This document shows positions 1-64,000 of a stretch of 64,000 nt of DNA, in pieces. How positions within the stretch are numbered: the stretch's first letter is position 1; each line of letters begins with the position of its first letter. Made by a program: the position numbers and the translations under genes. Source of the stretch: Clostridiaceae bacterium (GTDB lineage: Bacteria > Bacillota > Clostridia > Acetivibrionales > DUMB01). The notes beneath the pieces were generated by a model. It saw nothing but the letters and a program-made list of their open reading frames with translations, had not been told where the DNA came from and made no database searches. The DNA is taken from the NCBI GenBank assembly GCA_012840535.1, contig DULF01000049.1, positions 2,846 to 66,845 on the forward strand, given 5' to 3'.

Positions 1-67
1 TTACATACATTTAAAAAAGATAAAAAACTGATGGCAGACTAATTTACATTTGACAGGAGAGATTAAG

Positions 68-1171
68 ATGAGAGGAAAAATGAAAGCAATTATCTGGGAT
101 GGTGGAGATTTTCCCGATAGTTTAAGATATGGGGATTTTGATATTCCTGAACCCGGACCTGGTTGGGTATTAGTAAATAATAAGGTGGTTGGCATATGTG
201 GTTCCGACATCCATATACTAATAGGAGATACAAAATATCTTGTCCCCAAAAAAAATTTTCCTGCTGTACTTGGTCATGAAAATGCAGGTGCGGTAGTGAA
301 AACCGGGGAAGGTGTAACTAGTGTTAAGCCTGGTGATAGAGTAGCAGTAGAACCAATACATGGTTGTATCGAATTTGGAGGAAACTGCCCAATGTGCCGT
401 ATAGGCAAGTATCAACTATGCCAGTCAGGTTTAACTCATGTCGGCATGCCTTTGACGAGAATGCTTCCGGGAGGATATGGAGAGTACTCTATAGTGCATG
501 AATCACATTTGTTTCATATTCCTGAAGGTGTGACATTTGAAGAAGCGGCACTATTGGATATTTTAGCAGTCAATGTACATGCTGTTAACATTGGGCAGCC
601 AAAACTAGGTGATTCAGTAGCAGTTATAGGATGTGGAATTGTAGGGTTGGACATGATCCAATGTCTTAAAGCTGTGGGTATTACAAATATAATAGCAGTA
701 GCCAAATATGAGTTTCAAGCCGAAATAGCCAAGCTTTTAGGTGCTAAAGAGACTATTATTTTAAATAATGGTATGGATCCAATAAAAGAAGTAATGAAAA
801 TTACAGGTGGTTGGGGTGTAGATCAGGTCTATGAGTGTGTGGGCGGAAATACTGACGCTGTATCTCAGTCAATTTCGATTTGTTGCCCAGGTGGTAAGGT
901 TATTATGCTTGGAGGTGCTTCAAAGCCTCGTGCAATAGATTTACAGGGGATGTTGCTGAAAGAAATAAATTTACTTTCATCAAATAGTTATTCAACTTTT
1001 GGAACAGTGCGTGAATTTCAGATAGCTATCAATATGCTTCAGGACGGGCAGGTAAATCATAAATGTCTTGTGACACACAGATTTTTACATGAGGACTACC
1101 TTAAGGCATTTGAAACGGTTATGTCCAAGGAAAATACTAATGTTATCAAGGCTGTATTTGTCCGTGAATAG
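68..1171 (+). CDS. Zn-dependent medium-chain alcohol/polyol dehydrogenase (sorbitol/threonine dehydrogenase-like)
   Basis: ORF 50..1171. Motifs GICGSDIH, GHENAGAVV, structural-Zn Cys cluster CPMCRIGKYQLC, Rossmann VIGCGIVG. AGGAGA at 54-59 favours ATG 68; ATG 80 is also possible. Confidence 0.85.
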   Translation: MRGKMKAIIWDGGDFPDSLRYGDFDIPEPGPGWVLVNNKVVGICGSDIHILIGDTKYLVPKKNFPAVLGHENAGAVVKTGEGVTSVKPGDRVAVEPIHGCIEFGGNCPMCRIGKYQLCQSGLTHVGMPLTRMLPGGYGEYSIVHESHLFHIPEGVTFEEAALLDILAVNVHAVNIGQPKLGDSVAVIGCGIVGLDMIQCLKAVGITNIIAVAKYEFQAEIAKLLGAKETIILNNGMDPIKEVMKITGGWGVDQVYECVGGNTDAVSQSISICCPGGKVIMLGGASKPRAIDLQGMLLKEINLLSSNSYSTFGTVREFQIAINMLQDGQVNHKCLVTHRFLHEDYLKAFETVMSKENTNVIKAVFVRE

Positions 1172-1286
1172 TAATGATTTTAAGATGGAATTATAGTTAA
1201 CGCAGAATTACCAGTAAAATAAATATTTTAGGTTAAAATTCAGCCAGAATTTCAGACACTATGATAATATAGCGGAGGTATATCAT

Positions 1287-2690
1287 ATGAAGATGGCGCT
1301 TATAGGCGGTGGTGGAGTAAGAACAGTTTTTTTTACACAGTCGTTGTCAAAATATGCACAAAGACTTGGCATAAATGAATTGGTAATAATGGATAATGAT
1401 GAAGAGAAACTCAACATATATGGGGCTTTAGCCCAATACATAGCTTCTAATAATGATAGTAATATTGATATAGACTTGACTACTGATATCGTGTCAGCAG
1501 TTGATAAAGCAGATTATGTTGTAGCAACTATGCGTGTGGGTAAAGATGAAGGGCGAATAAAAGATGAAAGGATAGCTTTAAGACATGGAGCCTTTGCGCA
1601 GGAAACCACAGGCCCTGGAGGTTTTTCTTTTGCACTCAGAACTATACCTGTAATGCTTGAATATTGCAAAATTATCAAGGAGAAAAGTAACAATGCTATT
1701 GTATTTAATTTTACTAATCCATCGGGGTTGATTGCTCAGGCAATGCATGATTATGGTTTCAATAATGTTATAGGAATATGCGATGGACCTGTTCATTTAA
1801 AATCCGATATTGCCTCAACACTCCAGCTTAATATAAATGATTTATATATAAGGGTTTACGGACTTAACCATCTATCTTGGTTAGATAGCGTGAAAGTAAA
1901 GGGTACCGAAATATTCGATAAACTGATTGCCAATGATGCATTCCTGGAAAACTCAAAAGAATTTGGACATTTTGACAAAGATTTAATACGAATGATTAAG
2001 GCAATTCCGAATGAATACCTGTACTATTATTATTACCGGGAAGAGGCACTTAGAAACGTTCTGACTTCAACTTATACCAGAGGGGAAAAAGTTAAGGAAA
2101 TAAATGATAATATGTTAAAACAACTCAAGGACATTGATGTTAAAAAGAATCCTGAACAGGCACTGAAAGTTTACTATTCATTTCTTGAAGAGAGGGAAAA
2201 GAGCTATATGTCGATTGAATTAAGGGATAAGAAAAAAGTGAGCAAACCCATTGAAATTGAAGAACTTGGGCTCGATAGAGCAGGACTCTCAGAAGGTAGC
2301 GGAGAAGTGTTGGAAGGCTATTCAGGAGTTGTTTTCAATTATATTGATGCAGTAAACAAAAATAAATTTATAGATTTACCTTTAAATGTTCCCAACAGAG
2401 TAGCGATTCCGGAACTAAAAGCAGATGATGTTGTTGAAATTACATGTATTGTGGATAAAGATGGAGCTCATCCAGTAAATGTAGACAATATTCCCGAGGA
2501 TAATTTGCTCTTAATTAAGCAGGTTAAAAGATATGAAAAACTGACTGTAGAAGCAGCGAAGAATAAATCTGTAGAACTTGCAATTCAGGCTTTAATGGCT
2601 CACCCATTGGTTGGTTCTTATTCTCTTGCTAAAAGACTGGTAAATGACTATTTAAAAGAATTTAGGGAATATTTGGGAGAATGGAGATAA
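1287..2690 (+). CDS. Glycoside hydrolase family 4 (NAD/Mn-dependent 6-phospho-glycosidase or glycosidase)
   Basis: N-terminal Rossmann MKMALIGGGGVRT, NFTNPSGLIAQAM and GICDGP (GH4 Cys motif), 467 aa. GGAGGT RBS precedes the ATG. Confidence 0.85.
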   Translation: MKMALIGGGGVRTVFFTQSLSKYAQRLGINELVIMDNDEEKLNIYGALAQYIASNNDSNIDIDLTTDIVSAVDKADYVVATMRVGKDEGRIKDERIALRHGAFAQETTGPGGFSFALRTIPVMLEYCKIIKEKSNNAIVFNFTNPSGLIAQAMHDYGFNNVIGICDGPVHLKSDIASTLQLNINDLYIRVYGLNHLSWLDSVKVKGTEIFDKLIANDAFLENSKEFGHFDKDLIRMIKAIPNEYLYYYYYREEALRNVLTSTYTRGEKVKEINDNMLKQLKDIDVKKNPEQALKVYYSFLEEREKSYMSIELRDKKKVSKPIEIEELGLDRAGLSEGSGEVLEGYSGVVFNYIDAVNKNKFIDLPLNVPNRVAIPELKADDVVEITCIVDKDGAHPVNVDNIPEDNLLLIKQVKRYEKLTVEAAKNKSVELAIQALMAHPLVGSYSLAKRLVNDYLKEFREYLGEWR

Positions 2691-2711
2691 ATGTAGCAAG
2701 GAGGGCTAAAA

Positions 2712-3629
2712 ATGAATGATGTATTGTGTATAGGAAGGATGACAAGTTGCGATATTATTTTTACTGAACTTCAAGAACTGCCGGAATTAGGAAAGGAGAT
2801 CTTTTGTAAAGACTTGGTTGTTAAACCCGGGGGTGCTGCCAACACACCTATGGCTTTAGCAAAGCTAGGAATAAAAACTGCTTTATTAACGGTGCTGGGA
2901 AACGATTTATTTGGCAATATTATTTTCGAGTATATCAAACAAACTGGAGTGGATATGTCGGCAGTTCATAAAGATAATAAGTACCGTACATGTGTTTCTG
3001 CAGTATTATCAACAGGGAGGGAAAGAGGATTTGTAACTTTTTATGATGAGAGTAAATACAGTTTTAAGATTGAAGATATTGAACAACAAATTAAAAATTC
3101 AATGTATATATATTCAGATATAATAACATGTATTGAACTACCAATTGTTGAAATAGCAAAGAAGTATAAAAAAAATATTTTTTTGGATACTTGTTGGAAT
3201 GAGAATATAAAACTTGACAAAATTAAACATTTACTTGAGCAAATTGATACGTTTATGCCCAATGAAATTGAAGCTTGTTATATAACAGATACCGATGATG
3301 TTGAATTAGCATTACAAAGGTTAGGACAGTATACTAATACAGTTGTTATAAAACTGGGAAACAAAGGAAGTATTGCCAAACAGAAGTATAATGTGGTAAG
3401 AACACCATCGATAAAAGGTTTGAAACCTATAGATACTACAGGTGCGGGGGACTTATTTAATGCAGGATTTATTTATGGTTGTCTAAAGGGATTGAATTTA
3501 GAGGATTCCCTACGAATTGCAAACATTACCGGTGGACTTGCAGTTACTTTTATTGGTGGTGTTGATGAGTCTTTCACAATTGAACAGGTCATGAAATATT
3601 TTAATTCTTCAACTGCTAATGTTTTATAG
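2712..3629 (+). CDS. PfkB/ribokinase-family carbohydrate kinase
   Basis: C-terminal PfkB signature DTTGAGDLFNAGFIYG and N-terminal GGAANT motif. 21 nt after the GH4 gene. Confidence 0.85.
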   Translation: MNDVLCIGRMTSCDIIFTELQELPELGKEIFCKDLVVKPGGAANTPMALAKLGIKTALLTVLGNDLFGNIIFEYIKQTGVDMSAVHKDNKYRTCVSAVLSTGRERGFVTFYDESKYSFKIEDIEQQIKNSMYIYSDIITCIELPIVEIAKKYKKNIFLDTCWNENIKLDKIKHLLEQIDTFMPNEIEACYITDTDDVELALQRLGQYTNTVVIKLGNKGSIAKQKYNVVRTPSIKGLKPIDTTGAGDLFNAGFIYGCLKGLNLEDSLRIANITGGLAVTFIGGVDESFTIEQVMKYFNSSTANVL

Positions 3630-3649
3630 ATTTGTTGGAGGTAACAGAA

Positions 3650-4375
3650 GTGGATATAAATATTTTCAAAGACTATGATGAGCTATCTAGAAAAACTGCT
3701 GATTTTATTTCCAATTTTGTAAATAATAATCCAAAAGCCTTGCTCTGTTTTCCAGCAGGTGATTCACCTCTTGGAACGTTTAAAAAGCTTGTAGAATATT
3801 CAAATGAAGGTATTGTCAGTTTTAAGTATTGTAGGTTTGTTGGGTTAGATGAGTGGGTTGGAATGGAGAAAAACAATGAAGGAAGTTGTAAATATTTTAT
3901 TTATAAGAATCTATTTGAACCACTTTGTATTGATGAGACCAACATATGTTTTTTTGATGCTTGTTCGAAAGACTTAATCTCTGAATGCAAACGTATAGAC
4001 AAATACATACTGAACAATGGTGGTATTGATTTGATGTTGTTAGGGGTTGGTATGAACGGTCATATCGGTCTTAACGAACCCGGGGTTTCATTTAAGAGCT
4101 ACTCACATGTTACTGAATTGGATGACATAACAGTAAAGGTCGCTCAAAAATACTTCAAAGAAAAGAAGATGATTAAAAAAGGCATAACATTAGGTATTAA
4201 GCATGTGATGGATGCAAAGACAGTTGTATTATTGGCAAATGGAATTAAGAAGGCTGATATAGTCAAAAAACTGGCTAAAGGCGAGGTTACTAATAAAATT
4301 CCTGCTAGTATATTGCAAATGCATAAAAATAGTTACTTGTTTTTAGATAAAGAAGCAGCATCTCTGTTGGAGTAA
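3650..4375 (+). CDS. Glucosamine-6-phosphate deaminase/6-phosphogluconolactonase-family protein (NagB-like)
   Basis: Motifs FPAGDSP and LLGVGMNGHIGLNEPG. GGAGGT at 3636-3641 favours GTG 3650; the track start is TTG 3632. Confidence 0.8.
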   Translation: MDINIFKDYDELSRKTADFISNFVNNNPKALLCFPAGDSPLGTFKKLVEYSNEGIVSFKYCRFVGLDEWVGMEKNNEGSCKYFIYKNLFEPLCIDETNICFFDACSKDLISECKRIDKYILNNGGIDLMLLGVGMNGHIGLNEPGVSFKSYSHVTELDDITVKVAQKYFKEKKMIKKGITLGIKHVMDAKTVVLLANGIKKADIVKKLAKGEVTNKIPASILQMHKNSYLFLDKEAASLLE

Positions 4376-4447
4376 TTTTGTGATAATTGTTTAAGGATCT
4401 TTCCTGTAATGACGGTGTCAAACCGTCCGCAGCGAACTTGGATCTGT

Positions 4448-5821
4448 TCAATTAGAAATTTCAAGGGATCGTATGGGTACAGGCGCTGCTGCGGGATCAG
4501 GCTGGGATGGATCAGGCGGATACAGTCTTGTTGCGTTTATTGTGTAGGTACGTGCATATAGCTTGTCACGGGAAATGACTTTTAATTTAATAACATTATC
4601 TCCATATTCCAGTTTTAGTGATGACGGGTCTGCTTCTTTTCCATTGAGAGTTATTATTGTGGTAGCTTCAGGGTCAGCCGTTTTATAGGAAAGGGAGACA
4701 GTTTCTGCCTCGGAAGGCAGCTGTGTTGAAAAGGTTTTAAATTGAGAATTTGTGCCTGAACTGAACGGGGGAATGAAAACAGCTTCTACTGTTTTTTCTT
4801 CACTTTCATAAGTCATCCGGAGCTCTAAAAGGTAAGTGTTGGCTGAAACAACATTCTTTGCAGTGTTTTCAGAGGCAGCAGTTACATACGGCGCGTCGGA
4901 GGTTTTGTCATAAATAATCTGTCTGACCAGCCGTGCATGCGTTATAGATCGGATTTCTTCTCCAAGATTATTGTTGCAGGTCGATAACGTAATTATTTTA
5001 TCCAGAGGCGTGAGTTTTACCTTATAATCGTATACCGATTTAGAACGGATTCTTTCAAGGAACTCCATATACTCATCATCGCTTGCAAAGCTTGTTTGCC
5101 TGTAATTGTAGGTGGCATCCTCAAAGTATACTGAAAAAATCTCATACTCAAGACGGGTGTTCATTAAATCCAAATAAATCCGGGTAATCCTGGTATAATC
5201 CTCCTGCCGGTTCGGAAATTCTTTCAGGTTGCCGAACATAGCACTGTCATTCATCGCATGCCCATACAGAATGATATGTCTGTCAACCTGCAGCGGATTG
5301 TTGCGGTAGTCCATGAAAATGGAACCTGCATAGGAGAAGTTTTTATAAAAATCTTTATGAAGATAAAATTCATTATCAGCGGCTTGCATGACCGGATAAT
5401 CAATAGGTTTTTTAAATCCGGGAATCTGGATCCAGCCGACAAGGTCATCATTTTGCTTTTTTAAATCAGCATAAATGGATAGGATACCGTCTCCATTCAG
5501 TTCCCCAGGATCACCATAAAGTATTGTATACGGAAGAATTTCCTCCTGGGTCTCCTGGATAGCTGTGGTATTAGCTGAAGGGGAAGATGCCTGGCTGAAT
5601 ATTTCCGCAGGATCATCCGAAATAATCTGTGCCCGTATCTTCTGGTACTGTTTATTGTCATGGTAATATCCATATAACCTTCTGGCAAGCATGAAAAATG
5701 AGTAAATGAATATACAGGAGCAAACTATTATAATAACCAGGCGCAGCGCAGTTTTTATTTTCTGCTTATGGTTTCGGAAGTGGTTTACCATTTGCATTGT
5801 CATAAACAATTTTATTGACAC
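4448..5821 (-). CDS. srtB: Class B sortase with C-terminal cadherin-like beta-sandwich extension and Pro-rich tail
   Basis: N-terminal TM helix. SrtB-type motifs DLVGWIQIPG, ILYGHAM (His) and TLSTCNN (Cys). C-terminal ~110 aa ends in the YTINATR pattern typical of cadherin-like domains. Start is ambiguous (GTG 5821 or ATG 5803/5797/5791); it overlaps the upstream gene end. Confidence 0.85.
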   Translation of the reverse strand: MSIKLFMTMQMVNHFRNHKQKIKTALRLVIIIVCSCIFIYSFFMLARRLYGYYHDNKQYQKIRAQIISDDPAEIFSQASSPSANTTAIQETQEEILPYTILYGDPGELNGDGILSIYADLKKQNDDLVGWIQIPGFKKPIDYPVMQAADNEFYLHKDFYKNFSYAGSIFMDYRNNPLQVDRHIILYGHAMNDSAMFGNLKEFPNRQEDYTRITRIYLDLMNTRLEYEIFSVYFEDATYNYRQTSFASDDEYMEFLERIRSKSVYDYKVKLTPLDKIITLSTCNNNLGEEIRSITHARLVRQIIYDKTSDAPYVTAASENTAKNVVSANTYLLELRMTYESEEKTVEAVFIPPFSSGTNSQFKTFSTQLPSEAETVSLSYKTADPEATTIITLNGKEADPSSLKLEYGDNVIKLKVISRDKLYARTYTINATRLYPPDPSQPDPAAAPVPIRSLEISN

Positions 5822-6608
5822 TATCGAACATAACAGTCAATTCGATGTTCTCGTCAACCCATATTGAGCCCAATCCGATGGGAGTGCCGTCATCAAGATA
5901 TTTAATCGGTGGGTTTTCAATACAGTAATTATCAATTCCATATGACGGGTCGTTCCAGTTGCCTGTCGTCACCTTGTACCAATGTCCGTCATAGAGTTCA
6001 TCGCGATTGTTTTCAGTCAGCAAAACCGTAAATGTATACCATGTCTCCTTTCCGGGGATAGGCTTCATCTTGAAATTGGGATCGTTTGGAACATATCCGT
6101 TAAAAGAACCAGCCAGGTAATACTCATATTTCACTGGCTCACTGCCCTGGCTGCTGTTTGAAGCCGGGGATGCATGTTCACCGGTTGTTTCCGGGCCTGT
6201 ACTTCCGTCCTTGGATGCTTGCCCATCAGTTGCTCCCGGGCTTGCATTAGTTCCCTGGGAAGCCTGTTTGCCGGTTGTTTCCTTGCTTGTACCGGCTGCT
6301 GAAGATGTCTGTTCGCTGGTTGCTTCCGGACTTGCCTCATTAGTTGTGGATGCCTGACTACCAGCGGATTCTGATGAAGCAGCGTTGCTGGATTCCCCAG
6401 TAACCTCCGTTGCCGTACTTTTATCACCGGATGGTGATTCAGAAGCTGTTGTTCCAGGGCTTACAGCCGAATCCGGCTGCCCGCTGCTGTTTTCTGACTG
6501 AATTTGCTTCCTTCCGGCGCTGCATCCTGTTAAAAGTATTGATAAACAAAACAACACAGCCATTGAAATGATAAATGTTTTCTTTGCCGTGTCTTCGGAC
6601 TTTCTCAT
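5766..6608 (-). CDS. Lipoprotein with long Ser/Thr/Ala/Gly-rich linker and C-terminal putative carbohydrate-binding beta-sandwich domain
   Basis: Lipobox LLTGC after a hydrophobic signal. About 130 aa of low-complexity S/T/A/G/E sequence. C-terminal YYLAGSFNGY...WYKVTTGNWNDPSYG resembles GSFNNW-type glucan-binding modules. Same strand and overlapping with srtB. Confidence 0.75.
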   Translation of the reverse strand: MRKSEDTAKKTFIISMAVLFCLSILLTGCSAGRKQIQSENSSGQPDSAVSPGTTASESPSGDKSTATEVTGESSNAASSESAGSQASTTNEASPEATSEQTSSAAGTSKETTGKQASQGTNASPGATDGQASKDGSTGPETTGEHASPASNSSQGSEPVKYEYYLAGSFNGYVPNDPNFKMKPIPGKETWYTFTVLLTENNRDELYDGHWYKVTTGNWNDPSYGIDNYCIENPPIKYLDDGTPIGLGSIWVDENIELTVMFDSVNKIVYDNANGKPLPKP

Positions 6609-6651
6609 GTTTACTCACCCAAAAAAAGTTGTGATGACACTTACTACTATT

Positions 6652-6680
6652 AGAATACATGTATATTTTATTGTTGTCAA
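6652..6680 (-). promoter_or_regulatory. Putative sigma-A promoter of the lipoprotein-srtB operon
   Basis: On the minus strand, TTGACA (6680-6675), 17-nt spacer, TATTCT (6657-6652). The -10 is imperfect. Confidence 0.4.
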
Positions 6681-6710
6681 TGGCTTTTTGTATATTTTAA
6701 TAAAATACTG

Positions 6711-6740
6711 TTGACTTCTGCATGCTTTATTTTGTATAAT
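6711..6740 (+). promoter_or_regulatory. Putative sigma-A promoter of the TrmB-maltodextrin operon
   Basis: TTGACT (6711-6716), 18-nt spacer, TATAAT (6735-6740). Confidence 0.55.
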
Positions 6741-6746
6741 ATAAAC

Positions 6747-6768
6747 AGTAGTAAGGCATATTACTACT
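6747..6768. promoter_or_regulatory. Perfect inverted repeat AGTAGTAA-N6-TTACTACT, candidate TrmB operator
   Basis: 8-bp arms at 6747-6754 and 6761-6768, just downstream of the -10. The identical 8-mer TTACTACT recurs at 6641-6648, just downstream of the divergent promoter -10. Confidence 0.4.
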
Positions 6769-6790
6769 ACTACAGATAAGAGGTGCTGAT

Positions 6791-7642
6791 ATGTCAGACA
6801 TATATGAAATTTTGCAGGATTTAGGGTTCTCGATCAATGAAGCAAAGGTTTATGTGGCATTGGTTTCAAAGAACCCTATAAACGGTTATGAAGTCGCCAA
6901 ACGATCAAATATAACAAGAACCATGGTTTATGACATACTGAACCGTTTGGAACAAAAAGGCGTGATCCAGCATATCTTCGAAAATGATTCGAAGCTTTAC
7001 TCTCCGCTTCCTTACAAGGAATTGCTGAAAAAATTCCGCGAGGATTACAACAGTAAAATTGACGCTGCGGAAAAAGCGTTGGATAACCTGAGATGTGAAG
7101 AGAATACCAACAATTATATTATAAATATTTCAGATTATGAATCTATGGTTCAGGAAATACGTACACTGATCCAAAGTGCAAACCGGGAAATTTACATATC
7201 TATCTGGGAAGAAGAGGCTCTCCTTTTCAAGGATGACTTTGAAAAGGCTATCAACAGGGGTGTGAAAATTACTGCATTTTCTTTTAATAAACTACCTTTG
7301 AAGCTAACCTATTCATTTACATATGGAATACCTTCAAAGGAATTGAAGAAGATTTGGAACCGCAGAAGAATTATCATTGTTGTAGACCGGGAAAGAATAC
7401 TGATCGGAGAAGGAAACGACCAGATAGAAGAAATAAGTATCATTTCCAGTAATACGATGCTTATCGAGCTTGCAATTGATCAGCTGCTCCTGGATATCAT
7501 CCATCTTCATGAACTCAGGAGAGGCGGATATCTGCCGGATGAGATAACGAGCATAGAACAGTACAGGGATGCTGTAGCCCGTTTTCATAAGGATTTGAAT
7601 ATTGACCTGGCAAACATTATTAAACGGGTAGACCAGGATTGA
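6791..7642 (+). CDS. TrmB-family sugar-responsive transcriptional regulator
   Basis: N-terminal winged HTH LGFSINEAKVYVALVSKNPINGYEVAKRSNITRTMVYDILNRLEQKGV plus a C-terminal effector-type domain; 283 aa. Confidence 0.85.
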   Translation: MSDIYEILQDLGFSINEAKVYVALVSKNPINGYEVAKRSNITRTMVYDILNRLEQKGVIQHIFENDSKLYSPLPYKELLKKFREDYNSKIDAAEKALDNLRCEENTNNYIINISDYESMVQEIRTLIQSANREIYISIWEEEALLFKDDFEKAINRGVKITAFSFNKLPLKLTYSFTYGIPSKELKKIWNRRRIIIVVDRERILIGEGNDQIEEISIISSNTMLIELAIDQLLLDIIHLHELRRGGYLPDEITSIEQYRDAVARFHKDLNIDLANIIKRVDQD

Positions 7643-7664
7643 AAATTGTTTGAAAGGAATTTTA

Positions 7665-8762
7665 ATGATGTACCGGAGTGCATACTATTACAAGCCAAAC
7701 ATGCCGGATGTTGTGCGCAGAATGACAAAAATGCGTGAGGATGCCCTTCAGAAGAAAAATGGTAATGTTTTGTTCCGGGTTCTGACGCCATCAGATACCC
7801 AGCTCTATTCTAATATCAATTTGGCTTCCTATAACTATTGTGACGATGTCGACAGGTATGTAGACGACCTCCTGGCAGCATATTTCGAATCTTTTGAAGC
7901 AAGAAAAGAGATTCCTGATGATGCTCTGCCGGTTATCACTCCCATTTTGGGAATAGGTGATTACAGCGCTTTTGTCGCCGGCGATATTTATTTTTCAAAG
8001 GACACCAGCTGGAGCAAGCCAATCCTTGAAGAAATCTCCGATTGGCGCAATCTTCCTGAATTAGGATCAACTTTCTGGTATAAAAAGTTTCTGGAAATCT
8101 GCGAAAAAATACTGCAGGCAATCAGGGAAACCGGCATACCGTTTTTACGCGGGTTTTTTTCTCCGCTGGACCTTGCGGAAGCTTTAAGAGGAAACAAAAT
8201 TTATTATGATTTTACGGATAATCCGGATGAACTGCACAATCTTCTTGATTTCTGCGCAGATGCGACCATAAAATTTGCCGAAGACATCTATACTCTTGCC
8301 CGCAGCTACCTTTCTGAGGAGGATTATAGTTTATGGTATATTGATAATTCCATCAACTTGTCTGAAGATATCGCCTGCATGATTTCTCCCGGCTTATACC
8401 GGGAATTTGGCGCTCCACATACTCAGAAGGTTATCGACCACTTCGGAAAAGGATTCATGCATACACATTCCAGGGCATTGTACATGGTAAAAGAAATTTG
8501 CAGTCTCAGAAACGTTGCAAATCTGTGGCTTGCAACAGACCCGAACCAGCCGGTTCCGGTGCAGTGCCTTGACCGGCTGATTCCTGATGCGCAATCGGTT
8601 TGCCTTGCCATTGACTGTTCTTCCTTCGAGGAATTTGAAAATACCCTGGACATAGCACTTACAGGAAATGTTTCCTATTGTCTGACTGTGTCTTCCATCG
8701 AAGAAGGTATTGACATCACAAACAGGGCTCATGAACTTTTGAAAAGAAAGGGCGTTATGTGA
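7665..8762 (+). CDS. Conserved hypothetical cytosolic protein, possibly URO-D/MtaA-like TIM-barrel fold
   Basis: No signal peptide. The pattern GFFSPLDLAEAL...NPDELHNLLDF...MISPGLYREF...GFMHTHS parallels the layout of uroporphyrinogen-decarboxylase-like proteins (weak, by eye). AAAGGA RBS before ATG 7665. Its stop is 1 nt before the binding-protein start. Confidence 0.6.
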   Translation: MMYRSAYYYKPNMPDVVRRMTKMREDALQKKNGNVLFRVLTPSDTQLYSNINLASYNYCDDVDRYVDDLLAAYFESFEARKEIPDDALPVITPILGIGDYSAFVAGDIYFSKDTSWSKPILEEISDWRNLPELGSTFWYKKFLEICEKILQAIRETGIPFLRGFFSPLDLAEALRGNKIYYDFTDNPDELHNLLDFCADATIKFAEDIYTLARSYLSEEDYSLWYIDNSINLSEDIACMISPGLYREFGAPHTQKVIDHFGKGFMHTHSRALYMVKEICSLRNVANLWLATDPNQPVPVQCLDRLIPDAQSVCLAIDCSSFEEFENTLDIALTGNVSYCLTVSSIEEGIDITNRAHELLKRKGVM

Positions 8763-8763
8763 T

Positions 8764-10149
8764 ATGAAAAATGCACGTGTGATTCGAATTCTTGCTTTCT
8801 GTGCCGCTTTTGCAATGCTGATGCTGGCAGCGGCATGCAGCAACACCGGGAAATCGTCAGGAGATTTATCAGCCAAAGATCCCGGTTCTGCAAACGGCTC
8901 CGCATCCGGTTCTGAGTCAGGCTCAGCATCCGGTTCTGCTTCAGGGCTCAACAGCAAAGCTAAACTGAAGGTCTGGTTTTCGTTGAATACAGCAGAAAAT
9001 GATGCCCTTCAAAAGATTGCAGACAAATTTAAAGCCGAAACCGGAGTATCCGTGGAGGTCCTTGACAGCAACTTTTTCACCATCAGGCAAAAATTTCCGG
9101 TGGCTGCACAATCTTCCGAAAAGCCTGATATCGTCTATATACAGTCAGCCGATCTTGGAGTCCTTGCTTCCAACGGATACCTGCAGCCGATTGACTGGCT
9201 GGACGATGAAACCAGGTCCCGTTTTTACGATATTGGTTTTGAAGCAATGAAGTATAACGGAGTATACTATGGTGTCGGTTACTCAATTGATGCATATGGA
9301 ATTGTTTACAACAAAGCCCTTATATCAGAAATTCCGGAAACCTGGTCGGAATATTTCGCCAAAGCTAGGGAACTGACACAGAGAAACGGCGGCGAAATCA
9401 CTCTTTATGGAACCCTGGTTGCTCCCAACAATTACTGGTTTATATATCCTCTTATAAGAAATGAAGGCGGTTATTATTTTGGAAGGAATGCAGACGGATC
9501 ATACAATCCGGATGACATCGGCATAGATACCGAGGGTACCAAAGTTGCAATCAACAAGCTTTTGCAGCTTAAGGCAGAAGGCCTGACTACGCAATCCTAT
9601 ACAGAAACTGACAGCAATGTCAGCGCGCGATTTGCAAATGGAAAGGTTGCCATGTTTATATATGGCCTGTGGGATGCTGCAATTTACAGGAGCAAAGGGA
9701 TTGATTACAGAATTGCACCGCTTCCCAGGAATGATGACGGCAGCGAATCAAAACCCCTTGCAACCGTACAGGGCTTTGTACTGAACAGGTTTTCTGACTG
9801 GCCGGCTGAAGCAAAAGCATTCCTGCAGTACATCATGAAAGATGAGAACCAGCAGATTCTCTATGAAGCAGGCAATGGAGGAGAAGCCAAAACAGGCTAC
9901 CGCAATACATGCAACAAGGCGGTTGCGGCAAGTTCCTACGTACAGGAAAGTGAAGTTTTGAAATCGCTTCTCTCCGTAAGCCTGACCGGCGAAGTTTTCC
10001 CCAACAATCCCGAAGCTGTCGTCATTTGGAATTACAGCACTGAAGCTCTGAATGCCATATTCTTCAAGGGCGCGCCGGTAGATTCAAAACTAAAGGAATT
10101 TTCCGATGCTGTTAAAGCTGACATTGCCGCCATGAGGGGCAAAAATTAA
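8764..10149 (+). CDS. ABC transporter substrate-binding lipoprotein, maltose/maltodextrin (MalE-like, family 1)
   Basis: Lipobox LAAAC, a Gly/Ser linker, and typical family-1 binding-protein length and motifs (KLKVWFS, PDIVYIQSADLG, YGLWDA). Confidence 0.9.
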   Translation: MKNARVIRILAFCAAFAMLMLAAACSNTGKSSGDLSAKDPGSANGSASGSESGSASGSASGLNSKAKLKVWFSLNTAENDALQKIADKFKAETGVSVEVLDSNFFTIRQKFPVAAQSSEKPDIVYIQSADLGVLASNGYLQPIDWLDDETRSRFYDIGFEAMKYNGVYYGVGYSIDAYGIVYNKALISEIPETWSEYFAKARELTQRNGGEITLYGTLVAPNNYWFIYPLIRNEGGYYFGRNADGSYNPDDIGIDTEGTKVAINKLLQLKAEGLTTQSYTETDSNVSARFANGKVAMFIYGLWDAAIYRSKGIDYRIAPLPRNDDGSESKPLATVQGFVLNRFSDWPAEAKAFLQYIMKDENQQILYEAGNGGEAKTGYRNTCNKAVAASSYVQESEVLKSLLSVSLTGEVFPNNPEAVVIWNYSTEALNAIFFKGAPVDSKLKEFSDAVKADIAAMRGKN

Positions 10150-10178
10150 AAAAAAATTAAACTCCCGGAGGCTGCTGA

Positions 10179-11102
10179 ATGAAAAAATTATTGTGGAAAA
10201 TAAATGATTCTGTCTGCGGATGGATTTTCATGATTCCATTCCTGTTGCTTTTTAGTATTTTTTACGGCTACCCCGTAATTCATAATATCTGGTTGTCATT
10301 AACGGATTACAGCGGTATGAAAATGATGAATTACGGCTTTGTTGGCCTTAAAAACTATGAAACCATTTTTAACGAGGGATTAAGCGGATTTACAGGAATG
10401 CTTTTATGGACTTTCATCTATGCAGGAAGTGTCGTTATCTCGTCGCTGGTGCTCGGGACTTTCATTGCCGTCTTGCTTGACAAGGCGGGGCTGGTTATCG
10501 CCAAAATATACCGCGGAATATTCATTCTGCCGTGGGTTATTCCTGCATTCATTACAATTCTCATGTGGCGCGGATTTTTAAATACAAGCGACGGCCTGAT
10601 CAATTCCATTCTCGGAAAGTTCGGAATTCCGCCGATCCCATGGCTTACTGATCCGTTGATGGCAAAAGTCAGCACGGTCATTGTCATGACATGGTTTTCA
10701 TTTCCATATTTCATCATTGTCGCCCAGGGAATTCTGAAATCAATACCCGGAACGCTTTACGAGGCAGCCGAAATTGACGGGGCGTCAACGCGGCAGTCAT
10801 TTGTGAAAATTACACTACCGCTGGTAGTTCGTGCGATGCTTCCCACATTAATTATGTCATTCATCATGCAGTTCAATCAGTTCGGTATTTATCTTCTTAC
10901 ACGCGGCGAACCTGCCGCTGAGAAACTTGGTGATCCCGGAGCCACGGACCTTCTGATCACTTATGTCTTTAACACTGCATTCAGGACCATGCGTTACGAC
11001 CTTGCTGCTGCATATTCCGTCATCATTTTCTTCTTTGTCGGCGCATTCTCACTTATTGCAATGAAGGTCGGAAGGTCCATCGGAAGCGAGGAGTCCAAAT
11101 AA
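10179..11102 (+). CDS. ABC sugar transporter permease (MalF-like)
   Basis: Six TM segments. EAA loop YEAAEIDGASTRQSFVKITLPL. Confidence 0.9.
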   Translation: MKKLLWKINDSVCGWIFMIPFLLLFSIFYGYPVIHNIWLSLTDYSGMKMMNYGFVGLKNYETIFNEGLSGFTGMLLWTFIYAGSVVISSLVLGTFIAVLLDKAGLVIAKIYRGIFILPWVIPAFITILMWRGFLNTSDGLINSILGKFGIPPIPWLTDPLMAKVSTVIVMTWFSFPYFIIVAQGILKSIPGTLYEAAEIDGASTRQSFVKITLPLVVRAMLPTLIMSFIMQFNQFGIYLLTRGEPAAEKLGDPGATDLLITYVFNTAFRTMRYDLAAAYSVIIFFFVGAFSLIAMKVGRSIGSEESK

Positions 11103-11133
11103 GTATGATAGCTTTAGCGGATGGAGTGAAATT

Positions 11134-11970
11134 ATGATTACCAGGCAAAAAAAACGAAAACAGATTGGATTGAATATTTTTCTGTCGCTTATCTCGATCA
11201 CGATCCTTTTGCCTTTTGTTGCAATTGTTCTGATTTCTTTCGGCAAAGATGTCATTGTAGTAAGCGGTAGCTTATTGCCATCAGAATTTACTCTTGAACA
11301 TTATGTGTCCGTATTTACGGAATATAGATTTATTAATTGGTTCTGGAATTCAATATATCTTTCGCTTGGAACAATGGTCATAAGCCTCCTGATCACTACA
11401 ATCACAGTCTTTGCATTGTCAAGGGTGCGGTTTCACGGAAGGGACATTATGTTTTCGGCAATTTTGCTGGTTCAGGTGTTTCCGCTCACATTGTCGATGG
11501 TTTCAATCTTCAAGATTTTCAGTTCTTTCGGGCTCCTTGATAAAATCGAGGGATTGATGCTGTCGAATGCCGTTATGGCATCGGCAGGCATGGTGTTGCT
11601 CGCCAAAGGGTACTTTGACACAATACCTTCTGAACTTGACGAGGCTGCAAGAATTGATGGCGCAGGATTATTGACTATTTTTGTCAAAATCATTTTGCCG
11701 CTTGTCAAACCTATACTTGCCATAGTTGCACTGCAGAGCTTTGTGCTGGCGTATAACGAGTACGTTATTGCAAGCGTTGTAATGACAGGCGGATTCAAGA
11801 GCATGCCGCTGGCGGTCGGACTCCAGAGCATGATCGAAGGCCAATACGGCACAAATTGGTCCAGATATTGTGCAGCAGCAATTATGGGTTCATTACCGAT
11901 AATTGTCCTTTTTTATTCGATGCAGCGCTACTTTATCGGCGGGCTGTCAGAAGGAGGAGTTAAGCTATGA
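11134..11970 (+). CDS. ABC sugar transporter permease (MalG-like)
   Basis: EAA loop LDEAARIDGAGLLTIFVKIILPL; multiple TM helices. Confidence 0.9.
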   Translation: MITRQKKRKQIGLNIFLSLISITILLPFVAIVLISFGKDVIVVSGSLLPSEFTLEHYVSVFTEYRFINWFWNSIYLSLGTMVISLLITTITVFALSRVRFHGRDIMFSAILLVQVFPLTLSMVSIFKIFSSFGLLDKIEGLMLSNAVMASAGMVLLAKGYFDTIPSELDEAARIDGAGLLTIFVKIILPLVKPILAIVALQSFVLAYNEYVIASVVMTGGFKSMPLAVGLQSMIEGQYGTNWSRYCAAAIMGSLPIIVLFYSMQRYFIGGLSEGGVKL

Positions 11971-13775
11971 GTAAATGCGGTATGAATTTTGCAGCAGTAC
12001 AGCATACACCGGACACAGTTTATGCTTATCCGGTTAATGAAAACACGCTCCGTCTGAGAATTAAAACCGCCAAAGGCGATTGTACCAGGGTATGCGTGAG
12101 GTATAAAAACACATACGATCATGTCAGTTCACCTGCAAGGCAGGAGATGCAGCTTATTTCCACGGATAAATATAATGATTATTATGAAGCGGAAATCACC
12201 GAGCCCGGGAAAAGATTCAAATATTATTTCGAACTGACAGATCAGACCGGAACGGTTTGGAACTACTCAAATTACGGGTTCACGCCATATAATAAAAACT
12301 ACAATAAATTCTTTATCTATCCTTATCTGTTTGAAGAAGACCTTCCAGGTGCTCCTGATTGGGCAAGGGAGGGGTTAATCTACCAGATTTTCATCGACCG
12401 GTTCAATAACGGCGATCCGTCAAACGATCCGGAAAATTGTGTGGAATGGGATGCCCTTCCCAACCGTAAATCCTTTTACGGCGGGGACTTTAAAGGAATT
12501 ATGGATAAACTGGACTATATTGCTTCACTTGGTGCGACGATCCTGTATCTCAGTCCGATTTTTCTTTCTGAAACAAACCATAAATATGACGTAATCGATT
12601 ATTATAAAATCGATCCTGTATTCGGCACGGTGGAAGAAGCGCGCGAACTTGTAAAGAAAGCGCATTCCCTTGGAATACGCGTGGTTCTTGATGCAGTTTT
12701 CAACCACTGCAGCAATAAAAACCAATTGTTTCTTGATGTCGTTTCAAAAGGCACTAAATCCAAATATTTCGACTGGTTTTCTATCCGCGGAGAAAAAGTA
12801 GAAACTGATCCCCTTAACTATGACACGTTTGCAGGAATGGTACCTGAAATGCCACGCCTGAATACATCCAACCCCCATGTCCAGGAATACTGCATTGATG
12901 TGGCGGCCTATTGGACAAAGGAGTTGGACATAGACGGCTGGAGGCTGGATGCCTCAGATGAGGTTTCTCATACTTTATGGAGAAAATTCCGCAGCAGGCT
13001 TCGCGAAATAAAGCGGGATATCTTTATCCTGGGTGAAGTGTGGTACCGGGCAACCCCATGGCTTTTGGGCGATGAATTTGACAGCGTGACGAATTACATG
13101 TTCAGAAATGCCATTCTGGCGATGGCAACGGATCCTCAGCGCAGCAATATGGAATTTTGGGACGAAGTATGCGCAAATGAAATGAACTACAGGTCAACAA
13201 CAATTCCCTTCCTGGTGAACCTGGTAGGCAGCCATGACGTCAAAAGAATTTTAACCGCACTTGACGGCAACAGGTCCATGCTCTTTCCTGTATTCGGAGT
13301 CTTAATCACTTATATTGGGATTCCGCTGATCTATTATGGAGATGAGATTGGCATGGAAGGCGGCGAGGATCCGGATAACCGCAGGACAATGAAGTGGGAT
13401 GCACAAAACCAGGATACAAAGCTGCTTGAGTTTATCCGCAGCCTCGGAATGCTACGAAAAAACACAAATTCATTAAAAAATGGCTCTGTTAAGTTATTAA
13501 GGAATCTTCCTGACAGAGTTATCGGGTTTGAAAGGATAATTTCACCTTCCGTGCCCTTTGGTGATATTTGTTCTGCAGGACCTGAAGATCGCATCATCCT
13601 GGCAAATTTCGGCAGCAAAAACATTAGCGCAGATTTAAATCTCGATGTTGACGGCATGGGGGCTGAAAAACGGCTTTACTCATGCCTGGATAACCGCTCA
13701 TTTGCTGTCGGCGATAATGGATGTTCCAGAATTGAGTTGGACGGATACGATTTTATGGTACTCAAAGTCAGGTAA
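11967..13775 (+). CDS. GH13 alpha-amylase-family enzyme, neopullulanase/cyclomaltodextrinase/maltogenic amylase type (cytosolic)
   Basis: GH13 regions DAVFNHC, GWRLDASDEV, GEVW and LVGSHD, plus an N-terminal domain typical of neopullulanases. No signal peptide. ATGA overlap with the permease stop. Confidence 0.9.
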   Translation: MSKCGMNFAAVQHTPDTVYAYPVNENTLRLRIKTAKGDCTRVCVRYKNTYDHVSSPARQEMQLISTDKYNDYYEAEITEPGKRFKYYFELTDQTGTVWNYSNYGFTPYNKNYNKFFIYPYLFEEDLPGAPDWAREGLIYQIFIDRFNNGDPSNDPENCVEWDALPNRKSFYGGDFKGIMDKLDYIASLGATILYLSPIFLSETNHKYDVIDYYKIDPVFGTVEEARELVKKAHSLGIRVVLDAVFNHCSNKNQLFLDVVSKGTKSKYFDWFSIRGEKVETDPLNYDTFAGMVPEMPRLNTSNPHVQEYCIDVAAYWTKELDIDGWRLDASDEVSHTLWRKFRSRLREIKRDIFILGEVWYRATPWLLGDEFDSVTNYMFRNAILAMATDPQRSNMEFWDEVCANEMNYRSTTIPFLVNLVGSHDVKRILTALDGNRSMLFPVFGVLITYIGIPLIYYGDEIGMEGGEDPDNRRTMKWDAQNQDTKLLEFIRSLGMLRKNTNSLKNGSVKLLRNLPDRVIGFERIISPSVPFGDICSAGPEDRIILANFGSKNISADLNLDVDGMGAEKRLYSCLDNRSFAVGDNGCSRIELDGYDFMVLKVR

Positions 13776-13850
13776 ATTACTTTTAGGCTCAAACTTGATC
13801 CAGGGCCTGAAAGGTTTACAAATATAATTTATTTAAAGGAGGAGATCGGT

Positions 13851-14792
13851 ATGAAAAATTTGCTCAGGATACTTCCGATAGTTGCGGCTCTTCTGTTTAT
13901 CAGCATTACACCTGTTTGTGCTGCGGAGGGTGACGAAGTTCCATTGGAATCCCCGGTAATCTATGGCGATTTCAACAATTGGGCTATTGAAGGTGAAGAT
14001 GCAAAACCCCTGGCAGAGACGGAACCCGGAAGCGGTATTTTTAAAGCTTCATACCACTTTGATGCTTATACCGGGACAGGCGAAGGATACTATGTTTTTG
14101 TATGCATCACCAAGAAAGATTACGGTCAATACGGATGGGGCGCCGGTGAGCAGTACACCTTGTCCGGCGAACCTGCGGCCATGGGTTCTGCTTCATTTTT
14201 CAAGCCGGAGGTCAGTGGGTTATATGAATTTACCTATGACTCAAAAACCCATGTAACGACAATTCTGCCTCCTGAAGTGTTCTTTGAGACGCCTGTCCTT
14301 TATGGCGACTTCAACAATTGGGCTATTGAAGGCGAAGACGCAATACTCCTGACAGAGACCGGCGATGGAACCGGAATATACCAGGCTATTGTTCCATTCG
14401 AGGCATATACAGGGGAAGGAGATGGATACACAGCTATTGTTTGTCTTTCAAAAAAGAACTATGGCCAGTACGGCTGGGGTGCAGGAACACAATATACCCT
14501 TTCCGGTGAAGCTGCCGGCTTCGGATCCAAATCAAGCTTTAAGCCAACAGTCTCCGGGAATTACCTTGTATCCTACGATTCCTCGACAAATACGACAACG
14601 ATTACGCTGATACAGGAGGAAACTCCCGCTGAAACAGACGCAGAAACTCCTGATGCAGCAAATACTGGGGCCGATACGGCAGCAGATACCAAATCACCTG
14701 ATACATCAGACTCAGGAGTAATGATTTACGTCGCCGGTGTTGCACTCAGTGCAGCGGCAATTGCCATGAATACAAGAAAATTAAAAAAATAA
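13851..14792 (+). CDS. Secreted surface protein with two tandem putative glucan-binding domains and a C-terminal sorting-signal-like anchor
   Basis: Signal peptide ending VCA/AEG. Two ~113-aa repeats beginning P(V)xYGDFNNWAIEGEDA. C-terminus is SPDTSDSG, then hydrophobic VMIYVAGVALSAAAIAM, then RKLKK. Confidence 0.8.
   Translation: MKNLLRILPIVAALLFISITPVCAAEGDEVPLESPVIYGDFNNWAIEGEDAKPLAETEPGSGIFKASYHFDAYTGTGEGYYVFVCITKKDYGQYGWGAGEQYTLSGEPAAMGSASFFKPEVSGLYEFTYDSKTHVTTILPPEVFFETPVLYGDFNNWAIEGEDAILLTETGDGTGIYQAIVPFEAYTGEGDGYTAIVCLSKKNYGQYGWGAGTQYTLSGEAAGFGSKSSFKPTVSGNYLVSYDSSTNTTTITLIQEETPAETDAETPDAANTGADTAADTKSPDTSDSGVMIYVAGVALSAAAIAMNTRKLKK
13948..14612 (+). repeat. Intragenic tandem duplication (2 copies, period 339 bp)
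   Basis: TATGGCGAT/CTTCAACAATTGGGCTATTGAAGG occurs at 13962 and 14301. The two units stay alignable at DNA and protein level through ...TYDS(K/S)T..TTI. Confidence 0.85.
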
Positions 14793-14806
14793 AATGACTT
14801 GATATG

Positions 14807-14856
14807 CAAAGGTTACATCATCGATTTTCAAATGATATTTGATGGTGTAACCTTTG
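14807..14856 (+). terminator. Long hairpin after the surface-protein gene (possible terminator)
   Basis: 16-bp stem CAAAGGTTACATCATC / GATGGTGTAACCTTTG (one G-U), 18-nt loop. It is followed by an A-run rather than a T-run, so intrinsic-terminator status is uncertain. Confidence 0.3.
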
Positions 14857-14914
14857 TATAAAAAAACATTTAGATTTATTTTGCCATGATTGATTTGGTG
14901 AAGGAGTAAACGCA

Positions 14915-15709
14915 GTGGTTATCGATGCGCATGCCCATTTTGGGTCAATTCTGGATTTCTATATGCCGGAAAACATGCTGATCCAGTCAATGGACAAATA
15001 TGGCATAGATTGTGCTGTCGTTTCAAATATACAGGGAATTGAATTTGATCATGACAAACATCCGCTGGCAAAAGACAGGCTGCGGAATCAGATAGATATC
15101 AATTACGCTGCAATTGAATTTTCCCGGAAATTCCCCGGGAGAATTTATCCGCTTGTCTGGGTAATGCCGCATACAGGTGGAGTTTCGGAGGAATTCTGCC
15201 GTTTTGTTTTGGAAAACCGTTCAGGTATTTACGGACTGAAATTGCATCCCTATCTGAATCAGGCGCCAATCGATTCAGCACTTGTCGAACCATATATCAG
15301 GCTTGCCGCCGAATATGATCTGCCTGTCGTCGTACATACCGCTTCCACGGACGAATCCTCGCCCAGGAGAGTCTTTAACATGGCGGTTAAATACCCATGT
15401 GTAAAATTTGTTATGGTTCATCTAGGGTTGTATACAGACCATGAAGAATCCATTGACCTGATTGCGAAGCAGCCGAACTTGTACGGAGATACAACCTGGG
15501 TTGCGCCTGAAAGCACACTGAAATTGATTGAGAAAGCCGGACCCGACCGGGTCATGTTCGGATCGGATGCACCTATATCGGGACCGGATGGTTATTCAAA
15601 TCCCATTTATCAGACCTATCTTGAAAAGTGGAAAACGTTATTCAACACCCATGATTATGAGAAACTCATGTCAGGAAATGCAGTCAAATTCTTTGGATTG
15701 CCTGTGTAA
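14915..15709 (+). CDS. Metal-dependent amidohydrolase-family TIM-barrel hydrolase
   Basis: N-terminal VIDAHAHFG metal-binding motif, plus later VVHTAS and VMVHLG and a FGSDAP aspartate motif. GAAGGAG RBS before GTG 14915. Confidence 0.8.
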   Translation: MVIDAHAHFGSILDFYMPENMLIQSMDKYGIDCAVVSNIQGIEFDHDKHPLAKDRLRNQIDINYAAIEFSRKFPGRIYPLVWVMPHTGGVSEEFCRFVLENRSGIYGLKLHPYLNQAPIDSALVEPYIRLAAEYDLPVVVHTASTDESSPRRVFNMAVKYPCVKFVMVHLGLYTDHEESIDLIAKQPNLYGDTTWVAPESTLKLIEKAGPDRVMFGSDAPISGPDGYSNPIYQTYLEKWKTLFNTHDYEKLMSGNAVKFFGLPV

Positions 15710-15837
15710 TTGTTAAACATATAGTTAGGAAGATAATTATTTGATATTAAGAATCGTGTAAAATGCACTCAAGAAAAGATATATAAAATTAAAGATCACT
15801 AAATAAGATTAATGGAATTATAAAGCAATGAATATAG

Positions 15838-16083
15838 TTAAGCTGTAAATATATAGAAAAAGCAGTTTTTGTGAATGCCATTAAGTTCCATGGCGTACAG
15901 ATGGTGTACTAATTGTTCTCTACCGTATGTGCGCTTCAATAAGCCTTTTTTCTCAAGCTTTCCGAGTCCTCTTCATATGGTGGCTTCACCAATGAAGATT
16001 TTTTTACTAAGTTCAGTTACAGTAACGGACTTTTTTGCTTTAAGCAAATTCATAATACCCTGCTGGCGTTCAATGGCAAACAA
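15838..16083 (-). pseudogene. DeoR-family regulator fragment (HTH only) with an in-frame TGA
   Basis: My own minus-strand translation from TTG 16083 (RBS AGGAG) gives FAIERQQGIMNLLKAKKSVTVTELSKKIFIGEATI-stop(15973-15975)-RGLGKLEKKGLLKRTYG. This matches the DeoR HTH pattern ...TIRRDLxxLExxGLLxRxxGG. No sugar-phosphate-binding domain follows. Confidence 0.6.
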
Positions 16084-16099
16084 TATAACGCTCCTTTCC

Positions 16100-16561
16100 A
16101 CGATGGACCGAGAGATAGTATGACCGAATGGCTACCAAGGAAGAGATGAAACACTAAGGGTAGATCTTTGCTATCTAGAATCAGTCCCATCTGGAAAACC
16201 GGGTTTGAACGTTTTTCCTTTTTCTTAAAACTAGGATATATAATTCGTGAATATACAAGTAGACGAAAGATAGCGTTCAAATTAAAGCCAATATTGAGTA
16301 TGTTTTCGTTACGTTGGAAAAAGCATGAGTGCCTAATCCATGGTAAATCTTTTCAAGGAAAACATAACCAAGGTTTTTTAATCCTATTTCCTTAATCTTT
16401 GCAAATGGATCGAGGAGAAGGCGGATGGGTTTAAAAGTACGGGAATTTTCTTCAGTGTATTGGCATGCAATTTCCCGAAAGAGAGCGATTTTATCGGGAT
16501 ATTGCTTCAGTTCATCGAGGCAGCCAAGGATTTCAACATGCTTTTGCTTTAACCTTGCCAT
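16100..16561 (-). mobile_element. IS1634-family (IS4-like) transposase remnant, frameshifted and internally deleted
   Basis: ORFs 16277..16561 and 16050..16280 are in different frames. Segments GYVFLEKIYHGLG, LLVYSRIIYPSFKK and RSNPVFQMGLILDSKDLPLVF match conserved N-terminal blocks of IS1634-type transposases. Only about 170 of about 550 aa remain, and no terminal repeats are recognisable. Confidence 0.65.
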
Positions 16562-16965
16562 TTTCTCTGAAAGATTAAGTTAGAGTCAGTAGAATCCGGC
16601 TGTTTTTGCAGCTATTTTTTTCACAAGTATGGGCAATACCTCCATACGTTGTGTGTTTATCCTATTATACTAAAATATACGCTTCCTGATAATACATAAA
16701 TAATACATTATTCTTGACATAAAAATAAATGCTATCAGCGGTCTATTAAGTCTTTAACAATATTTATTTTATGCTATTGCTGCAAAAGAAACGAGAGGGT
16801 TACAGTCATTTAAATAATCTTGTTACTGATATTATTGATATCTGATGAATTTTACTGTTAAATCAATATTTTTCTATGTGTACTCAATGTATTCCATTTT
16901 TCAAAAATTTATGTAAAGTTATAATTGACTTATACTACAAAGCTTTTAAAGAAAGGGGAATATAT

Positions 16966-19323
16966 ATGCCAGAAAATTTTGAAAAGAATTACCATATTAG
17001 TAATAAGTTCGGTCTTTCTATAAACTTTATGCCTGAAAAAGGACAGTATGATTTATTGTTTAAGGGGCGCAAATGGCTGGGAAATGGAATAATAAGCGTT
17101 TTTAAAAACGGTAGATGGTATAGGAGCCAGACGTCATACAATCTAGGTATTGGCTTTGAGGATGGATATTCTGTAAAGGATAAGGATGAGGAGCTTGGAA
17201 TAACTGAAATCAGGCAAGGCACAGAAGAGGATGTAATAGGTTCTTTTGAGTATATTGACTGCAAATGGGAATTTTCTGATAAAAGCCTTGAGTTTATTAC
17301 AAGTTTCCGTGTTTATAAAGAAAAACCTCATGTCGTCTTTGTTGAAAGATTCCCTAAGGGCTTCAAAAATTACGCCAATGGAAATTGGACACAGCCATCT
17401 ATGGTATTTCCGCAATTTTCACTCCCATCAGGAGGAAGTGAAGATATAAGGGATGATCTGTATTCCTGGACCAGCGGCGGCATGTTCAATCATAGATTCG
17501 GCTACGGCAATGCAGGTGCAATTAGCGGAGCAGTCGATATATTGGTGCTTGCCGACAAGGACAATAATGCCATGATACTCTCCCCCTTTGCCAATTATCT
17601 TGCAGCTACGCAACAATGCGTACATCTCGGAGGCAAGCCCTTCCAGTTCACCTATGCGATCAACTGCGGCATACAGGGTCTGGCAAGTGAAATACCCGAA
17701 GGGTATGAGCATATGCATATCGTTACGGCTTCTGAAGGCATAAACAATACTTTCCGAATGTGGGGCGATGCTCTTCTTTCAAAAAGCGGGAAAAAGAGAC
17801 CTTCAAAATATGAAGATGATTCGTTAAAGTACATAGCTTACCTCGACGATTATGGTGCATATTATTGGTCAAAAAAATTCACCGACAGCGAATATGACAA
17901 TTATGAGGATATAATAATTGCCGTGGAAGAGGAGTTGAAAAATAACGGAATCCGGACTGGAGTATACCATGTATTGGATTCCGATCAATTGAAATACAAG
18001 GAAGGCTTGTATGAACCTCTTGATTCTCTTTTTCCAAGAGGTGTGAAATGGCTGAGTGAAAAGATCGGAAGACCCATACAGGCATACATGTGCTGGCTTG
18101 CCTCTAAAGGCCCGTATAGAGAAAAATTTCCCTATTTCGATTGCGGAGCAGATGGGGATGTTCCTTTGGCTAGCATGGGCGACGTGTTTTATAGCGAGGA
18201 TTATTGGGAGTATACTGCAGAAAAGCTTGCAAGCTGGGGCTGCATTAGCCTTATGATTGATTATATCAATATTTATGAGGGCGACAAGGTTATGATGTCT
18301 GGCATAAATAATATGGATATATATTTCAAAAACATGGCAAAAGCGCTTCATAAAAAAGGTATATCAATTCATTACTGCATGCAGATGCCAAGGCATGTCA
18401 TGGAATCTGTTGAGAATCCGGCAATGCTGTCGCTGCAAGGCACATGGGACCATCATGTATTGCGTAACAAGTTCAATATGGAGAATTCAGACAGTTACCA
18501 GTGGAAACACCTCATTTTTACCAATGCATTTTACGGCAGCCTCGGTATATGGCCGTCGAGGGACAATATTCAGACGGTTGCTGATGCAAATGCCTATGAA
18601 GATGTCCTTGTAGCAAATCTTTCAGGAGGTCAGCTGCAGCTGGGACATAAGGTTGGAGAATGCGATTTCAGTTTGCTGAAAAAGACATACCGAGAATGTG
18701 ACGGACTTGTCCTGAAAGCCGACAGGCCTATTACACCAATTGACAGGTGCTATATTGAAGGTGGAATGGTAGGTTACACAGAATCCAACATTTCCGGACA
18801 TAAATGGTACTATGTTCTTAGTTTGCCGAGTTCAGGTTATCTGTCGAGTTTCTCAGTAGCTGATTTAGGTGGTAAGGGTAAGTATCTGGTTTACAATTAT
18901 GAAATGAAATGTGCTTCGGTTAAAAGCGAGGATTGTCAGATTCCTCTCCTCAGAGATGCAAAACATGAATACTTTGTTGTTGCTCCTGTTTTTGACAACG
19001 GGATGGCTGTGATTGGAGATACTGAAAAGTTCGTCACAATGGCTGATATGCGAGTGGCTTCAGTCGAAACTTGCTCCAAAATGCTTAAGGTTGGAGTAAT
19101 ATCAGGCTTGGGTGATAATCCCATAATTACCGGCTATTCGCCCACAAGGCCGAGTAAAATTGTATGCAATGGGGAGGCGATGGAAGAAACGACCAGCCTC
19201 GGAAGGTTAAGAATATCACAGTGCGGATGGTTTTGGGACTCGATAACTAAATTGTGGCATGTAAAGATGGATTTCTCCGACTTGAGTGAAATAGTAACAA
19301 GGGAATTCATTGTAGCCTATTAA
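16966..19323 (+). CDS. Large cytosolic protein of unknown family, possibly a highly divergent GH36/raffinose-synthase-like (clan GH-D) glycosidase
   Basis: 785 aa from ATG 16966 (RBS AAAGGGGA); no signal peptide. YLDDYGAYYW, VYHVLDSDQ and SLMIDYIN are positioned like the GWCTWDAFY, IDDGWQ and K-x-D motifs of GH36-type enzymes (weak, by eye). It sits next to a sugar two-component/ABC locus. Confidence 0.7.
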   Translation: MPENFEKNYHISNKFGLSINFMPEKGQYDLLFKGRKWLGNGIISVFKNGRWYRSQTSYNLGIGFEDGYSVKDKDEELGITEIRQGTEEDVIGSFEYIDCKWEFSDKSLEFITSFRVYKEKPHVVFVERFPKGFKNYANGNWTQPSMVFPQFSLPSGGSEDIRDDLYSWTSGGMFNHRFGYGNAGAISGAVDILVLADKDNNAMILSPFANYLAATQQCVHLGGKPFQFTYAINCGIQGLASEIPEGYEHMHIVTASEGINNTFRMWGDALLSKSGKKRPSKYEDDSLKYIAYLDDYGAYYWSKKFTDSEYDNYEDIIIAVEEELKNNGIRTGVYHVLDSDQLKYKEGLYEPLDSLFPRGVKWLSEKIGRPIQAYMCWLASKGPYREKFPYFDCGADGDVPLASMGDVFYSEDYWEYTAEKLASWGCISLMIDYINIYEGDKVMMSGINNMDIYFKNMAKALHKKGISIHYCMQMPRHVMESVENPAMLSLQGTWDHHVLRNKFNMENSDSYQWKHLIFTNAFYGSLGIWPSRDNIQTVADANAYEDVLVANLSGGQLQLGHKVGECDFSLLKKTYRECDGLVLKADRPITPIDRCYIEGGMVGYTESNISGHKWYYVLSLPSSGYLSSFSVADLGGKGKYLVYNYEMKCASVKSEDCQIPLLRDAKHEYFVVAPVFDNGMAVIGDTEKFVTMADMRVASVETCSKMLKVGVISGLGDNPIITGYSPTRPSKIVCNGEAMEETTSLGRLRISQCGWFWDSITKLWHVKMDFSDLSEIVTREFIVAY

Positions 19324-19364
19324 CTGGTGGGAATAGCAACTGTATTTATACCTGATTGAGGATG

Positions 19365-19414
19365 CCTTGCAGAAATAACGATTGGTAAAATGGCTACATA
19401 ATATTTCTGCAAGG
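19365..19414 (+). terminator. Hairpin downstream of the 785-aa gene (possible terminator)
   Basis: Perfect 13-bp stem CCTTGCAGAAATA / TATTTCTGCAAGG with a 24-nt loop, followed by the T-rich TATTCTGATT. Confidence 0.4.
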
Positions 19415-19531
19415 TATTCTGATTGCAGTGTGATGGTGAGTTTTTGGTTTTGTTAGTTGAAAATCGTACCCTGGTAGACTATAATAATTTTGTGCAGGCT
19501 TAAAGGGTTGATTCGTCAGAGGTGTAATGCC

Positions 19532-21379
19532 ATGAAAAAAAAAGCACATTCAATAAAAAAGGTGTTCGCTGGAAGTATAGCAAGAAAACTGTTTACCTTG
19601 ATCGTTTTTGGAGTTCTATTGCCTTTTTTTATTTTGAATGGCTTTTTTTATAGAAGCATTATTAGTAATTCCATGTCAAATTACATAAATATGAGCTTGA
19701 ATACCATGACGCTGCTTTCAAGCACTGTCAAAGGTTATTTTGACTCAATTGACGATATGATAATGGACCTTTACAGGGATGATGAGTTTTTCGTCAAGTT
19801 GAGAAATGGATTTCAAGACTATGTTGATAAAAGGGATTTTGAAGATAAGATTATAAGGATTCTTAGAAAAAATAAAGAATTTAATAGTATTGAGTTCTAT
19901 GTTTCTAAAAACCATTCACTGTATAAATTTAGTAAAAACTTTCATATTTCTTCTGTTACAATCACTAACAATTTGACATATCAAGAGATTGAAAAAACAA
20001 ATAGGATACCATTTATCAAAAACACAATGCAAAAGGAATACGCCTATATTACGCCGAGCCACGAAATGACAGTTGATGAAAAAGGAAAAAAAGTAAAAGG
20101 GTTCTCATTTAACAGGCAGATTAAAAATTTGCCTGGCGGCAACATCCTGGGGATAATATCTATAAATATAAAATACGATTATTTGAGTTCCATTTGCAAC
20201 TCCGCAATGATAAATCCAAATGAATCCATTTTTATCTGCAGCGTATCAGGAGATATTACCTTTGGAAGTAAAAATGACGCTAAAATAATAAGCAACTTAA
20301 AGTCAGCAATCGATAAAATAAGCTACAGTGAAAATACGGAAGAAAAGGGGATAATAAAACCAGACGGAGAAAATTGGATTGCTTTTTACAATAAAATCCC
20401 ATTTTCTGAGATTCTCCTTATCAAATTGATTCCTTATGATTCCATATATGCTGAAATAACGAAGATAGCTTTCAGGAATATAGGAATAAGTATGATTTTA
20501 CTGTCATTTGTTGTGATAATTGTTATTTTAGTATCTTTGTCTATCACAAGGCCGCTGTCAAAATTAAGGGAAGCCATGAATCATATTAAATCGGGGAATT
20601 ACAACGTTTCAGTACGATTGAACGGAGCAGATGAACTAAGTGCTGCCGTGGAGACTTTTAACCTGATGGCTGAAAAAATCAACAAGCTTATCAATGAGCA
20701 TTTTAAAGCACAGCTTTCCGAAAAGACAGCGCAACTTGAAGCGCTTCAGTCAAAAATCAATCCACATTTCCTGAGTAATACGCTACAAACGATAAAGTAT
20801 CTGGCAGTCAGACGCAATGCCTTTGAGGTGAGTGAAATAGTAGACGCACTGGCTCCGATATTGCGTTACAGTATTTATAGCTTTGAAGGTGCTGTAAAAT
20901 TATCGGACGAGATCAGAAATGTTGAAAGATATTTATTAATACAAAAGTACAGATATTTGGAAAAACTCAATTATAAGGTCTATGTGGACCCAGAGGTTGA
21001 GGATTTTCAATTGCCGCGGGTTACACTTCAACCCCTGGTAGAGAATTCGGTAATCCATGGAATTGAAGAAGGAACGGGTAAAGGCTGCATTGAAGTTAAT
21101 TGCCTGAAAAAGGATGGAAATGTAATTATCAGCATTGTTGACGATGGCAGAGGCTTTTCTGAAGATAAAAGGTTAAGTATTCTTGAAGATATAAAAAAAT
21201 ATAACATGAGAAACATGGAGGAAAGTTCAAGTATAGGAATAAGAAATGTCTTTTACAGACTTAAACTTTTCTTTGGCGATAAGATTTTATTTTTTATTGA
21301 CAGCGAGCCATATAAGAAGACAGAAGTAAAGCTGATCATATTAATGGATGAACCGTCAGCAGCAATTGAAATGAAATGA
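19532..21379 (+). CDS. Sensor histidine kinase, YesM/LytS-type (two TM helices, extracellular sensor, HAMP, His_kinase, HATPase)
   Basis: HAMP region RPLSKLREAMNHIKSGNY, phosphoacceptor block QSKINPHFLSNTLQTI, ATPase blocks LQPLVENSVIHG and DDGRGF. ATG 19532 is preferred (AGAGGTG RBS). Confidence 0.9.
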   Translation: MKKKAHSIKKVFAGSIARKLFTLIVFGVLLPFFILNGFFYRSIISNSMSNYINMSLNTMTLLSSTVKGYFDSIDDMIMDLYRDDEFFVKLRNGFQDYVDKRDFEDKIIRILRKNKEFNSIEFYVSKNHSLYKFSKNFHISSVTITNNLTYQEIEKTNRIPFIKNTMQKEYAYITPSHEMTVDEKGKKVKGFSFNRQIKNLPGGNILGIISINIKYDYLSSICNSAMINPNESIFICSVSGDITFGSKNDAKIISNLKSAIDKISYSENTEEKGIIKPDGENWIAFYNKIPFSEILLIKLIPYDSIYAEITKIAFRNIGISMILLSFVVIIVILVSLSITRPLSKLREAMNHIKSGNYNVSVRLNGADELSAAVETFNLMAEKINKLINEHFKAQLSEKTAQLEALQSKINPHFLSNTLQTIKYLAVRRNAFEVSEIVDALAPILRYSIYSFEGAVKLSDEIRNVERYLLIQKYRYLEKLNYKVYVDPEVEDFQLPRVTLQPLVENSVIHGIEEGTGKGCIEVNCLKKDGNVIISIVDDGRGFSEDKRLSILEDIKKYNMRNMEESSSIGIRNVFYRLKLFFGDKILFFIDSEPYKKTEVKLIILMDEPSAAIEMK

Positions 21380-22659
21380 ATAAAAAGGGTGATGCTTCAT
21401 TGAAAGCCTTGATAATTGATGATGAGGCCGGTGCCCGTGAATATTTAAAGTTCATAGGAAAATGGGAACGTTTAGGTATAAATATAGTACTTGAGGCTGA
21501 AAATGGCGAAGATGGTCTTAGAAAAATATCTGAGGAAAATCCTGAGTTGATTGTAACAGATATGCGCATGCCGGTCATGGATGGCATAAAACTGCTTGAG
21601 ATGATTGAGCAAAGAGCGCTTAGTGCAAAAATACTTGTGATTAGCGGTTATAGTGATTTCACCTATACTCGAAGGGCAATAAAATCAAAAGTAATCGATT
21701 ATTTATTAAAGCCTGTCAATCCGGAGGAATTTAATAGCTCGCTTAAGAAGGCTGTTGATGAAATCAGATCGGGGTTAAATGTCGACGGCGCTGGTACCGT
21801 GTCGCTGGAAAATCTACAAGCGGACCTCGATGGCAGACCTACAAGAGGAAATGAAGGATTATATAGGCTAATGGAGTTGGTGGAATATGACCAGGAAAGA
21901 GAAGATTTCATTTTATTGGTAACAAAGGTATTAAATTTTGAAGATATAAAGCGTGACTGCTTTAACAAATCGCCTGGGCTATTTTGCTATTTCATTGAAA
22001 CAAAACTAAATGGTATTGTATTCAAGAGCGGGAAATATTTATCTACCAGGGATATTGACTGTGTAAATGAATTTGTGACGATCTTGACATTTGATAAAAG
22101 CAAAGATCAGAGGATATTCTGCGATATTTACGAGTATTGTAAGCTTATGCTGAATGAGATGGAAAATCACAGTATTAAATGCAATATAGGGTTGAGTAAT
22201 AGAGCTAGCAACCGTACTGACTTTATTACCGCCTTTGAACAAGCGAAAACAGCTCTTTCGGGAGCAAATGCCATTAAAGACGAAAAAATTTTATATTATA
22301 ATGATAACATATTAGAGAATAAAACGTACAGTAATTTAGTAATTAACATCATGAATTTTATTCTTGAGAATTATTATATGAAACTGTCTCTTGATTATAT
22401 TTCTAAGATGTTTTTTGTTAGTAGGGAACATCTTTGCAGAATTTTCAAAGAGGAAACTGGCGAGAATCTGTTCAGATTCATAAACAGAGTGAGGATGGAA
22501 AAGGCAAGAGAGCTTTTAGAGGACGAAAGCCTGAAAATATGTAATATTGCCAGGATGGTCGGGTTAGAAGATAATAACTATTTTACCAAGGTGTTTAAAA
22601 AACACTTTGGTATTCCACCGCAGGAATATAGAAATGTTAAACGCAAATTTAAAGGCTGA
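21376..22659 (+). CDS. Response regulator with AraC-type HTH output (YesN-like)
   Basis: Receiver domain KALIIDDE...VTDMRMPVMDGIKLL...LLKP. C-terminal HTH_AraC ...ICNIARMVGLEDNNYFTKVFKKHFGIPPQEYR. ATGA overlap with the kinase stop. Confidence 0.9.
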   Translation: MNKKGDASLKALIIDDEAGAREYLKFIGKWERLGINIVLEAENGEDGLRKISEENPELIVTDMRMPVMDGIKLLEMIEQRALSAKILVISGYSDFTYTRRAIKSKVIDYLLKPVNPEEFNSSLKKAVDEIRSGLNVDGAGTVSLENLQADLDGRPTRGNEGLYRLMELVEYDQEREDFILLVTKVLNFEDIKRDCFNKSPGLFCYFIETKLNGIVFKSGKYLSTRDIDCVNEFVTILTFDKSKDQRIFCDIYEYCKLMLNEMENHSIKCNIGLSNRASNRTDFITAFEQAKTALSGANAIKDEKILYYNDNILENKTYSNLVINIMNFILENYYMKLSLDYISKMFFVSREHLCRIFKEETGENLFRFINRVRMEKARELLEDESLKICNIARMVGLEDNNYFTKVFKKHFGIPPQEYRNVKRKFKG

Positions 22660-22800
22660 TTCGGCCGTTTTCGCTATGATACTAATCAATATTTTACGAT
22701 AACACTGCAATCAAATCCATTTAATTCTTCTATAAAAAAATTATAAAATATTAGATAAAGAGCTTACATGCTCTAAATATTAAAGCTCAGGGGTGATTTT

Positions 22801-24120
22801 AGTGTTTTCAAAAAAGACATTATGGTTTCTTGTAACGATTTTATTAATTTCTTTTATTCTTCCTGCTTGTTCGTCGTCAGATGCAAACAAGACATCGGAT
22901 ACTTCCGGTACGTCACATCAGGCCGAACAGACAAAATCCCAAACAGAACAAAAAAAAGAAGGAGAAAGCAATGCCGAGCCGGTTATTTTAAAATTTCTTC
23001 ATTATCAGATTGAATGGGCAGACAGAATAGATAATCTTTCGGATGAATTTAATAAGGATGTACCCAATGTAACGATTGAGAACGAAGCAAGCTCGGACTT
23101 TTATACTATTCTGAGGACGAGGATAGCCAGCAATGATATTCCTGACATACTTGGGCTTCCTACCTATTATGCCTTGAAGGATTACAAGGAGTATCTTTTA
23201 GACCTTACCGGCGAACCTTATTGGGATGAAGTGATGGATTATGCGAAGCTGTCTGTTACAGTAGATGGGAAATTATTCGGAATCCCATTGGATATTGAGA
23301 CCTGGGGCATCATATATGACAAGGATACCTTCACGAAAGCTGGTATAAATGAGCTTCCCAGGACGCTGACACAATTAAGGGATACCTGTGAAAAAATAAA
23401 AAAGTTGGGGATTTTACCTTTTGGCGAAGGATATAAGGAAGACTGGATCATAGGACACATATTCAGAATGATCATAGGATGCGATCCGACTCCTGCCAAA
23501 ACAATGGAAGATGTAATGGCAGGAAAAATAAAGCTTAAGGATCTTGAGGCTTGTAAAAAGCTTTTTGACTTCTTTGACATAGTTAAAGAAAATTGTCCTG
23601 AAAAAGCTCTGGAAATTGATTATGCTGCGCAGTGCTCTAGTCTTGGATTAAAGAAGGCGGCGATGATAACACAGGGTGACTGGGCAGAAGATATGATAAA
23701 AATGGTGAACCCTGATATTAATATCGGTATGATGGGTGTTCCCATCAGCGAGGATCCAAGTGAATGCAGACTGTATTCAGATGTTTCCTGGTGTATGGCG
23801 ATTTCCAAAAGCAGCAAGCATGTGGATGAAGCAAAGGAGCTTTTTAGCTGGATAGTATCAAAGCCGAATGGGAAGAAATGGCTGGAAACGGTTGGAGAAT
23901 TCTCAACCCGATTAAGGGCAATAATCCGAATTTTGGAGTGCTTACTCAGGACGCGTTAAAATTCATCAATGAAGGAAACATATATCCATGGGGATATCAT
24001 TTTTTCTCCTCCACCTTTGAGCCAACAATCAATGGGGCAATGCAGGAGTATTTTATGGGTAAGCTCAACAGGGACGAATGCCTTGACAAAATAAACGAAG
24101 AATTTGTAAGTGGTAACTAA
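22801..24120 (+). pseudogene. ABC sugar substrate-binding lipoprotein interrupted by a 1-nt frameshift
   Basis: Lipobox ILPAC. ORF 22793..23959 and ORF 23878..24120 are consecutive parts of one family-1 binding protein. The reading frame changes near 23900-23910 (..WLETVGEF / NPIKGNNPNFGVLTQDA..). Confidence 0.8.
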
Positions 24121-24215
24121 GTATTCTTACTATTTTTTATAGTTCAAATCTTTATGAATACTTTAAATGGGCGGAAAGCTTCGGCTTTCCGCCAACAGTT
24201 AAAAGAGGGATTGCA

Positions 24216-25097
24216 ATGACAAAGAAAAGGCGTAAAATTATATTAGAGTTTATAATATTTACCTCTCCGGTAATTCTGCTTTTTTTGCTTACATATATAT
24301 ATCCGTTTATCAGTGGATTTATATATATGTTTACCGATTGGAATGGAATAAGCTCAAAAATTACTTTTGTGGGACTTGAAAACTTTTCTAATATTTTTAG
24401 CGAAAGCTCAGGCTTTGTGAATTCGGTTTCTTTCACAATCAGGTTGACTGCTGTTGTCGTACCGGTTTCGAATTTATTGGCGCTAGCATTTGCATTAATT
24501 CTCGATATGGATTTAAAATTAAGAAATTTCATCAGGACGCTTTTATTCATGCCCAATGTAATTACTTTAATAATTATAGGCTTCATGTGGCAGTTCGTTT
24601 TTACAAATACATTTGAGTCCTTATACAAATATACCGGCTTGGATTTCTTCAATTGGAGCTGGCTGGGTGATGAAAGGCTTGCATTTTGGTCTGTAGCGGT
24701 GGTATGTATATGGCAGGTAGTAGGTTTCTACATGGTCATTTACATTTCAGGTCTTCAGACAGTCAATCAGGAAGTATTAGAGGCATCCATCATCGACGGA
24801 GCTGGCAGGTGGCAAAGATTTTATCATATAATCCTACCTTTTATTGTGCCTGCCATTACCATTGCGTTATTTTTATCCATTTCAAACACTTTAAGGACTT
24901 TCGATATTCCTTTCGTACTCACCAAGGGGGGACCGGGGTTTGCTACAAGGACAGTAGTCTTCAATATTTATGAAGAAGCATTCAAAAAAAATAATTACGG
25001 TCTGGGTTCGGCAAAAGCTTTTATACTATTTGTTGCAACTGCTCTGATAACCCTTATCCAGGTATTGGTGCTGAAAAGAAAAGAGGTGGAAAACTAA
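24216..25097 (+). CDS. ABC sugar transporter permease (LacF/UgpA-like)
   Basis: EAA loop LEASIIDGAGRWQRFYHIILPF; six TM helices. Confidence 0.9.
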   Translation: MTKKRRKIILEFIIFTSPVILLFLLTYIYPFISGFIYMFTDWNGISSKITFVGLENFSNIFSESSGFVNSVSFTIRLTAVVVPVSNLLALAFALILDMDLKLRNFIRTLLFMPNVITLIIIGFMWQFVFTNTFESLYKYTGLDFFNWSWLGDERLAFWSVAVVCIWQVVGFYMVIYISGLQTVNQEVLEASIIDGAGRWQRFYHIILPFIVPAITIALFLSISNTLRTFDIPFVLTKGGPGFATRTVVFNIYEEAFKKNNYGLGSAKAFILFVATALITLIQVLVLKRKEVEN

Positions 25098-25927
25098 TGA
25101 ACAGAAGAAGCAGTCTCATTTTTCTCGAAGTTCTAATAATCTTTGCTACCATTTTCTTTTTATATCCGATTATTATCGGATTTCTCAATACGTTCAAGCC
25201 TTTTAGGGATATTATGGCGGATGCTATTTCATTGCCAAAAGGACTTTATCTAACTAACTACGTGACTGTATGGGATCAGATGCAGTATTTTAAGAAATTA
25301 TTAAATTCATTAGTTATATGTCTGGTCTCTATTGTTGCTATTGTTGTATTGAGCGCTTTATGCGCTTACAAACTTTCGAGGGATGAAAAAAGAATACCTG
25401 CAAGCAGGATTATTTTTATCGCTTTTGTTTCATCCATGGTTATACCTTTCCATGCAATCATGATACCAACAATACAGGAAATGAAGTTTCTTAATCTTAT
25501 TAATACTCTTGAAGGAGTAATAATTTTTGATATAGGTGGATGTTGCCCTTTGGCTGTATTCCTCTACCATGGTTTTATAAAAACAGTTCCGCTTGAGCTT
25601 GAAGAGTGTGCAAGGATAGATGGTTGCAATACACTAAGGGTTTTTGTACAAATCGTATTTCCCTTGCTAAGCCCTATAACCGTTATGGTTATTGTGCTGA
25701 ATACTATTAACATATGGAATGATTTTCTGTTTCCCTACCTGGTATTGTCGAGTAAAAGTAAAATGACGCTTCCTCTGGCACTTTTCCAATTTGTAGGAAG
25801 ATATATGAAGGAATGGGATAAAATGCTTGCAGGTTCATTTCTGTGTATGGCTCCAATAGTAATATTCTACTTCATTCTTCAACGTTATATCATTAAAGGA
25901 ATTGTAATGGGATCCATTAAAGGTTAG
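25097..25927 (+). CDS. ABC sugar transporter permease (LacG/UgpE-like)
   Basis: EAA loop LEECARIDGCNTLRVFVQIVFPL. Start overlaps the preceding stop. Confidence 0.9.
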   Translation: MNRRSSLIFLEVLIIFATIFFLYPIIIGFLNTFKPFRDIMADAISLPKGLYLTNYVTVWDQMQYFKKLLNSLVICLVSIVAIVVLSALCAYKLSRDEKRIPASRIIFIAFVSSMVIPFHAIMIPTIQEMKFLNLINTLEGVIIFDIGGCCPLAVFLYHGFIKTVPLELEECARIDGCNTLRVFVQIVFPLLSPITVMVIVLNTINIWNDFLFPYLVLSSKSKMTLPLALFQFVGRYMKEWDKMLAGSFLCMAPIVIFYFILQRYIIKGIVMGSIKG

Positions 25928-26155
25928 TATATACTAGTCAAAAGCTTTGACTATGAGTGCTTACATTATAAAAAAGCTATTTTCTTGAATTTTAGAAAAT
26001 TCGAAAAGGTTATCCTGCACGAAAATTGAAGCTCCTATTCACGCGAAGTTGTCGACTTTCTGTGATTTAATGATTTTTACATTTTTTGCGTATTCGTTCA
26101 AAGCTCTAATCCGGCAGTTTTTTCAACAAAAAATAAAAAGTAGGAGGAAGGTTTT

Positions 26156-27595
26156 ATGAGGTTAACTAATCTTGAAGTGCTATCAAAAAGCGATATAGAA
26201 CTCATTCATGAAAGCTCATTGGATATACTTGAAAAGGTAGGCTTGATTGTAGAAAGTAAAAGAATTCTGGATATTTTGAAGGAAAACGGCTGTAATGTTG
26301 ATTATGAGACTGAGCTTGTTAAATTTCCGAGAAGCGTGACTGAAAAATGCATTAAGTCGCTACCGGCTAAAATACCCATATATGACAGGGACGGTAAAAT
26401 AACCTTAATATTAGGTGATGGTAATTGTTACTGTGCAAGTGGGCACAATGCTGTATTCGCAATAGTTGATGAAAATGGGACCAGAAGAGTATCTACTATT
26501 AAGGACGTAGAGGATTTTGCAGTGATTTCTGATTATCTCAGTGAGGTAGATATTATTGGAGTTCCTGTGATGCCACAGGATGTCGCGCCAAAGACGGCAT
26601 TGCTCTACGCAATAAAAGCAATTCTTGAGAATTCAAAAAAGCCAGTGTTCTTCTCATCCGAAAGTGAACTAATAAACCAGGCTGCCATTGAAATGGGTAG
26701 AGCAGTATTGAATAAAGACAGTTTAGCATGCGGAAGTAATCTCATAAGCCAGCTTTCGCCTACAAGCCCCCTATATTGGGAAAAAGGAGCGGCTGAAGCT
26801 CTGTATGTGGTTGCCAAAGAAGGCTTACCGGTGAACTTACTGCCACAACCTATCACCGGAGTTACTGCTCCATATACACTTGCAGGAATATTAACCTTAC
26901 ATAATACTGAAGTTCTTTCGGGTATAGTAATTACTCAGCTCATAAATCAAGGCACTCCTGTCATATATGGAGCTGCATGGACCACCTATGAAATGAAGCT
27001 GGCAAATGTGCTGATAGGGCGCCCTGAAGCCTCACTTCTGAGGATAGCAGGTGCACAAATGGCCCATTACTACAATATTCCAAGCCACACCACTGCTCCC
27101 GAAAGCGATTCCAATGTTCACGATGAACAGAGTGCTTGGGAAAAGATGCTCAGCATAATCGCCGGCATAATTGGCGCAAACGATATGATAGTAAATCTTG
27201 GTATGTTCGGTACCGGAATGAGCATCAGTAATAAGCAGTTGGTAATGGACAACGAAATGTGCAGGATAGTTAGAAGGTTTCAGAAAGGTATAGAAGTGAG
27301 CAGGGAAGCTATAGCTTTTGATACTATAGCAAGCGTTGGACCAAGGGGAACATATCTGATGGAAGACCATACCATCAAATATCTTAGGTGCGGTGAGCAT
27401 GTAGAATTGAGCATATCCAACGGTGCAAACTATGATATGTGGAAAGCCAAAGGTTCCAAGAACGTAGCTCAGAAAGCAGGTGATAAGGTTCAGGAGATAC
27501 TGCGTAATGGCAACAAATGCAGTCTTGAACCTGATATAAAGCAGAAGCTTGCAGATATTATCAAGAAGTATGAAGGTATAATCAATAATAGTTAA
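26156..27595 (+). CDS. MttB-superfamily (trimethylamine methyltransferase-like) protein, non-pyrrolysine type
   Basis: 479 aa, uninterrupted with no in-frame TAG. The N-terminal LSKSDIELIHESSLDILEKVGL.. block and overall length are typical of MttB/MtgB homologues. Strong RBS AGGAGGAAGG. Confidence 0.85.
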   Translation: MRLTNLEVLSKSDIELIHESSLDILEKVGLIVESKRILDILKENGCNVDYETELVKFPRSVTEKCIKSLPAKIPIYDRDGKITLILGDGNCYCASGHNAVFAIVDENGTRRVSTIKDVEDFAVISDYLSEVDIIGVPVMPQDVAPKTALLYAIKAILENSKKPVFFSSESELINQAAIEMGRAVLNKDSLACGSNLISQLSPTSPLYWEKGAAEALYVVAKEGLPVNLLPQPITGVTAPYTLAGILTLHNTEVLSGIVITQLINQGTPVIYGAAWTTYEMKLANVLIGRPEASLLRIAGAQMAHYYNIPSHTTAPESDSNVHDEQSAWEKMLSIIAGIIGANDMIVNLGMFGTGMSISNKQLVMDNEMCRIVRRFQKGIEVSREAIAFDTIASVGPRGTYLMEDHTIKYLRCGEHVELSISNGANYDMWKAKGSKNVAQKAGDKVQEILRNGNKCSLEPDIKQKLADIIKKYEGIINNS

Positions 27596-27723
27596 TAAGC
27601 TGGAAGACTCAAAAGAAGGATGGAAGCTAGAGGGTTTGGTGTGACTTTAATTGTGAGGAAGACTATGAAGCTTAAAAGTATTCAGGTAGAAGACTCTGAA
27701 ATTTTATTCAAAGATTTGAGAAT

Positions 27724-28385
27724 GTAGGCTCCTTTGCCGTTAAGTATTTGGAGAGTTTTGGAGCTAAAATCGTGGCGGTATAGGAGAAAAACTCATGTTG
27801 TAAGAACCAGCACTGAGTCAGCCTATATACTTGAACTACTCGGAAGAAATTCCCGAATAATCCACGGAGTAAATTTCAATTACCGAATGAACCCTCTGGT
27901 ACAGGAAATGAAATACAAAGTAGCTAATGGTGAAATAAGCGTACCTAGGTTGATTTACATCTCCTACCTCCAGGACTGGCTCCTTTATAATACTGATTAC
28001 AACTGGAGGCTTAAACCGGAAATCAACAGGACCATCAAGGCTGTAGCGGATATTGATTCACACTGGATGGATACGGCACAGGTAGTAACAGGTACAAAGA
28101 TTACTGAGGTATATGCTGACCTCGTAACAGCTCTGTCCGTAAGAGGAAGAAACCAAGGACTTAGGTTGAAACCTTCTCAATCAATATTGATTGGGACTAT
28201 GAAGAAAAAGCTATCTGGACCGAATGCTATTTAGCTGTCATATTCAGGATGGATAACGATGTTCCTGGGGTGTTTCATTTCTCACAGATCAGTGTAGGCT
28301 GCAAGTGTCATTTAAACCTTGAGATTGTTGGGAATAAAGCCTCCATGTACTGGAACCAGGAAAATACAGTTTTAAACAGCTTTCC
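27724..28385 (+). pseudogene. Gfo/Idh/MocA-family oxidoreductase pseudogene (multiple stops, frameshifts and deletions)
   Basis: Fragments in three frames: VGSFAVKYLESFGAKIVAV-stop, then HGVNFNYRMNPLVQEMKYKVANGEI...SHWMDTAQVVTG (ORF 27734..28234), then my translation PGVFHFSQISVGCKCHLNLEIVGNKASMYWNQE (28260-28370). Most of the Rossmann domain is missing. Confidence 0.65.
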
Positions 28386-28555
28386 TCACGAATTAAGGTC
28401 AGGCAATATTTAAACAATCTTAAGGAAGACGAATTCCCCAAGTACATAATTACCGGTATGGCGGCAGCCGGTTATCCCCAAAAATTGGGAAATCCTTTTC
28501 TTCCCAATAAGGGTAAGGTCACTATTCGATTCTGATTGGGGGCTCCAAGAAAAAA

Positions 28556-28590
28556 AGGCATCTAGCTCAAACTAGGTGCCTTATTTTTCT
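28556..28590. terminator. Bidirectional intrinsic terminator
   Basis: Stem AGGCATCTAG / CTAGGTGCCT (one G-U), loop CTCAAA, A-run upstream and T-run downstream. It lies between the convergent pseudogene (+) and the SLH gene (-). Confidence 0.6.
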
Positions 28591-28626
28591 TGGCAGGTGC
28601 TATATTTCTACTGGAAAATCCAGTGT

Positions 28627-30249
28627 TTATTTCAGGTTTTCAACCATTCTTGTGGCTATCAGTATTGCCTGTTCGCGAGTCGCATTGGCGTAGTGCATGG
28701 ATTCCTCAGCCGGAGTGGTATTCTTCGGGGCGAATTTATTGCCGCCGACACCTTTGATGATATTTTTTGCAACCATAAAATACACACTGTCCTTTGCCCA
28801 GCTTGAAATTAGATGATCATCGGCAAAAGCAGCGGGTTTATCATAGTCCAGCTTGAATTGGCTGTCGGTTTCAAGAGTCCAGCCTTCCATGGTAACCTTC
28901 TTGTATACCCGGGTAAGCATGGTTGCCGCTTGTTCTCGATTCAGAAGCATATTCGGAGAAAAAGTGGTAGGGCTTGTGCCGTTGGTCAAACCAAGGTTGA
29001 AAGCTTTCAAAACCTCGGGATCATTGCAATCAGTGAAAGGATTACTGGTAACAGGCTGTGCTTTTGTATTACTGAGGTTTTCATAAAGTTTAACACAAAC
29101 AGCTGCAAATTCGGCACGGGTAATGGGTTTGGTCATATCGGCGCCTATCAAGACATCGGGGATAAGACCCCAATCGGATGCTTTTTTAAGTTCCTCGATA
29201 GCCCATGACGATGCCTCACTCCATGCTTCGGTTGCCGCAAATTTGCTGAAATCGATATCCGGTGTGCCAGTGCCTTCTGAAAGATATATATATGGCTCCC
29301 ACTCGGTTTCCGTTGACAGCACGATTCCAAAATCATATTCTTCCTTATATCCTGGAGCGGAGGCGCGCACGGCATTCAAACCGGGAATTGCGTCAAAGGT
29401 GAATATTCCGCCATAACCTGTCGTGACGGTGGTACTAGTGCCCAGCAGGCGGACGGTGGCATTTTCAGCTCCGTAGACACGACCCGAAAAACGTCCTTTA
29501 AAAACATTTTCATTATAGTTGATTAAAAGCTTCACAAAGTCCACGGCATAGCCATCACCGACGCCATTTGTCTCATCTATCTTGATTACCAGCTTACCGG
29601 AAGCTATTTCATTATAAAAGCCTGATGGTATAATTGCCGATACGATATAACTGGTTGGGCCAGTCTGATCGACATGGTTAAGAAGTTCAGCGATAAATGG
29701 CGCGTCCCTGCCGTTAAGGGTGACTGTAAAATTACTTCCAAATGTTAATGCCTGAAAATCATCAATACATAACTGCAATAATGCACTTTTTACTTTTATG
29801 TCAGAAGTATCATAATTTAATGTGATGGTCAACGCGCCTTTTGCACAGGCGATATTCTCATCTTCATACCAATAGTCATCCTCAGCATTAAGCCAATTGT
29901 AATAATTCCTGGAATAGCCGTCAGAAATGGAACCGGTTTCATTGCTGCCTATATAAATACGGTCGGTGCCTTCGGGGTCAAGAGGATCCTCTATCCATGG
30001 GAAACTGTGACTGTATTGATCCACTGCGGTGAAAGGATTGTAGCCGTATCCATCAACAGCATTTTTAAAATTTAACGCATCAATGTCACCAACTCGAACC
30101 ATTAATTCGGCTTCGGATGTTCCCCTTAGTATTACGGTCTTACTGCTCCAATCTCCGTTATTTGGATCGGAGTATGCAAAGGATGGTAACGGCATAAGTA
30201 CTGAAATAAAGAACAAGACCAAAAATAAGGAAAGAATTTTTTTTCTCAT
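28627..30249 (-). CDS. Secreted S-layer-homology (3x SLH) cell-wall-anchored protein with unknown N-terminal domain and a CarboxypepD_reg-like module
   Basis: Signal peptide ending SFA/YS. Central GRVYGAENATVRLLG...FTFDAIPGLNAVRASAPGYKE. Three C-terminal SLH repeats (..WAIEELKKASDWGLI.., ..VLKAFNLGLTNGTSPTTFSPN.., ..WAKDSVYFMVAKNIIKGVGGNKFAPK..). Confidence 0.85.
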   Translation of the reverse strand: MRKKILSLFLVLFFISVLMPLPSFAYSDPNNGDWSSKTVILRGTSEAELMVRVGDIDALNFKNAVDGYGYNPFTAVDQYSHSFPWIEDPLDPEGTDRIYIGSNETGSISDGYSRNYYNWLNAEDDYWYEDENIACAKGALTITLNYDTSDIKVKSALLQLCIDDFQALTFGSNFTVTLNGRDAPFIAELLNHVDQTGPTSYIVSAIIPSGFYNEIASGKLVIKIDETNGVGDGYAVDFVKLLINYNENVFKGRFSGRVYGAENATVRLLGTSTTVTTGYGGIFTFDAIPGLNAVRASAPGYKEEYDFGIVLSTETEWEPYIYLSEGTGTPDIDFSKFAATEAWSEASSWAIEELKKASDWGLIPDVLIGADMTKPITRAEFAAVCVKLYENLSNTKAQPVTSNPFTDCNDPEVLKAFNLGLTNGTSPTTFSPNMLLNREQAATMLTRVYKKVTMEGWTLETDSQFKLDYDKPAAFADDHLISSWAKDSVYFMVAKNIIKGVGGNKFAPKNTTPAEESMHYANATREQAILIATRMVENLK

Positions 30250-30628
30250 TGGATGATACCTCCATTTGTTTATTTTCAGAGAACAACACGGTTAACAATA
30301 AGGAATCTTTTATGATAGTCTTCAATGCTGTCTATAAATTATATAAGATTTCTGGATTAAAAAAATGTAATATATTCTTTTTTTTAGTAAAAAAAATATT
30401 ATTTAAAAGAGAAGACACAGGCAGGATTTTTCTTGTCCATCTTAAAAATAAAAAAGGGAGGGTTATTGAAATGCCTATATAAAAAGGCAAATCGCCTGAA
30501 AGTTCACTGTTATGGTTGAAATATAATGCCGGCGTGAAAATGGGTAAGGGAATATTGACATCAACTTTTGGTTCTCTATTTTCTGTTTGTTGTTTTCACT
30601 TCACACTTCCACTTTATAATCAAAACTT

Positions 30629-31450
30629 TCACTGAGCTGCGTAACTTATTATATATTCTACGTTTTTGGGACAAGTGAGACCTGGTTTCATATCACGCCA
30701 GATCCCTGATATCCCAAGCTCACGCGCCGTTAACTCAAAATGGCACATTGCAATTCCAATGTCCACTTTTTGTATATCAAAATCCAGTATTTTTCCATAC
30801 AATTTGTTCCTGCATAAGAAAAAGTGAAAGTTGTTTCTGTCCTTAACAATTCGCCAGGGCTGTCTGTTTGATGCAGATGGCGCCACTCTGACCATTTCCA
30901 GGCACTCGCTGAAAATCCCGGCTTCTTCTTTTTTTAAAGGTTTGCTGAAGTCCTTGTCAAAGAATAGCTCAGTCCAATCCTTTCGATTTCTTGAGCCTGC
31001 GGCTGCTGCCATTATTGTGTCAACCAAGCTTCTTTTATCTTTGGAGTATCCAATGGGAGTAATTACCGGAACACACTCATCTTCACTTAAATTTAGCGCT
31101 TTTACGAATTCCGTTTTGTTAAAGGTTCCTCCAAGCCAGCAGGTTCCCAGACTTAGTGATGTTGCATATAGTATTATGTTTTCAAAAACGTATCCGAGGC
31201 TTTCCTCCATCCGGCTTTCTTTTCTTGTTACTGCACATATATAGGTTGTCGCTCCCCTGATTACTCTATAGGTTCCCAGCTTTATGTCCGGGCTTGTATT
31301 GTTCAAATCAACGATTTGGAATCTCATTTTCGTGTTGAATGGAGCCTTTACAGTATATGCATAATTAATAATCTTTTGTCTTAGATCCTGTGGAACAGCT
31401 TCATCTTTATACGTTCTTATGGACTTTCTTTTTAACATCGCATCCCGCAT
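30629..31450 (-). CDS. Nitroreductase-family protein
   Basis: MLKRKSIRTYKDEAV near the N-terminus and a second APSASNRQPWR motif (two-lobed nitroreductase-like). ATG 31450 is preferred over the track start 31483. Confidence 0.8.
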   Translation of the reverse strand: MRDAMLKRKSIRTYKDEAVPQDLRQKIINYAYTVKAPFNTKMRFQIVDLNNTSPDIKLGTYRVIRGATTYICAVTRKESRMEESLGYVFENIILYATSLSLGTCWLGGTFNKTEFVKALNLSEDECVPVITPIGYSKDKRSLVDTIMAAAAGSRNRKDWTELFFDKDFSKPLKKEEAGIFSECLEMVRVAPSASNRQPWRIVKDRNNFHFFLCRNKLYGKILDFDIQKVDIGIAMCHFELTARELGISGIWRDMKPGLTCPKNVEYIISYAAQ

Positions 31451-31635
31451 ATTCACTTCTCGTATGCACCTTCCCAAAAACATCTTTTTCCTTATTATAT
31501 ACTCTGATCAAAAATAAATAAACAAGATTATTTGCTTGATTATATAAACAAGTGGAAACAAAGTATTGCAGATAGATGCTTTTTAATATAAAATGGAAAT
31601 GAAAATAGCAGGATGTAACCGTGGAAAGGGGCAGA

Positions 31636-33330
31636 ATGCTAGTGAAAAAAAGATTAAGAGCTACTAAATCTATTGTTTATTGTATAATCTTCATTCTGTT
31701 ATTTTTACATCCGAGTTTTGCAAATGCCGGGAAAAACCTCAGATCTGCAATAATAAGCGATTTAACCGGGGAAGTAAGTGTTATGAAAGCGGGCGGGGAA
31801 AAAGCCATCAAAGCCTTTAAAAATATGAGTCTGACCCAGGGAGACACAATCATTACCAGAAAAAAATCAAAGGCCACGTTGCTTATTGATGATGACATTA
31901 CTTTATATGTAGCAGAAAATACACGTATTTTAATCAGCGAGCTGGTTGAATCTTCAAAATCAAAGTCCAAATCAACATTGATTGACCTTCAGGGCGGAGG
32001 TATCTGGACAAGTATAAAAAAAGCACTGAATATCAATTCAAAGTTTGAGATAAAAACGCCTACGGCTGTAATGGGCGCAAGAGGAACAGAATTCTACACA
32101 AGCCATATCGGAGAAAAAACCAATATCAGCGTATTGTCCGGTGCAGTTTCGATAACCTCATATAAAACGGTTCTTAATGAAGACGGTACTACCAAACAGA
32201 TAACCCTTAATGTTGTTCTGGAAAATAACCAGCATATGACCCTTGAAGCAAAGCCTGAAGAATTGTTTGACATGATACAGGAGGAATTGACACTTGAGAA
32301 ACTGGATTTGTTTGCACTTGAAATAATCAAGGAAATAGCCGGGAATGAGCCGGAACTCGTAAAACCGGAGTTTATTGAGAAAATTGATGAAATTATAGAA
32401 AGCAAGAAGCAGGAGGAAAGACAAAAAGAAGAGGAAGAAAAGAAAAAGGAAGAGGAGAAAAACAACAGGGCTAATGTAATAGAATATGATGAACAACTGC
32501 AGGAAGATGATTCCTACAATAATGATTATAATAACGGCACAGGAAGCGATGGCGGGGAACCCGGTATAAAACCCGCGGTGGAGCTGGTCCCTGAAACGAA
32601 CCGGAATTTTGTAGATTATGAGTTGAGAATAACATTTGCACCCGACGACGATTTTGCAAATTCCATTACCAGCGTAAAGGTTAAACACTCAAATTATTCG
32701 GATGAATTTATAGAGCTTGACGAGGGCGTGACTTGGAATGACGGAGATTATTATATTGACACTGAAATAATTGATGGGCGTTATGCAATTGTTTTAAATT
32801 TATATCGTTATAAAGGTGAACTAAACATTCCAGGGACCTTGACAGTAAGGGTAGAGGCAACCGGATACGAAGTATCAGAGGTTGAACAGGTTATTTATCC
32901 TTGGCCTGACAGTGAGGCATCCTCCATGGAAATACTTTTGAATGGCGAACCGGTTTATGAAGAAGAGCTGGATTATGGCAATACCTATACCATAGAGTTA
33001 ACTGCAATGGGTATTGAGTCAATTGACAGTGGAAATATCGTTCCCATTGAAAATATGCAGTTTAATTTGAATATTTTTATCTACGCAGACTCAGACGAAT
33101 ATGCTTTCCAAATAGACGGAGATTATTATGGTAACGGCGAATATGAATATATCCCCTTGAAATCAAAAACAGACGGAAATGGGAAAGTTACATTTGAAAT
33201 AACAATACCTGAAGACATGCCGGACCATGCAGAAGCATTTTATATAGAAATATGTTACGGCACAGAATCTGCATTTGAATTGTTTGGTTTTTACGAAATT
33301 TATTTCCGTTATGAGGATATACCCTGGTAA
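31636..33330 (+). CDS. Secreted FecR-domain protein with Glu/Lys-rich coiled segment and C-terminal Ig-like domains
   Basis: Signal peptide ending FANA. FecR-type block GEVSVMKAGGEKAIKAFKNMSLTQGDTIIT...TPTAVMGARGTEFYT. Charged tract KKQEERQKEEEEKKKEEEK. ATG 31636 follows GGAAAGGGG. Confidence 0.8.
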   Translation: MLVKKRLRATKSIVYCIIFILLFLHPSFANAGKNLRSAIISDLTGEVSVMKAGGEKAIKAFKNMSLTQGDTIITRKKSKATLLIDDDITLYVAENTRILISELVESSKSKSKSTLIDLQGGGIWTSIKKALNINSKFEIKTPTAVMGARGTEFYTSHIGEKTNISVLSGAVSITSYKTVLNEDGTTKQITLNVVLENNQHMTLEAKPEELFDMIQEELTLEKLDLFALEIIKEIAGNEPELVKPEFIEKIDEIIESKKQEERQKEEEEKKKEEEKNNRANVIEYDEQLQEDDSYNNDYNNGTGSDGGEPGIKPAVELVPETNRNFVDYELRITFAPDDDFANSITSVKVKHSNYSDEFIELDEGVTWNDGDYYIDTEIIDGRYAIVLNLYRYKGELNIPGTLTVRVEATGYEVSEVEQVIYPWPDSEASSMEILLNGEPVYEEELDYGNTYTIELTAMGIESIDSGNIVPIENMQFNLNIFIYADSDEYAFQIDGDYYGNGEYEYIPLKSKTDGNGKVTFEITIPEDMPDHAEAFYIEICYGTESAFELFGFYEIYFRYEDIPW

Positions 33331-33442
33331 GAGTGAATCTGCTGAAATTGTTTGTTAAATTACTGAATTATTAAATTGCTGAATAGAATTGTTAAATCAA
33401 ATTGTTGAGCCATAAAACTTCTTAATTGTTGAGGTATGACTA

Positions 33443-35199
33443 ATGAAAGTAAAATCAATACATTTAATTATAATTATATTTTTACTTGCAGTTATAATCT
33501 CATATTTCAACAGCTTTGAAAAACTTGAGTATTTGGCGCAGGACAGCCTGTTCCAAAGGGGCGGCGATTGGGACACCCGTATTGTTGTTATTGCCATAGA
33601 TGATGAAAGCCTTGAGAAACTGGGAAGGTGGCCCTGGAGCAGGAAAATTCATGCTGAGCTCATAGATACACTGGCAAAAGGCAATCCTGCGGTTATATTT
33701 CTTGACATGATATTATCTGAACCATCAGATGACCCGGGTGAAGACGGAAGCCTGGCTAAGGCTGTGAAAAACTTTGGGCGTGTAATTATACCGTCCTATG
33801 GTGTGTTGGACAAAACAGCAAAGGGCGGCTTAATTGCTGTGTCTCAAATTGTTGAACCCGTCCCGGTACTGAAAGAGAATGCTCTCCAGGCTCATATAAA
33901 CACGTTCCAGGATTCCGACGGTATAGTACGAAGGACATTGCCGCGTCTTGTTTACAACGGAGAGATTATTGAGTGTGCTGCACTTAAAGCATACAGGATA
34001 TACGCAGAAACAGTAGGTGAAGCTGACATTTCGGAAAACATTCCTGTTGATGAATGGAACATGATGTATATCCACTACACCGGTGAACCGCAGAGCGTGG
34101 AATTCCATTCTTACCACAGGGTTTTAGAAGGTGAAATTCCTCCTGAGTATTTTGAGGATAAAATAGTACTTGTCGGTCCTTACACTGTGGGAATCGGAGA
34201 TTATTACCTTACGTCAATAGACCGCCAGGTACCGATGTATGGAGTTGAAATACATGCGAATATCATTCAGAACCTTCTCCATGGCAGTTTTAAGAAAGAG
34301 GTTGGTTTTGCGTTTACTCTTGTAATACTGGTACTGTTTACAATATTGGGATCTTACGCGTTTAGACGTCTATCGCCGGTAATGTCTGCCTTGCTGTTAA
34401 TTGCAGGTATCGCCCTGTATGCCGGCGCTGCGGTTCTGGTTTATGGCACAGGCTATATACTGCCGGTGGTTTATCCTGTTTCCTTGTATTTTGTTATTTA
34501 TCTTATCACATTGGCATATCGATATATTAATGAACTTTTTGAAAGAAAGCGTATAACATCCTTATTCAGCAGGTATGTTGCACCGCAGGTTGTGGGCAAA
34601 ATTGTAGCCGGCGGAGAAGAAGCCCTGAAGCTTGGAGGATCCCGCAGGGAGCTGACTGTGCTTTTTGTTGACATAAGAGGATTTACTCCTTTGTCTGAAA
34701 GAGCTGAACCGGAAGAAGTGGTTGCCATTCTCAATGAATATCTTACACTATGTGCTGAATCAATTTTAAGTACAACGGTACATTGGACAAATTTATAGGG
34801 GATGCTACAATGGCACTGTTTAATGCGCCGCTGGATTTGGAAGACCATGCTTTTAGTGCCGTACAGGCGGCATGGGCCATGAAGCGGGGAGCGGAACCCC
34901 TTAAAAAGAAACTGGAAGAGAAGTTCGGAAAGACAGTGGAATTCGGAATAGGAATTAATACGGGTGAAGCTGTGGTCGGAAATATCGGAGCGGTTTTCAG
35001 AATGGATTATACTGCTATCGGAGATACTGTAAACACTGCCGCCCGGCTGGAGAGCAATGCCAGACCGGGACAGATTCTCATGAGCCAGTCTACTTATGAG
35101 CGGGTAAAGGACAGGGTTAGGGCCACGTTCATGGGTGAGTACACAGTGAAAGGCAAGGCCCATGGAATTCCGGTATACCAGTTGGACGGACTGAAATGA
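33443..35199 (+). pseudogene. CHASE2-sensor class III adenylate/guanylate cyclase, split by a 1-nt frameshift
   Basis: CHASE2 block VVIAIDDESLEKLGRWPWSRKIHAELIDTL..IFLDMILSEP, then TM helices, then cyclase LTVLFVDIRGFTPLSE (frame A). It continues as (Y)NGTLDKFIGDATMALFNAP...GINTGEAVVGNIG...DYTAIGDTVNTAARLES in frame B. The shift falls within 34759-34775, probably in the T-run at 34764-34767. Confidence 0.85.
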
Positions 35200-35243
35200 A
35201 TTCATTTTACCATATACAAATTAACATGTATAAAGGTGGTTAC

Positions 35244-36794
35244 ATGAATATATCTTCAGTAAAAGCAAAAAGATGCGTGTTAGTTTTGATTGTGATGACG
35301 TATGCGCTGTTTATCCTTGGTTTTTCCAATGGTGAAGAACCTGTGCGGGAGGGATCCTTAAAACCCGGCACTCCTGAAAACGTGGTTGTTGAAGTTTTTG
35401 CGGGTTCAGGTGAGTTTAAATTTGAAGAAGGTGAAGCGCTTAAGGCAGGTTTTCGCTATCCATACGGTTTAGCTATTGATAAGGACGGGGGTTTATTGGT
35501 GGCTGATTCATTTAACCATGCTGTCAGAAAGATCATTGACGGTACGGTAGAAACCATTGCAGGAGGTTATGACGAAGGAATGCTGGATCCTTACGGTTTT
35601 CCGGACGGGGGATATGTTGACGGCAAAAAAGCGGTTTCAAGGTTTAATAAGCCCAGGGGCATTGCCTTAAATTCAAAAGGAGTAATTTACATTACAGATA
35701 CCGAAAATCATTCTATAAGGAAAATCGTGGGCGATAAAGTGGTTACATGGGCAGGGAGCGGCAGCGCCGGATACAGAAACGGAAAAGGAAACACAGCTGA
35801 ATTTTGCTTTCCTACCGGCATTGCCATAGACAAATTCGATAACATTTATGTTGCGGATACCTTGAATAATTGTATCAGAAAAATTTCACCGAACGGAATT
35901 GTAACACTTTTTGCGGGAAAACCTGGAGATGAGGGCGGATATAAGGATGGCTGGCTTTTTGAAGCCATGTTCAATGAGCCCACAGGGCTTGCATTCGATA
36001 ATGAAGGGAATTTATACATTGCAGACAGCGGCAACCAGGTTATTCGGAAAATAAGCGGCAGCATGGTATCCACCTACGCAGGCGTGGTGAATGAGAATGA
36101 AAAAATTGCTGAAACAGGCTATTATAAAGGAGGTTACAGGGACGGAAACAGGGAAACGGCGCTGTTCAATTTCCCGAAAGGTCTTGCTGTGACCGGAAAT
36201 GGAACGGTTGTTGTTGCTGACACGTGGAATAACAGAATAAGGGCTGTAAAACCCGACGGAGAAGTTATAACCATTGCCGGTACAGGAGAGCCCGGAGAAG
36301 TGACAGGCCCGGCGGGCAAGGCCATGTTCAGCGGTCCCGTGGACGTTGTATACTGTTCAGGTTTCCTGTACATATCGGATATGTGGAACAATACAATAAA
36401 AAGAATGCCTTTTGATGAAGAAAACCCGATACAAATCAATATACCAGATATTGACGAAATCCAGTTTGAACCTTATTCAGAAAACATACAGGTATGGATA
36501 GACGGAATAAAGGTGGAATTTCCCGATGTTAAGCCTTTTACTGAAGACGGAGTGCAGTTTGTACCTGTAAGGTTTGTTTTTGAAACCTGGGGTGCCGAGG
36601 TGGACTGGGAGCAGGAGACAAAAACAGTTATTATTAAAAAGGAATACAAAGTAGCCTTGATTCATACAAATGAAGAGCCGGTTGTGTTTAAAAACGACAG
36701 GACCATGGTAAGTACCCAATATATGTCTGAAAAGTTCGGCTTTTCAGTGGAATGGATTCCTGAGTACAATGCAGTGGTGTTTGTTACGCAATAG
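35244..36794 (+). CDS. Secreted six-bladed NHL-repeat protein with C-terminal copper-amine-oxidase-N-like (stalk) domain
   Basis: Six repeats of the type P.G(L/I)A.D..G..Y(I/V)AD..N..IRKI. C-terminal VQFVPVRFVFETWGAEVDWEQETKTVIIKK. ATG 35244 follows AAAGGTGG. Confidence 0.85.
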   Translation: MNISSVKAKRCVLVLIVMTYALFILGFSNGEEPVREGSLKPGTPENVVVEVFAGSGEFKFEEGEALKAGFRYPYGLAIDKDGGLLVADSFNHAVRKIIDGTVETIAGGYDEGMLDPYGFPDGGYVDGKKAVSRFNKPRGIALNSKGVIYITDTENHSIRKIVGDKVVTWAGSGSAGYRNGKGNTAEFCFPTGIAIDKFDNIYVADTLNNCIRKISPNGIVTLFAGKPGDEGGYKDGWLFEAMFNEPTGLAFDNEGNLYIADSGNQVIRKISGSMVSTYAGVVNENEKIAETGYYKGGYRDGNRETALFNFPKGLAVTGNGTVVVADTWNNRIRAVKPDGEVITIAGTGEPGEVTGPAGKAMFSGPVDVVYCSGFLYISDMWNNTIKRMPFDEENPIQINIPDIDEIQFEPYSENIQVWIDGIKVEFPDVKPFTEDGVQFVPVRFVFETWGAEVDWEQETKTVIIKKEYKVALIHTNEEPVVFKNDRTMVSTQYMSEKFGFSVEWIPEYNAVVFVTQ

Positions 36795-36839
36795 GCTTTG
36801 GTACTCAATTATCATTTATTTCAGGAGACACTGATTACC

Positions 36840-37688
36840 ATGGAGAAACTGGAATTTAAAATAATATTCTGGGGTGTAAGGGGTTCAATGCCGGTTCCAG
36901 GGCCTTCCACCCTGAAATACGGGGGTAATACCCCTTGTGTCCAGGTGCAGATCGGGGAGAAGCTGATAATACTTGATGCCGGCACGGGCATATGCAATTT
37001 GGGAAAAGAGCTGATAAAGAAAAACACGAAAATAACGGGCCATATATTCATTACCCATGTTCACTGGGACCATATTCACGGCATTCCCTTCTTTCTGCCT
37101 GTATATAAAAAAGGGAATCATTTCAGAGTATTCGGTGAAAGGAAAGGGGATATGGGATTTAAGGAACTGATGTCTCTGATGATGAAAGCGCCTTATTTCC
37201 CTGTAGAAATGGATGCGATCGGCGACCAGATTGAAATATGTGATATAGAAGCAGGCCAAAGAATACAGTTAAGCCCTGGAATTGTTATTAAGACTGAAAG
37301 AAACAATCACCCCAACGGCGGTATTTCATACAGAATAGAACATGGCGGACGTTCTTTTTGCTACGTAACCGATACAGAGCATTATAAGGACACAATTGAT
37401 CCTCTCCTGAAAAATTTTATTGAGGGTGCGGATATCGTTATATATGATGCAAACTATACCGATGAGGAATATAACGGCCTTTGCGGAAATCCTTCACGCA
37501 CTGGATGGGGACATTCCACCTGGCAGGAAGGAATTAAGCTTGTAAGAGCTGCAGGAGCAAAGAAACTTGTGTTGTTTCACCATAATTCGGACAGAACGGA
37601 CAAAGAACTGGATATAATTGATGCACAGGCACGTGATGTATATCCTGATTGCGTAACTGCATATGAGGGTATGCAAATTATTCTGTAA
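36840..37688 (+). CDS. Metallo-beta-lactamase-fold hydrolase (Lactamase_B_2 type)
   Basis: N-terminal FWGVRGSMPVPG, metal motif THVHWDHIHG, and later HSTW and FHH motifs. Confidence 0.85.
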   Translation: MEKLEFKIIFWGVRGSMPVPGPSTLKYGGNTPCVQVQIGEKLIILDAGTGICNLGKELIKKNTKITGHIFITHVHWDHIHGIPFFLPVYKKGNHFRVFGERKGDMGFKELMSLMMKAPYFPVEMDAIGDQIEICDIEAGQRIQLSPGIVIKTERNNHPNGGISYRIEHGGRSFCYVTDTEHYKDTIDPLLKNFIEGADIVIYDANYTDEEYNGLCGNPSRTGWGHSTWQEGIKLVRAAGAKKLVLFHHNSDRTDKELDIIDAQARDVYPDCVTAYEGMQIIL

Positions 37689-37714
37689 ATACAAAAATAT
37701 TGGGGGGTACAAAT

Positions 37715-38329
37715 TTGACGAAATACTTTCCGGTATTAAAATATGTAAACATTCCAACCATTATTACATCTCTGTCAATATGTGCCGGTGTTGTATCTTT
37801 TATTCTGTTTACACATGGAATTTATAATTTTGGCATTCTGGCATATGGTTTTGCCCTGTTTTTTGACGGTATAGACGGCAAAATTGCAAGGAAATTAAAA
37901 AAAGAAACGGATTTTGGAGCGGAGTGCGACAGTTTGTCAGATGCCATAAATTTTACGGTTATTCCTGCCCTGATTGCATATTTTACAGGATTTAAAGGAC
38001 CAATCGCCGTATGCGTTCTTTTGATATATGTAATTTCAGGGATTTGGAGGCTTGCAAACTTTAATATCAGCGGGTTGATCCAGGTTGAAGGCAAAAGCTA
38101 TTTCACAGGCATTTGCACTACCCAGGCGGGCGCGCTGTTTCTGATAGCAATTACGGCATGCCTGGCATTTTTCAAAGATGCGTTGATATATTTTATGTAT
38201 CCTTTCTTTCTGGCATTGGCAATACTTATGAATTTATCATTTAAATGCAATAAAAACGGGCTGTTTACCAAGGCTTTGTATGTGCTGGTACCTGTATCGG
38301 TTTTTGTATCATTCATAAAAGTAGGGTAG
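37715..38329 (+). CDS. pssA: CDP-diacylglycerol-serine O-phosphatidyltransferase (CDP-alcohol phosphatidyltransferase family)
   Basis: Motif DGIDGKIARKLKKETDFGAECDSLSD (DGxxARx8GxxxDxxxD). Polytopic membrane protein upstream of psd. TTG 37715 after GGGGGT is preferred; the track start is TTG 37700. Confidence 0.8.
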   Translation: MTKYFPVLKYVNIPTIITSLSICAGVVSFILFTHGIYNFGILAYGFALFFDGIDGKIARKLKKETDFGAECDSLSDAINFTVIPALIAYFTGFKGPIAVCVLLIYVISGIWRLANFNISGLIQVEGKSYFTGICTTQAGALFLIAITACLAFFKDALIYFMYPFFLALAILMNLSFKCNKNGLFTKALYVLVPVSVFVSFIKVG

Positions 38330-38333
38330 AGGC

Positions 38334-39221
38334 ATGCTGAAAGTATACAACCTCAGAACAGGAAGTTACGAAATTGAAAAAACAGCGGGTAGCAGGTGGC
38401 TGGACGGTTTATATGGGACAGGCACGGGAAGGTTCCTGTTGGAATTATTAATTAAGCATAAGGTTTGTTCTTTTTTGTGCGGGAAATTATGTGACACCCG
38501 CATAAGCGCAAAAATGATCAAAAGGTTTGTTGAGAAATACAATATTGATTTGTCTGAATGTGTGGAGGGCATACACGGTTTTAAAAGCTTTAATGACTTT
38601 TTTACAAGAAAGCTTAAGCCCGGAGCAAGAAAATTTGACCCGGACCCGAACCTGCTGTCGTCACCCGGCGACGGGAGGATGCGGGTCCTGAAGGATATAG
38701 ACCCGGGGAATATATTACAGGTCAAAGGCCTTTTCTATTCCCTTGAAGAGTTGTTACTGGACAGAGAGCTTGCTGAAAAATACAAGGGAGGGATATGTAT
38801 AATTCTGCGCCTTGCTCCCGTGGACTACCACCGTTTTCATTTTGTTGATTCCGGTGTATGCGAAAGGAGCAGGGCTATCAAAGGTTTTTATTACTCGGTA
38901 AACCCCAGGGCCCTTCATGCCATACCGGGGCTTTACTGTAAAAACAACAGGGAAGTCAGTCTTTTCAGGTCAGATAACTTTGGCGATATTACGTATGTAG
39001 AAGTCGGGGCAAAATTTACAGGGACAATTGTTCAGACTTACAAACCTGGAACCAGGGTTGAAAAGGGAGCTGAAAAAGGCTATTTCAAGTTCGGGGGCTC
39101 CACCTGTATACTGCTTTTTGAGAAAAACTCGGCAGTTATCAATGAACAAATATTGGATCAAACCCAAAAAGGTTACGAGGTAAAGGTGCTGGCAGGAGAC
39201 GTAATCGGAAGAAAAGGATGA
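38334..39221 (+). CDS. psd: Phosphatidylserine decarboxylase proenzyme
   Basis: Typical length, with LRLAPVDYHRFH and the self-cleavage-type motif FKFGGSTCILLF near the C-terminus. Confidence 0.85.
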   Translation: MLKVYNLRTGSYEIEKTAGSRWLDGLYGTGTGRFLLELLIKHKVCSFLCGKLCDTRISAKMIKRFVEKYNIDLSECVEGIHGFKSFNDFFTRKLKPGARKFDPDPNLLSSPGDGRMRVLKDIDPGNILQVKGLFYSLEELLLDRELAEKYKGGICIILRLAPVDYHRFHFVDSGVCERSRAIKGFYYSVNPRALHAIPGLYCKNNREVSLFRSDNFGDITYVEVGAKFTGTIVQTYKPGTRVEKGAEKGYFKFGGSTCILLFEKNSAVINEQILDQTQKGYEVKVLAGDVIGRKG

Positions 39222-39245
39222 ATATATAATATTTCCCCTATTTCT

Positions 39246-39743
39246 TCAGCATTCTTTCATCTCCCACTTCGGGCAGTTATAATATTCTATCTGTTGTTTA
39301 TTTATTGGATATCTCCCGCATGAAAAATAGCGCCAGAAGAAAGAGTTATATGACCTGCACAGGTTGTTGGTTGTGTCCAGCAATGGACATGCTATGGCCT
39401 GGCAGCATTTTGTGCACTGGTTGCAGTCGAATGCACCTGCCTTCCAGGAGTCTCTTATCTTTACGATATTCAGGTCGGGAGAAGTTCTGGGAGGTGCGGT
39501 TAAGCTGATGGAAAACTCGCCCCTGTAGGCTTCTGAGGTTAACCATAAAAATGCCAGGCGCCAACATGCCATAACCATGGGAAAGTAGTAACGGAAGTAC
39601 TTCCAGAATTTCAGGTCATTAAAAAAGTAATATGAAAAAAGGGGAACAAGCAGGAGCCCGCCTATACCAAATGTCAGGATGGTAACGGCGGCGAAGATGA
39701 TGAATATTATGCGGTATACAGCGTATTTAACCTTATTTGGCAT
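39246..39743 (-). CDS. Membrane protein with YkgJ/UPF0153-like CxxCxxCC Cys-rich domain
   Basis: Two to three N-terminal hydrophobic helices, then FDCNQCTKCCQAIACPLLD...LCRSY...FSCGRYP...YNCPKWEMKEC. 55 bp downstream of the cNMP-CPBP gene on the same strand. Confidence 0.7.
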   Translation of the reverse strand: MPNKVKYAVYRIIFIIFAAVTILTFGIGGLLLVPLFSYYFFNDLKFWKYFRYYFPMVMACWRLAFLWLTSEAYRGEFSISLTAPPRTSPDLNIVKIRDSWKAGAFDCNQCTKCCQAIACPLLDTTNNLCRSYNSFFWRYFSCGRYPINKQQIEYYNCPKWEMKEC

Positions 39744-39798
39744 ATATGTACTTCAACCCTTCCTTTTTCAGAATGTGATTTATAATCCACAAGCCAAT

Positions 39799-40944
39799 TT
39801 AGAATATAACCCACAAACCCAGCAAACCGGTAAAATTACCGATTAGAAAATGAGAAATGCTGATGCCGATTAAGTTTTTATGCCTATAATACATCCAGCC
39901 CCACAGCCACCCGGTAACAACTGCGGCTAAAGCCAGGTAGATTGAAGCAAAAACATGTAAAGAACCAAAAAGGAGCGATGTTATAATAATTGACAGTACC
40001 ACTTTTGAACGGCCGACCAAAAGCCGTTCCAGGGAACTCTGCACCACTCCCCGGGTTATAAACTCCTGGAGAGGTGCTACCACCAGGTATGTAACATATG
40101 TATAGTCAAAATATTCCCATACTATAATGCGCTTATCGGGAATTTTATCGGGATATGCAACGATAAGCGCGTATTTTGCCAAGGCCAGGATTCCCATAAT
40201 TGCCAGGGAAATAACCAGGGATTCCATAATTGATTTTTTTGCACCTGAAAGGGTTAAACCAAAGTCTTTCCAGCTTAAACTGCTGTTCCTGATAATTTTG
40301 ACAACAAGCGCAAGGGTAGTAACTTCAATGATTCTGGAAATGAAATAAGAACTTTGCTCCGGCAAATGACGGACTATCGCTTCGGTACTCAGCAATCCCA
40401 GGATGAAAGTGTAGCTTGTGATTAACAAAACAATGCTGGTAAATAATGAAGCCAGTTCCGTCCGTATTTTGTTCATTTTTTTCAGTTCTTCGTTTTTTTC
40501 TTCAAGTGAAAGATATGATACTTTCAAACGGTCATAAAGTTTTTGCAGTAATGTGCCAATGATATGGGGATGGGATTTGGTCACTTGTTCGAGATCATCT
40601 TTGAATATTTCATATACTGTCATGTCCGTTTTGGCTACGATGGATGCAGTACGTGTCTTTCCGGTCAGAAGGGCAACTTCACCGAAAAAATCCCCCGAAT
40701 TCAGCTGACCAATCAATACTCCGCCGCTGCTTTCGCTAATTACGTCGGCTTGCCCGTTTTCAATTATGAAAAGGCTGTCAGCCTTGTCACCTTCCCTGAT
40801 AATTCTTTCACCGGGCGTAAAATGCCTTGTTTTAATCCTGTCAAGGATTAAATATAATTCCTTTGGTATTTCACGCTCTTCGTTCAAACTGAAAAAGCTT
40901 CTTAAAGAATTACTTGACAGAAGGTTCTCATAAAACTCATTCAT
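39799..40944 (-). CDS. Cyclic-nucleotide-binding domain fused to a CPBP-family (CAAX/Abi-type) intramembrane metalloprotease
   Basis: cNMP-binding block RIIREGDKADSLFIIENGQADV...GDFFGEVALLTGKTRTASIVA. C-terminal polytopic region carries the CPBP motifs LQEFITRG, SLLFGSLH and SHFLIGN. Confidence 0.85.
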   Translation of the reverse strand: MNEFYENLLSSNSLRSFFSLNEEREIPKELYLILDRIKTRHFTPGERIIREGDKADSLFIIENGQADVISESSGGVLIGQLNSGDFFGEVALLTGKTRTASIVAKTDMTVYEIFKDDLEQVTKSHPHIIGTLLQKLYDRLKVSYLSLEEKNEELKKMNKIRTELASLFTSIVLLITSYTFILGLLSTEAIVRHLPEQSSYFISRIIEVTTLALVVKIIRNSSLSWKDFGLTLSGAKKSIMESLVISLAIMGILALAKYALIVAYPDKIPDKRIIVWEYFDYTYVTYLVVAPLQEFITRGVVQSSLERLLVGRSKVVLSIIITSLLFGSLHVFASIYLALAAVVTGWLWGWMYYRHKNLIGISISHFLIGNFTGLLGLWVIF

Positions 40945-41069
40945 AATATCGCCCCGAAAAAAAAGTTATTTTTCGTAAAGAAACCAATCTGCTGTTTATA
41001 TGCTACTATGTTTCATGAGTTTTTTCAACAGTAGCCGGATGTTACCGGACAACCACCTTTGTTTTTATC

Positions 41070-42449
41070 TTACTGGCTTAGGACTGTTGAGCCGGCATTG
41101 CTGTCCCTGTACCGTTTCCCCCTGGCTACGGCTTTTTTTATTGCCTCATGCTGCCTTTTGCCTATCCTGTAAAAGCTCAATACCACAATTGCCGAGATAA
41201 TTATCAGTCCCGGTACAACGCCCAAAAGGGCCCTCAGAGCAATAAGGGCTGACCTGGGCTGTGGCATGTCTGCAATATAGCCTGACCATTCCAGTACCTG
41301 CCCTGTAATGAATGCTCCCAGGGAGGATGAAAACTGCCTTAAGAAAGACTCCATGCCAAAATATGCTCCCGCTCTTTTTTCACCGGTTTTCATCTCATCA
41401 TACTCTATGCAGTCAGGTATGATGGAGTAAGGTATGACATGAGCGGCGGAAAGGCCGATTCCTGCAACTGCCGACAAAATGTAGATTACTGCGGGTGATC
41501 CTTGTGACAGGAATGATATTATCAGCAAGGGCAGTATAAAGACTATCATGCCGGCGAAATATGCTCCCTTTTTACCTGCCTTTTTTGCAAACCATACCCA
41601 GAAAGGTAAAAATACTGCTGCAACAATGAAAATTATGCCCAATATTATTTCCGAGTGAGCTTCCATATCCAGCACATACTTCATGTAGAACATCAGCACC
41701 ATGCTAACTACTTCTATTGCCAGCCAGGTGAGCAAACACATGGTGATTGCCAGGATAAAAGGTTTATTGCTCAGTGTTAATTTTATACTTTCAATAAAGG
41801 AAAAGGTTTTTTCTCCCTTGACCGTGTTATTTTCCCTGCATCCAAAAAAAACAAACAGGGGAGAGAATATTATTGCAAGCCCGAATACTGCCCCCATGAC
41901 GGCATAGCCTTTAATTTGAACGGAAAAAAGGTCTACGATCATTTTTGGTACAACTGCTGCCACAAGGCCTGCTATGATGGAGAAGACCATTCTCCATGCG
42001 GCAATGCTGGTGCGTTCATCATAGTCATCTGTCAGCTCAGCGGAAAGGGAAGAATAGGGCACTGCTATTACACTGTAAAAAGTGATGTGAAGTATATAAA
42101 CGATTATTATAAGAAGCAGAGTGGCCAGCATTGAGGTTTCAACCAAGAGGGGGACTGACCAAATCAGAAAGAAACTTATGCCGAAAGGTATGGCAAAGTA
42201 TAAGAAATAGGGCCTTCTCCTGCCCCACTTTGTGTCTGTTTTGTCTGAAATGTTGCCGATTAACGGGTCAATAAAGGCATCCCATAGCTTTGCAACCAAA
42301 AGGGCGCTGCCGACCCAACCGGGATTTATTTTGACAACGTCAGAAAGATAAAAAAGAAGAAACACACTGATAACCGTATATGAAGCACTAAAACCGATAT
42401 CACCGGCGCCGTATGCCATCTTTACTCTCAAAGGCAGCTTGGTGGACAT
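41070..42449 (-). CDS. GPH-family (glycoside-pentoside-hexuronide:cation symporter, MelB/YicJ-like) transporter
   Basis: N-terminal MAYGAGDIGF...WDAFIDPLIGNISDKTDTKWGRRRPY and about 12 TM helices. ATG 42449 follows AGGGGGTG. Confidence 0.85.
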   Translation of the reverse strand: MSTKLPLRVKMAYGAGDIGFSASYTVISVFLLFYLSDVVKINPGWVGSALLVAKLWDAFIDPLIGNISDKTDTKWGRRRPYFLYFAIPFGISFFLIWSVPLLVETSMLATLLLIIIVYILHITFYSVIAVPYSSLSAELTDDYDERTSIAAWRMVFSIIAGLVAAVVPKMIVDLFSVQIKGYAVMGAVFGLAIIFSPLFVFFGCRENNTVKGEKTFSFIESIKLTLSNKPFILAITMCLLTWLAIEVVSMVLMFYMKYVLDMEAHSEIILGIIFIVAAVFLPFWVWFAKKAGKKGAYFAGMIVFILPLLIISFLSQGSPAVIYILSAVAGIGLSAAHVIPYSIIPDCIEYDEMKTGEKRAGAYFGMESFLRQFSSSLGAFITGQVLEWSGYIADMPQPRSALIALRALLGVVPGLIIISAIVVLSFYRIGKRQHEAIKKAVARGKRYRDSNAGSTVLSQ

Positions 42450-42719
42450 ATAAACACCCCCTAAACCCATTATATATCAAGCAATACATACAATCAATTG
42501 TGTTGTTTATTCCATACAGATGCTACAATTAAAACAATTTTAAATATGATTACATGATTTCCCAATTTATATTTGTATAAACAAGTGTTTAAAATTTAAT
42601 AGTATTGCTATGAAATGCTGTTTAAGTTTAACATAATTATATATTTGCATTAACTTGTGTGTTAAAATTAATAGGACAGGGAAGCAGGTACTAAACACGT
42701 AAATAAGGATGGATTTGCT

Positions 42720-43106
42720 ATGAAGCTGGTAACTGCAGCAATTATTATAAATGATGGCAAAGTTTTAATAGCTCAAAGGGCAAAAAATCAAAATATGGCT
42801 GGTAAATGGGAATTTCCTGGAGGAAAGGTTGAGCCTGGTGAAACTCCGGAAGAGTGTTTGAAGCGTGAAATCCGAGAAGAGCTTGGTATTAACATTGAGG
42901 TGAATGATTTCTTCGGTGAAAGCACATATCAATATGATACGGGAACAATAAAACTTATTGCATATAAGGTACAATGGATTGATGGTGAATTCAGACTGTC
43001 GGCACACAATCAAATAAAATGGGTTGAACCATATGAATTAGGAAACTTTGATTTTGCACCGGCAGATGTTGCTTTTGTTAAAAAGCTAAAGGAGGAACTT
43101 ATATGA
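42720..43106 (+). CDS. mutT: NUDIX hydrolase, MutT/8-oxo-dGTP diphosphatase-like
   Basis: Nudix box GKWEFPGGKVEPGETPEECLKREIREELGI; 128 aa. Confidence 0.85.
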   Translation: MKLVTAAIIINDGKVLIAQRAKNQNMAGKWEFPGGKVEPGETPEECLKREIREELGINIEVNDFFGESTYQYDTGTIKLIAYKVQWIDGEFRLSAHNQIKWVEPYELGNFDFAPADVAFVKKLKEELI

Positions 43107-43308
43107 GTTTTAACCCAGGATTAAAAATTAATTTTTATAGAGGCAGGTAATTGTAGTTCTAAGTTCCAGTTACCTTGCTGACATATTACCATATAATTCC
43201 GTATCCCATTAGCATAAAAAATTTTGCAGAAAAACTGGACGGTAAAACACGTCTGTTCATTTTCCCTTTAAAGAGATGAGGATACTGTACTTAAAGTGAA
43301 TATTAAGG

Positions 43309-43336
43309 TTGATTTTTTGCTGCATTGTAGTATAAT
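43309..43336 (+). promoter_or_regulatory. Putative sigma-A promoter of the thi operon
   Basis: TTGATT (43309-43314), 16-nt spacer, TATAAT (43331-43336), about 25 nt upstream of the riboswitch. Confidence 0.55.
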
Positions 43337-43361
43337 TAAAAATAATAAATAAATAAATAAA

Positions 43362-43447
43362 AAGGGGAGCTTGCTGTAAGCAGGCTGAGAGTAAGCTGTA
43401 TGCTTAGACCCTTATAACCTGATGTGGGTAATGCCAACGTAGGGAAA
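43362..43447 (+). promoter_or_regulatory. TPP (THI-box) riboswitch aptamer
   Basis: Conserved elements GGGGAGC...CTGAGAG...ACCCTTATAACCTGATGTGGGTAATGCCAACGTAGGGAA. Positioned upstream of thiM. Confidence 0.85.
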
Positions 43448-43464
43448 TAATGAGCAGAGTGTAC

Positions 43465-43502
43465 TGCATATATGCTTTCGTTGGCGTATATGCATTTTTT
43501 TT
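43465..43502 (+). terminator. Riboswitch expression-platform intrinsic terminator
   Basis: Stem TGCATATATGC / GCGTATATGCA (one G-U) followed by T9 (43494-43502). Confidence 0.75.
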
Positions 43503-43560
43503 GATGTTGGAGCCCATCAGCCTGTATTTCAGTCTATATCTATTATGAAAGGGGATAACC

Positions 43561-44382
43561 ATGATAAAAAATTGTATTGAAAATGTCCGCAGTAAAACGC
43601 CCCTTGTTCACAATATTACAAACTATGTAACCGTGAACGATGTTGCAAATGCGCTTCTTGCTTGCGGAGCAAGACCCATTATGTCTGATGATCCGGAAGA
43701 AGTTGAAGAAATCACGTCCATTTGCGGGGGCTTGAATATCAATATCGGAACACTTAATAAAAACACAATCCCCTCAATGTTTCTTGCCGGGAAAAAAGCA
43801 AACGAACTGGGACACAAGGTTTTGCTTGATCCGGTTGGGGCAGGAGCAAGCAGGCTTCGTACAGATACGGCGGTAAAACTGATGAAGGAGATTAAGTTTA
43901 ATGTGATCAGGGGCAATATATCCGAGATTAAAACATTAGCACTGGGAAGCGGAAGGACAAGGGGTGTCGACGCTGATGTCGCAGATGCCGTAACAGAAAA
44001 TAATCTTGATAATGCAATATCTTTTGTGAAAGAGTTTGCGAAAAGGCAAGGAAGCATTATTGCAGTTACAGGAGCAATTGACCTTGTTACCGATGGGGAA
44101 AAGTGCTATGTTATAAGAAACGGCAGGGCGGAAATGGGAAGCATTACTGGGACAGGCTGCCAGCTTTCCGCAATAATAACCGCGTTTCTTGTGGCAAATC
44201 CGGAGAACGAGCTTGAGGCAACCGCTGCTGCTGTGTGTGCCATGGGGCTCGCGGGAGAAATAGGATGGAGCAATATGCAGCTTTGCGACGGGAATTCCAC
44301 ATACAGAAACAGAATTATTGACGCTATTTATAATATGGATGGAGAAACATTGGAAAAAGGAGCAAAGTATGAAATTCGATAA
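43561..44382 (+). CDS. thiM: Hydroxyethylthiazole kinase
   Basis: NITNYVTVNDVANALLACGARPIMS and ITGTGC motifs; 273 aa. Confidence 0.9.
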   Translation: MIKNCIENVRSKTPLVHNITNYVTVNDVANALLACGARPIMSDDPEEVEEITSICGGLNINIGTLNKNTIPSMFLAGKKANELGHKVLLDPVGAGASRLRTDTAVKLMKEIKFNVIRGNISEIKTLALGSGRTRGVDADVADAVTENNLDNAISFVKEFAKRQGSIIAVTGAIDLVTDGEKCYVIRNGRAEMGSITGTGCQLSAIITAFLVANPENELEATAAAVCAMGLAGEIGWSNMQLCDGNSTYRNRIIDAIYNMDGETLEKGAKYEIR

Positions 44383-45010
44383 GAAAAGTTTACTTTTATA
44401 TGCTGTAACCGACAGGTCCTGGCTTGGAAGTGAAACTCTCGGAAACGCTGTGGAGAAGGCAATAAAAGGCGGAGCGACATTTGTGCAGCTTAGAGAGAAA
44501 GAACTGGAGAATGAAAAATTTCTCAAAGAGGCAAAAGAGATTAAAGAATTGTGTAAAAAGCATAATGTGCCATTTGTTATCAATGATAACGTAGATATAG
44601 CCATAGCGGTGGATGCCGATGGCGTCCATGTAGGGCAGAACGATATGGAAGCCGGTAGTGTACGTAAACTGATAGGCAAGGACAAGATCCTCGGAGTGTC
44701 AGTACAGACGGTGGAACAGGCGGTATTGGCGGAAAAGAGAGGCGCTGATTACCTGGGAGTCGGGGCAGTATTTCCTACCGGTTCTAAGGCTGATGCAGAT
44801 TATGTAAGTATCGATTCCCTGAAAGAAATCTGTGAAGCTGTAAGTATTCCTGTTGTGGCGATCGGAGGTATCAGCAAGCACAATGTGATGAAATTGTCAG
44901 GAACCGGAATATGTGGAATAGCCGTAATCAGTGCGATTTTCGCGCAGCCTGATATTATGAAGGCCACAGCAGAATTAAGAGAATTAATCGAAAAGATGGT
45001 GAATACATGA
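44369..45010 (+). CDS. thiE: Thiamine-phosphate synthase
   Basis: LYAVTDR, VQLREK, GADYLGVGAVFPT and VVAIGGI motifs. ATG 44369 follows AAAGGAG and overlaps the thiM end. Confidence 0.9.
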   Translation: MKFDKKSLLLYAVTDRSWLGSETLGNAVEKAIKGGATFVQLREKELENEKFLKEAKEIKELCKKHNVPFVINDNVDIAIAVDADGVHVGQNDMEAGSVRKLIGKDKILGVSVQTVEQAVLAEKRGADYLGVGAVFPTGSKADADYVSIDSLKEICEAVSIPVVAIGGISKHNVMKLSGTGICGIAVISAIFAQPDIMKATAELRELIEKMVNT

Positions 45011-45693
45011 TTGGGGGAGCAATATTTGACCTGGATGGCACCATACTGGATTCCATGCCTATATGGGATAGTGCCGCGGAAATGTTTTTGGACAGTATAG
45101 GGGTTAAGGCAGAATCCGGGCTTAGTAGATTTTTGTTTTCCATGAGCATGACGGAAGGAGCCGAATTTTTAAAGCACAGATATTGCCTCGATATGGATGT
45201 GGATACAATAATAGCAGGGGTAAACAACACAATAGAAGACTTTTATTTTTACCAGGTACAGTTAAAAGAAGGAGTGGACCAGTTCTTAAAAGGAATGAAG
45301 CAAGCCGGGATTAAAATGGTTATAGCGACAGCCAGTGACAGACTGCTTGTTGAAAGGGCACTGGAAAGACTTAATGTCCTAAGCTGTTTTGGAAGAATAT
45401 TTACATGCACAGAAATAGGCGCAGGCAAGGAAAAGCCGGACATCTATCTTGCCGCGGCAGAATTCATGGGAACGCTTCCAGAAAATACATGGGTTTTTGA
45501 GGATGCGCTGTATGCAATTCGAACTGCTAAAAGCGCCGGCTTTAAGACAGTTGGTGTATATGATGCTTACAGCGTGGATGATGCGGATGAAATTAAAAGA
45601 ATAAGTGATATCTATTTAAGCAAGCTGGATAATATTGATGCTTTCTTTGAAGAGGTATCATTCTTTAAGGAAAGGATATCATTTAACTACTAA
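45007..45693 (+). CDS. HAD-superfamily phosphatase embedded in the thi operon (candidate thiamin monophosphate phosphatase)
   Basis: HAD motif I AIFDLDGTILDS, motif II ATAS, and a C-terminal FEDALYAIRTAKSAG motif. ATGA overlap with thiE. Confidence 0.8.
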   Translation: MIGGAIFDLDGTILDSMPIWDSAAEMFLDSIGVKAESGLSRFLFSMSMTEGAEFLKHRYCLDMDVDTIIAGVNNTIEDFYFYQVQLKEGVDQFLKGMKQAGIKMVIATASDRLLVERALERLNVLSCFGRIFTCTEIGAGKEKPDIYLAAAEFMGTLPENTWVFEDALYAIRTAKSAGFKTVGVYDAYSVDDADEIKRISDIYLSKLDNIDAFFEEVSFFKERISFNY

Positions 45694-45720
45694 AAAATAT
45701 ATAGTGGAATGGGGAATAAG

Positions 45721-46512
45721 ATGAAAACAGTATTAACAATTGCAGGAAGTGATTGCAGCGGAGGTGCCGGTATACAGGCAGATATCAAGACAATGACTGC
45801 AAACGGCGTATATGGCATGAGTGCGATTACTGCACTTACCGCGCAGAATACAACCGGTGTTACGGCAATTATGGAAGTTACTCCGGAATTTTTAGGCAAA
45901 CAGCTGGACTGCATTTTTACCGATATATATCCGGATGCAGTTAAGATCGGCATGGTTTCATCGGCTGAACTGATTAAAAAAATATCGGAAAAACTGGAAC
46001 TTTATGACGCAAAAAATATTGTTGTGGATCCGGTAATGGTATCAACAAGCGGTTCTAAACTTCTTCGGGATGACGCAATAGAAACTCTGAAAAACTATTT
46101 GTTTCGTCAGGCAGTTTTATTGACGCCTAATATCCATGAAGCGTCAATTTTGTCAGGAGTATCCATTACTAATGAGGAGGATATGATTAAAGCAGCTGAA
46201 ATTATCAGCAACGAATACGGGTGTGCCGTCCTTTGCAAGGGAGGGCATAACTTAAACGATGCCAATGATTTGCTGTATCATAATCATAAGTATAGATGGT
46301 TCATTGGGGATAGAATTGATAATAAAAATACTCACGGAACCGGATGTACATTATCCAGCGCTATTGCTTGCGGTCTTGCCAAGGGCTTTGATTTGGAAAC
46401 ATCAATCCAGTTGGCAAAGGAGTATATATCAGGAGCACTGAAAGCTATGCTGAATCTGGGAAAAGGAATCGGACCGCTTAACCATATGTGGAATATCTGC
46501 AAAGAGGAATGA
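45721..46512 (+). CDS. thiD: Hydroxymethylpyrimidine/phosphomethylpyrimidine kinase
   Basis: VLTIAGSDCSGGAGIQADIKT, DPVMVSTSG and NTHGTGCTLSSAIA. Alternative start ATG 45709. Confidence 0.9.
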   Translation: MKTVLTIAGSDCSGGAGIQADIKTMTANGVYGMSAITALTAQNTTGVTAIMEVTPEFLGKQLDCIFTDIYPDAVKIGMVSSAELIKKISEKLELYDAKNIVVDPVMVSTSGSKLLRDDAIETLKNYLFRQAVLLTPNIHEASILSGVSITNEEDMIKAAEIISNEYGCAVLCKGGHNLNDANDLLYHNHKYRWFIGDRIDNKNTHGTGCTLSSAIACGLAKGFDLETSIQLAKEYISGALKAMLNLGKGIGPLNHMWNICKEE

Positions 46513-46564
46513 TAACGAAAAATATATTTAATTTTGTAATTTTTTACTCTAATGTATAAAAAAC

Positions 46565-46593
46565 TTGCCAATATTAAGTTATAGAAGTATAAT
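46565..46593 (+). promoter_or_regulatory. Putative sigma-A promoter of the cbi/hem operon
   Basis: TTGCCA (46565-46570), 17-nt spacer, TATAAT (46588-46593). Confidence 0.6.
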
Positions 46594-46614
46594 AAGAGTG
46601 AAAAGTTAATATCT

Positions 46615-46783
46615 GAAACAGGTGCTGTTGTATGCCTGAAAAGCATACAATGGTGAAAAGGGAAGTGGGTGAGAATCCCACGCGGTCCCGCCGCTGTAAA
46701 AGTGGAGCCCTTGCAAGATGCCACTGGGAAACCGGGAAGGCTGCCAGGGTGATGATGCTTGAGCCAGAAGACCTGCCTGTTTT
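46615..46783 (+). promoter_or_regulatory. Cobalamin (B12) riboswitch aptamer
   Basis: Core GGTGAAAAGGGAAGTGGGTGAGAATCCCACGCGGTCCCGCCGCTGTAA, and B12 box GAGCCAGAAGACCTGCC (46761-46777). P1-type pairing AACAGGTG.../...CCTGCCTGTTT. Confidence 0.85.
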
Positions 46784-46856
46784 GTGACACCATAGACTCT
46801 ACGAGCGATAGAGGAAGGTGTATTGCGTGTATGTGCGTTTTTACACGGAAGTTCGC

Positions 46857-46890
46857 AATCTCTCGGCACTCTATGGCTGAGAGATTTTTT
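46857..46890 (+). terminator. Riboswitch expression-platform intrinsic terminator
   Basis: Stem AATCTCTCGGC / GCTGAGAGATT (one G-U), 8-nt loop, then T6. Confidence 0.75.
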
Positions 46891-46923
46891 ATTGTGAATT
46901 AACAGTTTGGTGGAGTGGTTATT

Positions 46924-47664
46924 TTGACAAAAAGGCTGCAATTAGCTATTGGAATTATGTTTATGACGATACTTATACCTAAAACGGCTTCAGCAATGCA
47001 TATAATGGAGGGATTCCTGCCTCCTGTATGGGCATTCTCATGGGGAGTTCTGTGCATACCCTTTATAGTCATGGGGTTGTTTTCAATTAACAAAACTGTC
47101 AGGGGAAACCCCCGTTTAAAAATTTTGCTGGCAATGGCAGGAGCTTTTGCTTTTGTACTTTCTGCGCTCAAAATACCTTCAGTTACGGGAAGCAGCTCCC
47201 ACCCGACAGGCGTCGGCCTTGGGGCTATCTTTTTCGGGCCTGCTGCCATGTCAGTCCTTGGGCTGATTGTGCTGTTATTTCAGTCGCTGCTTTTAGCCCA
47301 TGGAGGGTTGACAACTCTTGGAGCTAATGTCTTTTCAATGGCAGTTGTTGGACCATTGGTGGCTTTTGCAACCTATAAGCTGATTAAGAGGGCAAAAGGG
47401 CCTCAGTGGTTGGCAGTATTTCTTGCCGCAGCTCTCGGTGATCTTATAACCTATGTGGTTACGGCAATACAGCTTGCACTTGCTTTCCCTGCAGCGGTTG
47501 GCGGATTTGGAGCGTCTCTTGCCAAGTTCATGGGTATCTTTGCTGTGACACAAATTCCCCTTGCAGTTAGCGAAGGCATCCTGACTGTGCTTATATTCAA
47601 AGCAATTTCCGCTCATGCCAGGGAGGAACTGAAGAGCTTAAAAGTGTTTTCAAAGGAGTTATAG
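46924..47664 (+). CDS. cbiM: Cobalt ECF-type transporter substrate-capture component CbiM
   Basis: Signal-like leader ending TASA, followed by the conserved mature N-terminus [10 protein letters not shown]. Polytopic. The start is uncertain (TTG 46924 after GGTGGAG, or GTG 46915). Confidence 0.9.
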
Positions 47665-47666
47665 GG

Positions 47667-47987
47667 ATGCAGGACGATGTTAAAAAGAACTCGAAAAAAA
47701 GAAGCATTTATATAAATCTGCTGTTGATATTAACAGTAATAGTTTTGGTCGCTATGCCTCTATATTTAGCCAGGAATGCAGAATTTAGCGGAACAGACAG
47801 TCAGGCGGAAGAGGCAATAGGTGAGATTGCAGCCGGGTATAAGCCATGGTTCTTTCCTATCTTCGAACCACCAAGCGGCGAGGTTGAGAGCTTGCTTTTT
47901 GCGCTGCAGGCTGCTGCCGGTGCGGGAATAATCGGCTATGGACTGGGCTATTTAAGAGGCCGAAAAAAAGGTAATACGGAGAACTGA
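47667..47987 (+). CDS. cbiN: Cobalt transport protein CbiN
   Basis: 106 aa with two TM helices, located between cbiM and cbiQ. Confidence 0.85.
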   Translation: MQDDVKKNSKKRSIYINLLLILTVIVLVAMPLYLARNAEFSGTDSQAEEAIGEIAAGYKPWFFPIFEPPSGEVESLLFALQAAAGAGIIGYGLGYLRGRKKGNTEN

Positions 47988-47988
47988 C

Positions 47989-48783
47989 ATGATTTCTATA
48001 GATAAATATGCGTACAGCTCAAAACTGAGATATAAAGACCCGATGCAAAAGCTTGTTTTCACAGCAATGACTGTGGCTGTTTGCATTTGGGCTAAAAATA
48101 ATATCATATCTGTTGTTGTGATTTTCATGATGGGAGGAATGACTGTTTTGAGAGGCGGCATACCCCTCCGCTTTTTGCTCAAATTACTGCTGGTGCCCAT
48201 GTCATTCCTTCTTGTCAGTATTTTCACTATTGCTGTAAATATATCTGATAACAAGGAACTGCTGCTTCTGGCGGTTCCGGTTGCCGGCAAGTGGATAGGC
48301 TTTTCAGCTGCAGGCCTTAAGGATTCCATCCGGCTTTTTCTAAAAGCTTTAGGAGCGGTATCCTGCCTGTATTTCCTATCCCTCAATACCCCAATGGTTG
48401 ATTTGCTGTCAGCGCTTCGCAGGCTGAGAATACCCAAAATTTTGGTGGAACTTACCGGACTTGTGTACAGGTTTGTCTTTGTCCTCCTGGACACGGTCAA
48501 TAGAATATATATTGCGCAAAGCTCCCGGCTGGGATATTCAAGCTTATCCAGCTCCTACCGTTCCCTGGGGGCAATGGGTTCAATGCTGTTTGTGAAGGCA
48601 TATAAGCAATCTGACGCCCTATACACTGCCCTGGAGGCAAGAGGATATGACGGTGAGCTCAATGTGCTTGCTGAAAACTATGAAAGCCATTGGAGCTGGT
48701 ATGTATCAGCAGTTGCTGTAAACGCCCTGCTGGTTTTGCTGGCTGTTGTCATGAAATCGGCCACAGGAGGTCCGCTTCTATGA
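47989..48783 (+). CDS. cbiQ: Cobalt ECF transporter T component CbiQ
   Basis: Polytopic. Conserved ...RIPKILVELTGLVYRFVFVLLD.. / ARGY motif region. Confidence 0.9.
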   Translation: MISIDKYAYSSKLRYKDPMQKLVFTAMTVAVCIWAKNNIISVVVIFMMGGMTVLRGGIPLRFLLKLLLVPMSFLLVSIFTIAVNISDNKELLLLAVPVAGKWIGFSAAGLKDSIRLFLKALGAVSCLYFLSLNTPMVDLLSALRRLRIPKILVELTGLVYRFVFVLLDTVNRIYIAQSSRLGYSSLSSSYRSLGAMGSMLFVKAYKQSDALYTALEARGYDGELNVLAENYESHWSWYVSAVAVNALLVLLAVVMKSATGGPLL

Positions 48784-49640
48784 ACGGGAACATATTTGAG
48801 ACAAGGGACTTGCATTATATATATCCTGACGGAACAGTTGCATTAAAGGGAATAAGCATTGGAATAAAGAGGGGAAAATGCACTGCTGTTCTTGGCGCCA
48901 ACGGGGCTGGGAAATCCACTTTGTTTTTAAATTTCAACGGGATTTACAAACCCTCGTCAGGGCAGGTTTTATTTAACGGAAATCCTCTTGATTATTCCCG
49001 TAAAGGGTTAAAGGAACTGCGCAGCAAGGTGGGAATGGTTTTTCAGGATCCTGACAGCCAGTTGTTCTCAGCCAGCGTGTTCCAGGATATCTCCTTTGGA
49101 GTGGTTAACATGAAGCTGCCTGAGGAAGAAGCCCGCAGAAGGGTTCAAGCTGCAATGGCAAGGACGGGGATAACCCATCTTAAGGATAAACCGACACACA
49201 GCCTCAGCTTCGGGCAGAAGAAGCGTGTGGCTATAGCCGGTGTTTTAGCCATGGAGCCGGAGGTGCTTGTCCTGGATGAACCAACAGCAGGGCTTGATCC
49301 CATAGGGGTAAACGAGCTTATGAAGCTGCTTCGGCAAATACAGGATACCCTTGGCATTACGGTCATAATATCCACTCATGATATAGATATTGTGCCGCTT
49401 TACTGTGACTACATTTTTGTCATGAATGAAGGAAAGATGGTTTTGGAAGGGACACCGAAGCAGGTTTTTGCGCAGAAGAAAATCCTGAGAAGTATAAGGC
49501 TGAGGCTGCCAAGGATAGGACATTTGATGGAAATACTAAGTGAAAAGGACGATTTTGACCTGGATACTTCGGCAAATACAATATCTGAAGCGCGGGCTGC
49601 ACTTAAGGACTGGAAGAACAGGCATTCAGGCTGTTTGTGA
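48780..49640 (+). CDS. cbiO: Cobalt ECF transporter ATPase CbiO
   Basis: Walker A GANGAGKST, signature LSFGQKKR, Walker B LVLDEPTAGLD. ATG 48780 follows GGAGG, with ATGA overlap with cbiQ. Confidence 0.9.
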   Translation: MNGNIFETRDLHYIYPDGTVALKGISIGIKRGKCTAVLGANGAGKSTLFLNFNGIYKPSSGQVLFNGNPLDYSRKGLKELRSKVGMVFQDPDSQLFSASVFQDISFGVVNMKLPEEEARRRVQAAMARTGITHLKDKPTHSLSFGQKKRVAIAGVLAMEPEVLVLDEPTAGLDPIGVNELMKLLRQIQDTLGITVIISTHDIDIVPLYCDYIFVMNEGKMVLEGTPKQVFAQKKILRSIRLRLPRIGHLMEILSEKDDFDLDTSANTISEARAALKDWKNRHSGCL

Positions 49641-49667
49641 AAAGACGAAAACAGGAGTGATAAAAAT

Positions 49668-50303
49668 ATGCTAGATGGCATTGAAATAGTGAAACCAGAT
49701 GAAATTGAGAAAAGAAGCTTTGAAATAATATCGGGTATCCTGGGGGACAGGAAGTTCAGGAAGGAACATGAACCAATAATAAAAAGAGTGATACACACTA
49801 CTGCTGACTTCGAATACGCAGACCTGATCAATATAAGCGAGGATGCTGTTGAAAGCGCATTTAACGCCATCAGAGGCGGCTGCAGCCTGGTAACGGATAC
49901 AAAAATGGCGCTTGCCGGAATTAACAAGAGATACCTTACAAGATATGGAGGCAAGGCCTACTGCTTCATGGATGATGAAGATATTGCTGCAGGAGCCAAA
50001 GCCGGAAATGTAACCAGGGCTTCGCTATGCATGGAAAAAGCCGCTGAAAATCCCAATATCAAAATTTATGCTGTGGGAAATGCCCCAACGGCGTTGATCA
50101 GGCTCTATGAACTTATAAAAGAAGGCGCTGTAAATCCTGCCCTGATTGTAGGAGTACCTGTGGGCTTTGTAAATGTGGTTGAATCCAAGGAGCTGATAAA
50201 AAAGCTCAGGGTTCCATATATTATAACCGAGGGCAGGAAAGGCGGCAGCAGTGTGGCGGCGGCAATAGTAAACGCAATACTTTATATGATGGGCAGAGAC
50301 TGA
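49668..50303 (+). CDS. cbiC: Cobalt-precorrin-8 methylmutase
   Basis: HTTADFEY, GNAPTAL, GVPVGFV and GRKGGS motifs. Confidence 0.9.
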   Translation: MLDGIEIVKPDEIEKRSFEIISGILGDRKFRKEHEPIIKRVIHTTADFEYADLINISEDAVESAFNAIRGGCSLVTDTKMALAGINKRYLTRYGGKAYCFMDDEDIAAGAKAGNVTRASLCMEKAAENPNIKIYAVGNAPTALIRLYELIKEGAVNPALIVGVPVGFVNVVESKELIKKLRVPYIITEGRKGGSSVAAAIVNAILYMMGRD

Positions 50304-50317
50304 CTTTAGAGGGTTAT

Positions 50318-51454
50318 ATGGAGATGCCTATGGATGATTGTGTAGTTATCGGAGGGAAAAGATACAGAAAGGGATACACGACCGGTTCCTGCGCTGCAGC
50401 TGCGGCAAAAGCCGCTGCTTACATGCTTGTTTCAGGAAAGGCGCTGTGTACCGTTGAAATTGATACTCCGGCAGGGAAAAGGCTGAAACTTGATGTCAAT
50501 AATATAGAAATTGCAGAAAACTTCACCAAATGCTCCGTCACCAAGGATGGCGGGGATGACCCTGATGTTACAAACGGCCTGAAGGTCTTTGCGGAAGCCA
50601 GCCCTTGCAAGTTACCAGGGATTTCCGTAGTCGCTGGGGAAGGTATCGGGAGAGTAACTCTGCCGGGGCTGAAGGTGCCTGTCGGACAGCCGGCTATCAA
50701 CCCGGTTCCCATGAAGATGATTTTAAAGGAAGTGGGCGAGGTGCTTCCGCAGGGTATGGGAGTTGAGATTAAGCTTAGTGTCCCGGGAGGCCGTGAGGTG
50801 GCAGAAAAAACCTACAATCCAAGGCTTGGCATAGTCGGTGGCATATCCATACTGGGCACTTCCGGGATTGTGGTACCGATGTCCGAAGAAGCGTGGAAGG
50901 AGTCGCTGGCCCTGGATTTGAGCATACTTGCTGCAAAGGGCTCAAAAAAAGCGGTTTTCATTTTCGGAAATTACGGTGAAGCTTTTGTGACTGGCAAACT
51001 GCAGCTAAACAGCGGTTTAATCATAAAGATAAGCAATTTTGCGGGATTCATGCTTGACAAAGCTGTGGAGTATGGATTTGAGAAGCTGATAATTGCGGGC
51101 CATCCTGGCAAACTGGTAAAGATTGCAGCCGGTATTTTTCACACTCACAGCAGGGTAGCCGACGCAAGGATGGAGATTATGGCTGCTTATTCAGCTCTTG
51201 AAGGGGCCCCGCAGCAGGTAGTAAGCAGTATATACCAATGCAGGACAACGGAAGCAGCTATGGACATTATCAATAAAAGCGGGTTAAAAGGCGTTTACAA
51301 AAGGATAGTTGAAAACGCGGCAGAAAGATGTATGGAATACACTTTTAAGAAAATAAGGGTGGGAGCTGTCATGTTCGACGCGGCGGATAATTTGCTGGCA
51401 ATGGACAGGGTAGCGGAAGAATTGATTGAGGAATTTAAAGAACAGAGAGGATAA
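50318..51454 (+). CDS. cbiD: Cobalt-precorrin-5B (C1)-methyltransferase
   Basis: RKGYTTGSCAAAAAKAA N-terminal motif; 378 aa. Confidence 0.9.
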   Translation: MEMPMDDCVVIGGKRYRKGYTTGSCAAAAAKAAAYMLVSGKALCTVEIDTPAGKRLKLDVNNIEIAENFTKCSVTKDGGDDPDVTNGLKVFAEASPCKLPGISVVAGEGIGRVTLPGLKVPVGQPAINPVPMKMILKEVGEVLPQGMGVEIKLSVPGGREVAEKTYNPRLGIVGGISILGTSGIVVPMSEEAWKESLALDLSILAAKGSKKAVFIFGNYGEAFVTGKLQLNSGLIIKISNFAGFMLDKAVEYGFEKLIIAGHPGKLVKIAAGIFHTHSRVADARMEIMAAYSALEGAPQQVVSSIYQCRTTEAAMDIINKSGLKGVYKRIVENAAERCMEYTFKKIRVGAVMFDAADNLLAMDRVAEELIEEFKEQRG

Positions 51455-51463
51455 GGTGCGGAC

Positions 51464-52720
51464 ATGGGAAATAAGCTGTATGTTATTGGAATGGGACCGG
51501 GTTCTGAGAAACTTGTTCACCCGGCTGCCAGAGAACTTATTGAAAACTGTGATGTGCTGATAGGAGGCAGAAGAAATCTGGAGCCTTATGCCCATCTGTC
51601 CAAGGAAATGCTGGTAATAGGTAATAATCTTGATGAAATATACAACTACATAAGGGGCAATATCGAAAAAAAGCGCATAGCCGTGCTGGCCAGCGGGGAT
51701 CCGGGGCTCTACGGCATTATGTCCTCTTTGAAAGAGAATCTTCCTCAAGTTGAAATGGAAGTTGTTCCGGGGATAAGTTCACTTCAATATTTTTGTAGTA
51801 AGCTGCACATATGCTGGAACGACATTGCAATTACAAGCGTACACGGCAGGCAGCAGTCACAGCTGTATGACATAATCAAGGCCAACAGGAAAACAGCGGT
51901 TTTCACGGGAGGTGTGCAGTCGCCGGACGCAATATGCCGTAAAATGGCCGAACTGGGGCTAAATAACGCTGTTGTGGCTGTGGGTGAAAACCTTTCATAT
52001 GAAAATGAGAGGATTACTGTCGGCAGTCCCGATGAAATAGGGAAAAAGACCTTTGGCAACCTGTCGCTTATGATTATACAACACAACGGCGACATAACCG
52101 GCGCTCAATCCCAAAGGGAAATTTCAACACCCTCCCGGTGGGAGTATTCAACGCCGGGAATACCGGACCACCTGTTCATAAGAGGAGATGTTCCAATGAC
52201 AAAGGAAGAAATCCGCTCAGTGTCTATATCAAAACTCAGGCTGAAAAATGACAGCATAGTATATGACATTGGTGCGGGTACAGGTTCCGTTTCCGTTGAG
52301 TGCGGACTGGTTTGCAGGTACGGGCAGGTCTTTGCAATAGAAAAGGACGGTGAAGGCGTCGGGCTGATAGAAAAAAACGCTGGGAAGTTCGGTGTACGGA
52401 ATATAACAATTGTAAATGGTGAGGCTCCGGCAGCATTAAAAGGACTTCCGAAACCTGACAGAATATTTATCGGCGGGACAGGCGGCCATATGGAAGAAAT
52501 CCTTGACTGGATCCACAGGGAATGCCGGGATGTCCGGGTTGTGGCAAATACAGTGACGATAGAATCAACCTGTGAAATCATTGAAGGGTTAAAGAAAAGA
52601 GGTTTTGGCGATATTGAGATAATTAATTTATCGGTTTCGCGTGACAGGGAGGCCGGGGAAAAACATATAATGACAGCTTTGAATCCGGTTTACATCATCA
52701 GCGCGGAAAAACAAGTGTAG
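51464..52720 (+). CDS. cbiET: Fused cobalt-precorrin-7 (C5)-methyltransferase / cobalt-precorrin-6B (C15)-methyltransferase (decarboxylating)
   Basis: N-terminal tetrapyrrole methylase LYVIGMGPGS... (CbiE). C-terminal SAM-MTase VYDIGAGTGSVSVE (CbiT). Confidence 0.9.
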   Translation: MGNKLYVIGMGPGSEKLVHPAARELIENCDVLIGGRRNLEPYAHLSKEMLVIGNNLDEIYNYIRGNIEKKRIAVLASGDPGLYGIMSSLKENLPQVEMEVVPGISSLQYFCSKLHICWNDIAITSVHGRQQSQLYDIIKANRKTAVFTGGVQSPDAICRKMAELGLNNAVVAVGENLSYENERITVGSPDEIGKKTFGNLSLMIIQHNGDITGAQSQREISTPSRWEYSTPGIPDHLFIRGDVPMTKEEIRSVSISKLRLKNDSIVYDIGAGTGSVSVECGLVCRYGQVFAIEKDGEGVGLIEKNAGKFGVRNITIVNGEAPAALKGLPKPDRIFIGGTGGHMEEILDWIHRECRDVRVVANTVTIESTCEIIEGLKKRGFGDIEIINLSVSRDREAGEKHIMTALNPVYIISAEKQV

Positions 52721-52794
52721 AAAAATCAGTACATAACAGAAAAAATAAGCGCGGAATATTGTTAGCGCGGAAAAACTGTTGCAGAAAAAGGAGA

Positions 52795-53508
52795 ATGATT
52801 GTGCCTGGAAAATTGTACGGAGTGGGAGTTGGACCGGGGGATCCGGAACTTGTTACATTAAAAGCGAAAAGGATACTTGAGACGGTGGATTATATCGCCA
52901 TACCCAAGACAGCTTCAGATAAGGAAAGTGTGGCGCTGTCGATTGTGGAAGGTGTACTTGACATGAAAAAAGCTATTCTTGAGCTGTTTTTTCCCATGAG
53001 CTTTGATTCGGAGGTACTGGAAAAAAGCTGGAGCAATTCCGTATCGGAAGTCAAAGCAAAGCTTGACGGGGGAAAGGATGTTGCCTTTATTACACTTGGG
53101 GACCCTACCGTTTACAGCACTTACATGTATATTCACAAAGAAATTGAACGCATGGGATATGATACAGAAATAATTCCAGGGATAACATCCTTCTGCGCAG
53201 CAGCCGCAAGGCTTGGAATAAGCCTGGCTGAGAACAGGGAAGCTTTTGCAGTGGTACCTTCAGCCTATGAATGCGAAAACCTGGATGCCATTATTGCAAG
53301 CTGCGAAAATGTGGTATTGATGAAGGTGTCAAGGAATTTACCAAAGATAACGAACAAACTAAATGATATAGGACTTTTGGACAAAGCGGTCCTTGTAAGC
53401 AAATGCGGGTTCCCGGATGAAACAATCGAATATGACCTTAAGGAAGCATCCGGAAAAAAATTAAGTTACTTTACCACAATGATTGTAAAGAGAAAAGGGG
53501 TTAAATAG
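52795..53508 (+). CDS. cbiL: Cobalt-factor II / precorrin-2 C20-methyltransferase
   Basis: KLYGVGVGPGDPELVTLKA. The start could be GTG 52801, given the AAAAGGAGA RBS ending at 52794. Confidence 0.9.
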   Translation: MIVPGKLYGVGVGPGDPELVTLKAKRILETVDYIAIPKTASDKESVALSIVEGVLDMKKAILELFFPMSFDSEVLEKSWSNSVSEVKAKLDGGKDVAFITLGDPTVYSTYMYIHKEIERMGYDTEIIPGITSFCAAAARLGISLAENREAFAVVPSAYECENLDAIIASCENVVLMKVSRNLPKITNKLNDIGLLDKAVLVSKCGFPDETIEYDLKEASGKKLSYFTTMIVKRKGVK

Positions 53509-53511
53509 GCC

Positions 53512-54264
53512 ATGGTATATTTCATAGGTGCAGGACCCGGAGATCCGGAACTGATAACAGTTAAAGGAAAAAAGCACATTGAAGAGGCAGATATCGTAAT
53601 ATATGCAGGCTCCCTGGTAAATAAGGAGCTTTTGAAGTACTGCAAACCCTCAGCCCAAATATATAACAGCGCCGGAATGACACTGGATGAAGTGCTGAAG
53701 ATAATGGTCAAGGGAGTTAAGGAAGGCAAAAAAATCGCAAGGCTCCATACCGGAGACCCGTCAATTTACGGCGCTGTCAGGGAGCAGATGGATGCGCTTG
53801 ACAGGCATGGTATTCAATATAAAGTTATTCCAGGTGTAAGTTCTTTTTTGGCAACTGCTGCAGCGTTGAAAAAGGAGTATACACTGCCCGGCGTTACACA
53901 AACTGTCATACTCACGCGGATGGAGGGAAGGACAGAGGTGCCTTCGGAAGAAAGAATAGAAGCTCTTGCCGCACATAAAGCGACAATGGTCATTTTTCTC
54001 AGCATAGGCATGATTGATGAACTGGTATCAAGGCTTAAAGCCGGGTATGAAGAAAACACCCCTGTAGCTGTTGTATATAAAGCAAGCTGGCCTGAGCAGA
54101 AAATTGTCAGGGGGACTTTAGCGGATATTGCAGGCAAGGTTAGAGCGGAAGGCATAAAGAAGACTGCTCTTGTTGTGGTAGGCAACTTCCTGGGAGATGA
54201 ATATGAGCTTTCAAAGCTTTATGATAAAAGCTTTTCACATGAATTCAGGAGTGCACGGGAATGA
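53512..54264 (+). CDS. cbiF: Cobalt-precorrin-4 C11-methyltransferase
   Basis: VYFIGAGPGDPELITVKG...IVIYAGSLV...RLHTGDPSIYGA. Confidence 0.9.
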   Translation: MVYFIGAGPGDPELITVKGKKHIEEADIVIYAGSLVNKELLKYCKPSAQIYNSAGMTLDEVLKIMVKGVKEGKKIARLHTGDPSIYGAVREQMDALDRHGIQYKVIPGVSSFLATAAALKKEYTLPGVTQTVILTRMEGRTEVPSEERIEALAAHKATMVIFLSIGMIDELVSRLKAGYEENTPVAVVYKASWPEQKIVRGTLADIAGKVRAEGIKKTALVVVGNFLGDEYELSKLYDKSFSHEFRSARE

Positions 54265-55322
54265 AAACTGCTGTTATCGCACTTACGAAAAACGGAAAGG
54301 AACTGGCTGTAAAAATAGGACAAGCGCTGAACGCAGATATCATTGCCAAGAATGAGGTGTATGACAGGGTCGCCGTGAACGGGCAGCTTGTCCTTGCACA
54401 CCCTTTTGCCGCTACTTTTAAGGATGTGATTAAAAGGGCATTCTTTGAATATGAGGCCTTGATCTGTATCATGGCCTGCGGGATAGTTGTAAGAAGCATC
54501 GCGCCGTATTTAAAGAATAAGCAGTCGGATCCTGCTGTGGTTGTGGTGGACGAACTGGGGCGGTTCGCCATAAGCCTCCTTTCGGGCCATATCGGCGGTG
54601 CAAACAGGCTGGCAGGGAAAGTTGCCGCTGTTACAGGCGCTGTTCCGGTTATAACCACGGCGACAGACATTAACGGTGTAGTTGCTTTCGATGAACTGGC
54701 AGTGATGAATGATTGTGTCATTGAAAATATAGACAGTTTGAGGTATATAAGCTCCGAGCTGGTTAACGGGGGCAAGGTTTGCTTCTTCAGCGATTGCAGG
54801 ATTAACGGGGAGCTTCCGGAGAATATTGTGCCGTATAATCCGGAAAATCGCTGCAAAGCCGGAGTTGTTTTATCAAACAGGACTGATACCCCGGCCATTG
54901 CTGAAAAGGTGCTTTATTTAAGGCCTAAAAACCTTATTTTAGGTATTGGGTGTAAAAAAGGAAAGACAAAACACGAAATACAGGATGCAGTAACGGATTT
55001 TCTGAAAAAAAGCAGGAAGAGCCTGCTGTCCGTACGTTGCATGGCGTCAATTGATTTAAAATCAGGGGAAAAAGGAATTAATGAATTTTCCGAAGAAACC
55101 GGAATACCATTCAGAACGTTTCCGGCCAGTGAAATCAAAAGAGTGGAGAGCCGGTTTCCCGCTTCGGAATTTGTAAGAAAAATCACCGGAGTAGGCAGTG
55201 TAGCGGAAGCATGCGCCGTGCTTGCCGGAGCAGAGGCAGGAACGAAGCTGATCCGCCCAAAAACCGTTTATAACGGCATAACTCTTGCACTTGCAGAGGA
55301 GGAGATGGTTTTTGCAATATGA
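54261..55322 (+). CDS. cbiG: Cobalt-precorrin-5A hydrolase
   Basis: CbiG N-, middle and C-terminal layout (..MACGIVVRSIAP.., ..GIGCKKG.., ..VAEACAVLA..). ATGA overlap with cbiF. Confidence 0.88.
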   Translation: MKTAVIALTKNGKELAVKIGQALNADIIAKNEVYDRVAVNGQLVLAHPFAATFKDVIKRAFFEYEALICIMACGIVVRSIAPYLKNKQSDPAVVVVDELGRFAISLLSGHIGGANRLAGKVAAVTGAVPVITTATDINGVVAFDELAVMNDCVIENIDSLRYISSELVNGGKVCFFSDCRINGELPENIVPYNPENRCKAGVVLSNRTDTPAIAEKVLYLRPKNLILGIGCKKGKTKHEIQDAVTDFLKKSRKSLLSVRCMASIDLKSGEKGINEFSEETGIPFRTFPASEIKRVESRFPASEFVRKITGVGSVAEACAVLAGAEAGTKLIRPKTVYNGITLALAEEEMVFAI

Positions 55323-56596
55323 ACATATTTGTGACAGGAATCAACTATAAAAAAACACCACTTGAAATACGGGAAAAGCTTAGCTTTACAAAAGAAGAAC
55401 ATGCAACGGTCCTGGGCGAGCTGAAAAAGCATGATTCCGTAGATGAGTGTGTCCTGTTGTCAACCTGCAACAGAACCGAAGTGTACGTTTATTCCCACTC
55501 CAACTTCTTCAACGGCGAGATTGTGGAAAAGTGCCTTTGTGACTTGAAAGGGCTTGATATTTTTGAATATAAAAAATATTTTTACTTCTACAGCAGTACT
55601 AAGGCTGTAAAGCATCTTTTCAAGGTGGCAAGCGGGCTTGACTCCATGGTGCTTGGCGAGGACCAGATACTCGGACAGGTGAAGACAGCCTGTGAGCTGG
55701 CAATGGAGGCGGGAGCAAGCGGCAGTATATTAAACGGCCTTTTCAGGGAGGCAGTGACGGCGGCGAAAAAGGTAAAGACCTATACCGGCATTTCCAAAAA
55801 TTCCCTTTCGGTGGCGTCACTTGCGGTAAAGCTGTTATCCGATTACTTTGGCGGAAACCTGGAAGACAAAACTGCCCTCATTATCGGGACAGGCAAGATA
55901 GGCAGGATCGCATTGAAAAACTTGTTGTCAAAAGGGATAGGAATGGTTTACGTCTGCAACAGGACCCACGGAAAGGCGGATGTAATAGCTGAAGGGTTAC
56001 CCAATGTTAAGGCTGTAAACTACGATGACAGGTATAATGTGATAAACAAATGCGACATAGTAATAAGTTCCACGACAAGCCCTCATTATACCATTACCAG
56101 GGACATGCTTGAAAAATCCCTGACTGATGTAATACAACGGGCTTTTATCGATCTTGCTGTACCCAGGGATATTGACGTATCCATAAAGGATATGCCCAAT
56201 ACCGGTTATTTTAATATGGACGACCTTAAACTTACCGTGGAGAGGAATATTGACTTTAGGATGCTTGAGGTGTCACGGGCTGATGAAATTATTGACCAGT
56301 CCGTCTTTGAATTTCAAAAATGGTATGATTTCAGGGAAGTTTTACCTGTAGTCAAAGAAATCCAGAGATATACGGGAGAACTGCTGGACAGGAAAATACA
56401 GCAAACCGTCGCAAAGTTGAAAACCGCCAGCAGCGAAGATGTGGAAACTGTGAAAGCATCAATTATCAACATTGTAAAAAGCATTTTGAATACCTTTGTT
56501 TTTAACGTAAGGAAATGTGCCAGCAAGGAAGAAATGGAAATCTATTTTAAATGCCTGGATAACATCATTAAGAATGAACAACTTGAGGTGAAGTAA
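55319..56596 (+). CDS. hemA: Glutamyl-tRNA reductase
   Basis: GINYKKTPLEIREKLSF, active-site STCNRTEVY, Rossmann IIGTGKIG. Confidence 0.9.
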   Translation: MNIFVTGINYKKTPLEIREKLSFTKEEHATVLGELKKHDSVDECVLLSTCNRTEVYVYSHSNFFNGEIVEKCLCDLKGLDIFEYKKYFYFYSSTKAVKHLFKVASGLDSMVLGEDQILGQVKTACELAMEAGASGSILNGLFREAVTAAKKVKTYTGISKNSLSVASLAVKLLSDYFGGNLEDKTALIIGTGKIGRIALKNLLSKGIGMVYVCNRTHGKADVIAEGLPNVKAVNYDDRYNVINKCDIVISSTTSPHYTITRDMLEKSLTDVIQRAFIDLAVPRDIDVSIKDMPNTGYFNMDDLKLTVERNIDFRMLEVSRADEIIDQSVFEFQKWYDFREVLPVVKEIQRYTGELLDRKIQQTVAKLKTASSEDVETVKASIINIVKSILNTFVFNVRKCASKEEMEIYFKCLDNIIKNEQLEVK

Positions 56597-57327
56597 TGGG
56601 CAGGATTTTTGTGGTAGGAATGGGACCGGGGGGACTTTTGGATATGACCCCGAGAGCCAGGAAAGCAATTGAGGACGCGAACCTGGTTGTAGGCTACAAC
56701 ACATACATTAATCTGATACAGGATTACTTTCCGGACAAGCAGTTTATACGGTCGGGGATGACAAGGGAGGTTGAACGCTGCAGGCTGGTGCTTGAAAAGG
56801 CCCTGGAAGGATACAATGTTGCGCTTGTCAGCAGCGGGGACAGCGGAATTTATGGAATGGCCGGAATCATGCTGGAGGTCGTCAATAAGTCAGGCAGTGT
56901 CGTTGATGTGGAAGTGATCCCGGGAATTACCGCGGCGTCGGCAGCAGCGGCTGTTCTTGGAGCCCCGCTTATGCATGACTTTGCCGTAATCAGTTTAAGC
57001 GATCTTATGACCCCATGGGAGCTGATCTGCAAAAGAATCGAATGCGCTGCACAGGGTGACTTTGTCATTTGCCTTTATAATCCGAAAAGTAAAAACCGCA
57101 GCGACTATATAAACATAGCCAGGGAGATAGTCCTGAAATACAGGGATTCAAAGACTCCCGTTGGCATTGTCAGAAATGCCGGAAGGCCTGATCAGGCCAG
57201 TGTCATAACCACCCTCGAAGACATGCCGGATAATGAAATTGATATGTTTACGGTGGTTTTGATTGGAAATTCGCAGACCTATACTGAAAACGGCAGGATG
57301 ATAACTCCAAGAGGTTATGACGTGTAA
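56596..57327 (+). CDS. cbiH: Cobalt-factor III / precorrin-3B C17-methyltransferase
   Basis: IFVVGMGPGGLLDMTPRA...VVGYNTYINL...SSGDSGIYGMAG. Confidence 0.9.
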   Translation: MGRIFVVGMGPGGLLDMTPRARKAIEDANLVVGYNTYINLIQDYFPDKQFIRSGMTREVERCRLVLEKALEGYNVALVSSGDSGIYGMAGIMLEVVNKSGSVVDVEVIPGITAASAAAAVLGAPLMHDFAVISLSDLMTPWELICKRIECAAQGDFVICLYNPKSKNRSDYINIAREIVLKYRDSKTPVGIVRNAGRPDQASVITTLEDMPDNEIDMFTVVLIGNSQTYTENGRMITPRGYDV

Positions 57328-57396
57328 AAAAGAGGGTACGCAGTGTAACGGCAATGTGCTGAAAAGATATAACAATGCAAGGAAAAGGGTGATAAG

Positions 57397-58188
57397 ATGG
57401 CGGATGTTTTGGTTATAGCGGGGACATCTGATGCAAGGCAGATTATCGAAAGGCTCCTGATGAAGGATATAAGCGTGGCGGCAACCGTGGCAACAGGATA
57501 TGGAAGCCAGCTTCTTTCAAGCCATCCCAGGCTTGAAGTTTACCAGGGAAGATTGTCGGAAGCGGAAATTGCCGATTTGCTGGTACGGTCAAAACCCAAA
57601 TGCCTTGTAGACGCATCCCATCCGTTTGCACGGGAGGTTTCCGTCAACTCGATAAAAGCCTGTACAGCTGTAAATATACCCTACCTGAGATTTGAACGGA
57701 AGGGAGTAATAATTCCTGAATCAGAGAAAGTCATCCATGTTGATGATTACCTGCAGGCAGCTAAGAAGGCAGCAGAGCTTAACGGGAACATCTTTCTGAC
57801 AATCGGCAGCAACAATCTTGAGGTGTTTACAAGAAACGTTCCTCACTATAAAGAGAGGCTTTTTGCACGGGTTTTGCCTGAAAGCGGAGTAATTGCGAAA
57901 TGCGAGGCGGCAGGGTTGACCGCGTCAAACATCATAGCCATTAAAGGGCCCTTTTCCGAAGAAATGAACTATGAAATGATAAAACATTGTAATGCGCGTA
58001 TCCTGGTGACAAAAGACAGCGGAAATGCCGGCGGTGTGGATAACAAGCTAAAGGCGGCAAGGAGAGCAGGCATTTACGTTATCCTGATAAAGAAGCCGGA
58101 TGTTAATTACGGCGAAACAGTGAGCGACATAGATGAGGTCATTAAATATGTTGAAAACCATATCGTACACAGGAGGACGGTGGTGTAA
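57397..58188 (+). CDS. cbiJ: Cobalt-precorrin-6A reductase
   Basis: VLVIAGTSDARQI N-terminus, DASHPFA, and LVTKDSGNAGG. Confidence 0.88.
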   Translation: MADVLVIAGTSDARQIIERLLMKDISVAATVATGYGSQLLSSHPRLEVYQGRLSEAEIADLLVRSKPKCLVDASHPFAREVSVNSIKACTAVNIPYLRFERKGVIIPESEKVIHVDDYLQAAKKAAELNGNIFLTIGSNNLEVFTRNVPHYKERLFARVLPESGVIAKCEAAGLTASNIIAIKGPFSEEMNYEMIKHCNARILVTKDSGNAGGVDNKLKAARRAGIYVILIKKPDVNYGETVSDIDEVIKYVENHIVHRRTVV

Positions 58189-58821
58189 ATGGCGCTTTTC
58201 CCGCTGTTTATAGATCTTAGCGGCAAGAAATGCGTCTGCGTGGGCGGCGGAAATGTAGCTGCAAGGAAAGCCAGGGCGCTTCTCACGTTTGGCGCCGATA
58301 TAGTGGTAATAAGCCCTGATATATGCAAACAGCTTGAAGAACTTGCTTTATCGGGCAGCATCAGGATAGTTGAAAGGGAGTACCGGACAGAGGACCTGGA
58401 AGGGGCGTACCTGGCAATCGCAGCAACGCACGACAGGGAAACAAACAGAAAGGTGCATGACGATGCAGTAAACAGGAACATACCTGTCAATGTGGCTGAT
58501 TCACCGGAAGAATGCACTTTTACATTTCCTTCAATAGTGAGGAGGGAGGACCTTGTAATTGGTATAACCACTTCCGGAAGTTACCCTGCTTTTGCAAAGA
58601 GAATAAGAGAAAGGATAGAAGAGATTATTTCATGTCACTACGGTGATATTTTGAAGCATTTGAAGGAATTCAGAGAAAAAGCGTTGGATGGGATACCAGA
58701 TCCCCATAAGAGAAAAAAAGCAATGGATGAAATGCTTAATGAAGCATTCAAATGGAATCATAATTTTACAGAAGAGCAAATTAAGGGAAAATTAGACAGT
58801 ATAATTAAACAATACATATGA
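58189..58821 (+). CDS. sirC: Precorrin-2 dehydrogenase / sirohydrochlorin ferrochelatase-type protein (siroheme synthase N-terminal domain)
   Basis: LFPLFIDLSGKKCVCVGGGNVAARKA Rossmann motif; 210 aa. Confidence 0.85.
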   Translation: MALFPLFIDLSGKKCVCVGGGNVAARKARALLTFGADIVVISPDICKQLEELALSGSIRIVEREYRTEDLEGAYLAIAATHDRETNRKVHDDAVNRNIPVNVADSPEECTFTFPSIVRREDLVIGITTSGSYPAFAKRIRERIEEIISCHYGDILKHLKEFREKALDGIPDPHKRKKAMDEMLNEAFKWNHNFTEEQIKGKLDSIIKQYI

Positions 58822-58832
58822 GGTATGAGAAA

Positions 58833-59732
58833 ATGAGCAGAGTGATAAGAGTAGGCAGCCGTGAAAGCAAGCTTGCCATGGTGCAGACCCTATGGGTTGT
58901 GAATGAGATAAAAAAGAAGCATCCTGAACTTGAATTTGAAATAAAGGGCTACACGACGAAGGGCGATATTCTGCTGAATGACCGGCTTGACAAGGTCGGA
59001 GGCAAAGGCCTTTTTATCAAGGAGCTGGAGCACGCATTAATCAACGGGGAAATTGACTTTGCAGTGCACAGCCTGAAGGACATGCCGGCGCAGCTTCCTG
59101 AAGAACTGGATATTGTGGCTGTTTCAAAACGTGAGGATCCCAGGGATGTCCTGGTGACTGTGGACGGGAGAAAGCTCAGGGACTTGCCGGATGGTGCCGT
59201 TATCGGTACAAGCAGTGTGAGAAGGGAAGTACAGATATCCTGTATAAGGCCCGGAATGGTGTATAAAATCCTGAGGGGTAATGTGCTAACCAGGTTGAAA
59301 AAGCTCAAAGACGGGGAATACGATGCCATTGTGCTTGCGGCTGCAGGCCTTAAACGGCTTGGCATAACTGATTGTGACTACTGTTTTGAATATTTTGATA
59401 CCAATGAAGTTTTACCGGCAGTAGGGCAGGGGATCCTGGCAATAGAGGCAAGAAAATGCGATGCGCTTGACTACCTTATGGACAGTGTGCATGATTCTGA
59501 CAGCTTCTATGCAGCGCTGGCTGAACGGGCTTTCATGATAGGGCTGAACGGTGGATGTACTGTACCCATGGGAGCTTATGCGGCTATAGAAGGCGACATT
59601 ATGAGAATAAAAGGGATGCTGGCCCTGGAAGACAGGAGCAGGGTTTTTAAGGCCGAGACTGAAGGCAGCAAATACGATGCCGAAAATCTTGGCAGGATGC
59701 TTGCTGGGATGATTTTAAAGCAATTTCACTAA
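58833..59732 (+). CDS. hemC: Hydroxymethylbilane synthase (porphobilinogen deaminase)
   Basis: IRVGSRESKLAMVQT, RGNVLTRLKKL, and CTVPMGAYA (dipyrromethane Cys). ATG 58833 follows GAGGT. Confidence 0.9.
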   Translation: MSRVIRVGSRESKLAMVQTLWVVNEIKKKHPELEFEIKGYTTKGDILLNDRLDKVGGKGLFIKELEHALINGEIDFAVHSLKDMPAQLPEELDIVAVSKREDPRDVLVTVDGRKLRDLPDGAVIGTSSVRREVQISCIRPGMVYKILRGNVLTRLKKLKDGEYDAIVLAAAGLKRLGITDCDYCFEYFDTNEVLPAVGQGILAIEARKCDALDYLMDSVHDSDSFYAALAERAFMIGLNGGCTVPMGAYAAIEGDIMRIKGMLALEDRSRVFKAETEGSKYDAENLGRMLAGMILKQFH

Positions 59733-59844
59733 ATAAAAAATTTTAAAGTAATACATTAAAGAATCAATACAGGTGGCTTTAGGCTGTCAGCTATAAAACA
59801 AGCCACAAAATAATAATATCAGTTAAAAACACAGGGAGGATAAA

Positions 59845-61356
59845 ATGCCGGGAAAAGTATATATTACAGGAGTAGGTCCGGGTGACTACAAGCTTATAAC
59901 CCTCAAAGCAATAGAATGTATAAGCAGGGCTGACGTAATTGTGTATGACAGGCTGGTAAGCGACAGGATACTGGGATTTGCGCGAAAAGATGCGGAACTC
60001 ATATATGTGGGCAAAATTCCCGGCCTTCATGCGGTTTCCCAGGAGAAAATAAACGGTATCCTGGTGGAAAAAGCGCTGGAGGGCAAGGTTGTTGCCAGGG
60101 TTAAGGGAGGAGACCCCTTTGTGTTCGGACGAGGCGGTGAAGAGGCTGAAGCCCTGCGCGAGAATGGCATCGAGTTTGAAATAGTACCGGGTGTGACTTC
60201 TGCGGTGGCAGTGCCTGCTTACGCAGGAATACCAGTTACCCACAGGGATTTCTGTTCGTCCTTTCATGTAATTACAGGCCACGAGAGGCCGGATAAAGAA
60301 AACAGCCTGGTAGATTACGGGGAGTTGGCCGGGTTAAGAGGAACCCTGGTGTTCCTGATGGGTGTAAAGAGCCTGCCGGAAATATGCCAAAGCCTGATTG
60401 ACAACGGAAAGGACAGGGGGACTCCCGCAGCGGTTATTGAAAAGGGTACAACTTCCGAACAGCGCAAAATCACAGGCACCCTTGAAGACATTGCACAAAA
60501 AGCAGCCGAAGCAGGTGTAAGGTCGCCTGCAATTACTGTGATCGGCGATGTTGTTTCCCTGAATGGCAAACTGGACTGGTTTCCAAGAGGAAAGCTTACC
60601 GGGAAGAGAATAATTGTGACAAGGTCAAGGGAACAGGCCAGCAAGCTTGTTGACAAAATCGAGGAACTGGGCGGCATGGCCATAGAGTTCCCCACCATCA
60701 GAATAGAAGGACCGGAGGATTTTACGCATTTTGATCAGGTATTGAAACGGCTGCCCGGGTATGAATGGTTGGTCTTTACAAGTGAGAACGGTGTAAAAGC
60801 ATTTTTCGGGCGCATGATGACAAACAGGATAGATATAAGGTCCCTGGCAGGGGTCAAACTGGCAGCTATTGGTGAAGCAACCATGGAGGCGCTCAATAAA
60901 TACGGCCTGAACGTTGACTATGTGCCTGAAAAATATACAAACAGAGAACTTTTGAAAGGTTTTCCGCCGTCCGGAGGGGATAGTCCCAAAATACTTCTTG
61001 CAAGGGGGAACCTTTCCGACAAAAAGCTGGTGGAAGGGCTCAAGGCAAAAGGCTACGAAGTTGAGGACCTCATTGTATACAGGACTGTACTTGGAGACGG
61101 ACGCAGGGAAGACATACTTGAGATGATTGAAGAGGGCGGCATAGATTATATTACCTTTACCAGTTCGTCGACCGTAAGGAATTTTGTATCGATACTGGGG
61201 CAAGAGAATATCAGTAAAACTTCCGGAATTAAAGTTTTGTGCATTGGGCCCGTAACGGCTAAAACAGCTGAGGAGAGCGGCTTAAAAGTTACTGCTGTCG
61301 CAGATAGGTATACCATTGATGGCCTGGTGGAAAAACTGGTTGAGGAGGTAGGATAA
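59845..61356 (+). CDS. cobA-hemD: Fused uroporphyrinogen-III C-methyltransferase / uroporphyrinogen-III synthase
   Basis: N-terminal [18 protein letters not shown]...[16 protein letters not shown] (SUMT). C-terminal half [16 protein letters not shown]... is HemD-like. Confidence 0.9.
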
Positions 61357-62327
61357 TGGAATTAATCAAAAGGCCGAGAAGGCTTAGGGTAAATGACACT
61401 ATGAGAAGGCTTGTAAGGGAAACAAGGGTTTCTGTGGACGACCTTGTTTATCCCCTGTTCATAGTTGAAGGCAGGGACGTAAAGAAAGAAGTGCCCTCCA
61501 TGCCCGGTGTCTATCATTTGTCCATAGACATGCTCCTGGAAGAACTGGAAGAGGTGCAGAGCCTGGGAATACCAGGCGTCCTGCTCTTTGGCGTTCCGGA
61601 CTTCAAGGATGAAGTGGGTTCAGGCGCATATTCCGAAGACGGAATCATTCAAAGAGCCCTGAGAGAGGCGAAAAAGTCATTTCCTGAGCTGCTTCTTATT
61701 GCCGACGTCTGCCTTTGTGAATATACAAGCCATGGACACTGCGGTGTGGTCGAAGATGGAAGGATATTGAACGATAAATCAGTTGAACTTATAGCCAGAT
61801 CCGCGTTGAGCTATGCAGAGGCCGGTGCAGATATCGTTGCGCCCTCTGACATGATGGACGGAAGGATCGGCGCAATAAGAAGGCTTCTTGATGCCAATGG
61901 TTACGAGGACAAAGCCATAATGGCATACAGTGCAAAGTATGCATCGGCTTTTTACGGGCCTTTCAGGGATGCGGCCCATTCCGCGCCAGCATTTGGTGAC
62001 AGGAAAACCTATCAGATGGATTATTCAAATCTGAAGGAAGCAATCCGCGAGGTAGAGATTGATATAGCTGAAGGAGCGGATATCGTCATGGTGAAGCCGG
62101 CAATGGCTTATCTTGACGTAATAAACGAAATCAGCAGAAGGGTGGACCTGCCTGTTGCGGCCTACCAGGTAAGCGGAGAATATTGCATGATCAAGGCTGC
62201 TGCTAATAACGGCTGGATCAATGAAAAAGCGGCGGTGCTTGAGTCAGTTACGGCAATAAGGCGAGCCGGAGCAAAAATTATCATAACCTATTATGCAAAA
62301 CAACTGGCCAGGTGGTTAGCCGGTTAA
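61356..62327 (+). CDS. hemB: Porphobilinogen synthase (delta-aminolevulinate dehydratase)
   Basis: RPRRLR N-terminus, Zn-type Cys cluster DVCLCEYTSHGHCG, active-site VMVKPA. Confidence 0.9.
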   Translation: MELIKRPRRLRVNDTMRRLVRETRVSVDDLVYPLFIVEGRDVKKEVPSMPGVYHLSIDMLLEELEEVQSLGIPGVLLFGVPDFKDEVGSGAYSEDGIIQRALREAKKSFPELLLIADVCLCEYTSHGHCGVVEDGRILNDKSVELIARSALSYAEAGADIVAPSDMMDGRIGAIRRLLDANGYEDKAIMAYSAKYASAFYGPFRDAAHSAPAFGDRKTYQMDYSNLKEAIREVEIDIAEGADIVMVKPAMAYLDVINEISRRVDLPVAAYQVSGEYCMIKAAANNGWINEKAAVLESVTAIRRAGAKIIITYYAKQLARWLAG

Positions 62328-62345
62328 AAAAGGAGAGTTGAGCAT

Positions 62346-63647
62346 ATGAACAATTCAAAATCAGCCGAGCTTTTCGAAAAAGCAAAAAGAATCATTCCCG
62401 GTGGGGTGAACAGCCCGGTAAGGGCTTTCAAAGCAGTAGGTTTGACACCCCTGTTCATAACGAAAGCAAAAGGTAGCAGAGTTACTGACGCAGACGGAAA
62501 TGAATTTATAGATTATGTTGGTTCCTGGGGGCCGATGATCCTTGGACACGCCAGGGAGGAAGTAATTGAGGAGATAAAAAAAGCAGCCGAATATGGGACA
62601 AGTTTTGGAGCGCCAACCGAAAAGGAAGTGGAGCTTGCACAGCTAATATGCGACGCAGTGCCGTCTGTTGAAATGGTCAGAATGGTTAACTCGGGCACTG
62701 AAGCGGTTATGAGCGCCATAAGGCTGGCAAGAGGTTTCACGGGAAGGGATAAAATTCTTAAATTTGAAGGCTGCTACCATGGACATGCTGACGGGCTTCT
62801 GGTCAAAGCAGGTTCAGGAGCTCTTACAACGGGAGTTCCCGACAGCGCAGGAGTACCGGGGGATTATGCAAGAAATACCCTGACTGCGTCATATAATGAC
62901 CTTAATGAAGTACGGCAGATTTTCGACACCTTTGGAAACGAAATCGCGGCTGTAATTGTAGAGCCTGTGGCCGGAAACATGGGAGTCGTTCCCCCTGATA
63001 CCGGCTTCTTGCAGCAGCTGAGGGATTTAACGAAAAAATACGGCGCCCTGCTGATTTTTGACGAGGTAATTACAGGTTTCAGGGTAGCTTACGGCGGTGC
63101 TCAAGGGTACTACGGCATCGAGCCTGACATAACCGTGTTCGGAAAGATCATAGGAGGCGGAATGCCGGTGGGAGCTTACGGGGGCAAAAAGGAAATCATG
63201 AGCATGATATCCCCGTCAGGACCTGTTTACCAGGCCGGTACCCTTTCAGGCAATCCAATAGCAATGGCGGCAGGCATTGCCACACTCAGAATATTGAAAA
63301 ACAACCCGGGTATATACGTGGAAATCGCAGCAAAAGCAGAATTGCTGGAAAAGGCGTTTGTGGAGACAGGCAGAAAATATGAAATTCCTTTGACGGTAAA
63401 CAGGGTTGGTTCGCTGCTGAGCGCTTTCTTTACAGCCGGGCCTGTCAGGGATTACAAATCAGCCGTAAAATCGGATACAAAGCGTTTTGCAGCTTATTTT
63501 GCCGGCATGCTTGAAAGGGGCATATATGTGGCTCCGTCACAGTTTGAGGCTTTGTTTGTCTCAAGCGCCCACAGCCGTGAAGATATAGAAATTACGATAG
63601 AATGCCTGGATAGCGTATTTTCATCACTCAGGGAGAAAGAAAACTAA
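62346..63647 (+). CDS. hemL: Glutamate-1-semialdehyde 2,1-aminomutase
   Basis: [24 protein letters not shown], and the PLP lysine context FGKIIGGG. Confidence 0.9.
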
Positions 63648-63675
63648 CAATACTTTGAAAGAAAGGAATATGTCA

Positions 63676-64000
63676 ATGGATGGAGTCTTAATTCTGGCAC
63701 ATGGCAGTAAAAGAACGGAAACTGAGAGGATTTTGAACTCACTGACAGACAAAGTGAAGAGAAAAATTGGTGAAAGCCTGATTTATCCTGCTTATCTGCA
63801 ATTTTCGGAACAAAACCTTGAAGCCGGCATAGATTACCTTGTTAAAAAGGGTGCGACGAAAATCAAGGTTGTTCCCATGTTCCTGTTTGACGGGGTCCAT
63901 GTAACCGAGGATATTCCTAATGAGGTTAATGAAATAAAGCGTAAATATCCTGGTATCGAAATAAAGATAAGCCGGCATCTCGGAGATGACGACAGGATAG
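63676..64000 (+). CDS. cbiX: Sirohydrochlorin cobaltochelatase, small CbiX type (3-prime partial at window edge)
   Basis: Not in the ORF track because it is open at the edge. My own translation gives MDGVLILAHGSKRTETERIL...KIKVVPMFLFDGVHVTEDIP..., which matches the CbiX/SirB pattern (AHGS...P.FL..G.H). GAAAGGAA RBS before ATG 63676; ATG 63670 is also in frame. Confidence 0.75.
   Translation, partial: MDGVLILAHGSKRTETERILNSLTDKVKRKIGESLIYPAYLQFSEQNLEAGIDYLVKKGATKIKVVPMFLFDGVHVTEDIPNEVNEIKRKYPGIEIKISRHLGDDDRI

Follow-up and report, generated by a model that had tools for sequence, protein, structure and literature searches.

The protein encoded at the position examined here, 785 residues long, is probably a retaining alpha-glycosidase of an unclassified family related to GH36 and resembling clan GH-D. 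It is a three-domain protein without a leader peptide, and for the latter reason it is probably cytosolic. Of the residues with which GH27 and GH36 enzymes bind galactose, the initial Asp and the Trp of DDGW, the KxD Lys and the RxxxD Arg are replaced, and its −1 subsite therefore probably accommodates a sugar other than an ordinary galactoside. The window is the whole 64,000-nucleotide stretch of clostridial DNA that was analysed; the features of this locus are collected in Table 1.

Table 1. Features of the enzyme gene and the adjacent locus (positions within the window).
Feature	Position	Strand	Basis
Promoter-like site TTTTCA-16-TATAAT, 10/12 matches, upstream of the enzyme gene	16898..16925	+	Consensus scan, pattern match only
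Ribosome-binding site AAGGGGA, 6 nt 5' of ATG	16953..16959	+	Read from sequence
Coding sequence, 785-aa GH36-like enzyme	16966..19323	+	Uninterrupted translation
N-terminal beta-domain, residues 1–257, about 17 strands	16966..17736	+	DSSP on AlphaFold model
(beta/alpha)8 barrel, residues about 286–600	17821..18765	+	Strand/helix order of model
Codon of D432, predicted nucleophile, end of beta4	18259..18261	+	Alignment with AtAkaGal3 D383
Codon of D495, predicted general acid/base, after beta6	18448..18450	+	Alignment with AtAkaGal3 D447
C-terminal beta-sandwich region, residues 601–785, two beta-modules	18766..19320	+	AlphaFold model
Hairpin, perfect 19-bp stem, directly 3' of the stop codon	19359..19420	+	RNA fold
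Promoter-like site TTGAAA-17-TATAAT, 11/12 matches, before the sensor kinase gene	19457..19485	+	Consensus scan
YesM-type sensor kinase (dCache/HAMP/His_kinase/HATPase) and YesN-type regulator (receiver and AraC HTH)	19490..22659	+	
Family-1 sugar-binding protein and two permeases	22793..25927	+	

An alternative ATG at 16876 would give a longer open reading frame. The start at 16966 is preferred because of its ribosome-binding site, the length of the deposited protein and the start points of the homologues. The translation is identical to the deposited sequence (P0001), which is listed as ‘hypothetical protein GXX14_03155’ of a Clostridiaceae metagenome-assembled genome (MAG). A leader peptide is also absent from the nearest relative (P0002), while the copies from Acidobacteriota carry a Sec or TAT leader. 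Recent transfer from Acidobacteriota is unsupported, as the G+C content of the gene (41.7%) equals the window mean (41.6%) while that of the homologue loci is 58–64%, and as the window copy is placed in a small leaderless sister clade. The gap of 1.25 kb upstream of the gene consists of a pseudogene fragment of a DeoR-type HTH protein and an unassignable ORF fragment. An IS element considered for this gap was dropped, there being no transposase signal in it.

The AlphaFold model of the protein (pLDDT 87.3, pTM 0.90) consists of an N-terminal beta-domain, a linking helix (residues 259–274 according to DSSP), eight alternating strand/helix units forming a (beta/alpha)8 barrel, and C-terminal beta-domains. 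In a Foldseek search of the PDB, the first five places went to structures of AtAkaGal3, the GH36 alkaline alpha-galactosidase of Arabidopsis (7EXF and others), with E-values of 1.4e-27 to 8.5e-26 and TM scores of 0.59–0.67 across about 760 columns; 7EXF was the best match (E 1e-27, TM 0.61–0.66). Other GH36 enzymes came next, followed by members of GH97 and GH31. GH36 structures align with the model over its full length, including the N-terminal domain, and the predicted three-domain architecture is that of GH36 (TM 0.5–0.67 to GH36 structures). This agrees with the GH36/raffinose-synthase-like barrel with flanking beta-domains that the initial annotation had proposed from four short motifs. 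These motifs occur as quoted and, in the model, lie at the C-terminal ends of barrel strands: YLDDYGAYYW (292–301) at beta1, VYHVLDSDQ (333–341) at beta2, SLMIDYIN (428–435) at beta4 and HYCMQMP (469–475) at beta5. The strand ends of the barrel bear DD294-295, D338/D340, W377, D432, C471-M472, D495-H496-H497, D533 and H561.

Paired acidic residues, which had been named as a check on the barrel assignment, were found in D432 and D495. They align with the proven nucleophile and acid/base of AtAkaGal3, D383 and D447 (profile E=1.3e-8), both of which give inactive mutants when exchanged (PMC9912918). In an alignment with 4NZJ, a GH27-like protein, D432 likewise falls on the Asp of KxD. Neither residue varies within the subfamily, and conservation in the superfamily is 98% for D432 and 96% for D495. 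Judged from the alignments, they would supply the Asp nucleophile on beta4 and the Asp acid/base after beta6 that are expected in clan GH-D. By analogy with the AtAkaGal3 clade, the enzyme would act on an alpha-linked glycoside by double displacement and hence with retention, D432 attacking the anomeric carbon and D495 serving as general acid/base.

The combination of KxD, RxxxD and a DDGW-type Asp pair by which GH36 and GH27 are recognized is absent from the window protein. Galactose binding in AtAkaGal3 involves D243, D244, K381 and R443, and D243, K381 and R443 contact O3, O4 and O6 of the sugar (PMC9912918). The counterparts of the latter three in the window protein are L337, M430 and Q491. 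As the initial annotation had recognized, DDGW is replaced, reading L337-D338-S-D340 with D340 in the position of the Trp; the superfamily consensus is LDSWW. KxD has become M430-I-D432, with Gln in place of this Met in 94% of its own subfamily (QxD) and Glu in the superfamily (EQD). RxxxD is represented by Q491-G-T-W-D495, whereas the superfamily keeps the Arg along with the conserved beta6 Asp.

No canonical family signature was visible at the outset, and database searches bore this out. The only Pfam match of the window protein was to Melibiase_2 (E=0.04, residues 410–492), under the cut-off; PF02065 (Melibiase) and PF05691 (Raffinose_syn) gave no match even at E<=10, so that no Pfam score above gathering places the protein in CAZy GH36. 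NCBIfam matched neither this protein nor any of 64 superfamily members, and the PDB sequence search with the window protein returned nothing meaningful. A profile built from the 64 diverse superfamily members did match 7EXF by sequence (E=1.3e-8), aligning ‘YEQDW’ with ‘KVD383’ and ‘iRvsgD’ with ‘R443ASDD447’. Weak independent matches fall on the same segment: Melibiase_2, the KYD motif of 4NZJ, and Raffinose_syn, which was weakly matched in Pfam by seven of the 64 members (best E 1.3e-5). The homology to GH36 is thus carried by the superfamily profile and the predicted structure; taken alone, the window protein has no significant match to a GH family.

The term ‘orphan’, used in the initial annotation, had to be given up except as to annotation. 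The protein has close homologues in 97 clusters (45–57% identity), nearly all from MAGs of Acidobacteriota, and a profile search extended these to a wider superfamily of 3002 representative clusters. A further profile search recovered the close subfamily only and added nothing. Members occur in Acidobacteriota, Bacteroidota, Verrucomicrobiota, Chloroflexota, Firmicutes and even Asgard archaea. All that are named are called ‘hypothetical’ or ‘uncharacterized’, with one exception labelled only ‘RICIN domain-containing protein’; this holds for distant members even in cultured Pedobacter, Arachidicoccus, Ginsengibacter and Microbacter. Literature searches found no characterized member of the superfamily. 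With neither Pfam, NCBIfam nor PDB coverage, and with remote homology to GH36 at profile level, the superfamily agrees with the new or very divergent family that had been suspected.

The neighbourhood described earlier was confirmed: a Cache/HAMP/His_kinase sensor, a regulator with receiver and AraC domains, a family-1 binding protein and two permeases. The enzyme gene had been said to head this two-component/ABC locus. It does adjoin it, but the tie is positional only. A promoter-like site precedes the gene, and the 19-bp hairpin and then another such site come after it; as far as can be read from these elements, its transcription is probably independent of that of the ABC locus. The hairpin (−37 kcal/mol, z = −3.6, with none of 200 shuffled sequences folding as well) is probably a terminator or a regulatory element, and the site at 19457..19485 is the best promoter-like site of the region, as a pattern match. 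In none of 29 homologue loci (L001–L029) does a YesM/YesN-type sensor pair adjoin the homologue, and neither co-transcription nor conserved linkage with a YesMN sugar ABC operon was found. A cytosolic role together with ABC uptake is plausible, given that neither the window protein nor P0002 has a leader peptide and that P0002 is encoded in an ABC-importer operon.

Relatives of the gene have other neighbours. Genes for TonB-dependent-type receptors (CarboxypepD_reg and OMP_b-brl_4) are present in 11 of 25 loci, mostly directly upstream of the homologue, and the majority of family members have a Sec or TAT leader. Genes for a ceramidase-like amidase, for a PLP aminotransferase and for an amino-acid permease recur beside the homologues; the first two do so in Acidobacteriota and also beside the nearest homologue of the window protein. 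That homologue lies within an ABC-importer operon, the importer being unrelated to the ABC transporter of the window. Homologues of the ceramidase-like protein, the aminotransferase and a sulfatase, likewise a recurrent neighbour, were not found within the window. Among distant members, one shares an operon with genes of GH2, GH28, GH27 (two genes) and GH106, others carry a fused SASA esterase or ricin lectin domain, and further ones adjoin GH5, GH43 and GH115 genes.

Against a plain retaining alpha-glycosidase stand the absence from the window protein of the conserved Lys and Arg that accompany the catalytic Asp residues in GH27 and GH36, and the recurrent neighbours of its relatives, which are atypical partners for such an enzyme. 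The chemistry may be altered, for example to transglycosylation or phosphorolysis. A more specific proposal, that the subfamily provides the glycosidase of an undescribed catabolic module for an alpha-glycosylated, N-acylated amino-glycoconjugate, acting with the neutral-ceramidase-like amidase and the PLP aminotransferase, appears unlikely. Candidate substrates for such a module are a glycosphingolipid, a GIPC-type headgroup or an alpha-glucosaminyl-inositol-type compound. If it were true, the subfamily would found a new clan GH-D family with a −1 subsite for a charged or amino sugar instead of galactose.

It is unlikely that the protein is a very divergent alpha-galactosidase hydrolysing raffinose- or melibiose-type oligosaccharides imported by the adjacent ABC transporter. 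All of its nearest structural relatives in Foldseek are alpha-galactosidases or galactosaminidases, and the distantly related ‘GH36_dist’ proteins as well as GH_New2 all proved to be alpha-galactosidases. The closest solved relative of the adjacent binding protein is maltose-binding protein, followed by alpha-glycoside binders of the RafE/MsmE/BlG16BP type, and in three Acidobacteriota loci the gene immediately downstream of the homologue is GalT-like. Against this stand the replaced galactose-binding residues and DDGW Trp, and the probable transcription of the gene apart from the ABC locus. Moreover, GH27, GH36 and GH_New2 all retain two Asp and one Lys for O4 and O6 (bioRxiv 10.64898/2026.05.19.726164).

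A transglycosylase or synthase that builds an alpha-glycoside such as a compatible solute would suit the predicted cytosolic location of the leaderless window copy. The closest characterized clade includes the raffinose and stachyose synthases, AtAkaGal3 itself has synthase activity (PMC9912918), and Raffinose_syn is the only Pfam family with recurrent weak matches in the superfamily. Most members, however, are equipped with Sec/TAT leaders and are found behind TonB-dependent receptors or in degradative GH clusters; this export and context argue for catabolism, not biosynthesis, and make a synthase very unlikely. Retention of the fold with a change in chemistry is highly improbable. On this view the protein would be a lyase, a glycoside phosphorylase of the retaining type or a binding protein with no catalytic activity, and an anion or metal would be bound by the His/Arg cluster specific to the subfamily (D495-H496-H497, H561, R476, R532). 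The subfamily does have ‘LGH’ in place of the ‘GxGD’ of the superfamily and an added HH right after the acid/base Asp, all at least 97% conserved, and the GalT-like neighbour could use up a sugar-1-phosphate. Yet both catalytic aspartates are invariant, and phosphorolysis would not be expected in the periplasm, to which the export of most members leads. We know of no phosphorylase in clan GH-D.

If the assignment as a retaining alpha-glycosidase is right, thousands of sequence clusters represent an unrecognized GH36-related glycoside hydrolase family with a different sugar pocket. Naming the substrate would give a function to many ‘hypothetical’ genes within polysaccharide utilization loci of soil bacteria and add a specificity to clan GH-D, and might reveal a pathway joining glycosidase, ceramidase-like amidase and aminotransferase. 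For the window alone the outcome is modest, namely a well-supported fold and mechanism class.

Among known systems, GH97 and GH31 (SusB, MalA, sucrase-isomaltase) share the overall fold of the window protein, that of multi-domain alpha-glycosidases (Foldseek E 1e-14 to 1e-18), but their structural scores are lower than those of GH36 and there is no sequence-level signal to the window protein. GH97 uses Glu and Ca2+, and the catalytic arrangements of both families differ. The GH27 alpha-galactosidases (Melibiase_2; 4NZJ, rice 1UAS) have the same clan GH-D barrel with the catalytic Asp residues in the same positions, and their weak sequence matches, which are below significance (E 0.04 and 0.79), sit on the beta4–beta6 segment. 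They lack the large N-terminal beta-domain and keep DD, KxD and RxxxD, unlike the window protein.

GH_New2 (B2K_10610 from Paenibacillus mucilaginosus; PDB 29RM and 29SO) is a recently proposed clan GH-D family with remote relationship to GH27 and GH36 (bioRxiv 10.64898/2026.05.19.726164). Its architecture is very similar: a large N-terminal beta-sandwich is joined through a helix to a TIM barrel, and the chain ends in a small sandwich. It keeps the two Asp and the KxD Lys (D345, D346, K435, D437), which the superfamily of the window protein does not, and where the beta6 acid/base Asp would be it has Asn492/Thr472, so that the superfamily presents the opposite pattern. It comprises 92 sequences, compared with about 3000 representative clusters. 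Identity with GH_New2 was rejected on this active-site signature, as given in the published description.

The GH36 clade of plant alkaline alpha-galactosidases, raffinose synthases and SIP proteins (PF05691; AtAkaGal3, 7EXF) is the best structural match and the only family reached by the sequence profile. Identity in the structural alignment is about 12–14%, and the window protein has an extra C-terminal beta-module of about 80 residues, which from lengths and aligned ranges is also additional to the wider-superfamily members of about 720 residues. The predicted three-part architecture is the same in both, and the spacing from nucleophile to acid/base is 63 residues in the window protein and 64 in AtAkaGal3.

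The reading frame at 16966-19323 (+) translates without interruption into 785 residues, and its G+C content, 41.7%, is the same as the average over the window. The mechanical ORF list offers a longer version starting with the ATG at 16876. We favour 16966 because an AAGGGGA ribosome-binding site can be read in the sequence 6 nt 5' of this ATG, the deposited protein P0001 ('hypothetical protein GXX14_03155', Clostridiaceae MAG) is identical to the window protein from this start, and the homologues begin at the equivalent position. The four motifs quoted in the initial annotation were found at residues 292-301, 333-341, 428-435 and 469-475. Its statement that no canonical family signature is visible was also confirmed: the sole Pfam match is a sub-threshold one to Melibiase_2 (GH27; residues 410-492, E=0.04), the NCBIfam search gave no match and the PDB sequence search nothing meaningful. 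A weak match to 4NZJ (GH27-like) independently pairs D432 with the Asp of 'KYD'.

The fold was revealed by an AlphaFold2 model built on a 36-sequence alignment (mean pLDDT 87.3, pTM 0.90). In a Foldseek search of the PDB, the top five matches were all to AtAkaGal3, the Arabidopsis GH36 alkaline alpha-galactosidase (7EXF and related entries; E 1.4e-27 to 8.5e-26, TM 0.59-0.67, ~760 aligned columns), followed by other GH36 enzymes (FpGalNase, AgaA, SpAga) and then by GH97 and GH31. No structure in the PDB (to April 2026) was closer to the model than AtAkaGal3, and Foldseek gave no confident non-glycosidase match. The model contains a barrel with paired acidic residues and flanking beta-domains, which bears out the proposed GH36/raffinose-synthase-like architecture. 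The relationship is also detectable by sequence, as a profile of 64 diverse superfamily members (superfamily denoting the wider, profile-found family) matches 7EXF with E=1.3e-8, placing 'YEQDW' on 'VKVD383' and 'iRvsgD' on 'R443-A-S-D-D447'.

Features of the enzyme, its gene and the surrounding or homologous loci. Subfamily, close homologues; L numbers, loci in other genomes
Feature	Position	Basis or content
N-terminal beta-domain, ~17 strands	residues 1-257	AlphaFold2 model
Connecting helix	residues 259-274	AlphaFold2 model
Eight alternating strand/helix units	residues about 286-600	AlphaFold2 model
Two C-terminal beta-modules	residues 601-785	AlphaFold2 model
AtAkaGal3 K381 (of KxD)	M430	superfamily E (92%); subfamily Q (94%)
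AtAkaGal3 R443 (of RxxxD)	Q491	superfamily R (93%); subfamily Q (97%)
AtAkaGal3 'DDGW'	L337-D338-S339-D340	superfamily LDSWW; subfamily xDxDQ
Separate upstream sugar locus	6791-15709 (+)	TrmB regulator, URO-D/MtaA-like protein, family-1 binding protein, two permeases, GH13 amylase-type enzyme with N-terminal Ig domain, 313-aa protein without family, Amidohydro_2 protein
Gap upstream of enzyme gene, 1.25 kb	15710-16965	G+C 32.8%, no intact gene
Promoter-like site 5' of enzyme gene	16898-16925	pattern match only
Hairpin 3' of stop codon, perfect 19-bp inverted repeat	19359-19420	RNA fold -37 kcal/mol, z=-3.6
Best promoter-like site of region, just 5' of kinase gene	19457-19485	pattern match
MttB-family (trimethylamine methyltransferase-like) gene	26156-27595 (+)	uninterrupted; directly 3' of ABC permeases
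Truncated GFO/IDH/MocA C-terminal fragment	27734-28234	after MttB-family gene
CHASE2-domain protein	33443-34798 (+)	adenylate/guanylate cyclase match to first ~33 model positions only
Paralogue pairs	L002 5506-10397; L003 1622-3976 and 8001-10553; L005; L008; L014; L029 6479-11343
Trio ceramidase_alk-like, enzyme, PLP aminotransferase	L026 3897-10659; L006 7736-13661; L018; L021
Cluster of a distant member	L030 475-20134	same strand

AtAkaGal3 uses D383 as nucleophile and D447 as acid/base; alanine mutants of either are inactive, and galactose in the -1 subsite is held by D243, D244, W307, K381 and R443 (PMC9912918). Profile alignment identifies D432 and D495 as the counterparts of the catalytic pair. 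D432 lies at the end of beta4 (426-431) and D495 four residues past beta6 (487-491) of the model. Neither varies within the subfamily, and in the superfamily they are conserved to 98% and 96%, respectively. The pocket around them has been rebuilt, including the replacement of the usual DDGW residues which had been noted initially. In the subfamily, a nearly invariant His-His follows directly behind the acid/base Asp (D495-H496-H497), and H561 occupies a position which is Asp in 95% of the superfamily. Retention of the catalytic pair together with loss of the galactose-holding residues argues for the same mechanism class as in GH36/GH27, but with a different -1 sugar.

The protein had been called an orphan, which did not hold. 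Among 5.8 billion proteins, we found 97 homologue clusters, almost all full length with 45-57% identity and none with a Pfam domain or name. Twenty-two homologue loci occur in species-representative genomes, all but one being Acidobacteriota/Terriglobia MAGs. A 36-member profile scored against 1.84 billion representatives retrieved 3002 proteins at E<=1e-3 (542 at E<=1e-30). Members with 22-37% identity come from Bacteroidota (including the cultured Pedobacter heparinus, Arachidicoccus, Ginsengibacter and Microbacter), Anaerolineae, Chthoniobacteraceae and Helarchaeota. Where named, they are 'hypothetical' or 'uncharacterized', except for one labelled by its ricin domain only. None of the 64 diverse members matched any NCBIfam model, and our literature search found no paper characterising any member.

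Downstream of the enzyme gene are genes for a dCache/HAMP/His_kinase sensor, a receiver+AraC regulator, a family-1 binding protein and two permeases. The initial annotation had the enzyme heading a two-component/ABC sugar locus; this gene content is correct, while the link to the enzyme is positional only. With its own promoter-like site, a hairpin and a second promoter-like site, the enzyme gene looks monocistronic. The T-run behind the hairpin is weak, and so this may be a regulatory element rather than a classical terminator. Among solved structures, the binding protein comes closest to a maltose-binding protein (9XOR, E 2e-47) and, after that, to alpha-glycoside binders of the RafE/MsmE/BlG16BP type, so that the ABC locus is plausibly an importer of alpha-linked oligosaccharides. 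The minus strand of the upstream gap carries a DeoR-type HTH fragment broken by a stop codon (HTH_DeoR, E 4e-10) and a second ORF fragment without assigned family; these look like decayed regulator genes between the enzyme gene and the GH13 locus. The MttB-family gene, which one would not expect next to a sugar-type ABC system, should encode a non-pyrrolysine member since it has no in-frame stop. The cyclase domain of the CHASE2 protein may be truncated or split.

No YesMN pair adjoins a homologue in the 29 loci L001-L029. A TonB-dependent-type receptor gene (CarboxypepD_reg + OMP_b-brl_4) is found nearby in 11 of 25 loci, usually directly upstream. Acidobacteriota genomes often contain two paralogues (50-58% identical), flanking the receptor gene or in tandem (tandem copies about 50% identical). 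A TPR protein separates the copies in L014, and in cluster P0094 (annotated TPR repeat protein) a portion of the enzyme is joined to TPR repeats. Independent loci contain a PLP aminotransferase (five) or a neutral-ceramidase-like protein (four); a GalT-like gene occurs in three, with scattered sulfatase, SDR, enolase-superfamily, GntR, GH38-like, GH39-like and heparinase II/III-like genes. The recurring trio, sometimes accompanied by a sulfatase or amino-acid permease, is seen in both ABC-importer and TonB-receptor contexts. We know of no pathway which accounts for this combination.

Most Acidobacteriota copies have Sec or twin-arginine leaders. As seen at the N-termini in L001, L004, L014, L016 and L025, several leaders are of the twin-arginine type (e.g. 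MKSLTRRQFGKAVA...) and others of the Sec or lipoprotein type, so that export of this family seems to follow two routes. The window protein, P0002 (57% identity) and P0007 carry no leader and form a small clade, sister to the leader-bearing copies. The order at the P0002 locus (L026) is binding protein, permease, permease, ceramidase-like, enzyme, aminotransferase, sulfatase. Copies predicted to be periplasmic pair with a TonB-type receptor and those predicted to be cytosolic with an ABC importer, as would be expected of an enzyme processing an imported glycoside. Distant members are found in degradative clusters: one lies in a long cluster or operon (L030) with GH2, GH28, two NPCBM-GH27, GH106 and two large proteins (733 and 644 aa) without Pfam domain, which may be additional glycosidases; in another, a fusion with SASA, the flanking genes are those for GH5, GH43, a sulfatase and GH115.

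We propose that the window protein acts as a retaining alpha-glycosidase and possibly also as a transglycosidase. The analysis establishes fold, homology, conservation of the key residues and the change of the pocket, from which activity, stereochemistry, cellular location and substrate have to be kept apart as inferences. A covalent glycosyl-enzyme intermediate would form on D432, while D495 would protonate the leaving group and then activate water. As substrate we expect an alpha-linked glycoside that is imported and probably places a sugar other than plain galactose in the -1 subsite. Given the lost galactose-holding residues, we consider a very divergent true alpha-galactosidase unlikely. 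Seven of the 64 diverse superfamily members weakly match Raffinose_syn (Pfam; best E 1.3e-5); a raffinose-synthase-like transferase, in whose favour this speaks, is very unlikely. The His/Arg cluster hints at altered chemistry, for instance phosphorolysis or a dependence on an anion or metal, which we likewise consider very unlikely. No departure from the known mechanism class was seen.

Apart from the orphan status and the positional link, the initial interpretation is upheld. It now concerns a family that is very large and lacks annotation, whose sugar pocket has been rebuilt and whose genes recur in an unusual partnership. Its closest relative is GH36, notably the plant raffinose-synthase/alkaline alpha-galactosidase clade, whose architecture and placement of the catalytic Asp residues recur in the window protein. 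It lacks sequence-level membership and the KxD/RxxxD/DDGW context, and is therefore not filed as GH36. By analogy, its mode of action may be likened to that of clan GH-D enzymes, and its family is a candidate for a new GH family within that clan or close to it. Another remote clan GH-D family proposed in 2026, GH_New2, has a very similar architecture (bioRxiv 10.64898/2026.05.19.726164). By its description GH_New2 is set apart, since it retains DD and KxD and has Asn/Thr for the beta6 Asp, the opposite of the family described here.

Follow-up and report, generated by a model that had tools for sequence, protein, structure and literature searches.

A CHASE2 cyclase, FecR-domain, and NHL-propeller gene cluster in a Clostridiaceae genome as a probable degenerate copy of a putative envelope-sensing cAMP system of Firmicutes

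Inspection of the window, i.e., a 64,000-nt stretch of contig DULF01000049.1 from a Clostridiaceae metagenome-assembled genome (MAG), revealed three consecutive (+) strand genes encoding a secreted FecR-domain protein, a receptor composed of a CHASE2 domain, four transmembrane (TM) helices, and a class III cyclase domain, and an NHL propeller protein with a stalk domain (Table 1). The domains assigned to these genes in a first-pass annotation were all recovered by Pfam (FecR, CHASE2, Guanylate_cyc, NHL, and Cu_amine_oxidN1). In the window, the cluster exceeds three genes, with a co-oriented MBL-fold gene as its fourth member. The intergenic gaps are short (112, 44, and 45 nt), and an intergenic search found no terminator matches between the cluster genes, which suggests that they form a single transcript. 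The promoter and leader of the cluster likely lie in the intergenic region shared with a divergent nitroreductase gene; a single promoter-like match was found at 31471–31498 (such matches occur at chance level region-wide), and the intergenic region matched no Rfam family. Further downstream, the genes for a pssA-like enzyme and phosphatidylserine decarboxylase are co-oriented and possibly co-transcribed with the cluster; their synteny, seen in four relatives (L001, L002, L085, and L088), is lineage-specific, and they probably lie outside the sensing module. The gene for a cNMP-binding domain fused to an intramembrane protease is syntenic in L085, and its product may tentatively be regarded as a cAMP effector.

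Table 1. Features of the cluster and its surroundings (window positions).
Feature	Position	Strand	Evidence
Divergent nitroreductase gene	30629..31483	−	Pfam TM1586_NiRdase
Upstream intergenic region	31484..31635	+	shared with divergent nitroreductase gene
Secreted FecR-domain protein, 564 aa	31636..33330	+	Pfam, AF2 model, Foldseek
Direct repeats between FecR and cyclase genes	33340..33433	+	
Cyclase upstream ORF: TM1, CHASE2 ectodomain, three TM helices, linker, first ~45 residues of class III cyclase domain	33443..34798	+	Pfam (CHASE2, E = 7.8e-57, and beginning of Guanylate_cyc), AF2
Single-base deletion: T-run where intact homologue reads ATCTTT	34762..34767	+	DNA alignment with L001 and L002
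Cyclase downstream ORF: rest of catalytic domain	34783..35199	+	Pfam Guanylate_cyc (E = 2.3e-19, profile positions 55–181)
Extracytoplasmic six-blade NHL beta-propeller with C-terminal Cu_amine_oxidN1 "stalk" domain, 516 aa	35244..36794	+	Pfam (NHL, E = 1.4e-44; Cu_amine_oxidN1, E = 1.5e-19), alignment, PDB matches, Shine-Dalgarno
MBL-fold zinc phosphodiesterase, RNase Z/ElaC-like branch, 282 aa	36840..37688	+	
pssA-like CDP-alcohol phosphatidyltransferase and phosphatidylserine decarboxylase	37700..39221	+	NCBIfam
cNMP-binding domain fused to CPBP/Rce1-like intramembrane protease	39799..40944	−	Pfam (cNMP_binding, 1.5e-23; Rce1-like, 2.8e-14)

The FecR-domain protein comprises an N-terminal signal peptide (ending between SFANA and G), a beta-rich FecR region (Pfam match at residues 70–171, E = 1.9e-15), a Glu/Lys helix, a Shr-like HID (Pfam Shr-like_HID, residues 318–420, E = 1e-6), and a further beta-sandwich domain. 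Its AF2 model (mean pLDDT 68.5) displayed a beta-rich portion (residues 38–204), a long helix corresponding to the Glu/Lys tract (residues 244–288), and two beta-sandwich regions, and Foldseek matched it to Ig-like tandem domains and to the periplasmic domain of a FecR-type anti-sigma factor (4m0n), in agreement with the Glu/Lys tract and Ig-like C-terminal domains annotated earlier. The protein thus shares the FecR domain (Pfam PF04773), which is periplasmic in FecR/PupR-type anti-sigma factors (FecA-FecR-FecI). Unlike these factors, it has no cytoplasmic anti-sigma domain and nothing membrane-spanning beyond the signal peptide, and an ORF and Pfam survey found no ECF sigma factor or TonB-dependent transducer near its gene; at most, it may be likened to their protein-binding periplasmic part. 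Compared with its orthologue in the sister strain L001, it lacks two Flg_new repeats (a 432-nt in-frame difference); the FecR orthologues P0249 and P0250 also carry Flg_new.

The cyclase is encoded by two overlapping ORFs. The upstream ORF, whose AF2 model (pLDDT 85) contains helices at residues 5–21, 289–309, 312–335, and 343–378, includes the first metal-binding Asp of the cyclase (in FVDIRGFT). Relative to an intact homologue with 64% identity, one base is absent at ~34764 (ATC TTT becoming AT- TTT), which shifts the frame by −1. The frameshift noted in the first-pass annotation, where its repair was proposed, is therefore present. The same deletion occurs in L001, a separately recovered sequence that is 97.4% identical to the window (158 mismatches over 6.7 kb); L002 is intact. 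The frameshift is a real inherited allele in an eroding cluster and not a sequencing slip. Inserting one base in silico restored a 585-aa cyclase, which has the same length as P0002 and P0003, its nearest intact homologues, and lies within the 585–612 aa of the best intact homologues. The repaired translation reads DKFIGDA (Lys and the second metal-binding Asp), and after this motif it contains the Thr, Asn, and Arg residues expected of a class IIIb adenylyl cyclase. The pair of metal-binding Asp residues is thus complete, and Lys, Thr, Asn, and Arg are kept as well. The enzyme presumably belongs to class IIIb, and its predicted product would be cAMP.

The first-pass annotation had placed the start of the NHL gene at 35196, in an ATGA overlap with the cyclase stop codon. 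The start is most likely 35244, which is preceded by a Shine-Dalgarno sequence (AAAGGTGG), and the overlap thereby disappears. The protein begins with a hydrophobic signal or anchor, and six F-x-x-P-x-G...D-x-x-N-x-x-I-R repeats are readable in the alignment; the description of its stalk domain as "wall-associating" found no support. Sequence matches in the PDB were to NHL propellers, including the Mycobacterium tuberculosis PknD sensor (1rwi, E = 1.7e-14), which is likewise an extracellular six-blade NHL propeller in a signaling system. However, a TM helix joins the PknD propeller to a kinase, whereas the propeller encoded in the window is a protein of its own, secreted or anchored, that carries a stalk domain; the signaling protein of the window has its own CHASE2 sensor. 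Extracytoplasmic placement of the FecR and NHL proteins is indicated by their signal peptides or anchors, and the topology of CHASE2 agrees with it. The HxHxDH metal site of the MBL protein is complete, and the protein is a candidate cyclic-nucleotide phosphodiesterase, i.e., its substrate would presumably be a cyclic nucleotide. It shares its fold, the HxHxDH site, a similar size, and an adjoining nucleotide cyclase gene with Apyc1-type MBL phosphodiesterases (PDB 7u2s; NCBIfam NF041851). Against the Apyc1 and cNMP-PDE models, however, the protein scored far under both curated cut-offs (15 versus 50 bits and 45.6 versus 400 bits), and its closer sequence relatives are RNase Z/ElaC enzymes.

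Among 88 loci with a related CHASE2 cyclase, linked genes encoded FecR-domain proteins in 77, GAF-HD-GYP proteins in 54, NHL/stalk proteins in 29, cNMP-binding proteins of several architectures in 13, and MBL proteins in 12. The FecR-domain gene was on the same strand and ≤6 kb from the cyclase gene in 71 of 85 loci, which is above chance, and many cyclase-FecR junctions displayed a 4-nt overlap. With few exceptions, cyclase (C), FecR (F), and NHL (N) genes adjoined one another on the same strand, and they did so in at least seven arrangements in Clostridia and Bacilli; the NHL-containing orders were FCNM, FNC, NFC, CFN(G)(D), NMCF, NCF, CNF, and CMNF. NHL-bearing loci were spread over deep branches of the cyclase tree (Paenibacillus, Brevibacillus, Clostridium, Desulfosporosinus, and Petroclostridium), and accessory types were mutually exclusive, being either NHL or, in Lachnospiraceae and Oscillospiraceae, an Ig-like protein. 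The linkage was reciprocal: nine NHL+stalk orthologues lay on contigs of ≥10 kb, and five of the six inspected directly adjoined a CHASE2 cyclase gene (intact or remnant), the sixth (P0194) having only FecR genes within the 9 kb retrieved. The contigs of P0194 and of the other three orthologues match in length a contig that gave a CHASE2 hit. In addition, pairwise distances of the CHASE2 ectodomain correlated about equally well with the distances of the NHL propeller (r = 0.79) and with those of the cyclase catalytic domain (r = 0.78). The cyclase-FecR-NHL triad is a real conserved unit, so that the refuting outcome named in the first-pass annotation, a triad that relatives do not share, was not observed; the recurring FecR-CHASE2 pairing noted there is likewise correct. 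The idea of a three-gene unit thus holds for the triad but not for the extent of the unit, which is larger: the MBL gene is added here, and the GAF-HD-GYP protein belongs to it in most relatives, with cNMP-binding effectors nearby.

Linkage of FecR-domain genes to CHASE2 receptors is already known from Burkholderia, Campylobacterota, and Sinorhizobium; an NHL/stalk partner of such systems was not found in the literature searched. The Campylobacterota cluster, which is known from gene clustering only, without a mechanism, comprises four genes for a CHASE2 adenylate cyclase, a cAMP phosphodiesterase, a FecR-domain protein, and a TPR protein (PMC9239204). It resembles the window in its CHASE2-class III cyclase, adjoining FecR-domain extracytoplasmic protein, interaction-repeat protein, and phosphodiesterase gene. 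In the window, however, an NHL propeller with a stalk domain takes the place of the TPR protein, an RNase Z-like MBL enzyme is the candidate for the phosphodiesterase, the host is Gram-positive without an outer membrane, and the copy is frameshifted. The Sinorhizobium meliloti locus clr-cyaD1-smc02177-smc02178, with CyaD2, CyaK, NsrA, and SMb20495 (PMC5498481, PMC13001267), likewise places a CHASE2 adenylate cyclase gene beside a FecR-domain gene and uses a CRP-type cAMP effector; unlike the window, it has no NHL partner or MBL gene and belongs to a Gram-negative alphaproteobacterium. CHASE2 is an inhibitory input domain there, since CyaD1 without it is constitutively active, and smc02177, the FecR-domain gene beside cyaD1, is induced by cAMP-Clr and dispensable for plant-signal perception (PMC5498481). 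The conserved Burkholderia "BiofilmReg" operon, which encodes a response regulator, a LysM/FecR protein, and a CHASE2 histidine kinase (PMC5192318), also pairs a secreted FecR-domain protein with a CHASE2 receptor, but its output is a histidine kinase and response regulator, its FecR protein carries LysM, and it has no NHL or MBL gene.

We propose, with a probability of roughly 0.6, that the window holds a degenerate copy of an envelope-sensing cAMP cluster that is widespread in Firmicutes. Its core would consist of a receptor adenylyl cyclase (TM helix, CHASE2 ectodomain, three TM helices, and class IIIb catalytic domain) and a secreted FecR-domain protein whose Ig-like C-terminal domains vary. 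In one large branch of the family, the third fixed partner would be a secreted six-blade NHL propeller that bears a stalk domain; phosphodiesterase-type cytoplasmic genes (RNase Z-like MBL and/or GAF-HD-GYP) and cNMP-binding effectors would accompany the cluster. The FecR-domain and NHL proteins may act extracellularly on the CHASE2 ectodomain or together with it, by presenting a cue or by relieving inhibition. Input through CHASE2 would raise cAMP, the MBL enzyme would reset the signal, and cNMP-binding proteins, e.g., the adjacent cNMP-CPBP protease, would provide the readout. We infer that signaling would run in this direction, and a three-part sensory complex with physical contacts between the FecR and NHL proteins and CHASE2 is purely conjectural. 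In the window MAG and its sister strain, the 1-nt deletion splits the catalytic domain.

In addition to this deletion, L001 carries a frameshift in the FecR gene and a 1.1-kb deletion removing the C-terminal half of the cNMP-CPBP protein, and in the more distant L085 the CHASE2 region is deleted, with the FecR C-terminus fused to the last TM helix and the cyclase domain. The window itself has lost the two Flg_new repeats of its FecR protein. The independent lesions in FecR, cNMP-CPBP, and CHASE2 point to relaxed selection on the pathway, and the window cluster is most likely non-functional and decaying. Persistence of regulated cAMP, by −1 ribosomal or transcriptional slippage at the T-run or by reassembly of the cyclase fragments, is improbable. 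All catalytic residues are intact across both fragments and re-initiation is conceivable at an in-frame TTG of the downstream ORF, 13 nt before the stop codon of the upstream ORF, but no Shine-Dalgarno sequence precedes this TTG and the split lies within the catalytic fold. The site (UCA AUU UUA AGU) does not conform to the canonical slippery heptamer (X XXY YYZ), and efficient transcriptional slippage would require a run much longer than T4. Between the two deletion-sharing strains, the cyclase ORFs differ by 9 synonymous and 8 non-synonymous substitutions (dN/dS about 0.2–0.3; binomial P about 0.006 under strict neutrality), a test made weak and unreliable by the mosaic pattern of divergence, in which 490 nt around the deletion are identical. 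Since this excess makes strict neutrality unlikely, loss of cyclase function falls short of proof.

The NHL and MBL genes are intact in all three eroded relatives, including where the sensor is lost, and may thus have functions independent of the cyclase. This would suit FecR and NHL proteins that are cAMP-controlled surface or effector outputs, or feedback parts, and not co-receptors for CHASE2, a view that is unlikely on balance but deserves serious weight. In S. meliloti, SMc02177 is activated via CyaD1/D2/K and Clr and is needed for the downstream phenotype, not for signal perception; being induced yet dispensable, it resembles an output more than a co-receptor, and these data speak in part against FecR as an obligate co-receptor, although the authors left a sensing role for other signals open. 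Likewise, the closest named relatives of the window FecR protein are the Leptospira surface adhesins/lipoproteins Lsa33 and LipL45, and FecR partners across loci have highly variable Ig-like, adhesin-like C-terminal arrays (300–2700 aa). However, conservation resides in the N-terminal FecR region and not in the variable "adhesin" portion, and tight linkage, 4-nt overlaps, and survival through rearrangements are typical of subunits or partners, while still compatible with co-regulated outputs. A further possibility, that the NHL protein is a lactonase, lyase, or redox-type propeller enzyme that makes, modifies, or destroys the CHASE2 ligand, is quite improbable. In its favor, Pfam gave weak hits to propellers of the SGL/gluconolactonase, arylesterase, Vgb lyase, and PhoX families, and JGI names some homologues "sugar lactone lactonase YvrE". 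However, these Pfam hits score near the threshold or under it and coincide with the general propeller signal, the strongest matches are to non-enzymatic NHL propellers that serve in interaction or sensing (teneurin-like proteins, TRIM71, and the PknD sensor domain), and no catalytic motif was identified in the protein. That the three genes are neighbors by chance or local synteny, with no shared function, is hardly credible; nothing positive speaks for it, and it is already contradicted by the linkage frequencies, the contiguity kept through rearrangements in two Bacillota classes, and the reciprocity described above.

Finally, the interval between the FecR and cyclase genes contains 4–6 short AT-rich direct repeats, (A/T)AATTG(T/C)TGA, and L001 carries a 13-nt insertion in this repeat region.

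Four closely spaced genes occupy 31.6–37.7 kb of the window on the (+) strand. ORF positions and Pfam matches place the FecR-domain, CHASE2 cyclase and NHL genes consecutively on the same strand, as the first-pass annotation had described; the fourth gene, which encodes an MBL-fold protein, was absent from that description. Counted from the probable NHL start, which is preceded by AAAGGTGG, the cyclase and NHL genes are separated by 44 nt and do not overlap. An Rfam scan of 28–42 kb for a leader or riboswitch returned no matches, and a promoter and terminator scan of the region returned matches at chance level.

Genes of the CHASE2 cyclase cluster and its surroundings (window positions)
Feature	Position	Strand	Remarks
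Gene 1, FecR-domain protein	31636–33330	+	564 aa; Pfam
Gene 2, CHASE2–class III cyclase	33443–34798, 34783–35199	+	Two ORFs; Pfam
Gene 3, NHL/stalk protein	Start probably 35244	+	Pfam NHL E = 1.4e-44, Cu_amine_oxidN1 E = 1.5e-19
Gene 4, MBL-fold protein	36840–37688	+	Complete metal site
pssA-like gene, then psd	37700–39221	+	3′ of gene 4
Cys-rich 165-aa ORF (orf165)	39246–39743	−	After the cNMP–CPBP fusion
cNMP-binding–CPBP protease fusion	39799–40944	−	Convergent to the cluster
Secreted 540-aa protein	28627–30249	−	C-terminal SLH domains, CarboxypepD_reg-like domain

Four to six direct copies of an AT-rich ~10–13-nt motif, (A/T)AATTG(T/C)TGA, lie at 33340–33433 in the 112-nt FecR–cyclase gap and may be a regulator-binding array or a low-complexity spacer; the sister strain L001, a metagenome contig, carries a 13-nt insertion in the same gap. 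Two genes upstream of the cluster sits the gene for the SLH-domain protein, which is consistent with an S-layer-bearing Gram-positive envelope. The pssA-like and psd genes adjoin the cluster in five related loci (the window, L002, L085 and L088 among them), in three relative arrangements, and L002 and L088 also have large acyltransferase or FabA-type genes at this site. This adjacency reflects either lineage synteny or a link between the sensor and envelope lipid synthesis.

A locus scan covering one genome per GTDB species yielded at least 596 confirmed cyclase loci. The best 80, nearly all labelled Bacillota, were analyzed together with the window and a further seven loci retrieved by protein identity (88 in total), with ORFs called in all of them and classified by phmmer or by HMMs derived from the window proteins and their matches. 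We found that a FecR-domain gene is linked to the cyclase in 77 of the 88 loci, a GAF-HD-GYP gene in 54, an AP_endonuc_2 TIM-barrel gene in 39, a secreted Ig-like (Big_13) protein in 30, an NHL/stalk gene in 29, cNMP-binding proteins in 13 and an MBL gene in 12. In an earlier count, the FecR gene lay within 6 kb and on the same strand in 71/85 loci; 10 loci in that count had no FecR gene, and in 7 of these at least one flank was shorter than 4 kb. Where an NHL gene is present, the genes almost always form a contiguous, co-oriented block, in the orders FCNM, FNC, NFC, CFN(G)(D), NMCF, NCF, CNF and CMNF (F, FecR; C, CHASE2 cyclase; N, NHL/stalk; M, MBL; G, GAF-HD-GYP), and many cyclase–FecR junctions show a 4-nt overlap. 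The NHL-containing loci come from Paenibacillus, Brevibacillus, Clostridium, Desulfosporosinus and Petroclostridium and from metagenome-assembled genomes (MAGs) of Tissierellaceae, Syntrophomonadaceae and Anaerovoracaceae, and they lie on deep branches of the cyclase tree. Nine proteins combining NHL repeats with PF07833 were found on contigs of at least 10 kb; five of the six inspected directly stand beside an intact or remnant CHASE2 cyclase, and for the sixth (P0194) the 9 kb retrieved contain FecR genes alone. P0194 and the other three proteins lie on contigs equal in length to the contig of a CHASE2 hit. No locus among the 88 combines an NHL with an Ig-like partner, and the Ig-like cluster type (CTGIF or IFCTG; T, AP_endonuc_2; I, Ig-like) defines a Lachnospiraceae/Oscillospiraceae clade.

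In evolution, the CHASE2 receptor cyclase is tied to two extracytoplasmic proteins and a phosphodiesterase-type enzyme. The first-pass annotation had proposed a conserved extracytoplasmic sensing unit centred on this cyclase, to be abandoned if relatives lacked the triad; the linkage over 88 loci bears the proposal out and extends it, and the triad is kept through many gene orders. In pairwise distances, the CHASE2 ectodomain is correlated about as well with the NHL propeller (r = 0.79) and with the FecR region (r = 0.66) as with the cyclase's own catalytic domain (r = 0.78); because the pairs are not independent, this mirror-tree correlation is no evidence of contact and shows co-inheritance rather than physical interaction.

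The FecR-domain protein matches Pfam FecR (PF04773; 57.5 bits against a cut-off of 24, E = 1.9e-15) and a Shr-like HID domain (E = 1e-6), and it begins with a cleavable signal peptide (…SFANA|G). Its AlphaFold2 model (mean pLDDT 68.5) contains a beta-rich block at residues 38–204, a long helix at 244–288 corresponding to the Glu/Lys tract, and beyond it a disordered linker followed by two beta-sandwich regions; the underlying alignment is shallow (10 sequences) because the homologue search, with a word filter that is weak on low-complexity sequence, returned only 11 proteins. Foldseek matched tandem Ig-like domains and, for the N-terminal block, the FecR-type anti-sigma periplasmic domain BDI_1681 (4m0n; target-normalised TM-score 0.40). 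Compared with L001, the window gene is shorter by 432 nt, corresponding to two Flg_new repeats, and the Flg_new domain is also found in the orthologues P0249 and P0250. An anti-sigma role was considered and rejected. The anti-sigma factors of FecIRA systems have an N-terminal cytoplasmic anti-sigma domain and a single TM helix, whereas gene 1 encodes neither and has a signal peptide at its N-terminus, and no ECF sigma (sigma-70_r2/r4) or TonB-dependent receptor (transducer) gene was found among the neighbours examined (27.7–41 kb).

In the cyclase, the CHASE2 match (PF05226) spans residues 13–290 (193.2 bits against a cut-off of 26.3, E = 7.8e-57), and the protein has the topology of a CHASE2 receptor, with an N-terminal TM helix, an extracytoplasmic domain of ~260 aa, three TM helices and a cytoplasmic output domain. 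The AlphaFold2 model (pLDDT 85) places helices at 5–21, 289–309, 312–335 and 343–378, followed by the cyclase domain. A Foldseek search with the CHASE2 fold found no solved structure (best E = 0.53), nor did a PDB sequence search. The catalytic residues can be read in the repaired translation (see below) as FVDIRGFT, DKFIGDA and a Thr seven residues before the Asn of VNTAARLE; the repaired cyclase retains both metal-binding Asp residues, the substrate-specifying Lys (of DKFIGD) and Thr, and the transition-state Asn and Arg, which correspond to CyaC/Rv1625c positions. The Lys/Thr pair marks a class IIIb adenylyl cyclase, and the repaired enzyme is a candidate for this class, predicted to convert ATP to cAMP.

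For the NHL/stalk protein, Pfam scores five NHL repeats (PF01436; 148 bits), and a sixth, more divergent one (FSGPVDVVY…DMWNNTIKRM) can be read in an 18-sequence alignment, where it is conserved; counted in this way from the sequence, the blades predict a six-blade propeller, and the PDB matches cover 343 residues of NHL propellers. Residues 435–527 match Cu_amine_oxidN1 (PF07833; 70.3 bits against a cut-off of 24.2). Nothing found speaks for or against the cell-wall association proposed for this domain in the first-pass annotation; neither SLH nor LysM nor any other known wall-binding domain occurs in the protein. An NHL propeller serving as an extracellular sensor in bacteria has its closest precedent in PknD, in which it is fused to a kinase, whereas the propeller of the window cluster is a free protein. 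The domain structures first assigned to all three proteins hold: a secreted FecR protein with a Glu/Lys tract and Ig-like C-terminus (signal peptide, Pfam, modelled helix, Foldseek), a CHASE2–TM–class III cyclase (Pfam, modelled topology, catalytic residues) and a six-blade NHL propeller (six readable repeats).

The metal site of the MBL protein, HxHxDH…H…D…H…H, is made up of H73, H75, D77, H78, H157, D178, H225 and H247, all invariant in 10 orthologues. A profile search of the PDB retrieved RNase Z (1e-17), BA1088 (5e-13) and Apyc1 (8e-5), and the protein is closest to RNase Z/ElaC-type zinc phosphodiesterases, without their extra arm. It has the binuclear metal site in common with Apyc1-type MBL phosphodiesterases but falls below the curated cut-offs both for Apyc1 (PF23023; 15 bits against 50) and for cNMP phosphodiesterases (NF041851; 45.6 bits against 400). 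The MBL gene accompanies the cyclase even where FecR and NHL genes are absent, in the orders MGC and CMG (loci L009, L023 and L024), which points to a cytoplasmic partner of the cyclase. Its assignment as a candidate cyclic-nucleotide phosphodiesterase is therefore drawn from gene context, with support from the Campylobacterota cluster, which includes a cAMP phosphodiesterase (PMC9239204).

A 1-nt deletion at ~34764 splits the cyclase catalytic domain between profile positions 40 and 55, so the window does not encode it as a single uninterrupted polypeptide. DNA alignment with an intact, 64%-identical homologue (L002) places the missing base at ATC TTT. With this base restored in silico, the protein is 585 aa long, as are P0002 and P0003, its two closest intact homologues. 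Sequencing error or an assembly artefact was rejected as the cause because the identical deletion is present in the separately recovered L001, which shows 158 differences from the window over 6.7 kb, falls to 92% identity further upstream and has other flanking genes. Programmed frameshifting or transcriptional slippage was rejected as unlikely, since the site lacks an X XXY YYZ heptamer and its run of T (T4) is too short for slippage. Between the window and L001, the cyclase ORFs differ by 9 synonymous and 8 non-synonymous substitutions, a ratio unlikely under neutrality (P ~0.006); with only 17 substitutions and a mosaic, recombination-like divergence, in which a 490-nt tract around the deletion is identical, the test is a weak guide to whether the broken gene is still under selection. 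Across the aligned region (window 32555–39272, L001 5741–12469), 250-nt blocks with no differences alternate with blocks of 4–10%, as in the N-terminal half of the NHL gene (35000–35750); this mosaic suggests frequent recombination among co-existing populations.

Erosion extends to other genes of the cluster. A second frameshift of L001 lies in its FecR gene, at a run of adenines (A7 in the window, A6 in L001), and a 1.1-kb deletion in L001 between short direct repeats (…CTTCGG…) has taken out orf165 together with the CPBP portion of the cNMP-binding protein. In the more distant relative L085 (NHL protein 64% identical), the C-terminal part of FecR runs straight into the last TM helix, followed by the cyclase domain; both CHASE2 and the FecR domain are lost, and NHL, MBL, pssA, psd, orf165 and cNMP–CPBP genes are still syntenic. 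L002 represents the intact form of the arrangement. The L085 MBL orthologue (5764–6540, − strand) has an aberrant N-terminus and a C-terminus truncated in the alignment, possibly a further pseudogene or Logan assembly errors. The cluster is probably inactive in this genome, and the window cyclase should be annotated as a pseudogene. Because the window copy is a decaying remnant, it is the family, not this locus, that gives the finding its value.

CHASE2 is among the commonest bacterial extracytoplasmic sensor domains. In the literature searched, we found no report linking CHASE2 with an NHL or stalk-domain protein, no treatment of Firmicute CHASE2 cyclases and only one partly characterised CHASE2 signal, in Sinorhizobium. 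The FecR–CHASE2 pairing itself is already known, although mechanistically unexplained: it has been published for a Burkholderia histidine-kinase operon (PMC5192318) and for Campylobacterota adenylate cyclases (PMC9239204) and is implicit in S. meliloti (PMC5498481). The window shares with the Campylobacterota and S. meliloti clusters the CHASE2 cyclase and the adjacent FecR gene. The Campylobacterota cluster has a TPR partner, whereas the window has no TPR protein and carries the NHL/stalk protein in the accessory position; as to its cAMP phosphodiesterase, the MBL and GAF-HD-GYP genes linked in the related loci are candidates for such an activity. The NHL/stalk partner, its alternation with the Ig-like partner and the linked MBL gene in Gram-positives are new.

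As the main reading, to which we assign a probability of roughly 0.4, the FecR-domain and NHL proteins would act from outside on the CHASE2 ectodomain, which would keep the cyclase off until relieved; S. meliloti CyaD1 without CHASE2 produces cAMP constitutively (PMC5498481). The cAMP may be read out by cNMP-binding proteins, such as the adjacent cNMP–CPBP fusion or the cNMP–SpoIIE phosphatases of relatives, and the signal may be reset by the MBL and/or GAF-HD-GYP enzymes. Judged by its domains, the cNMP-binding–CPBP/Rce1-like fusion would be an unusual candidate for a cAMP-gated protease. More tentatively, the NHL/stalk protein, the FecR protein and the CHASE2 ectodomain could form an undescribed tripartite extracytoplasmic receptor at the Gram-positive surface. 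In this hypothesis of a three-part complex, a ligand from the envelope or the environment would be bound by the free propeller and passed on by the FecR domain to CHASE2, switching cAMP synthesis on; in Lachnospiraceae the Ig-like protein would stand in for the propeller as an interchangeable capture subunit.

The main rival to an input role, in our view rather unlikely, is that the secreted FecR and NHL partners are outputs of the pathway. It is favored by S. meliloti smc02177, a FecR-domain gene beside cyaD1, which is induced through the cyclases and Clr and is needed for the phenotype and not for perception of the plant signal (PMC5498481). Other explanations, chiefly an enzymatic role of the NHL protein and a residual function of the window copy, share the remaining probability.

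If true, the tripartite receptor would be the first mechanism of ligand input for CHASE2 proteins. The comparative result is a portable Gram-positive parts list (cyclase, FecR, NHL/stalk or Ig-like, phosphodiesterase-type genes and cNMP-binding effectors), in a setting with no outer membrane as a complication, and it adds a candidate cAMP signalling route in Clostridia and gut Lachnospiraceae. Because intact clusters are present in the genomes of named isolates (several Paenibacillus species, Brevibacillus fluminis, Clostridium aestuarii, C. ganghwense and Petroclostridium sp. X23), the role of FecR as a CHASE2 partner is testable by genetics and biochemistry.

Several loci show further features. 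The Ig-like form of the cluster (loci L025–L083) consists of the cyclase, AP_endonuc_2 (a xylose-isomerase-like TIM barrel), GAF-HD-GYP, Ig-like (Big_13) and FecR genes, and some of these loci have a cNMP-binding–SpoIIE (PP2C) phosphatase directly upstream of the cyclase. The GAF-HD-GYP genes (L087:9507–10667, L025:12595–14055, L009:1840–3327 and others) fall into two subtypes, one with a GYC variant of the GYP motif, and none is present in the 64-kb window; their linkage hints at an HD-GYP enzyme acting on cAMP or at cAMP-to-c-di-GMP cross-talk. Firmicute-type CHASE2 cyclase loci also occur in MAGs assigned to other phyla, L015 (Candidatus Udaeobacter sp.) and L034 (Synergistaceae), through either mis-binning or horizontal transfer; L015, which has a FecR gene as well, stands near the Paenibacillus versions.

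Follow-up and report, generated by a model that had tools for sequence, protein, structure and literature searches.

A cyclic-nucleotide-binding domain joined to a divergent Rce1/CPBP-like membrane domain, with a Cys-rich partner protein: a putative second-messenger output module

CPBP/Abi proteins are abundant and their function is mostly unknown, and to our knowledge few bacterial effectors of cAMP or cGMP have been described beyond the CRP-type regulators. The window analyzed here (64,000 nucleotides of a contig from a Clostridiaceae bacterium) carries a gene in which the two themes meet, and its product can be compared with several described systems. With the "orthodox" Rce1/CPBP (Abi) proteases, such as MmRce1 (PDB 4CAD), it shares the PF02517 domain, a polytopic helical core, the second Glu and the Arg of motif 1, and the FxxxH and HxxxN motifs. 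It differs from them in that the first Glu of motif 1 is an invariant Gln, in the presence of an N-terminal cytoplasmic sensor with a signalling helix and of a Cys-rich partner, and in the absence of a CAAX or bacteriocin context at this locus. With the cyclic nucleotide effectors MloK1, SthK, HCN/CNG channels, CRP and PKA-R it shares the canonical beta-roll and cassette of the cyclic-nucleotide-binding (CNB) domain and a C-helix that leads into the output element; here, however, the CNB domain is N-terminal and is followed by a helix of ~60 residues running into TM1 of a CPBP fold, and neither an ion-channel pore nor a kinase nor a DNA-binding domain serves as output. The effectors of the Pycsar system (a cNMP-binding domain with TM helices or TIR) likewise join a CNB domain to a membrane part, but have simple TM helices in place of the CPBP fold found here, where moreover no Pycsar cyclase is adjacent.

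Other relatives provide partial precedents. The best NCBIfam CPBP matches are to myxosortases (MrtC/MrtS/MrtJ), but membership in this group was rejected, as the scores fall far below the NCBIfam cut-offs (MrtS 38.1 vs 130, MrtJ 37.3 vs 75, Mrt_core 23.8 vs 100), and no substrates with C-terminal sorting signals were identified here. Archaeosortases use a catalytic Cys. One of them, ArtA, is a membrane-embedded processing enzyme that is syntenic with, and functionally tied to, homologs of phosphatidylserine (PS) synthase and decarboxylase (PMC7157517), but it is archaeal and belongs to another enzyme family, and sorting-signal substrates of its kind were not found here. LnsB-LnsA (lipoprotein N-acylation in S. 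aureus), SpdC/LyrA and APH-1 of gamma-secretase combine a CPBP-like fold and a non-canonical catalytic set with functional reliance on a second protein and an envelope or lipid context (PMC7387801). Unlike the family described below, LnsB, SpdC/LyrA and APH-1 have poorly conserved motifs and lack a sensor domain, whereas our variant motifs are invariant; in distinction from LnsB-LnsA, the partner protein here carries eight conserved Cys residues and is unrelated to NlpC/P60.

The fusion gene and its cytoplasmic part comprise the following features:
39799..40944, minus strand: cNMP-CPBP fusion gene, 381 aa (ATG-started ORF and translation; Pfam PF00027 and PF02517)
40570..40827, minus strand: cyclic-nucleotide-binding domain, residues 40-125 (PF00027, E=1.5e-23)
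40642..40686, minus strand: phosphate-binding cassette FGEVALLTGKTRTAS, residues 87-101 (sequence; PKG/PKA alignment)
40459..40569, minus strand: charged helical linker, residues 126-162 (AF2 DSSP helix; the cytoplasmic stretch of helix 126-185)

The product is 100% identical to an NCBI protein from a metagenome-assembled genome, named there only "cyclic nucleotide-binding domain-containing protein". Its CNB domain scores 83 bits against PF00027 (gathering threshold 27.5) and covers profile positions 2-89 of 89. A phmmer search of the PDB returned apicomplexan PKG (6e-31) and PKA RIa (1.8e-23), with the cassette matching those of PKG and PKA column by column, and the ligand-contact residues G88, E89, R98, T99 and A100, i.e. 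the Gly-Glu and Arg-Thr/Ser-Ala elements, are all present. The best Foldseek matches are cNMP-bound domains of HCN2, MloK1, PKA and CRP (E about 1e-10). In the AF2 model (mean pLDDT 86) strands lie between model residues 37 and 113 and helices follow, as in an eight-stranded beta-roll with B and C helices. The "RTAS" form of the cassette is common to cAMP-binding and cGMP-binding domains, and the domain is predicted from its sequence to bind cAMP or cGMP. From the CNB C-helix through to TM1 the model contains a single helix of ~60 residues according to DSSP (residues 126-185, model numbering 125-184), and alignments show that the linker pattern ELE.KN..L...N.IRT.LA is kept in cNMP, GAF, REC and short forms of the family.

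The initial annotation had read this gene as an uncharacterized fusion of a complete cNMP-binding module, a charged helical linker of ~40 aa and a CPBP protease with three motifs. As far as architecture is concerned this reading is borne out: the minus-strand ORF of 381 aa contains all the strings it quoted (FGEVALLTGKTRTAS, QEFITR, FGSLH and HFLIGN), both Pfam domains exceed the curated cut-offs, the intact cassette aligns with ligand-bound PKG, PKA and HCN domains, the linker falls within the AF2 helix, and in the model a beta-roll passes into a single unbroken helix that reaches the first TM helix. The fusion is real and recurs in >100 protein clusters (cultured Legionella and Paenibacillus among them) that bear generic names only, and our searches of open-access text found no functional study or description of it. 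A weak Pfam match of the protein to the CNNM TM domain (E=0.003, under the cut-off) was set aside.

The membrane part comprises:
39802..40458, minus strand: seven-helix membrane module with Rce1-like/CPBP core (PF02517, AF2 helices, loop charges)
40051..40068, minus strand: motif 1 variant QEFITR, residues 293-298 (Q293-E294-F-I-T-R298; canonical E-E-x-x-x-R)
39955..39969, minus strand: motif 2 FGSLH, residues 326-330 (H330; His invariant in alignments)
39835..39852, minus strand: motif 3 HFLIGN, residues 365-370 (H365, N370; His invariant in alignments)

The PF02517 match (E=2.8e-14, residues 283-368, nt 39841-40098) scores 53.6 bits against a threshold of 22.4, and the loop charges agree with an N-in, 7-TM topology. 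A phmmer search with the membrane part alone against PDB sequences returned no Rce1 chain and one spurious match (E=1.4), and a profile search of the PDB was uninformative on this part, as matches to the CNB domain swamped the results. In Rce1 the first Glu of motif 1 is catalytic, Glu140 in MmRce1 and Glu156 in ScRce1 (PMC12067869). With the register of motif 1 fixed by the Arg at +5, the Glu140 position is occupied here by Gln, so that the catalytic base of the EExxxR motif is missing, while F326...H330 and H365...N370 conform to FxxxH, whose His belongs to the catalytic dyad, and HxxxN/D. The Q, E and R of motif 1 are unchanged in alignments of 57 and 27 sequences and in all 80 genome loci, and Q293, E294, R298, H330 and H365 are invariant across >100 sequences, down to ~25% overall identity, a pattern expected of a functional site rather than a decayed one. 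The Asn of motif 3 is kept in the clade of the window protein, apart from a few members with D or S; a distant cNMP clade has hydrophobic or small residues there instead. Because an invariant Gln occupies the catalytic Glu position, proteolysis by the conventional Rce1 mechanism is doubtful, and the membrane domain may not be a conventional protease. The protease label given initially thus becomes uncertain: all three motif strings are present, but the description of the first as "EExxxR-like" hides the substitution, and the E-to-A mutation in QEF proposed as protease-dead would hit the equivalent of Glu141 and not the catalytic base.

The initial annotation overlooked a second gene beside the fusion, as well as siblings with other sensors and a PS/phosphatidylethanolamine (PE) synthesis neighborhood, which are described in turn below. 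The gene is:
39246..39743, minus strand: conserved partner gene, 165 aa (55-nt gap 3' of the CPBP gene; homologs beside CPBP genes)

The partner has two TM helices at its N-terminus and, at the C-terminus, a Cys-rich domain with eight invariant Cys residues (C107, C110, C113, C114, C119, C129, C142 and C157), which is probably metal-binding. The 55-nt gap contains a ribosome-binding site and lacks a terminator-like site; terminator-like matches within the partner coding region were dismissed as chance, their count being equal to the shuffle expectation. In each of the 31 unique loci a partner homolog adjoins the CPBP gene in the same orientation (median gap about 11 nt), and the identity matrices of the two proteins correlate (r=0.80). 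The partner family matches no Pfam family and gave 0 PDB matches with Foldseek; a search of 1.84 billion representatives yielded only 38 clusters related to it at E<=1e-30. A resemblance to YkgJ/CxxCxxCC proteins is limited to the Cys pattern; the YkgJ/UPF0153 zinc/iron-chelating domain PF03692 is not supported as the identity of the partner, with no match at E<=10 in 27 members or in ten remote relatives. A broadened partner HMM yielded one weak match (E=0.003), an ORF with a Cys pattern that we presume to be YkgJ-like. Two remote relatives (P0246 and P0261) have no CPBP gene nearby, so the CPBP-partner pairing does not predate the core family. The distant cNMP-fused clade without the motif-3 Asn also lacks the partner, so not all QE-type CPBP proteins can have the partner as their target.

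Analysis of the fused sensors reveals that the related membrane module (40-50% identity) also occurs with GAF (P0062 and loci L045, L047 and L063) and with REC (P0072-74), and such swapping is expected of a regulated output domain. For the cNMP forms the proposed source of ligand is a nucleotide cyclase, one of which lies in the window:
33443..35199, plus strand: CHASE2 class III nucleotide cyclase (Pfam CHASE2 and Guanylate_cyc; 1-nt frameshift at about 34757-34796)

The ORF at 33443-34798 encodes CHASE2 and cyclase profile positions 8-40, and the ORF at 34783-35199, in another frame, positions 55-181; insertion of one base restores an ORF of 585 aa that is collinear with the intact cyclase of locus L015. 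As assembled, therefore, the window has no single-ORF CHASE2-Guanylate_cyc gene, whereas L015 does. In L015, whose cNMP-CPBP protein is 74% identical to that of the window, the intact CHASE2 cyclase, the cNMP-CPBP gene and the partner gene are arranged head to tail (gaps of 98 nt and 31 nt, respectively), which supports the link between cyclase and fusion. Cyclases were also found within 1.7 kb of cNMP forms in L001, L062 and L064, and near no non-cNMP form (calls made with domain-limited queries and Pfam); an apparent "cyclase" in L012 turned out to be a REC domain. In the majority of loci, neither a cyclase nor a pss/psd gene is found within 10 kb. The position (4.6 kb away) and type of the window cyclase were thus noted correctly at first, but the frameshift in the assembly escaped the initial annotation and the gene belongs to a different, convergent transcription unit, and of the short cyclase-to-proteolysis circuit suggested on its basis the first half is strengthened by the operon in L015, while the second is doubtful.

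The remaining neighbors of interest are two genes of PS/PE synthesis:
37700..38329, plus strand: pssA-like CDP-alcohol phosphatidyltransferase (Pfam; NCBIfam pssA is the best match, sub-threshold at 79 vs 107)
38334..39221, plus strand: phosphatidylserine decarboxylase, psd (Pfam; NCBIfam psd 395.9 bits vs cut-off 371)

This pair (37700..39221) is convergent with the partner gene, 24 nt away, and ends a plus-strand run (cyclase, NHL, MBL, pssA, psd) that converges on the CPBP-partner pair. In L010, L011 and L028 the order is pssA, GAF-CPBP, partner, psd, with overlapping gene ends, and in L045 it is GAF-CPBP, partner, pssA; the window, L010 and L045 have pssA and/or psd at a distance of no more than 1.5 kb, and ~4 of ~31 independent lineages have pss/psd within 6.5 kb. 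In L007/L008 a Peptidase_C39-like gene is located divergently upstream. No bacteriocin genes were found near the window locus, and the bacteriocin immunity invoked as background at the outset finds no evidence there.

Taken together, the fusion looks like an uncharacterized second-messenger output module, and the missing catalytic Glu together with the constant small Cys-rich partner suggests that its output is perhaps not conventional proteolysis. Our confidence is evenly divided on the fuller reading, that of a modular family in which a sensor, a continuous helix and a divergent 7-TM Rce1/CPBP domain act with a dedicated partner, the form in the window being cNMP-responsive. According to this scheme a class III cyclase, CHASE2-type in the lineage of the window, would produce cAMP or cGMP, which would dock at the phosphate-binding cassette (E89, R98, T99); the C-helix, continuous with TM1, would then shift and alter the membrane cavity lined by Q293, E294, R298, H330, H365 and N370, and the altered cavity would act on the partner. 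The likeliest action would be regulated cleavage or release, or holding and release, of the cytoplasmic Cys-rich domain of the partner, and the cell envelope or phospholipid (PS/PE) metabolism would probably be affected downstream. Against this reading stand the Gln in place of the catalytic Glu, the distant clade without a partner, the frameshifted window cyclase, and the majority of loci that have neither cyclase nor pss/psd.

An alternative is a pseudo-protease, in which the membrane domain would serve as a regulated receptor or chaperone, as proposed for APH-1, SpdC/LyrA and LnsB: it would bind its ligand, be it the partner or a lipidated molecule or a peptide, but leave it uncleaved, and cNMP would control binding and release. 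Replacement of Glu by Gln at a catalytic base is a classic route to binding without hydrolysis, and pseudo-enzymes usually show relaxed conservation of their former catalytic residues. The substitution observed here, the obligate partner and the precedents of non-proteolytic, partner-dependent CPBP proteins (PMC7387801) speak for such a function, but the invariance of Q, E, R and both His in >100 sequences fits retained chemistry or a very specific coordination of ligand, and we consider it possible but rather doubtful. Slightly more tentative is the bolder proposal that a QE-type CPBP protein and its partner form an unrecognized two-protein membrane machine, not a conventional protease, switched by cNMP, GAF or receiver domains and acting on PS or PE or carrying out a PE-dependent modification or release; if true, it would tie second-messenger signals, perhaps along with redox or metal signals, directly to the homeostasis of membrane lipids.

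A stand-alone, cNMP-gated conventional glutamic intramembrane protease, with membrane or secreted substrates in the style of Rce1/Abi bacteriocin immunity or peptide processing, is unlikely. In its favor, PF02517 is matched over its cut-off, the protein has the conserved residues E294, R298, H330, H365 and N370, and a Peptidase_C39-like gene lies upstream in L007/L008, but the equivalent of Glu140 (MmRce1) or Glu156 (ScRce1) is an invariant Gln, the distant clade has lost the motif-3 Asn, the strict pairing with the partner argues against a stand-alone enzyme, and the window has no bacteriocin genes nearby. The Rce1 cavity opens laterally to the bilayer, and a lipid-directed function, in which this cavity and the Cys-rich partner would handle PS/PE or PE-dependent processing and couple second-messenger or redox signals to phospholipid homeostasis, is somewhat less probable still. 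It draws on pssA/psd flanking or interleaved with the pair in L010/L011/L028 and L045, on the convergent run in the window, on the synteny with and functional dependence of ArtA on PssA/PssD (PMC7157517), and on LnsAB, in which a CPBP-like protein and a partner acylate lipoproteins (PMC7387801); however, only ~4 of ~31 lineages show the association, and it could reflect nothing more than shared envelope regulation. We reject as highly improbable a Pycsar-type anti-phage effector, whose CNB domain and TM helices would damage the membrane when triggered by a defence cyclase: the logic is similar and PADLOC effector models match (E about 1e-13), but only through the generic CNB domain (residues 22-152) and not the membrane part, the partner or the MFS neighbor, no PycC-type cyclase is adjacent, the neighbors are housekeeping genes, and the GAF- and REC-fused siblings are inconsistent with it.

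The QE-type family offers CPBP proteins with a clear regulatory input (cNMP, or GAF or phosphorylation in the siblings) and a candidate partner or target, and its natural Gln-for-Glu variant tests whether the Rce1 fold does more than glutamate-driven hydrolysis. The repeated association with PS synthase and decarboxylase points to a route by which second messengers could control membrane phospholipids, a connection otherwise poorly understood. The family occurs together with the partner in cultured Brevibacillus, Aneurinibacillus and Paenibacillus, for example in Brevibacillus fluminis, Aneurinibacillus sp. REN35 and Paenibacillus sp. N3.4, and on its own in cultured Legionella. Such carriers make these hypotheses directly testable.

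The fusion gene (window 39799-40944, minus strand) starts with ATG, and its translation yields a product of 381 aa. Residues below follow the true numbering; our alignments omit the initiator Met, hence their numbers are one lower.

Features of the fusion protein
Residues 40-125: CNB domain, PF00027 (Pfam E=1.5e-23, 83 bits vs a cut-off of 27.5)
Residues 87-101: phosphate-binding cassette, FGEVALLTGKTRTAS (sequence)
Residues 283-368: Rce1-like/CPBP domain, PF02517 (Pfam E=2.8e-14, 53.6 vs 22.4)
Residues 293-298: motif 1, QEFITR (sequence)
Residues 326-330: motif 2, FGSLH (sequence)
Residues 365-370: motif 3, HFLIGN (sequence)

Both domains exceed the Pfam cut-offs, in agreement with the CNB-CPBP fusion proposed in the initial annotation, and every string quoted there (FGEVALLTGKTRTAS, QEFITR, FGSLH, HFLIGN) was found in the ORF. 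An AlphaFold2 model calculated with 57 homologs as input (mean pLDDT 86) comprises the CNB beta-roll followed by one unbroken helix (model residues 125-184), which links the CNB C-helix to the first of seven membrane helices; the charges of the loops are consistent with an N-in, 7-TM topology. On the same strand, 125 nt upstream, lies an MFS_2/GPH-type transporter gene (41070-42470), with a promoter-like site (41028-41000) in the gap; the transporter is probably unrelated to the fusion, since it is not conserved beside homologs.

Comparison of the CNB domain with the PDB by Foldseek retrieved the cNMP-bound domains of HCN2, MloK1, PKA-R and CRP (E about 1e-10), and phmmer matched the fusion protein to apicomplexan PKG (6e-31) and PKA RIa (1.8e-23). 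In the phmmer alignment the cassette matches residue by residue (FGEvALLtgktRTAS in the fusion vs FGErALLydepRTAS). As the Gly-Glu and Arg-Thr-Ala contacts are all preserved, cNMP binding is likely.

Motif 1 of the CPBP family is E-E-x-x-x-R. In the fusion it reads Q293-E294-F-I-T-R298, with Gln at the catalytic position. The Gln, Glu, Arg and both His residues are invariant in the 57-sequence alignment, in a 27-sequence alignment reaching down to 27% identity, and in 80/80 species-level genome loci, with the caveat that LQEF was part of one of the three search patterns. In a cNMP-fused clade at greater distance (Paenibacillus, Cohnella, Halalkalibacter, Legionella, Verrucomicrobia, Myxococcales, Chlamydiota), the motif-3 Asn has also given way to hydrophobic or small residues. 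Thus, the protein belongs to PF02517 by profile, yet its motifs lack a catalytic feature that defines the family. That the variant residues never change speaks for a functional site, in which the chemistry is altered or a ligand is specifically coordinated, rather than for a decayed one. Such a domain might also serve as a non-catalytic receptor or scaffold, which we consider unlikely. A literal conventional gated protease, as initially annotated, has the PF02517 match in its favor and the invariant Gln in place of the catalytic Glu against it, and appears decidedly unlikely. In MmRce1 the catalytic Glu is Glu140, while Glu141, His227 and Asn231 play supporting roles and Arg145 is found at the cavity base (PMC12067869); the "protease-dead" E-to-A substitution in QEF suggested earlier would strike the Glu141 equivalent.

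At their N-termini, the proteins with the most similar membrane modules (40-50% identity) have other sensors: GAF domains (P0062, L045, L047, L063), receiver domains (P0072-74) or, in short proteins of ~305-310 aa, a brief region without a Pfam match, and a conserved helical linker is common to the cNMP, GAF, receiver and short forms. A profile search with the membrane module revealed 184 clusters at E<=1e-5, of which the best 120 all score below 1e-64 and most carry PF00027+PF02517 under generic names ("cyclic nucleotide-binding domain-containing protein", "CRP-like cAMP-binding protein/membrane protease YdiL"). The fusion is therefore common in databases; about 50/80 genome loci, cultured isolates among them, are cNMP-fused, and we found no paper on it in the open-access literature. 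The short forms (e.g. P0038 and L023 5446-6480) align with the fusion protein from about residue 83-90, and their N-terminal ~75 residues match the cassette-to-C-helix stretch of the CNB domain (AVLTEHAREIIAG... vs ALLTGKTRTASIVA...); they may derive from the cNMP form by truncation and be blind to its ligand.

Window genes considered together with the fusion gene
39246-39743, minus strand: partner ORF, 165 aa, directly downstream of the fusion gene
33443-35199, plus strand: CHASE2 class III cyclase, split, 4.6 kb from the fusion gene

The 55-nt gap between the fusion and partner genes contains a good RBS and no terminator-like site. Two TM helices lie in the N-terminal part of the partner protein, which also shows conservation of a juxtamembrane LTAPP..PDL stretch and of eight Cys residues (107, 110, 113, 114, 119, 129, 142, 157). 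All closer relatives, be they cNMP-, GAF- or REC-fused or short forms, have a homolog of it (44-77% identity) beside the CPBP gene. In 31/31 unique loci the two genes share a strand (partner downstream in 26, upstream in 5); the median gap is about 11 nt, and in several cases the genes overlap. The pairwise identities of the two proteins are correlated (matrix r=0.80), and unbiased clustering of all neighbors returned the partner as by far the commonest recurring one (34 loci). Pfam scans of 27 members at E<=10 assigned it to no family, and no PDB fold matched, though its model is confident (pLDDT 89); a search of 1.84 billion representatives gave only 38 clusters at E<=1e-30. Its remote relatives have the same layout, yet stand alone, and the partner is missing from the distant cNMP clade.

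The cyclase noted initially is indeed present 4.6 kb away, but the window copy is split: ORF 33443-34798 covers the cyclase profile up to position 40, and another frame (34783-35199) carries positions 55-181. With one base inserted at any point of 34757-34796, the reading frame again encodes a 585-aa protein that is collinear with an intact homolog. The 1-nt frameshift could be a MAG assembly or sequencing error or mark a recent pseudogene. Both metal-binding Asp motifs (FVDIRGFT and DKFIGD) are kept. In a Pelotomaculum MAG (L015), whose CPBP protein is 74% identical to that of the window, an intact CHASE2 cyclase, a 98-nt gap, the cNMP-CPBP gene and the partner follow each other on one strand, and in L001, L062 and L064 class III cyclases lie within 0.7-1.6 kb of cNMP-CPBP; none was found near GAF, REC or short forms. 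These other loci support the functional link.

We give about even credence to the fusion being a cNMP-responsive member of a sensor/signaling-helix/CPBP-fold family that acts with the Cys8 partner. Class III cyclases would supply the nucleotide, whose binding would be relayed to TM1 through the continuous helix and alter the membrane cavity; the cavity would act on the partner, whose cytoplasmic Cys-rich domain might be cleaved, released or sequestered, with envelope or PS/PE metabolism as the probable output. The fusion joins two known kinds of proteins, CNB-regulated effectors and CPBP-fold proteins, in a family that is widespread yet uncharacterized and open to testing in cultured carriers. 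The original observation is confirmed and its interpretation partly supported; it had missed that motif 1 invariably has Gln for Glu, that an orphan partner accompanies the gene, and that the sensors are interchangeable, with a PS/PE-gene association.

That association begins in the window, where six co-oriented plus-strand genes (31621-39221; gaps of 113, -4, 3, 11 and 4 nt) encode a FecR-like protein with a Shr-like heme-binding domain, the CHASE2 cyclase, an NHL-repeat + Cu_amine_oxidN1 protein, an MBL-fold protein, a pssA-like protein (pssA is the best NCBIfam match, sub-threshold) and psd (above the NCBIfam equivalog cut-off), the last meeting the partner gene convergently across 24 nt. 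The run resembles one operon, in which case a nucleotide cyclase would be cotranscribed with genes for PE synthesis. The MBL-fold protein (36798-37688), encoded between cyclase and pssA, has sub-threshold NCBIfam matches to RNase Z (82 bits vs 293) and a "cyclic nucleotide-degrading phosphodiesterase" (NF041851, 45.6 bits vs 400); it could be a candidate cNMP phosphodiesterase. In the Limnochordia locus L010, and also in L011 and L028, pssA, GAF-CPBP, partner and psd follow each other with overlapping gene ends, L045 has the order GAF-CPBP, partner, pssA, and in two further loci pss-psd lies 5.5-6.3 kb away. By a rough estimate for genes present once per genome of several Mb, about four independent co-localizations in about 31 loci are well above chance; pss/psd is absent near the CPBP gene in most loci. 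ArtA is syntenic with PssA/PssD and dependent on them (PMC7157517), and lipoprotein N-acylation involves the CPBP-like LnsB together with a partner (PMC7387801); these precedents make a lipid connection plausible. A lipid-directed activity of the fusion seems improbable. A Pycsar-like defense effector is scarcely credible, as the PADLOC similarity is confined to the CNB domain.

Several neighborhoods are specific to subclades. Beside GAF-CPBP and the partner (L010 8639-11620, L045 6334-9204, L063 9861-13160) we found a large Fer4/Fe-hydrogenase-like sensor histidine kinase, identified from precomputed Pfam domains in L010 and by N-terminal sequence likeness only in L045 and L063, together with a stand-alone receiver gene, which suggests a redox-sensing two-component system tied to this subclade. 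The distant clade in Paenibacillus and Cohnella (no partner, motif-3 Asn gone) has a conserved neighborhood of its own (L057, L067, L072, L073, L080, L081, L085, L090; about 6.5-10 kb per locus), with a ~414-aa protein resembling GT2-type glycosyltransferases on inspection directly upstream and a ~640-aa protein, which would suggest an exopolysaccharide-type operon. Confined to single lineages and not recurrent in the clustering are two divergent genes, a Peptidase_C39-like one beside cNMP-CPBP (L007 2836-3420) and an NlpC/P60+SPOR one beside a short-form CPBP (L014 5074-5862), the latter recalling the LnsA/LnsB pairing.
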